From the NCBI GenBank assembly GCA_016748015.1, contig JAAOMT010000226.1:354604-418603 (forward strand): DNA of 64,000 nucleotides. The letters are read 5' to 3'. The notes beneath the pieces were generated by a model. The model searched no databases. It worked only from the letters and a program-made list of their open reading frames with translations, and had not been told where the DNA came from. Shown here in pieces: positions 1 through 64,000 of this stretch (position 1 is its first letter; every line of letters starts with the position of its first letter). Origin of the DNA: Geosiphon pyriformis uo1 (Eukaryota; Fungi; Glomeromycota). The position numbers and the translations under genes are program-made.

Positions 1-3000
1 TTCAACTTTTGTTAATATATTAAAAATTCTATTGAAATTATTTAAGCTCAATATTTGAAAGAATTTATTTTATTTTAACAGTGATTTCAACTTTTCCTAT
101 TTTGTTATTATTGATATTATAAATAAAAAAATATTTTTAATTATATATTTTGTTTTAATATTTAAGTATTAATATTCTAGCATTTTTATTATTATATAAC
201 AATACTATATTTTTTTAAAATTAAAGCCTGGCTAAATTGATAAAAAATACAAAAATTATCAAAAAATTTATTTCAACTCTGTTATTTTTATTATTTTTTA
301 TTTAATTCATAAATGATAATAATATTTATCTTAATTTTAAGGATAAATATTAAAAAATTTAACTTATATAAAGATTTAAAATTTATTTCAGACACCTGTA
401 AAAAAATACAATACTGTGAATTAAAATTTTTAATTATACTCATCGGAACAAAAAATTGAATTATTAGAAAAATAAAAATAATTAGCTTTTTAAAATATTA
501 TAATGTTGTATTCGATAAAATAAAATATGCAAGTCAAAGCTAAATTTTAATTGTTAACTAATTATTAAAAAATAAATTATAAAATTGGGTTTTTTTTGAA
601 ATTTTTAGATACAATATTGTTTTTTATAATAAATATACTCTTATTTAATAAAAAAAATTTTTATTAAATAAAATTAATTACAGGTTTGTTATATTATTTT
701 ATAATATAACCAAAAATAGGCAATATAAACAAAAAGCATTTTTATCTTATTAAATTATTTATATACCAGAAAAAATAAAAATTTGAAAAATATGGAATGT
801 ATAAATCAAAAATTGACAAGTTAACAGATCAACAAATCTATAATTAACATAAAAATGTTGAAATAAGGTAAAATGTTCCTGAACAATTAATTAAAAATAT
901 CTTTATAATATCAATATAACACTAAATTCCAGATTTAAAATAATTGGAAAAGACTTTTTCAACATATTTTTATTTCAAGATCAAAATTAATTTTAAATTC
1001 TCTAATTAAAACATAAAGTTTTAGTAGTTGTATTATTTTTATTAACATTTACAAATTATTAGATTTTTAAAAATCAAAAACAGTAATTTTAAAATTAATC
1101 ATATTAACTAAATTACTTATATATTTTATTTGTTTTTTTTTTAAAAATCTAATATTATTTTTAATTATTATTTGTTATTTAAAGTATTTAAGTTAACTTG
1201 GTTTGTAAACAAATCTTTAGTTAATATAAAGTAGTAAATATGTTATTATATATGAAAAATTATTTTATTATGTTTTTGTATTTGTAATTTCTTTTTTATT
1301 TATTTATTTCTTATATTAAAACACAAATATGAGTTTTGGTAAATTTAAAAATGATTCATTGTGTCACAAACAATTAATTATTAAGAAAATAAAAGTAGAA
1401 ATATTAATTTAAAACAATTACAAAAACATATTTGTAAAAAATAAAAATAAATAATTAAGTAAAAAAAGTATTGATAAATCGGTTTTGTTTTATTATTATT
1501 TTTTTTTCTAATTATATTATTTGCATTTATTTAATAATTATTTGATTTATAAAGATTATGTGAATAAAAAAGTTACTTACTGATTTTTCGTTTTTATAGA
1601 ATTAAAATCTATAAAAAATTATAAAGCTAATTTAGCATTAAAATAATTATTTAAAAATAAATTTTTAATTTGAATTTAATATAATTGTAAAATTACATAA
1701 ATTTCAATTTAAAATACGACTTAAAATTATATTATAAAAATTACAAGGTTTAATTTGTATTAAAAAACAGTATTTTGAAGCATTTTTTTAATAATTTATT
1801 GTTTATGAAAATTTTTTAAATATTGCAATTTTCTATTTTTTGCAATATTGATATAAAAATATTTTTTTTCTAATAAGTTTTCTGTAAAAACCAATTACTT
1901 TTAAAGTAAAAATAATATTTTTTTTCTGATTTTATTTAAGTATTATTAACTATAATTATATATTAAAATAATTTTGTTTGTTTTTATTTAAAATGACATT
2001 ATTCCAATTTTGCATAAAATCAATTTATATACTATTGACATAACAATTGTATTTTTTTGATTCTTTAAAAATATTAAAACGATCAAATAATATTTAACAT
2101 TAAAATTTTTTGACAAAATTATAAGAATTTTGTAAGTCAAAATTTAATTAAGAGATTGAAAATTAAATTATACAATAATTCATTTTAACAGAATACATAA
2201 AATTTTAAATAAATCTTTCGGCCAAATTTTTATTAATGTATTCACAATTTTAGTTTAAAATTTTTTAAATTAGCCTAAATAAACAGTGACTGCAATTTCC
2301 TAAATTCATAAACAACTATGTAAACAATTTATGTCTTTTTATTATAAGTACAAAGTATTTATTGGAAATATTTTTTAATTTAATTTTTATTTTTAATATA
2401 AAATACAGTTTCTAATAAATATTATATTAATTAACTATTTTTAATTTCAAATTTATAAATAAATAAATTGATTTAGCAAATATAGCTTATATGTATGTTT
2501 ATATTATATTTTATTAAACAATTAATTCTTGGTCCTATTTAACAAAATTTGTCACACAAACAAACAATTTTTTACTTGGCAAATATTTTAACTAAATAAA
2601 ATCTTATACTTATACAAATTTCTACAATATTAAACATCATAAAAAAATTTTCAAGTTAAATGCTTACAACAAATTACCAGTCTTTATATTAGCATAAATT
2701 TTAATTAATGGTTTTCTAAATTATTTCTATATTAGATAAATATTTTAAATAATTTAAAAATTTTAGATATTATTTGGTCATGTTAAGTTTTTTTATACTA
2801 TTTTTTAATATATTTTTGGTCAATGCCAAATAAAAACTCTTTAAAATCAATTCTTTGTTTAATATTTTTTGTATTAAAACAGTTTACGTTTTACACTACT
2901 CTGAACTAATGTAAATTAGCACCCAAACTTTTCCAAAAGTTTTAAATTATAAACAATTTTGATTTTTTAAAATACAATTTATTTATAACATATATTTAAG

Positions 3001-3450
3001 TTTTAAATTATTTAATTACATTTATTTGCAAAAATAATATTTAAATAGTAAAATTTGATTTTTTTGTTTAATTTAAAGAAACCAAATTTTTTTAAACTAT
3101 TTTGTTTAATTAAAAATAAAGATAAAAAAATGATTTATTATAAATTTTATATGTAGTTCATTAGAATAAATTTTTACATAACTTTTCAATTTTAGATTTA
3201 AACAAAACAATAGTTTTAATTTTAAAACAAAATAATAATAATAATGTAAAAAACAATTTTTGTTTATATTCTAGATAAATTTTTTATACGAAATTTTTCC
3301 TAAAAAAACATCAAATTGATGTTATAAAAACAATTTTTAAAATTTAGAGCTAAAACAAAATATTTAAAACAATAATAGCTTTTCAAAGATTATAAATTCA
3401 TATAAAATATCAAAAAAAAATATTTTAAAACATTAATAAATTAGAACAAC
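1..3450. repeat. Extremely AT-rich eroded repeat block, family not identifiable
   Basis: Very low GC, no ORF of 60 aa or more, and the same texture as the eroded TE block at 43-55 kb. Confidence 0.45.
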
Positions 3451-3479
3451 AGAGGAAATTGGTAGATAAGCATTTTATA

Positions 3480-4352
3480 ACAAGAGGTAAAAGCTGATTA
3501 TTGTAGTGTTAACACTACTGCTCATTACAGTTATAATTGAGTGCAAACGTTCATGTGCCCCATTCTGATCAACAAAGATTTATTATCTCAGTCCGCGTAA
3601 AGTACATTTATTTGGTATACAAGATGAAGCAATGCGCGAACAACTTAATTATGTTCTTAATGAAGATAAAATTATCGGCAAAGGCCCTAATGATACGCTA
3701 AGCATGGTATTCGATGGAATAAAGAAATTGAATAAAGGCGAAAAACATTTGAAGATTACTTGTGATAATGCGGGTGGACAGAATAAAAATAATGCTACTA
3801 TTTGATTTTACTTATATTTAGTTATTTGCGGTTATTATGAAAGTATCAAATTAACTTTTATGGTACCCGGAGATACTAAATTTAAATGTGATGGTAGTTT
3901 TGGATTGATTAAAAAGCTATACCGCAAAACGACTGTAAATTGTGTGAATCATTTTGTTGAGATTGTGAAAAAATCAAGTACAGTGGTATTAAACAAAGCT
4001 CAGTGCTATGGAAATGAAAAAGGCCTTCAATACTTAGATCTTGATTCCGTGTAAGGGAATTTTCTTTAAAAAATTGAATGGTTTACAAAAATATCAGCAT
4101 TTTCTATTTGAAGCAGCTCAATCTGGAGTTGTCAAAGCCTAGCTGATTGCTAATAGTGCTTTTACTGAATTTAATTTGTTAAAAACTAGAAAAGTAAGCA
4201 TTTCTGAAATTATCAAAGAAATTGAATTCTTTTCTATCCTTGTATTTACCCCTTCTCCTTTGGATTACAAAAGGCTAGAATATCTTTATCACAATATTTG
4301 CTCATTTTTTAAAGATGAATTTAAAGACATTACTTGCCCAAAGCCAGTATAA
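3480..4352 (+). pseudogene. Degenerate DUF7869-like (DDD/E-type) transposase
   Basis: Manual translation across frameshifts and stops gives TAHYSYN*...YYLSPRKVHLFGIQDE...GKGPNDTLSM...LKITCDNAGGQNKNNATI*F...FMVPGDTKFKCDGSFGLIK...LQKYQHFLF...DITCPKPV*. The DNxxGQNKN, GHT(K)xxxD and terminal CPKP motifs are typical of this family. Confidence 0.75.
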
Positions 4353-4476
4353 AATATAATTGAGTATTTTTTATAATAAAAAAAAAGTTTAAATAAACTT
4401 TTCTTTTAATTACTTTAATGGTTAAAATAATAACAACCGTTTTGTGACTAACTATCCAGTATATTTCTATTTTTCT

Positions 4477-5740
4477 TTAAAGTTTTTTTTTAATCAGTAG
4501 GTAAGTACTTAGTGAAATAAAAATGACAAAAACTATTCCTAAACTTAATTAAGGAGTTCGATTAAATTGTTTTTCACTAGCTATTTGGGCTTCTATTTTT
4601 ACTTTTTGCTTTGTAATTCTTGTTCATGCAGAGGAGTTCCACCAATATTTTTAATTTCTCATTCTTTTGTTCAATTTCACCTCTTAATTGAGAAATTATT
4701 TGCTTCTTTCCTCAGTTTTTTTCTCTTCATTCTCTCAATACTTGTTCTTTATGTTTAAGATAGTCTTTATCACCTCTTTATTTTAAATAATAAGCTTCAG
4801 GATCTCTTAATTTTTCAGCTAATTTTTTGTTTTCCATGGTGCCAACAAATTTACTGGCTTTATTAAGTGGTCTTAGTTTTTGCCTCATCATTTTTGCAAA
4901 GTGAATTTGGGAAACAGCACAAAAGTAATATTATTCTCTTTTCACCCTTTTTCTAGTTGATCTATTTCAGAAAAGCTTTCTCCCCAATTCTTTCGTTTTT
5001 CTTTTTCATTTATTAACTTATTTTCTTTTCCTATTCACAAATAAATATAAAAATTGTGGCAATTAATTTCTTCTTCTATTTTTTGCATTAATTCTTGTAA
5101 TACTTTGCCAATTTTTTTTTTAAATTAAGAGTTATAGTAATAAAAATTTGTCATTTGAAACATGTTGCTTTGGTTCAATAGTAATGTATCCAAAAGCTAT
5201 TACATTGTGAAATCTCGCAATCACTTTGCTTTTTCAGCAATAATATTATCTGTGATGAGTTGCAAAACTTTTTCGGTTAACTCTACTTGCTCAAAAGTGA
5301 CTGGTTTATACTCTTTCACTCAACACTTATTTTCATAACTTTCTTTGTATTTTGCAACTATACATACAAAAAAATGAGAAGTGTTTTAACTAGCAAAGTT
5401 TCCTATTGGTATAGTAAAGTGGAAGCCTGCAGAATGATAAACTTTGTCTATCTTTTTTATAGTATCCTTAAAAACTGGCAATATTTCATTTCATTCATTG
5501 ATGTTCATAAAGTGTACATCTTTAATATGCTTTTTGCTTAATATTACACAATGGCATTTGTATTGAAACGAATATTGGCAAAAGTAAAAAACTACATTCT
5601 AATTTGGATACATAGCAATCATACAAATTCTTTTCATAAAGAACTACACTATTACTGCCAAGACAGACTTCTTTACAATTAGATTTGAGAAAAGCATAAT
5701 TAGATGTATTGTCTAATATTTTATTAATTATTATAATCAA
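4477..5740 (-). pseudogene. Decayed intronless HIT-family-like gene with a Lys/Glu-rich tail and C-terminal TM anchor (bacterial/Mollicutes-like)
   Basis: Minus-strand frame reads ...SNCKEVCL..VVLYEKNLY.. / HCVILSKKHIKDVHFMNINE*NEILPVFKDTIKKIDKVYHSAGFHFTIPIGNFAS*NTSHFFVCIVAKYKE. This aligns by eye to the HIT pattern GHxLxIPKxH...EEW...GFN...G..A.Q...HxHxHxxPRY. The frame continues, with a few stops and frameshifts, to ...KIEAQIASEKQFNRTP*LSLGIVFVIFISLSTYLLIKKKL*. Confidence 0.55.
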
Positions 5741-6856
5741 AAGTAATTAGTCCAAGTTATTAAAATTTTCAAAGCATTATATTAATTTTATTTGGCTTTA
5801 GATGAGATAAGATGAATAGATTTTAATAACAAAATGATAAAAGTAAATCCATAGATTTTTAAAGATATAATTAAATTTAATTATTTTTCTCAAGTCTTGA
5901 ATTTTAATTTTAAAGTTAAATATTGTAAATAGAAATTTCTTTTTTTTTAAATTAAAATTACTGTATAAAGATGATATGAGTTATAGTATTTTTAATTTTA
6001 GCTATGTTAAAGTTAATCAACAGACTGACAAACCCTTAATTGAATTGTTAAAATACTTTAACCTGGAAAAAATGTGATTTTAAAAGACTGGTTTGAAGAA
6101 ATTGCTTTTATGACTGACAACTCGAAGCAAAAATTGTTTAATTAATATATAAATTGGTTAAGAAACATAGAAGTCAATTATGGTTTTTCATAGCTAATAA
6201 CCGTTTTGTATACAAATTTAAAGGTTTATTGGTGAAAATGCACACGGTTTTTGCAAACGTGGATAAGAAAAGAAATTTTGTAATATTAATTCTCTTGGAA
6301 CATTTTGGGTTTGAGTACAGACATAAAAGTTTCATGGGATTGAGGAAAAAATCTATTGTAGTTAATAACAAAATTGTGAGTCATAGTGATTTTTTGAACA
6401 TAGTTTTAATCATATATAGTATTTGGACCACACTCAATAAAAGCGTAAAAATTGTAAAGTTAATTTTTATATAGATTTAGAAAAATATAAAACAAATAAA
6501 AAATGATGACAATGAAAAATAGTTAAAAAAGATTAACAAAAAATTAATATTTTTTTTTGGCAATTATTATTAACTTTGATTTTTTTTAAAAAATTTATTT
6601 AAAATCAAAACATAATTTAAACAAAATAAATGCAACGAATAAAATATTTAAACACTCAAAAAAACAAATTATTTTAATTTTATTTGGTTTCGAATTATGT
6701 TTTAAGTTTTCAAACAAATTTTTAAATTTAATTAACAAATTTAATTCAATAAATTTATTAAGTCAAAACTTTTATCAAATCTCCAACATTTATATGTTTT
6801 ACTATTGAATCCATTACAATAGATTCGTTTGAATAATATGTGTCTTTAATGTCGAC

Positions 6857-7145
6857 TTAATCAATAAAATATTTCGGTTAAGCATAATCAATAAAATATT
6901 TGAGTTAAGCTTAATAAATAAAATATTTCAGTCAGCTAATCAATAAAATATTTCAGTCAGCATAATCAATAAAATATTTCAGTTAAGCTTAATAAAATAA
7001 AATATGTCAGTCAGTTTAATCAACAACATATTTCAGTTAAGCTTAATAAATAAAATATGTTAGTCAGTTTAATCAATAACATATTTCAGTTAAGCTTAAT
7101 CAATAACATATTTCAGTCAGCTTAATCAAAAACATATTTAATTAG
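6857..7145 (+). repeat. Minisatellite, ~11 copies of a 25-28 bp unit (AATCAATAAAATATTTCAGT(TA/C)AGCTT)
   Basis: Directly visible head-to-tail units with two alternating variants (..GTTAAGCTT / ..GTCAGCTT) and no spacers. Confidence 0.9.
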
Positions 7146-7817
7146 CCAAAATAAAAATTTTAGAAAATAAACAATCACAGGTTTCATTGAATAAAATGAT
7201 TGGAAAGATTTTTAGATTAAATAGAAAGGCATACACATCAGTTTACAGTTTACCCTTTAAATTAAAGGCTATAGTTAGGATACAATATATAAATTTTAGA
7301 TTTTAAGCAAACCAATTTTACATAAAGTCATACGCTCGAAAAGCTTTAAAATGTGCGTTATATTCGACACATTTTGATTAAATAATGGAAAATTTGTTTG
7401 CATAATCTATTTTTTTGATAATGAGATATATATTTCACAATTTTAATGAACCGATATATTAGGTACAGCCATAATTAAATTTCAATTGGTGCTAATGATA
7501 CATGTACAAATTTCTGATATTTACGATTTTTATTAAAAAGGAGAATCCTCATAGATTGAAACGTAATTATACACCCTTGCCGGGATTTTTGACATTATTA
7601 CCTGTTGTGCAATCTTATGATATTATTATAAAATAAATTTGATCAGAAATAGAATATTTTTAAGATTGAAAGTTTATTAACCTGAAAAAAAAAATAAACC
7701 TTTGTTTACTCTTAAATGTTTCCCGATTAATTTATTCTCAAAATTGCTATTTGTATTTATTCGGTTCAAATATGCTGAAAGAATCATTTTCAACAAAGAT
7801 AATTTAAAATTCTTTGT

Positions 7818-7850
7818 GTAGTAGTAATAGTAGTAATAATAGTAATAGTG

Positions 7851-7907
<57 letters not shown>

Positions 7908-8002
7908 ATAGTAGTAGTAATAGTAGTAATAGTAGTAGTAATAGTAGTAGTAATAGTAGTAGTAATAGTAGTAGTCATAGTAATAATAGTAGTAGTAATA
8001 GT
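7818..8002. repeat. (AGT/AAT)n microsatellite
   Basis: Visible trinucleotide run. It explains the poly-T and poly-S ORFs at 7790-8038. Confidence 0.95.
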
Positions 8003-9461
8003 ATTAATATAACAGTCAGTTCAATTAATGCTTTATAGATATATATATTATTTCAAATAAATGTAATTGATCGCTGTATTCAGCATAGACTTTCCAAAAT
8101 TTCGAAACAATACATCATTTTTTTGATGGGCAATATAAAAGATTAAATTAATGGAACAATACATGCATGACAACTAATGAAATGTACATAATGAAGTTAA
8201 ACAAAGGAACCAATTAAAATTAAAACTTTCTTTGATACTGGGTTTCAAAAAAACTAAAAAGTAATCTAAAAAAAAAAGTGAAAAAGTAAAATGCAAATAG
8301 TTAAATTGTTAAATTATTGTGAAAAAAAAAAATAACCGAAAGGATAAACCTATAGATAATATTAAACTCATTTTTTGCCAAGACTTTATTCTTTGTGAAA
8401 AAAATTTAAGCTTATAGAACCATGATATAAAATTTAAATTAATTTAAACTCATGGTACAATTTTTGAATAATTTTAAAAAAATTTTTTTGTACTAATAAT
8501 TTAAAATTTAATACAAACCTTTTTTTTCAATGTTCGTACTATACATTAATTAATAGTTTCTAAATTAGAATTTTATTAATTTCCAAAATTGAACACACAT
8601 TTTTGTGGTACCGCTAAACTTTACATAAATTCAGTTTTGCGAGTTTCTTTAAATTGAGTAATAGATAATAAAATTAAAAAGGTACACTATATATTTATTC
8701 CTTTATTTATTTATTCCTTTATTTATTTATTCCTTTATTTATTTATTTATATTAATAAAAATTCATTGTGATCTATTCTAAATTAATAGATCATACACAC
8801 ATACACACACTTCTTTACAAAACCAAAAGACCTCTAAAATATTTTTGCAAGCTGTTCAATTAATTTATAGTTATTGAAAGATTAGCGGTGGTGATGGTGA
8901 AAAGATAGTGGTAGTACTGGTAACGGTAGTGGTAATGGTAATGGTAGTGGTAGTGGTAATGGTGATATTGTGATTTCCTTAATTGTTGAAAAAAGTGAAA
9001 AAATTCCTTATAATTAGGTTGTTGGTGATTATTCTTTAGCCGCATCGTGTGTATCGTGATTCTTCAAAAAAAAATTCATTCTTGATTTATAAACCGTTCC
9101 CGTTCCCGTTCCCGTTCCCTCCCTCCCTCCCTCCCTTTGAAGAAATTTTGTCTCCTCTTCATTTATGTTCTTCTTCAAATTTCTATAAAGTCATGATGAT
9201 TTCTTTGTTGAAAACATCTTATACTTGCTTCTTTAAGATATGCTTGATTTTTTGGTTTGTGTGTTGTTTGTCATCTTCTTTGAGAGAAAAAGACCCTTAT
9301 ATATTGATTATAATATTTCTTGGATGTATGTGTATATGTGTATGCGAATGCGAAAAATTTTTTATGATGATAATGAATGTTGTGATATGTGACATGCTTT
9401 TTCTGAATGAAAAAAGTTCAAGGTAAAATATGCTTAAGAGTAGGTAGGGGAATTTATCTAA

Positions 9462-9499
<38 letters not shown>

Positions 9500-10066
9500 T
9501 AATTTCATTATTATTATTGAATAATAGAAAAAATAATGATTACTCCTATTTCCTACTACTTTTGTGTTGTTTTATGGCAACCTGGCCAATGAAAAAAATG
9601 AAAAATTGCTTTATGTCAAATGCTATATAATATATGTATAGATGTATTTTTGAAACCGAGGATAATAAAATAAAATAAAAGTTCTTTCTGTGAGGGTTCC
9701 TTTTTTTCAAGCGAACCAGCGCGTTTTTTCTCGTAAAAACTAAAACAGAACATAAAAATGTACACAATTTTTACAATATGTAAAACCGAATGAATCACAT
9801 AATGCACCAAAGGCAAGACAATAGTACCGAATGAATGAATGAATGATTGAAAAAGGGTAAAACACAGTAAAGGTTATTGGGATCGGGGAAAAGTAAAAAC
9901 TCGAAAAAGTATCAAACTTCATACAAGCAAAAATAAAAATCACGTTATTCCCTATCAAAATGTATATATATATATTACAAAAAAAAAAAAAAAATTTTTT
10001 GAGGGGATGATTCAACAAAATTTTCAAAAAAGGAAATTTAGGTAACTTGGACAAAAAGTAGCATTT

Positions 10067-11412
10067 TTACCAGGCACGTAGACCCCCAAGGATAGGTGAT
10101 GAAGTCACTGTGGGATTTTCAACTGAACTAACAGAAGAATGTCGTTCATAAGGATCTTCAATATCATCATTATGATCTTGCCCATGATGTTGATGAGCTG
10201 GGAGAGCTGAATCTCCAGCTTCGGCTTGTAAAGCAGCGGCTGCTAACATGTCTAAAGTTGGATTGTATTGAAGTCCTGGATTGGAGGAATCATGAAAATT
10301 TGATTGATGATGATTTGGATGTGACAATTGGGTGGTTGAATGTTGTTGCTGTTGTGATTGTGTTGATTGTTGCTGTTGCTGTTGTTGTGACGATGAGGAT
10401 GATGAGGATGATGAGGATGATGATGAAGCTGGTGGTGGTGGTTGTTGTTGTTGGGACTGCTGCTGCTGCTGCTGTGGATTTATTTGATGATATGTCGTTG
10501 TTGTTGTAGTTGTTGGGTATCCAGGAAATTGAAGGGTTGTTGTACAATTAGAAGCAGGTGATTGGTGAAAAAATTGGGGATGATGAAATGCTGCAGCAGT
10601 TGCCTGCAAATGAGTTGGTGTTGGTGGTGAAGGAGCATTAGATTGAAAAATTGGAAGAATTGTATAAGGGGATGCAAATTGTGCGGCACTCATATAAGTT
10701 GTGGCAACTGGTAAAAAACTTTGAGTTGCCAATTGCAATTGTCCATGATGCGAATGCTGCTGTTGTTGATCTTTATCGGATGATTGAGTTGATGTGACAT
10801 TATTATCATGATGATGGTGATGATGATGATGATGTTGATTAGGATGATGATGTTGATTTGTTTGACGTGGATCCTCCGTTGTAGGAGAAAGCATCGCAGT
10901 TTGAGAATTAATTCCACCTTGAAGGACATTATTCGGAAACATTGTCAAATTATGAAAATATATTGCACCACCACCTGCCGTTGAAGAAATTGGCATTGGA
11001 ATGAGTTCAGGACTATAACCATCAAGTTGTGACATTCCTGAACTCATTGAAGTTGGTTGTGGATTATTTTTTGCCTTTTGACGTTGATTTTGAAACCAAA
11101 TTTGAACTGTTCTTGGATGCATATTCAATGCATTTGCAAGAGCTTCTCGCATTTCTGTTGATGGAAATGAAGTTACGGCTAATACTTTTCGAAGTACTCG
11201 AGATTGATAAGGTGAAGTGACGTTTCGTGATCTCTTTCGACGAGCGTTTGAAAGTAATTCTTGATTCTTTGGATTCTCTTCGTTAACAGGAAAAACCATG
11301 GTAGCATCTGTGACTTGGTTCACAATTTTCATATCTAGATCACTTTCATTATGGTGATGATGATTGTGATGATGATGTTGATTATTATTATTATTATTAT
11401 TATTATTGTTAC

Positions 11413-11457
<45 letters not shown>

Positions 11458-11881
11458 TAATATGAAGTCCATCATCACCATTTCTATTGATACCTATTGA
11501 TAAATGATGATCGTTCGTCTCGGTTGGCGAAGAAGGTGGCCAAACCCTTGTAGCGAATAAATCAGCAGGAGGTTCTCCTGATTCCTTAAGAATATGTTTT
11601 AAAAGTATGACTTCGGTTTGAGTGAAACTTCTGTTGACGCTATAACTAGACCTATAGCCTGGTGTAGGGTCAGGATATTTTGGTTTTCTTCCTCTACGTT
11701 TTTGACGTTCTCCATCTTCAGCATTCGCGTTCAACGTATTCGAAGACATGTCCAAGAGGTCACCAGTTGGTCCAAGTTCTGTATTTATTTCTCTTGGAGA
11801 GGAACTCTGAGAAGAGTTTGTGGTATTCGAAGACGAGTTCGTCGAGCTCGTTATTTGATGTTCGGTATCAATCAAAGACAT
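10067..11881 (-). CDS. Homeobox transcription factor (604 aa, Q50 homeodomain, AT-hook-like motif, N/H/Q/S low-complexity tracts)
   Basis: Intact ORF. Homeodomain RRKRSRNVTSPYQSRVLRKVLAVTSFPSTEMREALANALNMHPRTVQIWFQNQRQKAKN at ~11064-11243. KRRGRKPK near the N-terminus and LDMLAAAAL near the C-terminus. Confidence 0.93.
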
Positions 11882-13154
11882 TAGGAAAGTTTCTCGAGAG
11901 AAATAAAAAAAAAAGTTAAAAATGGTCCAAGTCGTCTACTGTATATATTTATGAAAAGACTTTTTTCAATGATTTTTTTTTTCGATTCAAGAAAAATTTT
12001 ATTATTATTATTATTATTATTATAGCTTCACAAAAAAATTTTCAAGTTTTAGTTAGGCGTACAATAAAAAATAATTTTCAAGAGAAAATAAAGTTTATAA
12101 AATTTTTAATCAAAAGAAAGGGAGGTGAAAAGAGCCACTCTATCGAAAAGTGGGACTAATTTGTTAAGTAGAAAGAATTTTTTTACTCTTTCTTTTCAAA
12201 ACTAAATTTAAAATGGTTCTGGGATTGAAATATATAGATTATTTAAGATCTAATAAATTGAACTGAGGGTAACACTAAGATAAAATAAAAGAACCAATTC
12301 CAAATTTAGAACGTGGTTAATTTAACATTATCGTTTCAGTTTAAACTTTCTGCACCAAAAAAAGTTTCAATTTATTCAATCGACGAAAATGTTCAAATAA
12401 GGGACTAATTCAATAACCTGTTTTGAACTCTTATGAAAAAAATTCTAACTCATTTATTTCTTTTGCTTTTCTGATGCGTAATAGAATCGTTGGTTAGTAG
12501 CAAGAAAAAAGCGGGCAACCAAAAAAATAGACTGGTTGGGGATAATTCGGAAATTAGTATATTTTGCTGCACACACTTATTTTTTATTTTATTTTTTTGC
12601 ATAGTATATGTGAAAAAGACTTTTTATTTTTTATTATTATTTTTTATTATTATTTTTTATTATTATTTTTTATTATTATTATTATTATTATTATTTTTAT
12701 TTTTATTTTTATTTCTCCTACAAATCATTCACTCTCAATTTATTTTTCCAAGTGAGCGGTTATCAAAAAATGTAAATATGATAAATTTGACTAACCTCCT
12801 TTTGCTTATTTATTTATGTTGCAGATTATGACTATCGTATCGCCTTAGTAGCCAATTTCTTAATACTTTTTCCATAAAAGTTTATAACGGAAAATCTTGA
12901 TCTTAGACTGGAATCAATTTCGTTTTAGCCCAAAAAAATAATATTAAACAAAGGCGAGATGATATTTTGTGTGATTTCAAAACTCCTATCATTGAAAACA
13001 AACATTGAAAAGTAATAAAATCAATTAACTGCTGGAAAGTTCCGCATATAATATGTTACCCCGCTTTATTTACTGTTGGGTTAAAACGCCAAAAAGTATT
13101 CATAAATTTTAACTAACTAACTAATATTTATCAGCCCGTAATAACTGTAATAAT

Positions 13155-13155
13155 T

Positions 13156-13220
<65 letters not shown>
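13155..13220. repeat. (AAT)n microsatellite
   Basis: Visible run. Confidence 0.95.
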
Positions 13221-14584
13221 TATAATAAATTGTAATAATAAAAAAGAATTCAGCTTAAAAAAATTTTTTTTTTATTCATGCATTTTTTACGCCTATTGTT
13301 GGAACTTTAACTAGTTACTCGATACTCGTGCAAAAGCTTATGTTATTGTATGACCTTTTTTGTGTCTAATTTATGATTGATAGCTAATAGCATTCCCGAA
13401 TATTTAATACATTCTACGGTTTTTTATGATTGACAATAAATCCGAATAATATTGGATATCTTTATCTGATTCGGATGATGATATTGATTAGATCAATGTT
13501 TTAAAGAAAACAATATTTGAAATTTTTAAATATGATGATTATGATTATTATGAGGATGAGGATGAGGATGAAGATGATGAAACTTTTTAACTTTTTTTAA
13601 TTACGATAAAATATTTCCCAGCTTACCAGTTTCAACAACCACGTACACTTACAGTATCTCTTTCTCTCTCTTTCTCTTTCTCTCTCTCTCTTTCTCTCTT
13701 TCTCTTTGATAAAGTGAAAATTTTTTTTTGTCAACAATTGAATCCCCAATAAAAAACTCCATCCATGAATTTTTTAAGTCAAAAATACCAACAAATTTGA
13801 TTTGTTACAAGAATTATATGTTATTTATCGGAAAAATTGTTCCTTATAAATTCAAAATAAATTTCCGTTTTATTTCATACATATATGGGCGTTTCAATAA
13901 TGCAGTGTGGATCATATGTGAAATTAGGATCGCTTCTGATAGTTTTTTTTTGGAAAATCAGTGTAACGTTTACCACGTGGTAAATTAAAGATGTTCCGAA
14001 GATTTGGTGTCATGTAAAAAAAATTTTTAGCCAGTCCTTTTGGTGCCCAAATTGGTTTGTGCGTCATACTAATTTCCACGTGCGTTTGACACCTGGTGAT
14101 ATTTGGCCGAAAATATTTATTTATTTAAAAAAAAATTTTCATATCAGCAAGTGATGATAATTGTTGATAGTAATGATAGATAGTGTTGGGAATCAATGTG
14201 TGAGAACAATTATTGTTTTTTTTGTTCAACAATTTTCCTTCCCCTTTTTTTCATTCTAAAACTTTTAGGAGGTGAAAAAAAAAAAAGTCCTAAGAAATAT
14301 CTCAGATCCACCAATGTCAACAATTAAATATTACAATCTCTAATCTTTGAAAAAAGCTCCGTTTAGAAATTGATGGGTTGTCAATATTTTGATCTTCAAA
14401 CAAAAGCAAAGAAAATCAGTTTCAATATGTCAAATTTTATAACATTTACATTGTGCATATCCCAATGGTATCGCATTAAGTTAGAAATTCTTTTAAAACA
14501 TGAATGTTCTTTTTCATACCCTGGATGATTAAAGATGAAACCTATAAAACCAGTGTAAGAAATATTTCTTGATTAGTAAGGTGG

Positions 14585-14624
<40 letters not shown>

Positions 14625-14640
14625 AATGATGATGATAATG
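14585..14640. repeat. (GAT)n microsatellite
   Basis: Visible run. It explains the poly-M ORF. Confidence 0.95.
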
Positions 14641-16655
14641 GCTTCACTCATTCGTTTTATCTATAATTTGAATAAACAGATCTTTGGTTTTTACATTATA
14701 TATCCAAATAAACCACAACAAACCCTTTTGATTGCCATTGCACGAGTATTTTTTGTTAACAATTGATGACTATTATTCCACTTTTTCCCAGTGGTTAGTC
14801 GTGCTGCTGATTCTCTCAAAAAAAGCACTCAAAAGATAGGTATTATCCATTTTTAGTCAACAAATTTACCAGGACATCTGACACAAATTTATGGGAGCTG
14901 TAACACTAAGCTACCATTATCATCATGCTTACTATAAGAATTAATACAAAAATTTCATATACTCTGTTAAAAAAATGTTGGCAAAATGATTGATGCCATG
15001 CAAATCATAATCATAATCATAATCATAATCATAATCATAATCATGATCATCATCATTTATTTATCTTTAACCATTCGTCGTAATTTTCAGGAAGATTTGC
15101 TACTTGAAAATTTCCTCGGATTCTCCTAGAACTATCTTATTTCGTCATATTTTCCATTTTTCTTCCTATCAATTAAATAATGTTTGCACTTTAAGTTCTT
15201 CAAAAAAAGATCACCCATGCAAATATTAACTCAAGACTTTGTTACACCATACTTTTTATTTCGTTTATCATAGGTTCTTGCTTTACGCCATATGGACAAA
15301 AACACCAAACTAATGTTGTCTTTAAACAGTAATTTAGCTTTCGAGACACTTAAGCAAACTCCCCAAACCCCCAACAATCGTAAACCCCGATCAGGTAATA
15401 AGACAAAATCACAACGAGTTTCAAGCTTGAAATAAGATAAATTTTATTTTTTATTTTTTATTTTTTATAACAAGTTACTGGGGAAACTTTAAAACTAATG
15501 TGACCCTGAAAATACAATGTTATAGGAATGGAAAGTGATTTTCAATTTGGTTATTATGAAAATAGCAATGATCTTTGCTTTATCGAAATTTGCTAATAAA
15601 AATTTATTTCTCTTACTAATCTTATTTTTTTAAACCGAGAAAACAATTTTTCTTAATTTACTCTTTAAAATAAATGCAAAATTTACCTAATCTTTTGAGA
15701 AAGAAAAGATTTTGCAATTAAATGAAAAGATTTATTCATCAGATATTAGTTTTTATTGGTAATCTATTAAAAATTCAATAGGGTTTAGATTTTTCAAAAA
15801 AAAAAAAAAAAAAAAAATTTTTTCCTTTTAAATAGCAAGTTTAAGTTTTTTAAACCTTTTTCGTTTTTTTGGATCCTCAATTAAAAAATATTTAATGTAA
15901 AATTATGAAGGATTTTATAGTATATACCTGATTTCTAATATTTTAATTAATTGACCAAATTTTTAGCTCTCGGATTTTCAATGACAAATCATCAAATAAG
16001 AATTTATTTATTTATTTATTTATTATTGGAAAAGAAAGCAAGATTTTATTTTTTGGGAAAAAAAATGGTCATCTTTCATGTCAATAACATGGACAAATTT
16101 TTATGGATACCAACCATTTAAATTTTTGTTCGGAAAATGATACTTTTAATATTCATGTAGAATTTAATTAAACTGTCTCACAAATGATTTTATGAAATAA
16201 GACTTGCACGCTACTCATTGATTCATTGATTCATTCATTCATTCATTCATTGATTCATTTATTTATTTTAATTTTGTATATCAAATATCATAATTTCCGG
16301 ATTTTTTTTTTAAAATAAATTAAACCTAAAAAAAATAAGATTCTATTAATAAAAAGGAAAAATATTAAAAAATTTTGATTCCTCACTTTTTTTTAATCAT
16401 TATGACTAATAATAATAATAATAATAAAGTCAATCAATCAATCAATCAATTTTTTTTTTTTTTTTTTTTTACAAAGGGAGAAATTCAAATATTTTATGCG
16501 AAAAAATGGTATATTTGTACAGAATTGGATAATTTCAAATCCTAGTTTTTGTCTTAAACAAATTCAATATATATATGGATATGGATATAGATATATTAGT
16601 TTTGTTTATCGTTTATTCAATGTACACAAAATATTTTGAATTTCTTATATATATA

Positions 16656-16656
16656 A

Positions 16657-16727
<71 letters not shown>
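16656..16727. repeat. (ATT)n microsatellite
   Basis: Visible run. Confidence 0.95.
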
Positions 16728-16728
<1 letters not shown>

Positions 16729-17767
16729 AGTCAGAATGACCAAAATAAAATTCATGTTCCAAATTAGTATTCAAACGAGAAAAAATATTTCAATGAAACA
16801 TTTATTATTATTATTATTATTATTATTCTTATTATTTATTATTATTATTATTATAATTATTATTATCTAAAATTAAATAAAAAAAAATTTTCAACCCATT
16901 CTTATTATAAGATTTTTTATCTTTTTTTTTTTTGATATTTCAAGGTTAGACTTTTGATCTTCAAAACACATGATGATGATGATGATGATGATTATTCGTA
17001 AAAGCTAATATTTCAAAAAAATATATATATATATATTATTATTTTTTCTTTTAAAATTCTTAAATTCTCTTATTAAATCTTTTCATAAAGCCAATCAAAC
17101 TATATATATATTCTTTTTCGTAAAAAAAAGAAACTTTTTTTTTCATCTAACTTGCTTTTTTTTTCTTTAATTAAAAATCAAGCTGGAAATCTCATGAAAA
17201 GAAAAGAAAAGAAAAGAAAAATTTTATATGATTAATAAAATATTTAGGAAAATTTCAAAAAATTTTAAATAGAATTTAGAAGATCTCATGAGATTTTAAT
17301 TTAAACTAACTGTAACGATAAACAGAAAAGTTGGTCTGTTTGGAGAATCAAAAATTTAATCACGATATTTTTTTTTAATTTAATTTCATATTCTTCTTTC
17401 ATGTTATTTTGTTCAAAGAGTCATTAAAAATTTGAGTCATTAAAAATAGATGAACAAATAAATTTTTTATAATTTTATTATTTTTAATTCTCCAAATCTC
17501 GAAACTTTTTGTTTCATTTTACCATTTTTAATCATATCTATATATTTAATGATATTTATATATTTAATTATATTCATTGGACCTAAAAATATAAATAATG
17601 ATGACGACAACAAATGAATTTGATACTGGAATCGTTATAATGCTTGGAAAAAAAAATTTAAAAATTTAAAACTTTTTTTATATTCATCTTCCTTTTGAAA
17701 TGATTGTAAAAAATACTTTTTTTCAAAAAATCTCAAAAATACTTAATGATAAGTTTTCTACTTTGCA

Positions 17768-17802
<35 letters not shown>

Positions 17803-17822
17803 NNNNNNNNNNNNNNNNNNNN
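17803..17822. other. Assembly gap (20 N) inside a poly-A tract
   Basis: N run flanked by long A runs (17769-17880). Confidence 0.99.
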
Positions 17823-17826
17823 AAAA

Positions 17827-17883
<57 letters not shown>

Positions 17884-18294
17884 TCTCTGATGGTTGAGAA
17901 ATTATTTAATCACATATATAATTATTGATTTTTAGCCAAAATCTTGATTAATCCGCTTGCAAAAACATTGTGATAATCATTGATATGCAAAATAAAAATA
18001 AAGCAAATCATAGATACATATCGGTTTTAAGTCATAATTCCATGAAATGACGCCTATTTATAAATAAACTTTAAAAAAAAATATAAATAGTAATGAACGT
18101 TGAAAATATAAAATTCAAATATCATTAAACAGGGAACGAAATTGCAAAAACATAAATATCAATTTCCATATATCATAAATAATAATTTATTCAGATAATC
18201 CATTTTTAGGTTTGTTTGTTAGTTTCTTTTTTTTTTCTTTTTTTTGTTTATATGTTTGTTTATTTGTTTATTTTTTTTGTTTATTTATTTATTT

Positions 18295-18536
18295 ATTTGT
18301 TTGTTTGTTTGTTTGTTTGTTTGTTTGTTTGTTTGTTTGTTTGTTTGTTTTTTTCGCAAAAATTATGTAAAACCCTCGACGGCCCCTTGAATTGAGCATT
18401 TTTTTTAAATTCCTTCCATCGTGAAATAAATAAGTCATATTCTTGTCTGAATTTATATAGGGTTCTGTAAGTTAGTAAAATTATTAAAAATGTTGGAGTT
18501 TTTAAATTGTTTTACTATAACATAATGATGATGATG

Positions 18537-18568
<32 letters not shown>

Positions 18569-18578
18569 GATAATAATA

Positions 18579-18617
<39 letters not shown>

Positions 18618-18700
18618 GTATCATTTATCTTTAGAGGTTTTATGTATTCATTGATCTTTTCACCCTGTACCTGTACCTGTACCTGTACATGTACATGTAC
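18295..18700. repeat. Compound microsatellites (TTTG)n, (GAT/AAT)n, (TGTACC)n
   Basis: Visible runs at ~18295-18350, 18525-18618 and 18666-18701. Confidence 0.9.
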
Positions 18701-21494
18701 CAGTCTATACCTACAAGATGATAATTATTTAGACTAAAAACTTTTGATTCAGGGAGTTAAAAATTAATGAGATATCTGTGAATCGTCTTTTGTCTTCAAA
18801 CTGCTCCCTAGATAATATTCATGTGGTAATTTTTAAAATTGATATTGAGCCTCGAGTTTTACCATGCATCAACAAAAGTTAACAAAAGTTTTGTTTCAAG
18901 ACCATTTTTATAAAAAAAAAAATTTTTTTGAATGTGATAATGATTTTTGTTTATCATAACTTTACTTCAAATCTCATTAAAAAACTTTTTTCCCTCATAA
19001 AAATAAAATATTTTCAATAATTAATGGGAATTTCCTACTAAATCCCTTGATTTTTCTTTTACGATCATTTTTTGGAAAATTTTTGGGCCACATGTCATTC
19101 AAAATTCAGAATTTCAGGGCTAGACATGACTTCTTTTTCCTGGAAAACCAGTATTAAATTTTCATGTGTCGGAAAATTATATTTGATATTTTCGCAAATA
19201 TTTTTTATTAATACTAAACCTTTTGATCATAATTTTAAGTAAATTTATGATCACTGATTCAACAGTCACATTGAAACACACGAAATTACCCGAAATTTTC
19301 GGAAAAATTGCTCTTTGTAATTCAATTTTTTCCGGTATTATATTGAAATTTTCATTGAAAATTGTTGAATGAGATTGTGAATGATAAATGTATATGAATA
19401 ATGAAATTAAAAAAAAATATATACTATTCAAATATTGTCAATCAACAATTTTTCATGTATTTATCTCAATTTTATTGTCACATTTTTTTGAAATTCTATT
19501 AAAGATTATTACCTTTTTTTTAAAAAATTAACCATTAAGAATCAAAGTTTTCTATCTAATTTTTGGATTGAGAATTTCTTCAAAAATTATTATTTAACCA
19601 TTTTTAAATTTTGACGATAATAGTCTTTTTGGAAAAAAAATTTTCAATTTAAGAAATTGTGGAATTAATTTCGAATTTCTTTCATAAATCAAATCGGGTA
19701 AACTATATTTTGTATCGTTACAAGATTGATTATTTTGTAAAGAATGAGAATTCTTTGAAATAAATATTTAAAACTTTACAATAAAATTTGTAAATGATTA
19801 TTTAAAACTGCTAACCAAGCAATTAAGATGTGAAAAATTTTATTTTATAACTTAACGTGTTATATATTTAATAAAAACAATATATACATTTAACTCTATC
19901 ATCTTAAATTATTGACTAAAGAAAAATGTAATCTAAAAACTATCTCTTTTGAATTACGAATATATTTCAAGAAAGTTACAATCAAGTATAGAGAAAAGCA
20001 TTTTATCAAGTGAAAAATACAAATAAAACCACTTTAAAAAAAAAAAAAGAAAAAGTAATACATCTTTGAAACTAAAAATCAAACAGATAAACTTGATAAA
20101 TCCTTCCAATTTTTTTATTATCTCAAATCATAATTTTAAAAAATTCAACAACCAATAAAACAAATGGTAATAAAATAATTTGGTAGTAAAACTAATGACT
20201 TTTTTAATTCATTTTAAATCTCCTATATTCTACCATGTTAAAAACCTTTCAATGAAAACCCATTAACACTTATAAATACCAATTTAATATTCATTATTTC
20301 TTGCTCAGTCTTAAAACAACTTTAACAAAAAAGTAATAACGAATTCAAAAGGTCATCAATATTATTTTTTGAAACCAGGTCTTTTTGTAATATTGAATAC
20401 ATATTTTATCTTAAACATCAAAAAATTATAAGATAATTTACAATGTAATTACTTAGAGAACTAATTTATTCACAATTCACAATTCACAATTCATTGATCA
20501 ATCATCCTGAATGTCTTTAACTTAATTATAAATAAAATTAATTTTAATATTAAAAAACATATAATCTAAATCAAAATTTTTAAATTTTAAGTGCAACTTT
20601 TATATTTTAAAATAAATATTTTTGTCACAGATCATAAATTTGAAATAATTTTAATTTAATATATGTCATTGGAAACTTCAATTGATTTAAATTTAGTTTA
20701 AATTTATTAAAAAATTATTTTTCTCATTATAATTATTATTATTATTGTTATATATAAATATCAAAACAAACCAAAATTTAATTTTTCAAAATTATTTAAA
20801 ATTATAAGTTATAATAATAATTTTTCATTTTTCATTAATTTCTAAAAAAATTTTAACCATTTTTGTGTACAAAGTTAAAAAATTTAAATTTTTTTCTGAA
20901 AATTTTTCAGTTTTTTTCAAAAAAATTCCTCTCCTCACCCACAAGTCATATGAAAACTTATTTTATCAGAATTTTTTTTAATAATTATTTTTTAGGTAAA
21001 CAATCATTTTATATATATATATATATATATATATTATTTAAGATCTTTAAGATTGAATAAAGTAGGATTATAAAATATACCCGGTTTAATTAAGAAAAAA
21101 AGGATTTTATAAAAATAAAAATTATCCTTTTTTTTTTTCTTGAATTTTCCCAAAATCGAAAATAGAATTTTTGTTTAAAAGTTAGAAAACTTGTGATCTT
21201 GTAAACCAAAAAAAAAAAAATTTGTTTAATTTCAAATCATTTTTTATGTATTTATAAAATGATTTTTTAAACCATTTTTTAGGAAATTAAAAGATTAATT
21301 AGTCTGTTACGATTTTTCAAAACAAATAAAATCTCAATAATTCGGTTATGATCAATATCAGCTCAAAAAATTAATTAAATAGAAAACTCACAGCACAATT
21401 TTAATCCACATGAAAATAATTTGAGAATCGAATAATAAATCAACACTCTTTAAAGAAATCTACACACATACAATCTCCGAATCTAGAAAAAATA

Positions 21495-22925
21495 ATGAAG
21501 CATCTCAATCATCTAATTAAATCATTTATCCAAAGTCGATGGCACAAAATACTTTGGCTCTCTTTTTTCCTTTTTTCCTCTAGATTTTTTTTGTTTTTTT
21601 GGAAAAATAATTTTTTGGAAATCGATTTAAATAAATATGCCTTCCCTTTTTCGAAGATTTCTTGGCATGAAAATGTTTTCACTGTTCGTTTAAGTAAAAA
21701 TCTCCATGAAAAATTTCCGAAAAAGTCTTTCATTTCAGAAGAAATTCCAATTCTAAAACGTTCACTATCGCCTGACGAAGATCCAAAAAAGAGACTTATT
21801 TCAATTAATGACACTGACCAGTTGATTCAAAAATTTGCAATATTTGCCAAATATGCTCAACAATCTTACTGTCTTAATGATACTTCAGGAAATTTAGGCT
21901 GGTTTGATGAGCCGCTTTATGGTATTTTAATTACTAGAGTTGCAAGAAGAAAATTAAAATATTAACCATGATTTAACATAAAAACATTCTCAAGCCCACG
22001 CATTTGCTTCAACGAAAACTAAAGAAGTTATCGTGATGTTAAGAGCAAAAGAAATGGATTTTTACAATTGGAGGAGTAGACGAGCTGGATGGGGCCTCTT
22101 TGGTTTAAACCAATTAATCGACCATACATTTGATGGTGTGTTTCAGACTGCGGTGAAGAAGATATTAATTATGATTAGAAATTTGTTTGAAATATACATC
22201 GATATTAGAAAGGTTAGAGTTGTTGGACATGGAGTTGGTGGGGGTAGTTAAAATATTTCGACTTTTTAATTCATTCTTTTTCGAGTTCCTGAGTTTTCAA
22301 TCCTGATTTTCATAATCACCTTTATTAGTTTACGCAGTTCTTACGGCACTAACATTACGCAAGAAGCACCTGAATCTTGATGTTCAAGTTTACACATTCG
22401 GTCAACCACGTTTCACAAATCCAGTACTGGCAATTTATATTAACAACGCCTTACCAGGGAGAATTTTTCGAATAACACATACTGATGATTATGTACCCCA
22501 ATTCTCACGAAAAGACTCAAGTCAAGTTCTGTTACACATGTATTGGCATCATGAGCGGGAATTTTGGATTTCTTATAATTGTGATTGTTCTAATGTTAAC
22601 GAAAATATGGATAAACCTATTGGCATGGAATCAGATGAAGATTTATCTTCAATGTATCAGGTTTATGAATGTGTGGGAAAAATTGTGACCGGCTCTGATT
22701 TGGTCGGGGTCATTGATGAAAATCCAGTAAGTTAAAACTTTTGGCGGTTGTTATACACAGGCTTCTAATTTTAACATTTATTGAAATCTAAGAAACATGT
22801 CGTCTAAATAAATTCTTTTCTAGGAATGTAATTCAGGAAACCAAGCAGGCCAGCAATTCATTAAAACTTCCTCCCATTTTGGTCCTTATTTTGGCAGATT
22901 TATGGGTAAATGTCCAAACGTCTGA
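21495..22925 (+). CDS. Class-3 (fungal) lipase-like protein with the catalytic Ser replaced by Gly; 4 exons
   Basis: Exons 21495-21921, 21995-22243, 22329-22726 and 22824-22925 (all GT-AG, frame-consistent). Motifs: hydrophobic N-terminal segment, FAKYAQQSYC, VVGHGVGGVYAVL, YTFGQPRF, RITHTDDYVPQ, YWHHEREFWI, HFGPYFG..MGKCP. Confidence 0.9.
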
Positions 22926-23227
22926 AGTTAATTTAATTCAAGAATAAGTTCTGTGGTTTTTTTCTCTTATAAATTAATCTCTTTGGAATTGCCTTTTGTT
23001 TTGATTGGGTTAAATGATACAATTAAACTAGAATTCCATTTTAATGATGAGCCAAATTTGACTCAAAGAATCAAATCTAAATTTATAATAAAAGTTAACA
23101 TAAATCTTTAGATAAATTTAGTTTAAATTGTGAAATCCGACCACGCTCTAAATATATTTATTTTTAAAAATTTGTCGCAAGTTTTTTTGCGATTCTTATC
23201 TTGTAATAGAATAATTAATCCAATAAT

Positions 23228-24595
23228 TTAAACTGAACAAAGACCCATCTGGTAGCCAAAGTATGGTCCATAATGTGAAGAAATACCTTGAAATCCGTAC
23301 TCCACTTCACTATTATTACATACCTAAATAATATTTCAAAGATTGATTTTTACAAAAATAAAGAAATGGCTTCAAAAAAAATGAATACAATACTTACCGA
23401 GCTCTCATCCAGAAATTTATAATGGGAGCTCATCTTACCAGGGCATTCATAAATAAGATATTCAGAAAACTGTGATCCTACTGGTGTATCGCATTCACAA
23501 TTATGCGAAGTAATCCAGTACTCTGTCTCGTGATGCATATAACCTGCGGTTTTTAATGGCACCTGTGGCACGTAGTCATAGGTATTTGTTATACGATACA
23601 ACTTTGGAATCTCACTTTCGACATGTCTCGCGAATTCCAAGTTTCCAATTCTTGGTTGACCATAGGTATATATTTCAATCTTCAATCTTCGGCGTTCCAG
23701 TTGTAAAATTAGGCCTGTAAGGACCGCGTATACTAGGGTGGATTGATTGAATGAATAACTGTTTTTATTTAGGTAACGGTTTTATCACGAATTTGAGGAT
23801 AAAGCTGTTAAAAACTCACCACCACCTACACCGTGCCCAGTTAAATGAAGAGAAGATCTCGGTCTTGAATCCAACAGTCGTCTTATCCTTTTGAGAATTT
23901 TTTTTTTTGCAATTTTAAAAGCATCCATGAATTCTGATTTTATCATTGCTCCAGGAACTTCTAGATATGGCTTTTGATGATGAATAATGTATCGCCATTG
24001 ATCGAATTCTCTTTCTTTGCCTCGAAAATATGCAATAACTTGATTTTTTTTTTTGCCTCGAAAGGAATAGGCTAGAGTTAAAGAAGCATATATTCTAAAT
24101 AGATGATTTTTATTTGATGTGCAAGCTTTTTGACATGAAAACTCGTAATAAAAAGTGTATACCATATACAGGGTTCTCCGAATGCCCTAGATTTTTAGAA
24201 AGACAATAAGCTTTTTTAGCGATAAACGCAAAATTCTTGAATCGTGTAAGTAGTTCAGGATTAGTGATTAGTCTTTTTGGGTTCTCTTGATCCCTGATCA
24301 TCCAAAATCGATTTCGTTTATGGCTTTTGATAATGGAAATATTTTTTTTTAACGATAAATCTAAAGAAATGTTCATAAAACTTTGTATCTTGGATCTTTG
24401 AATAACCGACAAAAAGCTATTATTTTCTAAGACTAGATAATTTTTTTCAGACATATTCTGGCTATTAAGTTGTATTGTGAAGATGGGAATTTTCGAAAAC
24501 AAAAGCAAAAATACAAGGAATAATGTCGTCACAGTTATGATGTTTGGCCTTAAAAAATTATTAAAAAGTAACTTTGATAAAGAGGAAGAAATCAT
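23228..24595 (-). CDS. Class-3 lipase-like paralogue with the catalytic Ser replaced by Gly; 4 exons
   Basis: Exons 24595-24163, 24071-23820, 23732-23398 and 23323-23228. Motifs: N-terminal TM/signal-like stretch, FIAKKAYC, LTGHGVGGVYAVL, YTYGQPRIGN, RITNTYDYVPQ, YMHHETEYWI, HYGPYFG.QMGLC. Intron positions and phases match the + strand copy. Confidence 0.9.
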
Positions 24596-26591
24596 TTGAT
24601 CTATTGTCTCTGGAAATTTTTATCATTTATAAAAATTTAAAACATCAATGAAAGCCATAGGTGAAACTCACAAATTCCAAGTTTTCTTTCTCTCAAAAAC
24701 TTGCAATTCCTTCATTGTCAAGTTTATATTGTCACATGTCTGTTTTGCTAATGAAATTTTAAAGCAAACAGTATCAGTGAACCAAAGGTTTGAAAGTTTA
24801 AAAGAATTGACAAATGGAAATGCAACGATTCAACACATGGTCTTACATTTCTCATTTTTATTTGTCTTAACTTTATGTTAAACATCAAGAGGATCTTTCG
24901 TTATCATGATTGATCAGTTATGACGGAAAAACAAATTCATATAAACGAATAATGATTAGTAACTGCGAAATCTATGATATTCTTGATATGATTAAGTCCC
25001 GTGAATTATATATATAGAGCTAAGTTGAAATAATTGTTTAGAGTAATTGTAAAATTGGAGGGGTTTTTTTTTTTGACAGATTACACATTTATCCTTTTTT
25101 GACACAGAGATTAAATATAAATTTAAAACATGACAAAAAATTTTATTTAATATTGAATAATATTTTGCAGAAAAACATTTACTTTTCTTTTATTTAATGT
25201 TATTATAAAAAAAATTAAAATTTGCTTAGGAATCTTGATAATTTTTATATTTATTCTAATTATTTTAAAATTTTCAAATTTAAAAATGAGTTTCAATATT
25301 TAATAAAATTCTGTAAATATCATTCATAAAGAATTTTTTTTTCAGAGATATCAAATTTAATAATTCTAATCTTTAATGAAATTTTGATAAGCCAATTTTT
25401 ATTGGAAAATTTTAAAAAAATTGAATCTTTAATTTTCGAATATTCAGGACAGAACGTAGAAAAAATGTTTCGTATGATGTGAGAATCGGCTAAAATTATA
25501 TGTAAAATTTTTTATTCATTATTTTGATTTACTTTTTGAACAGAAAAAACAAGATTAAGTCTGCTAAATTGCGTACTTAATAATAGATTTATTTTGTTTC
25601 TCGAGAATAGTGTGTGGGAAAAAAAAAAAGTAAACAAAAAAGCTAATATTAGAATTTTGAATCAAAAATTTAAATAATAAAAATCTATCTTTAAAGAAGA
25701 ATTTTAAATAACTATAAGATATCATTCATTCTTCCGCAAATAAGAAATTAATTAAAAAAAGCAAAATTAAAGGAGTAAGATGAATTAAGAAAGTGATCTT
25801 TTGTTTTATTAATACAAACTTTTGATTTTTTAGTCATTTAGAATTTACCATTTTAGGTTAAAAGTGAAATTTTCCGAAAAAATCCCTTTTTAATAATAAA
25901 AAGTTCTTTACAATGAACACGTTGCTTCAATCAGATAAGTTACTTTCCAAGATAAATATGAATTCAATAAATCTCTCTTAAAAATGGTATTTCAAACATT
26001 TATTTGCTTTGAATTTAAAACAGTTGAGAAATTTTGAAACCATCTTTTACCATCTCCTAATTTTGATGGTTTGAAAACGTATTCTTAAAATTTATTCAAA
26101 TCAAATTTGATATTTATATCATAATTGAAGTTTATTATAGTCGAAAATTCTCTATTTAATTTAAGATTTGACTGGCTATTTAATAGTTCCCCGCCCCTAA
26201 CTTAACCCTATTTAAAATCTCTAAAGTATACCCAAGAAGATATAGGAAGACGGCAGCCAAAAATCTTACTGAACATTATAAAAAGCTATGTCAAAAAGGC
26301 TTTTTTGATTTCTCGTCAATGGAATAACTATTCACTATTGAAATATTGTATAATAATAACGAATTTGTTGTTTTCTCGTCAATGGCTAGATTTTTTCCGG
26401 GATAAATATTCAAATCAATTTCACAAACATTATGTATCTCTCTTACAGGGGAAAGAATTATTCTTCTAAAACAGATCACCATGTTAAAGGTAAATAGAAA
26501 ATAAATAAAAAACATTCTAATTATTAGTATAAATTGGATCATATCATTCATTTTTTTTTTTGAATCTCAATTAGGGTAAAAAAAATTCAAA

Positions 26592-27623
26592 ATGAGTTTT
26601 AACGAAAAAAGTGATCAAGGTAGCCCTACAACTGAAGAACCTCACCTCATTAAAGGAAATCCTCAAGCCCAACAACCTTTTTATATTCTAACAAACTCTC
26701 AACCACAGCAAATTCAAGGAAATCCTCAAGCCCAACAACCTTTTTATATTCTAACAAACTCTCAACCACAGCAAATTCAAGGAAACTTTCAACCACAGCA
26801 AACTCAAGAAAACTTTCAATCACAGCAAACTCAAGAAAACTTTCAATCACAGCAAACTCAAGAAAACTTCCAACCACAGCAGACTCAAGGAAACTCTCAA
26901 CCACAGCAAACTCAAGGAAACTCTCAACCACAGCAAATTCAAGGAAACTTTCAATCACAGCAAACTCAAGGAAACTTCCAACCACAGCAGACTCAAGGAA
27001 ACTCTCAACCACAGCAAACTCAAGGAAACTCTCAACCACAGCAAATTCAAGGAAACTTTCAATCACAGCAAACTCAAGGAAACTTCCAACCACAGCAGAC
27101 TCAAGGAAACTCTCAACCACAGCAAACTCAAGGAAACTCTCAACCACAGCAAATTCAAGGAAACTTTCAATCACAGCAAACTCAAGGAAACTTCCAACCA
27201 CAGCAGACTCAAGGAAACTCTCAACCACAGCAAACTCAAGGAAACTCTCAACCACAGCAAATTCAAGGAAACTTTCAATCACAGCAAACTCAAGGAAACT
27301 TCCAACCACAGCAAATTCAAGAAAACTCTCAACCACAGCAAACTCAAGGTCAACACCTAAAGGAAAAATGGGAATTTGCTACTGCAGTGATAAAATTTTT
27401 CACGTAAGAATTTATGAAAAATATTTCAGTTTGTTAATAGAAAGAAAAAACACATTTTTTATCTTTTAAACCTTTAAATTTTTGATTCAAAAGTCAATGT
27501 TGCTCTTGCCTGGAAAATAATGAAAAATTCCAAGCAAAGAAGGAAGAGTTAGATTCAAAAATAAAAGAAGCATCTAATAAATATCAGGAAACTACACAAA
27601 TGAATATTCTCCCCACCCAATAA
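26592..27623 (+). CDS. Glutamine-rich tandem-repeat protein of unknown function
   Basis: ORF 26592-27407 has a good ATG context (AAAATG). A probable intron at 27404-27493 (GTAAGA...AAG) extends it with QCCSCLENNEKFQAKKEELDSKIKEASNKYQETTQMNILPTQ*. The second exon is less certain. Confidence 0.6.
26778..27344 (+). repeat. Coding tandem repeat: 21 x 27 bp (Q[GE]N[FS]Q[PS]QQ[TI]) with a 108-bp higher-order unit, preceded by a 60-bp duplication
   Basis: Units counted from the translation. The synonymous variant CAG-ACT recurs every 108 bp (e.g. 26880, 26988). Confidence 0.95.
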
Positions 27624-29311
27624 CTTTTCATCCTTTCAGATTTTATAAATTTATTAAGGACAAAAGAATTATTGCTTAAAGATCGCAGCTTTATCCCCAT
27701 TATATCGAGGCACATTTTAATTTTCACCTTTAAATACAGCACAGGAATTTCTCTTTCACAATGAGCAAATTTTACAGAAAATCAGTGAAATGGATCTAAC
27801 AAGGAACTGACCGATGAGGATTCAAAGTAAAAAACTTTGATAAAGATGGAATACAGAAAGTTCACTTAAAATAGTATAAATCTAATTGAATATATATATA
27901 TCACATATAAATGTTACATAATTATCAAGTTTTTTAATACCCACCCTGAAACTTTTGTTTATAGAAAAATCAATTTGTATTGATGTCTTGCATCCTAAAT
28001 ATTTAAACCATTATAAAAACTCATTTTTCAAGAAATTATTAATTAATACGATCAACGGAATGGGTCACTCCTTGTGCTGCGCATTTTCAATTTCTTTGCC
28101 ATTCAAACTATTTCCGGCTCACAATATACCCAAATATTTGGAATTTTAATAATTATGACCCTAACTGTTGCGAAAAGCCACGTTTTTTAAATACTCTTTA
28201 TCGATTGGTTACATTATCAGAACGGATAAACCATTAATATATTAAAATTTGTTGCTTTGAAAAACTCAATTTAAATCTTTTTGACCAATTTTAAAAATAT
28301 ACGAGCAATTTTTTAAACAACAAACGAAATTTAAAATATAATTTGATTAAGAAAAAAGCTATATCTAATATAGAATTAAGACAATATAATTGTTTTGTTC
28401 AGGGGAGAAAAAATTAAAATGAAAATAAAAGACTATCGTGATTAATTATTAATTCGGTTTCAATTAATTTGGAATAATATATATATATATATATATATGT
28501 ATAATTTTAATTATTCCTCAGTTTATCCCCAATTCAATCACAAATTATTTCAAAAGCACTCTTTAAATACTGAATTTCAAACCCTAGAGCACCAACCGAA
28601 GCCATAATTAAGATAAACTTTAAAGGTTTATTGTTTTTTAAAATCTCCGGGTTTCTTTGCATTATATGCATTGATTTTAATTTCTTCGACATATACCCGT
28701 TCATTATTGAGAGTGGTATTTGTTTTCTCGATGATGACAACCCAAGCCTCATTGTAAAAGCGTTATTCGATGTGAAAGTTGACAATTTTGAATGATGTTC
28801 TACAAGTTCAAAGATAATTAGTATCTGTTATAGAATAAAGAAGCAAATAGAATATAATATGAACCCTTAAAATCCCCTAAATGTGACTAAAGCTTTTTAT
28901 TAAAGCTGGGGATTTATAATTATTTTAGATCAAAATAAACGAAACTCAATCAGGAAATCAAAGGCGCGGAAGCTCCAGAGCAAATAGATCTCGTAAAGCG
29001 CTTCAGTTCCTAGTTAACTGTTCAAAATTTCAAGCTGTGACCTTTTTTTAATCGCTTCTATAAAAGATTGATTGTGAGGTATACATTTTATCCTTAAACA
29101 AAATCAAATAGGTTTTATAATGAGAAGAAAAGGTACAAAGAGGTTGAAATGACGCACATTTTTGCTGCAGATAAACTTTGATCTGTAAGAGGACAGTCAG
29201 TTGGTTTGATGAGATAAAGGCAATTCGACGATCATAAATTTATCTATTTGTGACACCTGAATCTGTGATCATCAAACTTTTAGGCATCTTTGGAGTAAAA
29301 AATTTAATTAC

Positions 29312-30743
29312 ATGTCGCAATCCCATAGAAAACAAGTGTTGTTATCGTATAAAGGTGAGATTTAATATTCAAATATGTTTTTGTAATTTATGTTTGGAGA
29401 AATGAAAATTCAGGTTCAGCAACAAGAAATTTAAATCATCAAGGTTTTTTGGGAAGCTTTATATTTTGATTCTTTTTTCTAACACACACACACACATCAT
29501 CTTATGTTTCTTTGGTGAAAAATATAGCAAATGTGGACATTTTTTGCGAATTTTGTAAGAAGAATATTTCTATATATTTATTCGATTTTAGAATATCTTC
29601 AATCCTACACAAAATAGCAGTTGAGATTTTATTAGTGATTAATATTTTTAGTAGAGGTTGCAATCCATTTCATCCTCTATGTCCGTGGCGTTTATCCAGC
29701 GAGTAAGTTTATCCACCTCACATCAGAGTACTTGCATACCAAAAATTGATTGATTCAACTATTTCTCCTAATACAGATTTATTCGTGTTACGCAAGAAGT
29801 ATGATGTGCCCGTTCACATGAGTAGGCATCCACATTTAACCAAGTATATTCTTGAACTGGTACTATCATGTAAGGCTGAACTCGAGGAGGTACTAATCGT
29901 CTCATTAAAAGTGACTGGTAACAAAATATAAATTAACACAACCCGACTCGATAAATTCTCACTTTCGCAGGGTACACTTGAGAAAGCAGCGCTGATTATT
30001 GTTAATCCGAATGAAGGAAACAAACCTATAGAAAGATGGGTGTTTGAAGTGGACAAGCTTGTCATGTTTCCAGATAATCTTGCTGACGCAAGGTACTTTT
30101 GTTTAGATATCACTATGCTTTTCCAATTATAGCACAATTAAAAAGATTATATTAATAGGGTTGAAGGCGCAATATCTTTATTTGACCTTGAACAGCATCT
30201 GCGTGGATTTTTTAGGAAAATTAGTGTATCTGATGCTATTTTAACGCCAAATCCAGAAGGTTTGGTTATACATGACTTTGAGCTTCATTTTTCAAGAAGA
30301 ATTTGGTCTTAAAAATTTCCTTCATACAGGATGCACCTTCAAATTTGTGATGGCGCTCAAAGATGGATCAAAGCCTGCATCTTTGGAGGTAAAAACAAAA
30401 AAAAATTATTTGTACACCCTTCATTAAAAAAAATTAATCAAAATGCACAAAAATTTGCGCATCCTTTTTTTAGAATGATTGCCCATGGGTTCCAGCTGAG
30501 CCATCAGAAAAATATCGAGCAATCCACCATCCAAAAATTGTTCCTATCAAATCGGTAGATACTGGATTGTTCAAGGTTTAAAAAATTGTGTTTTAAGATT
30601 CCTTGATTTGGAACTTTGACTACTTTACTAAAAAAAAATTACAAATTCGATAGTTACAATTATTCGTCCAACAGAATCAGGAAAAAGTCGAACCATCAAA
30701 GGATAGCTCAAATATACGCCAAAAACAACCGTTACGTGATTGA
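29312..30743 (+). CDS. REV7: HORMA-domain protein, DNA polymerase zeta subunit Rev7 / MAD2L2; 9 exons
   Basis: Exons 29312-29354, 29528-29554, 29652-29702, 29777-29889, 29971-30092, 30159-30259, 30330-30388, 30474-30575 and 30654-30743 splice in frame to [65 protein letters not shown]...PIERWVFEV...LEQHLRGFFRKISVSD...PEGCTF...PWVPAE...IVPIKSVDTGLFKLQLFVQ. These are Rev7-diagnostic blocks. The first exon is inferred. Confidence 0.92.
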
Positions 30744-32473
30744 TACGAAAATTGTTTGATATATTGTGTAGCTAACAATTAACGATTATGTTTTGGCGTA
30801 ATTTTTACAAAGGCACTTTTAATGGTGTAACTAAAAAAAGTGATCAGCAGACTTATAATCTATTAGTTTGCAACCACGTTTTCCCAAAGTTCACGGCAAT
30901 GAGTTTTGATTGATGTTATAGACAAAGCGTTTAAAACTTGATTCTGAGCGTTTACACCTTTAAGTTTTCACATAACATGCACTGCTACATTTTTACTGAT
31001 TGAGCTAAACCTTACATAGAGAAACCTCCAGTTGAGGGAGTCCTGAGCGCAAGATCTTGGAAAAAAATCCCGTTTCCCTATTTTTTGAAGCTCTTTGTAA
31101 CTTGGAATAGAAGTTTCAGATCTTCACTGCTGGTGATGTCATACTTATTTGTGATCGGCAAATTTTCAAATGTAAAACAGAAAGTAAATTTTGCAAATAG
31201 TCCAAAGTCATTTTTTTTCCCCATGTTTTTTTGCTTTGAAAAAAATCTATTATGTTACTTAAAAAGTTCGAACATCAAAATAAAAGCATGAATTCACCCT
31301 CTAGCTCTTATTATGTCTACATAAGTTCCTTATAGGTGATGTTTAAAAAATTGCGCCCAAAATTCCTTATTATTAAAATTTGCTGCTTGTAAATAAGTCT
31401 CACTGTTAATTTATTTTATCCCAGTTTGAATTTGATATAATTATAAAAAGACATTTAGTAAAATTATGAAATAATATAATGATTTCATTTAACTGTAAAT
31501 TTTTTAATATATACCTCTAATGTTCAGAGCCGTTTTTATTATGATGGATAAATAATTCTAAAAAATCAAATAAATGTTAAAGTTATTTGGAAACAGAAAA
31601 CGAGTAATAGTGTTTTTTGAAAAAGAGATAAAATTTTAAAGTTAGATCCATTATTGAGATATTGCCAAAAAAACCTTTTATATAAATATATTAATATATA
31701 TCTTGTATACTATCATCATGTAAAATATGAATACTCGCAACCCTATTTCCTGTGTGAACGAAATTTTAAAATTTTCCCTCTTGAATTTTTCTGAATTAGG
31801 GCTCATTTGAAAAATGTAAAAATCCTTCTTATTTCTTAAAAAAAGTATTAAAGGTTTTTTATTCTTGGGGTAGAGTTTCCTAACTCAGATTTTAGTAGAC
31901 TTTGAATTTTATAAATTATGGATAGGGATTCCTGAAAGTCGTGTAAAATCAAAAATAATTGATTTTGAAATAAAATTTTGAGAATAAGAAATTTTGTTAT
32001 CTATTTTCAGCACTTATTTTTGGGTATTGAAGCTTCGAAATATTGTAAGTTGGATATCTAAGAGCTTTAATATTTCATTTCAATATCCAAGAAATTTTCT
32101 ATACTTCTAGAACAAAAGTATATTCCCCAAGAAAAAATTTTATGATTGGCAGAACGATGATATTTTTTAGTATTTTATTTACTAATTCAAATTATTTACT
32201 TAAAATTGGACCAAGATTTACATTACAGTAAAACAAATTAAAATATAAAGTATTAAATTATCTAAAAATATGTTAATAGAACGATTAAATTGGGAAATAA
32301 TAAAAGCAAAAATATTCGATTAATTTTAACGTGACTATGTAAACAGTTTAAACTTGACTTTCACTAATTTTTAATAAAGTTCCTATTCGGCTCTTCCACC
32401 GATATGATTCTCCACAGATTTCAGTTTTAGTCAGAGTATTACTCGTCAACTGAATCATCAACCCCTGAAGAGT

Positions 32474-32605
32474 TCACATAATCGAGCATTGACCGGTACC
32501 ACTACCATCGTCTGGATCACCGGTTGGTCCTTTAATAGACCCGTTTCCAGGAGCGATAATTGAGAGAGGATTGAAGGAGGATTGAGAGTTTGTTGTTGGT
32601 TGCAT
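32474..32605 (-). CDS. 43-aa CAAX-terminated peptide, candidate lipopeptide pheromone precursor (copy A)
   Basis: MQPTTNSQSSFNPLSIIAPGNGSIKGPTGDPDDGSGTGQCSIM*. GC-richer than its flanks, AAAATG start context, one synonymous difference (GAT/GAC) from copy B. Confidence 0.75.
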   Translation of the reverse strand: MQPTTNSQSSFNPLSIIAPGNGSIKGPTGDPDDGSGTGQCSIM

Positions 32606-32650
32606 TTTTCTTCAAGTTATTTGATTTAATTTGAATATGATGGTTTTTTC

Positions 32651-32669
32651 CTGTCTCTTATACACATCT
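32651..32669 (+). other. Tn5 mosaic end / Nextera adapter (assembly artefact)
   Basis: Exact 19-mer CTGTCTCTTATACACATCT. Confidence 0.95.
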
Positions 32670-34504
32670 TCAATTGAATGGTTAAAGGATAATTATTTGC
32701 GTTATTATGCATAGTCGATAAAAATGTAAATTTTTATTCATCAATTCCTTACTAAGCACGATACTTTTTCTTGGAAATTTTCTAGATTAAAAAAAGATAT
32801 GCTAAAATTGCCATTTTTAGAAATCACTTGATTTAGTATAAATTTTTACTTGTGATTTTTCTCATTTTTCTAGCTATTATAGATCAATAAAGTTATATTT
32901 TTCTGATATTGAGTCGAAATGGAAAGAATTTGAATATTTCATCTAATAGAATTTTATAATTAGAAAAGTCTTCATTTCACTTAGTCAAGTGTGATCTCAA
33001 CAATTCTGGATCTGAATCTTACTAAATAAATCTTTGAGCTTTAATTTATGGAGTGGTACATTTAAATGAATTGTCTTTTGTCGCGAAACCTAGAGATAGT
33101 AACTGTCCCAGTTTGGGTGGTCACGTCACTAGCAAGTTTAACATTTTATTTAGGAATAATTTTATTATGAAAATTTATGAAGCTAAACCCTAAAGTAAAA
33201 TTCAATGTCTTGGCAGTAAGAAACGTTTAAATAACCAAAAAAAATTGTAATTTTTTGATATGAAGTAACGATTAACTCAAATTGACTTTAATGACTTCAG
33301 TTCATTGAAAATTTTATTAAAATATCCCTTTTTTTAATTTTATTCGATCTCAAGAATAAAAAATTAGAACAATTCAGCTCTCAAATAGTTTGAAATTATT
33401 CATTTAATTTTTTTTGCTAAAAAACTAGGTCTTAATTATGAATTCAATTAAACGAATGAAAAATTATTTATACAATTTTCAATCAAGAATAGAAAAAAAT
33501 GTAGTTGAAATTTCTCAAAAATAAAAACTTATACATGAAATGAAACAAGATTCGATTTATGAAAGTTGATTGTTTAGTGTAAAACCTGTGCTCTTTAAAA
33601 GATTCATTGAGAACAATCATTGAGTGATTGTTACTATTTTGCATTTTGAGAGAACTATTTCATATTTCTCTCTCGGCATTTCTTGAAATAAAATTTTACG
33701 ACCTCAATTCTTTCAAGTATTATTGAAAAGAACAATGTTAAATCCGACTATACAATCTCGAACTCAGAATGTAATAATTTAAAAACGGATAATAAGCCAC
33801 TATCAAATTTTAAAATACATGAATAGGTTTCCAGTCAGAAACATTAAATAACAAGGTAATTGTATCATCATGCAGTTGGTGAACTTGGTATTATTTATTC
33901 TATTGAAATATACTAAAACTTATGTTTGAATTTTCTTAGCTGCCCTTTTGGTTTTTGGAATAACATTTTCAATGTTTAAATTTTCTAAAAGAAAAGCAGT
34001 TGAATTATTACTCAAGTTAATCTCTCCTTGAAAATAATATTAAATCTAAAAATTTGTGGCTCTTCAAAGTAAGAAATATGAAATTTTTGTAGCACAGGGA
34101 CCAGATGATGCAACTAATACAAGATAGTTAGTACAATATTTTGGAGCTAGAAAGGTTGGAAAAAGGAATTTTATTAACATCAAAATTCAAGATAAGATTT
34201 AAAGATATCTAATTGTCTTCTCGCTGTGTTTGATATTATGGATGGGAACTTGGAATTATTATTGTTCTGAGTCGTCTAGCAAGGAATTGATTAATAAAAA
34301 TTTACATTTTTATCGACTATGCATAATAACGCAAATAATTATCCTTTAACCATTCAATTGAGTTTTTAAACTTGAAGAATAAAGTTTGATATTTATTTTA
34401 CTATAAAAATTCTTAATTAGCTGCAAAATATATTGCTTTGGCTTAGGACTTTAAAGTTATAAAGAAATTTGTGATAATCAACATTTTAAAGTAACGCTAA
34501 CTAG

Positions 34505-34822
34505 CATTGTTTATAGAATACAGGTATTTTTGGTCATATTGTTTAGAGAAACCTGTTTATTCGATTATAAATTCAATCACTTGCATTTAATAAACTGTAA
34601 TAACTGTGATCTATCACCTTATATGGTTGAATAACCACATTGTTATAAAGATATTTAGGACATTGTTAGCATAGCTTAACAATGTGCGATTATACTAATG
34701 TGACTAGCCTGAACAATAGATTTTAAAATTAAAATTTTATCATTCTTATTTATTAATATTGTTTTAAATGATAAATGGTGAGAAAAGTTAAAATTAAATT
34801 TATGGTTTTTTTTTCTATAAAA
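34505..34822 (+). promoter_or_regulatory. Putative promoter of CAAX peptide copy B: six AACAAT/ATTGTT motifs plus TATAAAA
   Basis: Motifs at ~34505, 34538, 34638, 34661, 34678 and 34712. TTCTATAAAAC at ~34813-34823, about 120 bp upstream of the ATG. Confidence 0.5.
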
Positions 34823-34938
34823 CGAGATGTACCTTTCCGATATTTTCTTTAATCCAAGTAAATTGATTAAAAAAAGGAGAAAGTAAAATCACAAATACAA
34901 CTCTTAACTTTGAAACTAAATCAAATAAATTAAAGAAA

Positions 34939-35070
34939 ATGCAACCAACAACAAACTCTCAATCCTCCTTCAATCCTCTCTCAATTATCGCTCCTGGAAA
35001 CGGGTCTATTAAAGGACCAACCGGTGACCCAGACGATGGTAGTGGTACCGGTCAATGCTCGATTATGTGA
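34939..35070 (+). CDS. 43-aa CAAX-terminated peptide, candidate lipopeptide pheromone precursor (copy B)
   Basis: MQPTTNSQSSFNPLSIIAPGNGSIKGPTGDPDDGSGTGQCSIM*, protein identical to copy A. Confidence 0.78.
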   Translation: MQPTTNSQSSFNPLSIIAPGNGSIKGPTGDPDDGSGTGQCSIM

Positions 35071-37076
35071 ACTCTTCAGGGGTTGATGATTCAGTTGACG
35101 AGTAATACTCTGACTAAAACTGAAATCTGTGGAGAATCATATCGGTGGAAGAGCCGAATAGGAACTTTATTAAAAATTAGTGAAAGTCAAGTTTAAACTG
35201 TTTACATAGTCACGTTAAAATTAATCGAATATTTTTGCTTTTATTATTTTCCAATTTAATCGTTCTATTAACATATTTTTAGATAATTTAATACTTTATA
35301 TTTTAATTTGTTTCTTATAATGCAATTTTTTTGTGCTCACAGGCCATTGGAACTAAAATTTTATACCTAAAATAAAATGGATTACTTAACTGATTTTTCA
35401 TCTGTAAGTTTTTGTGCTTAAATATACACAAAAAACGGCATCATTTATTCTGATTTTGAGTTTCAGCTTAAAATAATAAAAAGATAATTGGAAAAACCTG
35501 ATTGCAAACACTAATAATTGACCAGATATCTATATTTGGGATTATTTACTTTATTACTATAATTATTTTAAAAAATAAATTTTTAATGCGAAGAACTGAG
35601 TTATAATTATAATAATATTTAAGACACTTTTTTATCTAATAGCCAAGTAAAAATCTCAATATACTTTCAAGTACTTTGGTGAAAGATAAAAAATAATCTT
35701 ATGAAATTTCAAGTTGCGACTAATTTCTCTAAGTTGGATACCAAACACCGAAATGTTGGTTATATGCATATATGAGACTAATTGTACTTTGAAAGACAAT
35801 TGATTGGTTTTTAGATCAAACTATTAACGAAGGAATTTCCAATTTCTGAAACCTTTTTGTCTTGGGAGACTAATAATGAAAATCATGTTTTAGCCTCAAT
35901 TTTATGAATGAGCCAAGTGAACACCAATTATGATTTAACTTAAATTATACCATAAAATGAATGTTTCACTTTTTGAACTTTTTTAATTTTTTTTAGGCTA
36001 AAATGTTTATCGCAACAAAAAATTTATACCCCTTTGAATAATTCAAAATTTTCACAAATTTCTAACTTTGTCAAATTTTGCAAGATACTAAATTCCTCAT
36101 CCTATGCGGTCTAAATTAAGAAAATTTTATTTGATTATTTTATTTAAAATGTTTAAATTTAACTACACTTATAATTCTAAATTCCCATTCCCAAACAACA
36201 ATCATGCAATATTAGAGACAGTTCATTATCCAAAGAATCCAAAAATTTATATTGGTCAATTATAAATTAAAAAATAAATTGATTTATTATATAAATTCTA
36301 AAATTTATATATCTGAACCGGGAAGTTTTCTCAATGCTGGAAAATTTGACTAACATTGTCAAGGACAATGATTAAATATTCGTTTGGGGGTTTGTTGGCG
36401 ATCGCATTTTTTAAGTTGAATATTGTCTTTTTTTGATATAAACAAATGGTGATAATATATAAAATTCTAATTTTCAACGATTCAAAGGTTTAAATATTCA
36501 TCTTATGATCAGAAATGGTGATTCTAAAGAACAATAGTTAGTTCGACTAACTCTATCTGCTAATAAATGTATGACAATATTGAATGACCCAAAAACAAGC
36601 TTTTAATTGCTATCATTCTCTTTTCTTTGAAATATTATTTATAAATATTCAAGTTTAATTGATTCTTTTCTATTGAACATGTATTTTTTAAGAATAAAGC
36701 GAGTCATTTTAGCTTGAAAAAAGATTGTTTAGAATGTTAAAAAAAAATTTCATTTAGATAATATCACAATAAAGTTTTTAAAAAAAATAGAATTTTGTTG
36801 GTTCCACTCATTGTTTATTAATGAATTCGATAACTATTTCCTATTGTTTGAATTAAAATGTATTCTCTAAACCAAATTTGATTAATATTATTTATTTCTT
36901 GTAAATACTTAATAAAAATTTTTCTATAAAAACCCCTTTTTTACACCGAAAAATTGAATTCTACATTCAAACCTTAGCTCAATCAAAAATCCTATTTTAA
37001 TTGATACTAAATCAATTTCTTGAGAGCCCATTTAAATCATCTTTAAATTACTCAAAATTATTTAAATAAAATAAAA

Positions 37077-37238
37077 ATGAGCCAAACCTCGAATTCAACC
37101 ACTAAAACCTTCAATAAATTAAGTCAAAACGGAACTTCAAAAAATCCTTCAATCTTTTCTGATTGTCAAATTTCTCACAGTGGAACGTATGGAAGCCAAT
37201 GCTCAATATTCAATGAAGGTGTTTTACCATGGTTTTAA
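37077..37238 (+). CDS. Diverged paralogue of the CAAX peptide (53 aa, CAAX masked by an 8-aa extension; possible pseudogene)
   Basis: MSQTSNSTTKTFNKLSQNGTSKNPSIFSDCQISHSGTYGSQCSIFNEGVLPWF*. Shares T.NS...FN.LS..NG..K.P...D...SGT.G.QCSI with copies A/B. Upstream TTCTATAAAAAC at ~36922. Confidence 0.6.
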   Translation: MSQTSNSTTKTFNKLSQNGTSKNPSIFSDCQISHSGTYGSQCSIFNEGVLPWF

Positions 37239-39399
37239 AGTATAAAGGCCAAATATTTAGGGGATTTTTTACCAGAATCCAAGTATTTTTTTTTTGAAAT
37301 AGATTTTTTAATGACTAAATATAATTGGTTAAAAGCTTTTGAATAAATCGACCTTTTGACATCTTGCGATCTCTTGTAATTAGGCAAATATTTCAAGAAT
37401 TTTCAAATTATAATTAAATCACATAACTGTTTAATTAGTTCCTCTTTTTGACAAATATCAAATATTTATCCAAAGCAAAATCTAAGTGAGAATATTCTCA
37501 ATACCCATTGTAATTATAATGATCATCTTGTCGATTAAAAAAAGTCTAAAAAAATCTTTTAGGTGTTTAGTTGCATAAATAACTTTTTATTTAATTTAAA
37601 AAATAGAAATATAGGTTTAATTGGTTTGATAAATTTATATAGTAACTATACCAGACGTCTAAATTTTATTATAAAACTAAAAAATTTAAAATTTTTTGAA
37701 CAAAGTCCCAATGTCATGTTGAATCCAATAGGTTTTTGAAATTAATACTTTAAATATCTCTGAGAAACACTAAATACCATTAAGCATTAAAACTATATAT
37801 ATGGAGAGAAATAACTTCGCTAAGGTAAATAATTTTTTAAGCATAATTTTGCGAATAGGAATTAGTATTTTCTTCAGTCAGTTCTCTTCAATCATACTCT
37901 TCAATTATATATGAATGAAGCAAGCCTTTCAATTTTTATTTATATCCATTTCTCACCATTATTACAAAATTGATTGATTTTTGCTTTGGAAAATGAAAAA
38001 CCTTTTTTTATTTTTTGCATCAATTGAATTGCAGATATCAAACCTCTAAACAATATTATGCTTTTAGCATTGTCACTGGAAAACAGGTATTCATACGATT
38101 ATCACACGTTTTTATGAATTCATGCCACTCCCATTTTAGCAGATCATATGATTATGACTCTATTATTACCGCATATAATTTACTTGCTCTCAAGATTTTT
38201 TATATATGCCTATACAAATTATAATACACCTAGTATAAACTGAATAATGAATTTAACATCTCATTTAGAAAATAATGAAATGATACTTTTCGATTTAATT
38301 TCAAAAACCGTCAAAATCAATTCAAAAGTTGTTACTAGTAAATTTTAATGAAAACGTTTTTCTTGAAATAAGTTGAATTCTAAAGCGAGATAATAATTAC
38401 AAAATATATATCTTTAATTAAAGTATCATGAGGTTTCTACCACCAACAGGACTTAATTTTAAAAAAAAATTGTGTATCAACTTTTAAATCTACTAAAATT
38501 TTTAAACTTTAATATCTTGCTAGATTTCTGATGGATTCAATATCATTGTGATTGAAGCAAATACATTAAATTCTATAGCCCATTGAATTTTTTGAGAACA
38601 CAATCACTTAATTTAATTTAAAAAATTCTCATCAATTATTGATTATTGATTATTAATTATTGATTAAAAACTAAAATAAAAACAAAAATTCACTTTATAA
38701 ATTTATTATATAAATTTTATTTATTCAAATCCCAAGTTAATAATTAACTTGAAATCAAAATATCATGTTTTAAATATATTCAATAATTTGTTTTTTTCAA
38801 TAATAACAAAAAATTATATCACAATAAACAAACAAATAAAATGTTGATTCAAGAAACCGAATTAGAATTTAAGAAAATAAAAATTATTTATTTTATTTTA
38901 TTTTTGAACAACGCTAATTGAAGTCTTAACAATTACAAAAGCTTGAAAATGAACCTCTTGTAATGATACAGTAATTAAAATTTTCTAATTTATTTATAGT
39001 AATTTGAGTAAATTAAAAGATTTGTATTCAATGATAAAGTTTTTTTTTAAAAAAAAAAAGTATTCGAAACATTTATAATATTGACAAATATCGTTTAAAT
39101 TTAAGTATTATTTATTTGATTTCCATAAATTGGTCATTAGTCAACTCTAAAGTTAATAATTTCATTGTAGTTTAGAAAAAAATATTTTATTTTAATTGTT
39201 AAAAAAAATCATTTTTTATAACTTCTACGTGAATATTAGTGTTAAAAGTTTTATTGATTTTCTGTTTAACTATTATTCTTATAGTGAATCTTTTAAATTT
39301 TATTCAATAATACTCGATATTCAATCTTTTACAAATTTAAATCTATGTGTAATCTTAATATTACATTTGATTACACTTGTAAATTATCAAAAACAAATC

Positions 39400-42300
39400 A
39401 AACTTCTTTCTCTCGTACATTCAAAATTCCGCAAAGAACAACATTTTGAAAAAAAAGTTTTTTGTTTTTTCTCTTGTTATATCCTTCACAATTTTTCAAA
39501 ACACAAACCTCTTTGTGGTGGACCTGATGGCTGTTTCTAGCAGTAATATGACAAAAAAAAAGACAGCAAAGAGATCTGTACATGGTTCTTTTAATGATAC
39601 CTTTTCTCAAAGGCAAAAAATTTCTGTTGGCAATGTTAAACACTCAGGTGATAAAAAGGATATCTCTAAGCAGGCCTTTGATAGATGTTGATAGATTTTT
39701 AAACAGGGAAACTGACTCAGATAGGGAGGCAAGCAACACTCTGTTGGCTGGTGCTAGTTACAAAGTAAATAATAAAAGTTACACTTACCTTTACTTTAAA
39801 AAAAATACTCCTAAAATGAAAAGATTCAATACTGGTAAAGTGGTCACCTTCTCTCTTGGCTCTTGCGATTATTCTTTTAAAATTTGAAGAGATTATTAGA
39901 TCGACTTTTATCTTAAAGAAAAACATGAACCAAGCAGCAATATTGGCTGATGAAAAAAGTATTCAAATAAACAACAATCTTAAAAAACAGGAAATTCATT
40001 TAGATTAGACTGTGATAATTAAAAAAATTTCTATAAATATGTTTAAAAAACAATTATTTTTGCTTTGTTTAAGTTTAATTAAGTGGTGTTAAATTAATTA
40101 CAACCTATTAAGCTATGACAAAAAACTGTAATAAAATTTGCTAAATTAGACCAGACTAATTTATTAATATTTAAGTACTATTTTAATTGAAAAAAATTCT
40201 GTGTATATAATCAAGACCAATAGAAACTAAACAACATAGTTATTTAAAGATTGATTTAAGACATTGTTGTTTAAAAAAACTAATAAGAAAACTTGTATTA
40301 TTAATTGCATATTTGTTATTAATATTAGAATTAAATATGTACTGTTTGTTTTAAATTTAAAAAAATCTAAAGCAGACTTATTATACTATTTTGTTTTTGG
40401 TAATGTAAATTATTCTTAAACTTGTTTGGATTTAGTTCATTGTAAAAAGTGTAAAAATTATAATTACTCTGCCATAAAGTATAATTTTTCTGTAAACTTT
40501 GTCCTTTCTTCTAAAAAAATTTATAAATGTATACTTTTAGATAATAATTGTTTTTGTTTAATCTACTTTTATGCTAAGAAGAATGTTTTTATTATGCGTT
40601 TAATAGCTTTTAGTAGTAAATTTTGGGTCTAAATAGTGTTGTTTAATTGGGTTTTTAATGATAGTTTTGTGAGTTTTTTATCTTTTGCTGAAGTTTTTCT
40701 TGTTAATGTTTTAACTTTAGCGGTTTTATAACTAAAAAGATTAGAAAAAAGTTTATAACTTTTTTTTGATCAAGTTTTTATTGTTTTTGGTAAATTAAAT
40801 GACTTGTTTTCTTCTGTTTTCTTTCTTTAAATAACTGTTATCTTTTTGTTGCCACCAACTGTTTTTAATATAATATTAAATAATTTTTTTAAGAAAATTG
40901 TAAATATGCTATCTGTAGTTTCTGGTATTTTTGTATTTGTTATCAAGCAATTGAATAATTTTAAAACAAATATTTGTGAGCTTTTTAGCTCTGTTAATAC
41001 TATTTTGTTAAGACTCAGTATAATATTTTCTAATAGTAATATGTATATTATTATTTTTTATGAACAGTTTAGTTTAGAAATTGTCACATGTAATATAAAA
41101 AAATAAACAATTTTACAAAGCAAAAAGACATTATTAAGTAGTATACAAATATGAATAATTTAATTTTTATTGTAACTACAATAAAATTAAAGAATTAAAT
41201 TAAGTTTTGAATTAAAAATAAGTTTAATAATGTGTGAGTTTTTATTTTTGGCTCAAATTTTTTTTATTTAAATTCTAAAATAATAATTATTATAAACAAT
41301 AATTTAACTTGTCATGTTTTTAAAATTTTTAAAATAAAAGATTATTTATTGTTAATAAAGCTTTTGTTCAAAAATAAGCTTTTTGTATTAATAATAAAAC
41401 TATACAGTACCCCTGAAAAGTAATGGTGGAGTAACTCTTGCGGCGCGTAATTCTTATTATGATCCAATCAGCTATTGTTAAGACATTTTAAGTAATAATT
41501 TGTACACGTATATATTCCATGCTACTATTTTTATTTTTTAAAACAAAATTGTTTTGACCAATAACGCATTTTATTTCTTATAATGAAATATAATCCTGTA
41601 AAATTCAATCGTGAAGTCATTAAGAGATTTTGGCAACAAGGTTATCGAAGTCCAACCGAAATATCTCGAAAAACAAATATTCCTCTTCTCTCTTGTGAAT
41701 GATATATAGGACAACTTCGTAAAAATGGTCAAATTCGAGCAATTCATTGTTCAGGTCGTCCACAAAAAACTTTACCAAAAATGTGTCACCAGATTGGAAA
41801 AATCGTAAATCGAAATTACTTTACCTCAGCAATTGAAATCAAGGCACAACTTGCAAAAACATATTCTGATTGATATAAGTGAACAGACTATTCACGATGA
41901 ACTTTTTAGGCTTGGTTATACAGCTGTTTTACCAAGACGTGTACCTCTACTCACCGAACAAGCCAAACAAAACCAATTAGTATGGGCTTAAGAACATTCT
42001 AATATAATTGGCACAAAGTAGTATTTGCAGATGAAACAACTTTACAAATGTTTTGAAATACTTGTTTGGCTTGTTCTCATTCGGGTAAACCTATTGCACC
42101 AATGGTAAAACATCCATTTAAACTTCATATGTGAGGAGCAATTTGTGCATATGGAAAAGTTGAAATATGCATCTTTACAGAAAATATGGACCGATATCTT
42201 TATCGTAAAATTCCAGCATGATAATGATCCAAAGCATACTTCAAAAGATGTTCACGCAGATATTGAGATGCAACTGCCAAATCACGTTTTGTCTTGGCCA

Positions 42301-45300
42301 TCATATAGTTCAGATCTCAATCTAATTGAGAATATTTGGCTATTCTTAAACAAAACGTTGAGAAAAAAGTCAAAGCAATAATAGCACACAAAAAAATATC
42401 TCTCAAGCGATTTTTATTACAATAGTAGAAGAAGAATCGAATAATCTGTCTAATGAGGCCATTCTTAACTGTATTACTAGTATGCAAAATCGAATTCAAG
42501 ATTGTATTAATGTAAAAGGAGGATATACTAAATATTAATTTTTTGAATATATATTCTTTACTTATATATCTATTAAATATTAAAATTTAAACAGAAATTA
42601 TCATGTATAAAAAAAATACCCTGTCATTACTTTTTGAAAGGACTGTATATATGTGTAATTTTGAAAAAAAATTTAGTTCAAACTCACAATATAAATTCTT
42701 TAATTGTTAAAACAATAAATAAGTATTTTTTTTATCTTAAATACTAACTTTAATAAAAATAATACAAAGAAAAGTATTAATTTAATATGTGCTTAAATTT
42801 TAAATTTGTTAACTTTTTAATAAGCAATTTTGTTACTAAAAGCAATAACATAAAAAAATTTAAAAAGTATTGAAAAATTAATTAATTATATTTTGGTATT
42901 GGTTTTTTTTGTTATTGTTTTATCTAGTTATGCTGTTTTAAATATGACTGATTTTTTTAATATTAATCACAAAGCCGTTTTGGTTTTAGTAGAATTAAAT
43001 AAACTTTTCAATATAAAATTTTTTGTTTTATAAAAATAAGTAAACAAAAAAGAGTAAAAATACAATATTAAAAATACAAATAATAAAAAGTGATTTTGCT
43101 TAAGAATATTTTATTATTAAAAGCAATTAGTTTGTTTGGTTTTTTTTGTGATTTTAATTAAGTCAAAAACTTGGAATTAATATGACTATTATTAAATAAT
43201 ATTATATATAAATTAACAAATATAGTTTTCAAAAAAGTATAATCTTGTAATTTTAATAATATTAGGATCAAAGAATTATTTAGATCATTTAAATTGAAAA
43301 TTTTGACACCTAAAATTATTAAAATAGTATTATTAGATGTTTTAATTATTTTCTAAATTACTGTTAATGTTATTTTGTTGTTAATTTTGTTGTTAATAAA
43401 AGTTAATAAATTTCAATAAATTAATTAATTTCTAAAGTATTTCTCTATACTTTAGATTATTATTGCTGTTAAATTTATAATAAAATGACAAATTTTATGT
43501 TAATTATTTGTAAAATTATTTTGGAGTACAGAAAATCAGAAAGTCTTTTTAAAGTTAAAAAAAATCAAATCAAATTATTTTTGATGTATAAATTTTTTCT
43601 ATTTTTGTTTAAGAAGTTTTTGTGTAATAATTTAATTATTTTTATTGTTTTTACTATTTTTTAAAATCATATAAAAAATAAAATTTAATATAAATCAAAA
43701 AAAAATTAATATTTAATCTTAAAGATTGTTTAATAATAATTATTAATTTTAAGTTTTAAGAAATATCTTCTGAATTAATTAAGAGAAATTGTGTACTAAT
43801 TTGTGAAATTAAAAATTAAAAATTGGTTCTTGAATAATAATGTTTTGGTCTGTTATTATGTGTAACTTTTTTTAAAATCTTATTATTAAGTTTTAATTTA
43901 TATAATTTATTTTTTAGAATTTTATATATATAAAATAATTCATTTTATTTATGATCAAATTTTTTATTCTATTGTTTTTTAGTCCTAGTTTTGTATAAAA
44001 AAAAATTATTTTTAACTTTAAATTTATTAATAGTAAATAACAATTTGTTGTTATATTATTTTTTTGTTAAGCTTAAAAATATTTAATATAAGTAATTACA
44101 ATTTTTTTTTTTTAAAGTGCTAAAAAGAATATAAACTCTTTATTAAAGTTTTTTCTGTAGTTGGTTAAATTAAATAAGTTTTTAATAAGAAGTTAATTGA
44201 TAATATTGCTGTTTTTCTATAAATTAAATCAAATAATATGTGTTTTATTGTATTTTGTTTAAGTATTTTATCTGTTAATAATATTTATAGAATAAAGATA
44301 TCTTATTTCTGTTTAAAATTAATTAAAATTTTGGTTAATAATTTACAAAGTGTTTTATTTAAAAATAATATAGTAAAAATAAAAGTATTTTAACATTAAA
44401 TTATTTACAAATTTTTTGTATTAAGTTGTTTATAAAATATGTTTTTTGGTTAAATAAAAATTTAATTGTATATTTGTGTTTATAAATAATGTTTTTGTAA
44501 ATAAAATTTGTTATTAATTTTGTATCAGTTTTTTAAATAGTTTTTATTTTAAACTATTTTATAAGATAATCTATAATAATTACAACATATTAATTTTTTA
44601 ATTGTAATAATAGTGATCTAATTAAATTAATATCAATTTTGTCAAAAGTTGTCTAATTTTAATTGAATTTAAATATTCAATAAGATAAAATTTTTTTTTT
44701 AATAATTTTTATAAAATTTAATATATTATTAAATATTTTTTTATATATAATACCAAAAATAATATTCTAATGTTTTTTGAATTGTGTTGTCTTTTTTAAA
44801 ATGTGCTAAAGATAAGTTTAAATATATATTGTAAAAATTGGTTTTTTTTATGTTTTAAAACTAATTTAAATAAATTGTTTAAATTTTTGTAATTTTAATA
44901 ATAAATATTATTATTATGTAAAAAATATTGTATTAATTAATATTAATAAACAATGTTTTTTACTTAAAGTCAAGTTTTTTAATATTGTAAATGTCTCTAA
45001 ATAAATTTTAATTTTGTTATAATTTTTAAAATTTATTGTATATTGTTAATTTGTTAATTTATTAAATTGGTTAGTATTTTGATATTAATTTTATTTTATT
45101 TTTAAAAGATTATTAATGTTTGTGTATTATATTATAATTATAATTAGCTAAAAAATCAGTCTATTAAAATTGTTTTTTATTAAACTTGGAATTTTTTTTG
45201 TTAAGCCATTTAAATTTAATATTGTTAATAATAATATTAAATTGTTTGTCTTTTTTAAAATATTGTCGAAAATATTAAAAAGCCCAAATAACTTTTATTG

Positions 45301-48300
45301 TTTTTAATTTAATAAATAAATATTTGGTTTTAGCAGATTTAAAAGTTTTATTAGAATAAACAACTACTTTTTTATTTAATTAAAATAGAATGTTATTAAA
45401 TATTGTAAAAAATTTATTAGTAATTAATTCAATTTTTTGTTAAAATTAAAATAAACAAAAATTTAAACTGTTGCTAATCTTGTTTTAAATATTTTAAAAA
45501 CTTTTTATTGTGCTAAATTTAATATTTTCTTAACCAAGTAATTAAGAAATTTGCAATTTTAAGAATTTTTTTAAAAATTTTTGGTAATAAAATACTAATT
45601 TTATAAATTCTGTTTTTATTTACAATATGGCCAAAAAAACCAAACTTGTTTTTTCAAAATAATATTTTTTATTATTGAGTTTTAATTTTGCTTTTTATAA
45701 TCATTAAAAAACTTTTTATAAGTAAATTAAATAAGCTTTAAATATTAAAAAATAGATATTAGTTTTATCTAAACAGACAAATATTAATTGCTATAAAAGT
45801 TTAATATATACAATATTTATAAATTGTTAGAATATTATTAATATATTGTATAATCTAATAAACATTATATTAAATTTGTAATTTTTTTGAATTACAAACG
45901 CTGTTTTTAGACAATTTTTAAAGTCTATAAATATTTTTTAATATTTACTTTTTTAGATTTACTAAAAGTATTTAACATATTATTAATTTATTAAAAAAAA
46001 TATTTCTAATTGTTATATTATTAAGTTAATAATAGTTTATACAAAATCTAATTTTTTTATTTTTTTTACCAAAACTACTAATAAATTTATAAGCTTTTTA
46101 ATAATTAAATAAGCTTATTATTAAGCATTTTTTGAATTTTTTCTTTAATAAATTGGTAATTAATAAATAATATTTTATATTTTTATTGATATTTTGGTTT
46201 AGTATCTTTAAGATAAATATAATATTAAATTATTATTGTTTTAAACAAAAATATTAGTATATTTTATAATAAGCTGCTTGAGTTGTTTTTGTTAATATGA
46301 TTTCAATTTTTTTATGTTAATTTAGAATAACTTTTTACAATTATATAATAACTTTTAATATTAAAAGTAGCAATTATTTTTAAGAGTAAATATTCAATAA
46401 TTTTTATCAAATTAGAAACTATTTGTGATATTTTTTCTTAAAAAATATTGTTGTGTATTATTTTAATATTTAATTGTTTATTTAAAATATTAAAATAGCT
46501 ATTAATATTTTAAAATATGATCTTGAATTTTTTTATTTCTTTAAGAAAATAAATATTAAAAATTAAGATTTCGTATTTATTACAAACTTATTAATTTAAT
46601 TCAAATATTTGAATAGTAATAGGTTTTAAACTAATAAATATTTCTTAATATTTTTTTAAAAATAGAATTGTAATTGTTTTTGGTAATTTAAAAATTTGAT
46701 GAGATTTATCTTGCAAATTAAGAATTAAGTTTATTAGAACTGTAAATCATTCTATTAAATTAAACTCTTGAGTTTTTTTATTATTTTTTCTTAATACTTC
46801 TTAATTTTAACTGATTACAAATTTGAAATGTTAATTAAAAATAAATAAATAGCTTGAATAATTTTTTCAGTATGTTTAATTTTAAAAAACTTTTTAGTTT
46901 TGTTTTATAACATGATTGTAATATCTTTAATATATTTTGCATCTTTTTTAATATTAATTTTTTTGCTTATTAATAATTATTAAGAAGCAATTTGTATTAT
47001 TGCTTTTAATAAAATTTGAACACAATTATTAAATTGATTTTGATTAATAATTTTAATTACAAAACCAAAATGTTTTTTTTAGATATTATAAATTATATTC
47101 AACATTAATTATGTTTTTTTTCTAATTTAATTCTCTGTTTATTATTGTTAAAATACTTGAGTTGTACTGCACATTAATTTTTAATAAGATAAATTAAAGT
47201 AATTAACAAAATTTCTTTTCAAATTTAATTTTATATTTGTTTTTATAATAAATAATAATATTTTAAAAACATAATATTCTAAATATTATTGATTATTATA
47301 AAACATAATACATTCTTTATACAATTGAATATTTATTTGCTTTAATTATTAAATTTGGGTTTTTTAAAAAGTAAATATGGCTAATAATTAAGTAATAGAG
47401 TTCAATTTTATTTTTATAATCAAATTTAATAAGATCTAAAGTGTATTCAATGTATTTGGCTTTTTTTATTTGTCAAATATCTTTTTGAATTCTTTTATTA
47501 ATTAAAAATATTAGCAATTTATAGATTATTTTTGTATTATAATAGTAAAAATACAATTTGTTAAAAGTGTTATTATATGTTACTTAAAATAAAGTTCTTT
47601 TTTTTACTTTTTTTAAAATAAATAAAGCATATTAGCAGATTTAATTGCAAACTTTTCTTTTTATTAAAACATTAATATAATTGTATTTTTTTGCTAATAA
47701 TTATTCATAAATAAAACATAATTTATTGTTTTATTTTTTATTTTGTTTTAAATAACCAAATCGTTTTTAATAATAAGTTTTACAATAATAATAAGCGTAA
47801 TTTCCATATTTTTCTTTTAAAAATATACAGATTTTTATGAATAAGAGTTTTTTGTTACAATTTTTGCGTTTAAGTAATATATAAGCTTGTTTTTTTAAGA
47901 GCTTTAGTTTTGAGTAAAAAACATATTAATTACTGGTTTATTTAATTTTTAATATAATTTATTATATTGATTTAAAGTTTTGAGCCAAAAAGATATTAAT
48001 TGTGTTTCAAGTGTATTAAAAAGTTGTTGTTTTATTTTTTTAGCTTAATTAAATTATAAATTTAATACTATATAAGTTTTAATAAAAGGTTTTTTTTCTT
48101 TTAAATTTAAATACAGAGATTTTTTCCTATTATTTATTAAAAATATTATATATAACAAATACTTTAGTGTATTGTTCTTGATATAAAATTTTTAATTTTG
48201 TATTTCTTAATTTAAGTTAATATTGGCTTTAAAAAGTTAATTTTTTTTAATAATAGCTTGATATTAAAATGTATTTATAATTAAAAGTTTAATTAAAATA

Positions 48301-48933
48301 GTAATTCTATTAATTATAAAGAAAAAATTGGCAATTTTTTTTTAGAGTTTTTTTCATATTATTAACTGTAATAATTACTGTTTAAATTAATCTGTTAATA
48401 TTTGTTTGAGTTTTTATATTAACTAATAAGTAATAATACTTTTAGTAAATTTATTATTTAAAATTAATCAAATTGATTTTTTTAACTTTGGTTTTAATAT
48501 ATATTGTTGTAATTGCTTTTTGTTTTAAAATAATTATATTATTAAGTAAAAAAAAACATATTTGCTTTAAATTTAAATAGAAATATGTTTAATAAATTGG
48601 TATTTTTTACAAATAAAATAGTAATATTATTAAAAAAATTTAATAATTGTGTTATAGTTTTATCTCTAAAAAATGGAGTTTAATAAAAATCTTAGTCTTT
48701 AAACATTATAAGATAATTAGATTAAATGTAAATATGTTTTAATTGTTGTTAATTATGAAAATTGTTTTTGCTATTAATTAATTAATCAAGTTAAAGCATT
48801 TTTTTTTATAATTAATAACTTAAAACTGAAGATAATTAATATTATTATTGTTAGTAAACTTATAATAAGATAAGTTAATAATAATTAAATTAAAATCTTA
48901 GAAAATAGTAAATAAATAATAATAATAATAATA
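39400..48933 (+). mobile_element. Heavily eroded LINE retrotransposon, interrupted by a Tc1-like element and other fragments
   Basis: The 5' end AAACTTCTTTCT...CAAAATT resembles the 5' end of the 55-62 kb LINE. ORF1 start MAVSSSNMTKKKTAKRSVHGSFNDTFSQRQKISVGNVKHSGDKKDIS is still readable. Downstream, the sequence reads as a T/A-eroded version of ORF2. (AAT)n tail at ~48915-48933. Internal and 3' limits are approximate. Confidence 0.65.
41405..42645 (+). mobile_element. IS630-Tc1/mariner DNA transposon (degenerate transposase at 41583-42538, DD35E spacing)
   Basis: TA flanks at 41403-41404 and 42646-42647. Imperfect ~29-bp TIRs CAGTACCCCTGAAAAGTAATG / CAGTCCTTTCAAAAAGTAATG. Motifs SGRP, VVFADET, FQHDNDPKH, WPSYSSDLNLIENIW and KGGYTKY*, with stops, frameshifts and an internal deletion. 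Confidence 0.92.
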
Positions 48934-48939
48934 AATTAT

Positions 48940-49850
48940 AGAATTATTATTAAAAAAAATAATATTTATTATTTTGTATTTATTAATTTTTTTATATTTT
49001 TAGTGTTCTAAAATCTTATTATAATGTAGTTTAAGTTTTAAGATTAATTGTTTAATAATAAAAAATTACTTTAATTTTGTTATTATAGTAATTAATATTT
49101 TTATTGTTAATTAGTAAAATAGTTTTTAGCTTTTTAATAAATTAGGTAATATTTTTTCAATTATTGAGCTAATTTTTTTTATGACCAAATTTATTAATTT
49201 GGTTTAATTAACTTTTTTTATAATTATTATATAAGCTTTAATATATTAAATAATAGAAACTAAGTTTTATAGAACATATAGTCAAATTTTTTTAAAAAGT
49301 TTATTTTTAGTCTAATAATAAATTAATTTAAAACTTGGATATTATAATAATATTTATTTGTGTTTAATTGTCTAATTCTTTATAAAAATTTGTTAAATTT
49401 TCTAAAATAAGATAAGTAAAATTTAATTAATTTTTGTTTAATGTTTCAAAAATAGTTTTAAAAGATGATAAATATATTATTATTAATAAATTGCTTAAAA
49501 AAAGTATTTTTAAATACTTATTTGTTTTTAAAAATACATTTAAATTTTTAAATTATTTACTAACAGTTTTTTAAAGAAAATAAGAAATTGTTTTTAATAT
49601 TTTTGTTGTATTTTATTTATTAAAATTTTCTGCTTTTGTGATTTTATTAAACTATTTTTGAAGACTAATTTTAATATTTTTTTCTAAGAATTCTAAAATT
49701 TATATAATATATAAAATTGTTATATTTGTTATTTTTTTTGGTTTTTTTTTAATAAATTCAAAAATATTTCTTTTATTAGTTAAAGTTTCTGAATATTTAT
49801 TTTGATTTTTTAAGTAATTAATAAGATTAATACTTGTATAAATTAGTTTT
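48940..49850 (-). mobile_element. Eroded Ty3/Gypsy gag fragment
   Basis: The minus strand parallels the better-preserved gag at 50387-50900 (..NKITKAE..ISYFL..LKNKL..) and continues toward the zinc-knuckle region. Confidence 0.5.
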
Positions 49851-49859
49851 AAAATTAGA

Positions 49860-50386
49860 CTTTTTAATAATGTATATAATAATAGAGTAGAAGAAATATT
49901 ATAAAAAATATTTATTCAAATTAACATTTTATTAATAATTCGATATTTAAGCACATTAAACACAAATTTTTTATCTTGCATATATAGTTTATAATTATTT
50001 AACAATCCAAGAATTATTTGTTGCTTCTGAATGCATTTTTTCTGCAGATAGAAATTTGATTACAAAATGAAGTCTTATTTAATATCTAAAATTATAAAAA
50101 CAATACAGTGTTTTCAATTATAAATGTGAAAATTATTGAAAAGAAAATTAAATAATAATATAGTATAATATAATGTTTTTAATAGTTAAATCTAAACATG
50201 TTTATAAACTTCAAATCAAACTTGAACCAGACTTGTTGCATGTATTCAGGTTCAATTCAAGTTCAGTAATTTTAAGTTTGGTTTAAGTTCGAATTTAAAA
50301 TTTTGCCAAATCTTCTGTTTAAGTTTAGTTTGGTTCAATAGTTTGATTAAACTTGAACCAAACCGGATTAAACATCAAAATTCTAA
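49860..50386 (+). mobile_element. hAT transposon 3' remnant
   Basis: YLTIQELFVASECIFSADRNLITK* at ~49996-50070 matches the hAT dimerisation motif (YLAIPATSVASERAFS.G..LIT). It is followed by GAACC/GGTTC-type subterminal repeats at 50215-50370. Confidence 0.7.
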
Positions 50387-51900
50387 CTAAAATATGTGAA
50401 TAAACTTTTTTGATTAATTTATTTTTTAGACCAATGATGAATTGAATTAAAATTTGAATATTAGGATAATAAGTATTTATTTTAATTAACAAATTTTTCT
50501 GAAAAGTTTGTTAAATTTTTCAATATAAATTATAACAGATTTTAATAATTTTTGTTTAATATTTTGAAAATGGTTTCAAAAAGTAATTAAAGTATTTTTG
50601 TCTATAAACTGTTTAAGGAAAACAGCTTTAAAAACTTGCCAATCTGCAAAAAAGTCAGTTAAGTTTTTAAACTATTTGCTTGCAATTTTTTTAAAAAAAT
50701 AAAAAATTGTTTATAATATTTTTACTGTATTCTATTCATTTATATCTTCTGCTTTGGTAACTTGATTAAGCTATTCTTAAGAACTGGTTTTGGTATTTTT
50801 TTCAAAAATATTAAAAATTTTTGTAATGTAAGCAGTGGCTATTTTTTGTTGTTTTTTCTTTATTATCTGTGGATTTTTTTAATAGATTTAGCAACGTTTT
50901 TTTATTGGCTAGAGTTTTAAAATATTTGCTTTGATTTTAGCTAAATAATTAAAAAAATTAGTGCTAATATAAATTAAGTTAATCTGTAGTATTGAATATT
51001 TTGGTAAAACAAAATTTTTTAGTTTTAAAAAATAGTTAAGTAGTAAATTGAACATCTGTATTTAAATATATAAAGTTGAGAAAAATATATTGAAAGTAGT
51101 AGTTTAATACTTGTATTTTGTTTTTAATGTGTTAAATATTATATAAACTAGTTTAATGTTTTTTTTGTTTTTTTTTGCAATTAGTTTTTGGTTTTGATTC
51201 AAGTTTAAGAATAAATAATAAGTTATTAAGTATTTTTTTACAAAATTAAGTAATATTATAATTAAGTTCTTAAAAGTAAATAACATAAATGTTAACATTA
51301 ATAATTTTTAATTCTACTGTTAAGTAATAAATTAAATTTTTAAAAAAGTTTTATTTAATTTTTGTAATATTATAATCTCTAAAAAAAAAGTTATTAATTC
51401 GATTTTTAATGTATTAAAAAAGTGTTTTTAACAACTGTAATTCTATTTTGGATTCTAAATTATTGTTTATAATAATTGTAAATTGACCAATAATATTTTA
51501 AAATTATTATGTTAAATATAATTGTTACTTTAATTTAATTATTATTGTATTGTTTTTAAAAAAACACCAAATATTATTGAAAATTTTTTTACTTTTTTTT
51601 GAATATTGTTAATGCTGTTTTGCTGTTAATTTTGCTGTTTAATAGAAGTTGGTAAACTTTTAATAAGCTAATTTATTTTCCAAAGTATTTTTTTATATTT
51701 TGGATTATATATACTGTTGAGTTTATAATAGAATAGCCAGTTTTATGCCAATTACTTTATATAGTCATCTTATAATAAAAGTTAAATATTTTATAAAAAA
51801 ATTTATTTATAAGCTTTCTAATTAATATGTAATTACTTTGCTGTAAAAGTCAACTTTTTTACAGAAAATTTTAACTATAAGCTATTTAATAATATAAAAA
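50387..51900 (-). mobile_element. Ty3/Gypsy LTR-retrotransposon gag fragment
   Basis: Minus-strand translation ATAYITKI..TSS*E*LNQVTKAE..*NTVKIL*TIFYFL...DWQVFKAVFLKQFIDKNT..NHFQNIKQ..SVIIYIEKFNKL..QFIIGLKNKLIKKV matches the retrotransposon gag pattern. The distal limit is approximate. Confidence 0.75.
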
Positions 51901-53299
51901 AAGATAAAATAATTTAAAATAAAAAAGTAAGTTTAAGAAAATTGTTTTAAATTCAGATTTGAAAGTTATTAATAGTTACTAAAATTAGTAACTAGTTAAT
52001 TTCAAAATATTAATAAATAATAGTTAATTTTAAAACAATAATAATTAAAAGTTTAAAGTTTTAAGATAAGTTTTTATTGAATTGATTTGTAAAAGAAATA
52101 ATTTTATTTTTAAGATATTTAATAGAAGATATATTTTCTTAAAAAATAAAGCTTTTTTTTATACAATTTGATATAATATTATTTTATAATCTAATACTTT
52201 TTCTTTTTTCTAATATTTTAGTAAACTAAAAATATATTTTATCAGACTATAAATTATTTTTGCAAACTATAAATTATTTTAGTAAATTGTTAAATATTTC
52301 AGTAAATTGTTAAATATTTCATCAAATTTTTCAATATTTTAGCAAATTCTAACTGTTATATAATTTAATATATTATATAATTTAATTATTATAATTTGAT
52401 TATATTTGTGTTTTATAAAAATCAAGTTATTAATTAAATAATAATTTGGATAATTTGATAAGATAATAAGTAATAATTTTAAATAATAATATATTTTAAT
52501 TAATAACAAAAATCATAGAAATAATTTTATGCTAATTAATAATTCAAATTTTTGTTAATAATATTACTATAAACAGTCTGTAATATAAAACTTTTATAAA
52601 ATAAAAATACATTTTAATTGTAATATTGTTTATAAAGCCAACTGTTATATAAGAATTAAAATGCCAAAATTAGTAATAACCAGATTCAATTAATATTTTC
52701 AAGCAAACCATAATTTAAAATTCTAATACCAAATGCAATTTTCTAATAGACATAGTAAACTGTCTAAAAAATTTTATAAACAAAACATCTTATATTTTTA
52801 GACATAACTATATTTATTAATCTTAATAAATCTCTTTTATATATAGATTGAAAGTATTATATTTAAGAAAAAAATAATATTAACCAAAAAATTAGTCTTT
52901 TTATTGTTCAAAATACCAAAATAGCTTTTAATTTTGTATTAACTAACACTTAAATTTTTTTTAATAATATTTACAATGTAATATTATTTAATTTAACAAT
53001 AATTATAAAAGTTTGATAAAATTAAAACTAATTTTAAATAACATATATTCAAAGCTACTTGGTTATTAGATTTTATTTTAACTATACAAAAAAAAACACA
53101 ATTTAAAGCTAATACAATAATTTAGCATTTAATTATTGTAGAAAAAACCAAACCAGATATTTTGATATCTAATTTTAGATCTAAATTTTTAAAAAATATT
53201 GTAATATTAACTCTTATATTAATAATATTCAAATTGTTTAAAAAATTATTAATATAAACAAAAAACAAATTATATTGGCATTAATTAAATAATTATAAA

Positions 53300-55050
53300 C
53301 TAAACTAAATTTATATAAACTTAACATATTTAAAAACTGAAAGTCAACTAAAAATAAGTAAAATAATAATTATGTAAAAATAATTACAAATAACTAAAAT
53401 TTAAATATATTAATTATTAAAAATAAATTAAAGTTTTTAAATATTTTAATTTAATATTATATTAATTTTTATTATTAATTATTACTAAAAAAAATCTAAA
53501 AAAAAAATTTATTTTGAAAAGATATTTTATATATAATTATAACCAAAAAATTATTATTTATAACTAAATTACTTAACTATTTAATAATTTTATTTGAATT
53601 TTATTTGATCTTAAAAGATTAATGTTTTTAAAAAACTATTAATTGAAAATAAATGCTCTTAATTAATATATAATTAAAATTATTTATTAATTCAGTTTTA
53701 ATATTATATTTAGTCTTAATTTTAATTAACTTAATATTAATTTTGTTTAAAATTTTATTAAAAATAAATATTTTACTTTAAATAATTGAAATTATATTTT
53801 AAGTTTTATATATATAACAAAAAAAGTGTTTAATTGATATAATTAATAAACTAATAAGTTTAATAACAAATTTAATTAAAACAATTAAACTTAAAATTTG
53901 AAATTTCAAAAAATTTAAATTAAATTCAATTACAAAATTAACAGCAAAAACAGCTAAAAAAACAGCAATAAGAAAAGCCAAAGAAGCAAAAACTTTAATA
54001 TAAGATTTTTAATTATAAAAAATAATACAAAAAACTTAAAATTAATAAAAGACTTAACAAATATCTTAAAAAAAAAAGTAATAATACTTTATAATTTGTA
54101 AACAAATAATTCAGATTCTAATATGTATAACAATAATAATACTTAAGAGTTTTTTATTAAATACAATATTTGTATAAAATATTAGTTTTTATAATAGCAA
54201 AATTTAAAGATTTATAAGAGTTAAATATTATAATAGCAAAACATTAATAATAATAAGAATTAAGAAAATAAAAAACAAAACAAGTATAATTACCAACTTA
54301 AAAAATCAAATTATTAATTTCAAAAACAATATAATTAAAAAAAATTAACTAATTTAGTTTTAAAAATATTTCTTAATATAATAATTTTTTTTAATTAAGC
54401 AAAAGAAAAATTTGAATATTATTTTTTTTTACTAACAAAAATCAATTATTAAAAATAACAGCAACAAAAAAAATTTTTAAAATTAACAATAACATATTAC
54501 TACAAGTTAATAAATTTTAACTTAACTAAAATAATAATACTAAAAACATTAAAAATATTTTAAAGAATATGTTAAAAAAAATATTATAAAATATAATAAA
54601 AATAAAAAAGAATAAATTAAAAACCACCACAAAAAATTTTGTAATCTTAAGTATAATTAAAAAAAATTGTTAATAATAATTTTAATAATAGTAACTAAAA
54701 AAAATTTGATAACAAAATTTATATAAAACAACTAAATAATAAAATAGAAACCATTTATTTAAAAAATTTTTAATGATTAAAAATTATTTTTCAAATACTA
54801 TTAATAATAGTATTAAAAAACAAAAAAAAATTATTAAAAAACATAATACTAAAAATTTTAAAAATACCAAAAAAAATTTCAAATATATTAAAATTGTTAA
54901 AAATTCTAAAAATATTAGTAAAAATATCAAAAATTTCAATAATAATTCAAGAAAATTATAGTAATTATTAGAGATTTTAAAAATTTTATATTATAAACAA
55001 AAAAATAACAATCTTTTTAAATTAATTTTTATTAAATAATTTCAACAGTT
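53300..55050 (+). repeat. Eroded interspersed repeat, homologous in inverted orientation to 62000-63900
   Basis: For example, 54480-54740 aligns with the reverse complement of ~62625-62885, and 53760-54060 with ~63300-63560. Class uncertain, possibly an LTR-element 5' region. Confidence 0.65.
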
Positions 55051-55289
55051 AAAAATTTAACATTTAAAATAAATTTTTTTATATAAAATTATTAATTATT
55101 TACTATTTAAATTTTATATATTTATATTTATCTTGTTAAAAATTGTTTATTTTTAATTAATAAAGTTTCAACAAAAAAATTTTTTTCTATTATTAAAGCA
55201 ATTAAATAAAATGTTTTAGCAATGTTTTTTTTAAATATTAGTAATAAAACGTTGTTTTAATAGTTTTTAAAATATTTTTTTAAAATATT

Positions 55290-58200
55290 TTTATTATTAT
55301 TATTTTACGAGTGAGGTCCAAACATTATCTAGTGCTATACATTAAAGAAATGATTTATACTAAGCATGAATCATATATTTACTACACATGACCAGCCACT
55401 TAAGCTGATCAAAACATCACTATACAGTTATATGAACAGAAACAAAGTCATTTATACCCAAAAAAAATAAGCATGATTCACAAAAACCAAAATAAACACC
55501 CAACACCTCAGCAATGCCAAGCAATTTGACCACACCAGCAGAAAACCCTGAAGCCAAACCTGAAACTGTTATAAGAACCAAATCATCCAGTGGAATTAGA
55601 TTGGTTTTCTCTATATAGGCTTGATATTTAATTCAGACCAACCAGATATTATCTCTAAAAACGAGACCAAGAGATTTCACAAACTTAACAACCTCCAAAC
55701 CAGCCACCTTTGGATTATGAAAGACGGAGACAGCTTCGCAAAACCAATTATTAAACACAAAATCCTTATAAAGAGCCATAGAGACTGAAAAATCAGAAAC
55801 ACAAGATAATAACAACTGCAACACATAAGAAAAAAAATGAGATAAACCAGAAAGAGTTTTCCAAGAATTGACATGAGAGTCCAATATATAGGATTGAGTA
55901 GAATTGTCAATTTTACAAAAGAACACGTGATCTGAAGTCTCCATCTCACCACAATATAAACAAAGCACACCAAGATAATGGCTGTTGTAGAGGCGCTTCT
56001 GAACTGCAACAGGAAGCCAATGATGCAAAGCTTTCATAAAATAAGTATGGATGCCAGCTGAAAGTTTGCTAGTAAAACTGGTGGCCATATGCAAATCAGG
56101 ATGCCAAACCAGCAAAAAGCAGGGCCAATCTACCTTAGAAAGCAAGCTATTAGCCAAGAACTTAGAGCCAGAACCAACTTCCCAATGTGTGTGACAAATG
56201 GAGTGATAAATATCATGAACAAAATGTCTGGAATTTCCAGAAACTACACTATTATCAACAACTATAAAATAATCATTCAAGCAAGGAATAAGACACTGAC
56301 CAGAAAGAGAAGCAGCATCAACAATTAAGTCAGCATGCTCATTTCCAGAAACGCCAGAGTAACCTTTCACTTTGTGCCAACTGACACTTAAGTTCTTACA
56401 TCTAACAACATTTGCAATATGTCAGTACTCTACCCAGCACTGATTGTGAAAATCTGGACACACAAGACTCAATTCAGACTTGTATGCATCCAGAGCAGAT
56501 TGACTATCTGAGAACAACTGAACAGAACTAGATGCGGAAACACACTCCAAGGCCAATACAATAGCCTGTAATTCTGCCAGAGTAGATGACATCAAACCTG
56601 AAACACTAATACCAAGGCCCAAACCAATGTTCTCAAAAAAAGCAGCAGCATCAGCCCTATAGCCTGTTGTGCTCAAATTCTTTAAAGATCTATCTGTGTA
56701 TACAGATATGTCACTCAATCTAACACGAGAAAAACAGTCATGAATAGAAACAAAATCATCAGAATTAAAGATGTTCAAAGAAACAGCACCATCTGAAGCT
56801 AAAGAACCAGCAGAGGGAGAATTCACACTATTGAAAAAAGCCGTAGTGAGCTTGAACCACTCAGGAATAGGGCCATGAGGGTTGAGCCTTTTCCATTGCT
56901 TGAAGGTGTACCAATCAAATATGGCACCACAATGATTACAAAGTTGATCCACGAAAGCAACATCGAACCTCCAGAGAGAAGGGAGAGACCTGAAAAACAT
57001 CAACTTGCCCAGAACAGAAGACATAAGAATGCTACCGCAGGACCAAAAAGAGTTGGCCAAAAAGCCACCTAAAGACAAATTGCAATCAAGAAAAATACAG
57101 ACCATGTCTGCCAAAAAGTTATTAGAAGCACTGACATGAATACAAACAGGAGAACTCAATGGATGAACAGGATACCAACACCAGACTTGTAAATCATGAA
57201 ACCTATGCACAAACAGGTGATTTAAAATCCCACCAGAATTCACAAAACTGACAAGAGAGACAACCTTGCATTCAAACTGAACTTGCAAAAAAAATTTCAA
57301 ATCATAAAAAGAAGAGTGATGAAGTGTATCACTAGAAAAATTGAGGGAGAGACCAGACTTAAGCTTCAAGTTCTTATGAATCAGAGCATTCCATTTGCTA
57401 CAAACACTGACTGAAACAAAACTAAATTGTGTATAATAACTGACTATGAGTTGGAGAACTGCTGACACCAAGTATAAAAATTGTTTATTAAAAACAGCCT
57501 TTTTTAGAACGAAATTGACAAAAAATCAAATGTCCAAATGTGCTTTAGCTAAACTAGGTCTTGAAAGACCCTCAGTTAAAAAAAAATACCCAGATACTGA
57601 TAAAACCCCCCCTTTTTGGCAATAGAGATGGGTGAACTACTGATAGAAAGGAAAGGACTACTGACCTAACTATTGATCAGAATGGCCACTGTTTTGTCAT
57701 TATTAATTAAAATATCATTAATCCAAAAAAATTTATTGGCAACATTAAGAATATGTTGAGTAGCAGTCTGATTGCTACCAACCCAAATTGTGTCATCAAC
57801 AAAAGCACCAGCAGCAAAAAAAGAAGAGAGCCCAGCCTGAGATTCAGGACAACCACTTTTGAAGACAAAATAAGAGTTTAACCTGTATTTACATATACTT
57901 TTCTGTCTTTTGACCTCACAGAACAGAGGATCATAAAATATGCACCACAGAAGTGGAGAGAAAACTTCCCCCTGATCCAAACCATCATGAACACAATAAC
58001 CATCAGTCAAACCAAAATCTGTCATAACTTGGTTGGTACAATCTCTGTAAATACTACCAAAAAATTGAATGAATTTGCTACACATCTTAATCCTAATTAA
58101 ACTTTTCTTGAGATGCTCCCAGCCAACTGAATTATAAGCCTTTTACATGTCCTGCAAAACCAGCCAGAGTTCCTGGTTCTTCTCCAAGGCATCTTCAACT

Positions 58201-61200
58201 ACTAAACCGATAGCGAAAATGGGAGACTAAGTAGTTGTACCCTTTAAAACCGAAAAATTGTCCCCACAAAAAACATTAAAAGCACTGCAGACTGCAGAAA
58301 TCTTATTAGAAAGAACCTTGGAAAGAATCTTACAAGCTGTCTTGAGTAATACAATGGAACATGTATTAGTTAAAACACCCTTTCACTCATAAGGTTTGGG
58401 AATCATTGAGACCCAAGCCTTTTTCCAAGGACTAGGTACAGATTCACCAGTCAAACAAGAATTTAAAAGCACCAACAACATGTCCAAAACCAGCTTATCA
58501 CAATGTTTCAAAAGTTTATTAGATATCCCCAACAAACTAGCAGCTTTGCCATCAGGAAGATCAGAAACTACCCTAAACAATTCATCAAAACTGACTGAAT
58601 TCATTACACCAGAAAAGGCTTCATCAAAAACATACTCCAATGGATGGTATTGGCAGCACCAATCATTTGAAACACTACCAACTACCCAACATTTTCTGGT
58701 CCAACCTTCCATGATTATGTCCACCTTAGACCTAACCAAATCAGGTTCCAAAATCAGTTCATTATCAACAACCAAGTGATCGAGCACCACCTTACAAAAC
58801 AGACATTTAAACATGCTTCTTATTGTGTGACCCTTATTCACTTTAAAACTCTTCATCCTTTTATCAATAGCAGACCTAATATTTGCGTCTTTAGCACACT
58901 GAGATTTAGCAAGCTTTGATGCATGATAGGATTTTCTGACATCTAAAAGAGCAGAACAAACATGACCAAAGTTCATACCAGAAGTTATCATAGACTGAAT
59001 GACCGAAGCTCTATCACAATCCAAAGAATTCCAACATCTCATAAGAGAATTGAAACACTCAACATCCTTCCCATAAGACACCTTGATAATCTTAGAAACT
59101 AAAAGCTCCAACTTGTGAAACCTTGAAAATTCTTTGGTGAAGACCTCATCAAAGCCCCTGAACCACTTTTTTTTGAACACTTTGTTTGCCAAAAGAACCA
59201 TAATTTTGCGAATAATCTCCCACATAGCATCTAGATCTGAAAACTTTTCTGATGCACAAAACTCATTTGCGAACATTGTGACATTATTTAATGTAGCACA
59301 CCTAAAATTAACCCATTTATTTTTATTAGCACTCTTGAAATCAAATTTCCATCTGTCCCTGTTCACTTGTTTGCAAAGAGAGTTCAACCATGTATCCAAA
59401 AGCCCACCCAAACCCAAAAACACAGAAACAGCCTAATAATCTGTGTCAAAATGCTCACTGACATCCAAAACATTATAATACACTAGCACATTAACCAGAT
59501 TAAGAGAAATGGCTCCCAACCAAAGAATTAACCAGCCCCAAATCAAGGCATTTTTTAAAACTAGCACACCTACAAGTTCCATCTTTATTAAAATCACCAC
59601 CAAAAACAACAAAAGAAGACTCATTAACAGCTCTTGTGATAAGAGAATTGATCACATTAGCCTGAGAAAACCAAACTGCCACAGATGCACCAGTGTAGAG
59701 TCCCAAAATTGACACTGAAAGTTTGTTTTTGAAAAGCAATTTAATGAATAAGAGCTGACTTGGCATCTCAGAGACTTTATATACATGTCTAGCTAAAGAA
59801 GAGTTCATAATAATTACAACACCAGCACTCAGATAACTAGAATCCAGACCAGAAGTAAACACCTGAACACCAACAAATCTGTTGGTTATTCAGGGTTGTA
59901 TCTTTCCTTTAAGCTTTAACTCCATAACAATAGAAATAAGATTGTTTATGTCCTTGTGCCAACAAATAACATCATTTTGTTTTGCAGAATTGTTCATTCC
60001 ACAAACATTGTATGTGACAATTTTCCAGATCAGCTCACTTATTAAGAAAGGGTTTGTGAGGACACATTACTTGCTAAAACCAAACTATCGAAGTGAGCAG
60101 ATAAGCTCAAAACAGATTTGGAGAGTCCTTCCAACATTTTTTCCAACTTAACAACATGAAGAGATGCCGAAAAGTCTACAATCGTAGCAGTTTCATTACT
60201 AGTAGCTTCATCCAAACCCACTCTCATTACTGTATCCTCTTCTTGAATCTGAGATGGGGGGGTCACCGGCAGCTAACATCCAGGGCTAGGCTGGAAAACC
60301 ATCAGTACGAGTAAATTCAACCTTTTAGTCAACTCACTAATCTGACTCATGAGATCAACGAGACTGCTCTCAATACTGACTAAACAAATCTCTAAAACAC
60401 TACCAACAAGAGGAATAGGTTTATCACTATTGACAGAACCAAGTAAAAGTGGACTACCAGAAAGTGCACAGAAGGAAGATTTGCCAATCACATCCACCCA
60501 AGTTTTTCCACCAAAAGCCAAAGGCCTAAAAACAGGCGCAGATTTTTTCTTGTAAATTTTGGCCAATCTAAACTTATCTTGGGCTGAAAGAGAAGCCCTC
60601 TTGCTCTTAGGAATAGAGGACATACCAGCTGATTTACAAACCAAACTTGAGTGACTTAGGGAATTGCAAACAGAACATAAAGAGGTGACCAAATACAACT
60701 AGTCGAGACCAATGCTTTTTATAACTGGTGTATTGGCCACAGCCTAAGTCATGTTATCTTCAAAACCAAAACACACAGTAGCACATCCTGTGTGAGTATA
60801 ATTAACAGAGTTGTGTTCAAACAAGCATGTTTTTTCACCCACAAAACCAATGAAATCTTACAAATCATGAGCCATTGTTCCCATAGGAAGAATATAGAGC
60901 AACACCCTAAATTTATCCCTAATATCTCATGTCTGTTTATTGATGTCAGCTCTGGCCACATGAATTGCATTTTTACCAATGAGGATTAACTATTCAGCAG
61001 CCAACAGATTAGCCTGACTTTGATCTTTCAATTTGATGATTGCCTTTTACCATAAACCCACCCATTGCATTTTGATCATTTTAATTTGTCCAAATACAGA
61101 CACAGCCTCAATAGAAGTTCTCACAGGAATCTCTTTTAACACAATTGTCTGATTCGTATGGTTGTTTACAGGGCATTTGAGATCAGTGTTTACCACAACA

Positions 61201-61970
61201 CCATGATTATTTGCCAACTTCCCAGCAGCCATCATTGCCTTTTCTGAAGTAAAAGTCACACGAATAATTTCACCAAATTTTGAGGAAGTAGAAACCCCCC
61301 CAAAACTATTTACACTTGAAAAAATTTTCCTGATAAAACTCAATTTTTCTTGAGAAGACTTTCCAGTGATGGTCACAAGATTAATATCTAAAGCAAAGAA
61401 TTTGTGAACAGACATTTGAATGGATGGTTTGATAGGTAAAGGGGGCGGAAGAAGAAAAGAATCATCTAACATGTCATCGTCTGTATTGACAGTATCATAA
61501 TCAATCACACCCAGAGGCTTCTCTAATACCTTTTTGGTCTTTACACACAAACCTTTTGGCATTTAATTAGAATCTCCTTCCGCAAAAGCACCACTCTCAC
61601 CATAGTCAACACTGGTTTCTTCAACCAAACACTCCTCTTCCATGTCAATACTCTTAGACTCAGTAATGTCACCTGTCTCAGAACCCCATAAACGAGCACC
61701 AGAAGTTTCAGCAGCAACCCTTCTATTATCAATACCCTCTGCCAATACATCTTTCTTCCTCTTTTTCCTCAATGCAACTGTCTTGAAACCACTCTCAGAA
61801 CCAGAAACTTTAATAGTCTTCTTCATAACAGCAATAACAAGACCAACAGTGGCCTTATAATCAAAGAATGGTTTTGATTTATCATACTGAATGGTAAAAA
61901 ACTTCTTTCGAAAAAACTTTTGACTCTTTTTTGAGAATTTTGGATGAAAGAAAGAAAGAAGTTTTTTTTT
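55290..61970 (-). mobile_element. Near full-length LINE (ORF1 with CCHC knuckle; ORF2 = APE + RT + RNase H + C-terminal Zn finger), inactivated
   Basis: ORF1 starts MKKTIKVSGSESGF (61826) and has CSVCNSLSHSSLVC. ORF2 motifs: KIVTYNVCGMNN and GGDFN (APE); QDM*KAYNSVGW, GLDQGEVFSPLLW and AFVDDT (RT); VYTDRSL, AELQAI, FSDSQSAL and KGYSGVSGNEHAD (RNase H); CLYCGEMETSDHVFFC. (TAA)n tail at ~55290-55305. Multiple stops and frameshifts. Confidence 0.95.
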
Positions 61971-61999
61971 TTATATTTAATTAGTAATTTTTTTATAAT

Positions 62000-63900
62000 A
62001 AAGTTTTTTTTAAAAGACAAATTTAAATTAAATTTGATATTAATTTTATTTTTTTTAAGAATTTTAAAGTTTTTTAATAATAGATTAGTTATTAAGTTGG
62101 TTTTTTTTATTTTTATTATTAATATTATTATTATATTTTTACAAATAACCAAAAAATCAGTAATTTAAAAAAACAACAATAATTACTTGTATTTACTATT
62201 ATTATATTAAAATTTTTTGTAATTTTAAATAAGATCTTAGAAAAATTTTTTTTAGTAATAACTAATTTTTTTTTTAATATAAACAGTAATAATAATAACA
62301 TGTTTTTCAAGATAAATCAAGATTAAATATTGGCTGTATTACTAAATATAATGTTTTTTGATATATTATTATTGGTTTTAAAAGCAAAATAACTTATTAA
62401 ATTATCTGATTTTAAAGATTAGACTAATTAAATAAAAACTAAATCAATATTTTCTTCTTTGTTTTTTGATATTGTTTCTGATAATGTCTAAGTTATCAAA
62501 AATTTTTTAAATAGATAATCTTAATATCTAATACTATATTTAAGATCAAATTATTTTTGGTTAATTTTTTGTTTTATTTGTTGTCTGACTTTGTTAAGCT
62601 TAAATTAATTTTAAAAAACATTATTAAGTTGTTTTATATAAATTTTGTTTCTAAGTTTTTTTTAATTAAATTATTAATATTATTATTAATGATTTCTTTT
62701 TTTTAATTATATTTAAAATTGCAAAATATTTTGTAATAACTTTTGGTTTTTTTTTGTTATATTTTATAATATTTTTTTTAACATATTTTTTGATAATATT
62801 AAAAATGTTTTTAGTGTTTTTAATATTATTATTTTAATAAAATTAAAGTTTATTGGCTTATAGTAATATATTATTGTTAATTTTAAAGACTTTTTTTTTG
62901 CTTTTATTACTTTTAATAATTAATTTATATTGATTAAAAAAAATAGTTTTAGAATTTTTTTTTTACTTAATCAAAAGAAAATTATTATTTTAAAAAATAT
63001 TTTTAAAACCAAATTAATTAATTTTTTTTTCAATTGTACTGTTATTGAAATTAATAATTTGATTTTTTAAGTTAATAGCTATATTTGTTTCATTTTTTGC
63101 TTTTTTGATTCTTATTATTATTAATATTTTATTATTGTAATATTTAACTTTATAAATTTTTAAATATTGCTGTTGTTAAAATTACAAATATTATATTTAA
63201 TAAAAAACTTCTGAATATTATTATTACTATAAATTTTAAAGTTTAAATTATTTATCTGTTAATTATAAAGTATTATTATTATTATTTTTTAAGTTATTTA
63301 TTAAGTTTATTACTGATTTTAAGTTTTTTTCTTAATTCTTATTAATAAAAAACTTTATGCTAAGATTTTTGTTTTTTTTTGCTGTTTTTGTAACTATTTT
63401 TGTTATTAATTCTATAATCAAATTAAGATTAAATTTTTTGAAATTTTAGATCTTAAATTTAACTTTTTTAATTATAATTTTTTTAAATACTTTTTTTGTT
63501 TTGTATGTAGAACTTAAATATATAATTTGTGTTATTTAGAATAAAATATCTATTTTTAATAAAACTGTTAATTAACTTTTTGTAAAAATAACTTTGATTA
63601 AAACTAAATGCAATTTTAATATTAATTTTATAAAAGAAAATAATTAATTTGCTTAATAATAAACTTTATATTGAATTAATTATTCTTTAGAAATATCAAT
63701 TTGGTTCTGTTAAATCTAATACATATATAATTAAGTAGTTTTATTAAAAATAATAGTATATTAATTATTATTATTATTTTTTATTAATATTTAATGAGTA
63801 AAATCTATACATTGCTTAATACAATATATCATATATAAGTAATTAAAATAAATATGAATTATGTATTTTCTATATATAACCAACTACTTAGACTAATTAA
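62000..63900 (-). repeat. Eroded interspersed repeat, inverted partner of 53300-55050
   Basis: Reverse-complement similarity to 53300-55050. Confidence 0.65.
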
Positions 63901-64000
63901 AACAATACTAAGCACTTATATAAACTGAAACCGAATCATCTATACCTGAAAAAAACAAACAAAATTTATGTAGACCAAAACTAATCTAAAAGCTTTAGTA

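Follow-up and report, generated by a model that had tools for sequence, protein, structure and literature searches.

A dispersed, multicopy family of CaaX peptide genes in Geosiphon pyriformis and its candidate role in lipopeptide signalling

To our knowledge, sex has never been observed in arbuscular mycorrhizal (AM) fungi and their relatives. STE3 and STE6 have been known from AM fungi, namely Rhizophagus and Glomus, since 2013, without a pheromone gene (Halary 2013, PMC3834313). Does the locus described here hold a candidate for the missing ligand? The window, a 64,000-nucleotide stretch of the Geosiphon pyriformis genome, had been read in a preliminary description as carrying a cluster of three tiny ORFs for CaaX-terminated, a-factor-like precursors in an early-diverging fungus. 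The lineage was placed correctly, as Geosiphon belongs to the Glomeromycotina, and two of the three ORFs, which encode an identical 43-aa product and are arranged divergently, do end in a CaaX box; the third does not. Their neighbours in the window are REV7, lipases, a homeodomain gene and transposons, and an Rfam search of 28000-42000 returned no matches.

The two CaaX genes, copy A (32474-32605, minus strand) and copy B (34939-35070, plus strand; 94.5 bits against the family profile), are genuine genes that lie back to back. Both have 43 codons and end in CSIM followed by the stop, and their DNA is identical except for one synonymous site at codon 30. According to the read contigs, they lie in a true inverted duplication of about 1 kb. 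The right arm (34277-35313, plus strand) comprises 1037 nt of promoter, ORF and 3' flank, and the read contigs over 34293-35313 have a depth of 162-201 compared with 78-98 for single-copy sequence, indicating two copies. The spacer between the arms (32755-34276) is single-copy and is covered by a read contig (32709-34322, depth 97.6, no differences) that extends into the repeat at both ends, while a unitig break coincides with the codon-30 variant site. The left arm as assembled (32231-32754, minus strand) matches right-arm positions 34277-34361 and 34910-35313 at 98% and lacks 548 nt of promoter, the counterpart of 34362-34909. Where this promoter segment of copy A should be, a 19-nt sequence at 32651-32669 (plus strand) is found, which we take to be the Nextera/Tn5 adapter (exact match, 0.00 expected by chance) and thus a sign of local misassembly upstream of copy A. 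The adapter was overlooked in the preliminary description and is absent at nine other family loci checked.

The third ORF (37077-37238, plus strand; 53 codons, single-copy) had been taken for a diverged paralogue. It contains CSIF followed by eight more residues before the stop and hence has no terminal CaaX. A sequencing or assembly error masking a CaaX box was considered and rejected, since a read contig matches the ORF with zero differences. In a pairwise BLOSUM62 comparison with the family peptide it scores 45 (shuffle p = 0.0006) and is the top-scoring non-family frame among 4078, while against the family profile it reaches 2.9 bits only (shuffle p about 0.05). The GPT.D core of the family is absent from it, the family DNA profiles for coding region and promoter have no match there, a homologue search gave no candidates, and Pfam, PDB and ESM Atlas searches gave no match. 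Its kinship to the CaaX family is borderline on these sequence comparisons, and it is possibly a decayed paralogue or a chance resemblance.

Rather than forming a three-gene cluster, copies A and B are two among at least 25 dispersed Geosiphon copies, a number obtained by counting in fetched loci and not from summed contig depth, which is an invalid measure. The 25 intact copies counted are spread over at least eight contigs and comprise 23 distinct coding sequences, with pS of 0.40 versus pN of 0.021 (dN/dS 0.036) and 8, 10 and 32 variable sites at the first, second and third codon positions. CSIM-stop is retained in 25/25, while the stop codon itself varies between TAA and TGA and the 3' flanks diverge. 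Conservation is not confined to the C-terminal part: all 43 residues of the precursor are nearly invariant within Geosiphon. Two Ambispora species contribute six orthologues ending in CVIM, CIIW or CVIV; all keep Cys-a-Ile-X-stop, whose loss in homologues had been named beforehand as a result that would refute the proposal. N21, GPT.D and Q-C-x-I are invariant in the alignment that includes these orthologues; between species, the N-terminal region and the GPT core are kept and the residues directly before the Cys differ. The family consists of real protein-coding genes on which purifying selection acts, and their CaaX-stop and promoter are conserved. Searches for homologues beyond Geosiphon and Ambispora found none: coral and sponge repeat proteins were discarded as chance matches driven by repeats, and none of 83 pattern matches in metagenome contigs was confirmed as a family member. 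Linkage to REV7, suggested by the window, does not extend to nine other family loci, where an exon-by-exon search gave no REV7 match. A literature search found no publication describing this peptide family.

A TATA box (34816-34821, plus strand) precedes copy B; all Geosiphon copies whose upstream region is intact have one between -103 and -123. Some 270 nt ahead of copy B sits a paired inverted HMG-box-type element, CATTGT and AACAAT separated by an 11-nt spacer (34661-34683), which may be bound by an HMG-box factor. The element is found upstream of 17 of the 25 Geosiphon copies, and its exact paired form is absent in the Ambispora orthologues. Other fungi employ the HMG factors Prf1, Mat2 and Ste11 in their response to pheromone (PMC7490403). 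A contig specific to this locus, from run X2, marks a likely 3' UTR of copy B (35071-35265, plus strand); aligned at the mirror position 32279-32486, it covers the ORF end and 3' flank without differences at a depth of 13.9. Run X2 stems from the same sample, and its library type is unrecorded; nearly all of its contig coverage is on the ORF and 3' flank, the pattern that RNA would give, and the run may be RNA.

What the peptide does is a separate question. The precursor has the format proposed in the preliminary description, being short (43 aa, well under 100), encoded by a single exon, free of a signal peptide, S/T-rich at the N-terminus, closed by CaaX-stop and multicopy. Like a-factor-type precursors, it is also conserved across species, in two Ambispora species, under selection at the protein level. 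In yeasts, a-factor cleavage follows an Asn that precedes an uncharged residue and lies 5-20 residues before the Cys (bioRxiv 10.1101/2021.09.28.462209). Asn21, followed by Gly22, lies 19 residues ahead of Cys40, and this yeast-derived rule predicts a farnesylated mature peptide of 19 residues, Gly22-Cys40 (35002-35058, plus strand). The predicted peptide is long, acidic and Gly-rich, which counts against a pheromone. Pfam and PDB searches with the peptide (E up to 10) matched no known pheromone family or structure and an ESM Atlas search returned nothing; such homology is a weak criterion, because known pheromones often escape homology detection (PMC3834313; bioRxiv 10.1101/2021.09.28.462209). 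The linkage of pheromone and receptor genes in a basidiomycete-type P/R locus is not found, as no STE3-family gene is among the called genes at 12 fetched loci.

We hypothesize that the family encodes a farnesylated signal peptide which works like a-factor and the basidiomycete pheromones, and that copies A and B are recent inverted duplicates within this large dispersed family, with a confidence of about 0.68 for the whole explanation. HMG-box factors would drive transcription and the high copy number would raise output. The cytosolic precursor would receive its farnesyl group at Cys40; Rce1/Ste24 would trim it, Ste14 would methylate it and an Axl1/Ste23-like protease would cleave it behind Asn21; a Ste6-type ABC transporter would export the lipopeptide and a Ste3-type receptor would sense it. 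More tentatively, at slightly below even odds, we suggest that Ste3 of Archaeosporales has its true ligand in this family, which would make it a lipopeptide mating pheromone outside Dikarya; that the signal serves mating proper, rather than other hypha-to-hypha or self signalling, is a little more doubtful still. In Ambispora gerdemannii, two different predicted mature peptides may represent distinct specificities.

Other readings of these genes differ in how well they account for the same observations. In the public annotation of Geosiphon and Ambispora, the CaaX ORF is joined by splicing to downstream exons, which removes its stop and is why the gene has been missed so far; taken literally, these models would make the ORF the first exon of larger genes. 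This is strongly disfavoured: the models splice at differing points to unrelated proteins (lipase, kelch, transposase-like). A Met-TAA end resembles a GTAA donor, but the stop is kept as TGA in the window copies and 5/6 Ambispora copies. Furthermore, X2 contigs pass the stop into the 3' flank with no splice joint listed there. Scarcely more credible is the view that these genes are fragments of a repeat or transposon, or that misassembly made the pair, as might be suspected of a multicopy family in a TE-rich genome with an adapter within the left arm. Against a repeat stand the codon-position bias, the low dN/dS and a conservation confined to promoter and ORF, in a unit without transposase or terminal repeats; that assembly alone produced the pair is rejected in view of the two-copy depth across the entire arm and of the contig layout, with the spacer contig entering the repeat at both ends. 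A prenylated microprotein kept in the cell or its membranes, with a structural, decoy or regulatory role, or a non-Ste3 signal, needed at high dosage, is unlikely, if by no means negligible. The near-invariance of the 43 residues within Geosiphon would suit an intracellular product, as would the missing homology to pheromones, and a CaaX box by itself does not mark out a-factors (PMC10569646). However, the residues before the Cys change from species to species, as expected of a species-specific ligand, the placement of the Asn and the multicopy state agree with the published pheromone filter (bioRxiv 10.1101/2021.09.28.462209), and the promoters carry HMG-type sites.

The family bears on the timing of the origin of peptide pheromones in fungi; if it is the true Ste3 ligand, the a-factor/Ste6/Ste3 system would predate the Dikarya-Mucoromycota split. 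A short, synthesizable candidate ligand also makes the question of AM-fungal sex directly testable and, if true, would provide a chemical handle to trigger a never-observed sexual or fusion response in Glomeromycotina.

Among known systems, the a-factor of Saccharomyces (MFA1/MFA2) and related yeasts likewise has a short, single-exon, signal-less and multicopy precursor with an S/T-rich N-terminus, a CaaX-stop and an Asn 5-20 residues before the Cys. The Saccharomyces a-factor precursor likewise starts with MQP and has an IKG-x3-DP spacing. Its mature peptide, however, is hydrophobic and has 12 residues, whereas the 19 predicted for Geosiphon are acidic and Gly-rich; two gene copies compare with at least 25, and Geosiphon lies outside Dikarya, with no detectable homology between the peptides. 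The pheromones of basidiomycetes (Ustilago mfa, Cryptococcus MF, mushroom phb) are CaaX precursors too, are sensed by Ste3-type receptors and are under HMG-box control (Prf1, Mat2; PMC7490403), and paired HMG-type sites also lie upstream of 17 of the 25 Geosiphon copies; in contrast, the Geosiphon peptide has no ER/DR-type processing motif and no Pfam match, and its genes are dispersed, with no receptor gene called at the fetched loci. The putative a-factors of Leotiomycetes and Sordariomycetes, 45-64 aa long, share the S/T-rich N-terminus and, among their endings, CSIM; their function is uncertain and their expression not mating-type specific (PMC10569646). They belong to a different subkingdom, and the Geosiphon peptide does not have the GY motif before the Cys. 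The orphan STE3/STE6 pathway of AM fungi is known from Rhizophagus and Glomus, where no homologue of the peptide was found, yet it belongs to the same subphylum as Geosiphon, and the family would be the ligand class that its receptor and exporter predict.

Two ORFs said in the preliminary description to encode the same 43-residue peptide ending in CSIM are both present, on opposite strands. Copy A (32474-32605, -) and copy B (34939-35070, +) each end in Cys-Ser-Ile-Met-stop, encode identical proteins and differ by a single synonymous base in codon 30. They are part of a real gene family, the CaaX family: the window together with nine fetched loci of Geosiphon holds 25 intact copies, with 23 different coding sequences, and a further copy that is frameshifted. 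Within the family the pair forms a separate variant with Ser7, a TGA stop and a distinct 3' flank. The frameshifted copy, at L012:12874-13000, retains the promoter element. Among the Geosiphon copies mean pS is 0.40, pN 0.021 and dN/dS 0.036, and the variable columns number 8, 10 and 32 at codon positions 1, 2 and 3. All close protein matches are Geosiphon pyriformis gene models (GCA_016748015.1), and Ambispora leptoticha and A. gerdemannii were the only other species in which an exhaustive profile search detected relatives, besides two animal matches, rejected as repeat-driven. Ambispora DNA holds six ORFs of 39-43 codons ending in CVIM, CIIW or CVIV and then a stop; all keep C40 and the stop, the feature whose loss among homologues had been named as counting against a precursor. 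Invariant between the two genera are M1, N6, Q8, S9, F11, N12, I17, N21, G26, P27, T28, D30, Q39, C40 and I42. The family is protein-coding, under selection and CaaX-terminated. In the public gene models the ORF is spliced at varying points to unrelated exons, probably since Met-TAA resembles a GTAA donor; the stop is kept as either TAA or TGA, which favours termination over splicing. That these ORFs are exons, repeats or artefacts is very improbable.

The window pair sits inside an inverted repeat whose left arm is misassembled. This arm aligns to right-arm positions 34277-34361 and 34910-35313, and in place of the intervening 548 nt it carries 15 other bases and an exact copy of the Nextera/Tn5 adapter (32651-32669). 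Sequencing run X1 is possibly the source of the assembly, and comparison with it tests the assembly step rather than an independent sample. Read-contig depth is 201 at 34293-34481, 162 at 34538-35003 and 186 at 35029-35313, whereas the spacer and the flanks on both sides lie at 78-98; a single-copy spacer contig (32709-34322) runs into the repeat on either side, and a break between read contigs coincides with the codon-30 variant. Hence, we infer a true inverted duplication of about 1037 nt with a 1522-nt spacer and a full promoter at both genes. The assembled left promoter should not be used, and further adapter junctions may corrupt inverted repeats in this assembly.

In Geosiphon copies a TATA box lies 103-123 nt upstream of the ATG. 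An inverted pair of motifs, CATTGT or TATTGT followed after 10-12 nt by AACAAT, occurs within 450 nt in 17 of 25; the copies share descent, so these are not independent occurrences. This paired element lies at 34661-34683 in the window; the only other site in 64 kb is at 14211 (expected 0.1). The exact pair is absent from the Ambispora loci, which have single sites. In sequence the paired element is similar to HMG-box sites. In Ustilago, Cryptococcus and S. pombe, HMG factors take part in the response to pheromone (PMC7490403). No run is recorded as an RNA library. Contigs of run X2, from the same sample, cover the ORF and 3' flank, with only two chance pieces of 18-24 nt elsewhere, and leave the promoter, the spacer and the third ORF uncovered; one is locus-specific and matches 32279-32486 (mirror 35058-35265) without differences. 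X2 is probably RNA, because from a DNA library sequenced this deeply one would expect contigs on the two-copy promoter as well.

The third ORF (37077-37238, +; 53 codons), previously described as a CaaX paralogue, does not bear that assignment out: eight residues follow its CSIF, leaving no terminal CaaX. This ending is real, because a read-derived contig agrees with 35284-37500 with zero differences and zero gaps. Its similarity to the family is borderline: the pairwise score of 45 (shuffle p 0.0006) makes it the top non-family frame among 4078, the runner-up being an unrelated homeodomain protein (score 43), a profile including Ambispora gives 2.9 bits (p about 0.05), and DNA profiles, whether built from the promoter alone or together with the coding region, do not match it. 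It is possibly a decayed paralogue, since M1, N6, F11, N12, N21 and Q-C-S-I are retained in a gapped alignment and a TATA-like site is present.

Several other genes surround the pair. A multi-exon REV7/MAD2B gene lies at 29640-30740 (+), one exon matching human MAD2B structures (E 5e-5); the suggested REV7 linkage does not extend to other family copies, beside which REV7 was not seen. About 20 kb from the pair, an intronless gene (10067-11881, -) encodes a 604-aa homeodomain protein (PF00046, E 7e-15) and has a long, conserved-looking upstream region; nothing supports its being a mating-type HD gene. Two class 3 lipase genes (21495-22930, +; 23230-24595, -) are convergent. Lipase genes also occur close to copies of the CaaX family in L008, L010 and L012, perhaps simply because the lipases are numerous. 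A 271-aa ORF (26592-27407, +) consists of Gln-rich tandem repeats with a 10-residue unit and has no Pfam match. Mobile elements include a broken Tc1/mariner transposase (41580-42540, +), related pieces of which follow directly after CaaX copies in L003 and L009, and a GC-richer, degenerate retroelement of non-LTR type that includes a fragment of reverse transcriptase (55600-61600, -).

Known CaaX-type pheromone precursors are farnesylated, lose their last three residues through Rce1/Ste24, are methylated by Ste14, trimmed N-terminally and exported via Ste6. A published yeast a-factor filter demands an Asn with an uncharged residue directly after it, 5-20 residues ahead of Cys, and multiple copies (bioRxiv 10.1101/2021.09.28.462209). 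Asn21-Gly22 satisfies it, and hence the predicted mature peptide would be the 19-mer Gly22-Cys40. The stretch between D30 and Q39 is species-specific, and A. gerdemannii has two versions (L006:8307-8435 and L009:10001-10129); these copies, with different predicted mature peptides, possibly have distinct specificities. A divergent Geosiphon copy (L007:10001-10132) is possibly a second peptide type; in its C-terminal part it comes nearer to the Ambispora type, and it has no exact paired element. The pheromone-precursor reading gains from the a-factor format, the Asn filter and selection, but the peptide has no match in Pfam, PDB or Atlas and no pheromone receptor gene among the called genes is linked to CaaX copies. 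A prenylated microprotein acting outside Ste3 signalling would share the CaaX ending and seems unlikely. We favour a secreted lipopeptide sensed by a Ste3-type receptor (probability about 0.68); a role in mating proper is somewhat less likely than not. Judged by sequence, the window pair is a strong pheromone-precursor candidate.

No published description of this family was found in a literature search that covered papers outside subscription. Rhizophagus and Glomus have STE3 and STE6, and Halary et al. did not find a peptide pheromone gene (PMC3834313); an earlier survey held Ste3 to be Dikarya-specific (PMC3251606). Putative Leotiomycete a-factors have CSIM endings and S/T-rich N-termini, their mating role itself being doubted (PMC10569646). 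The CaaX peptide is like a-factor in format, and its membership in this class is predicted.
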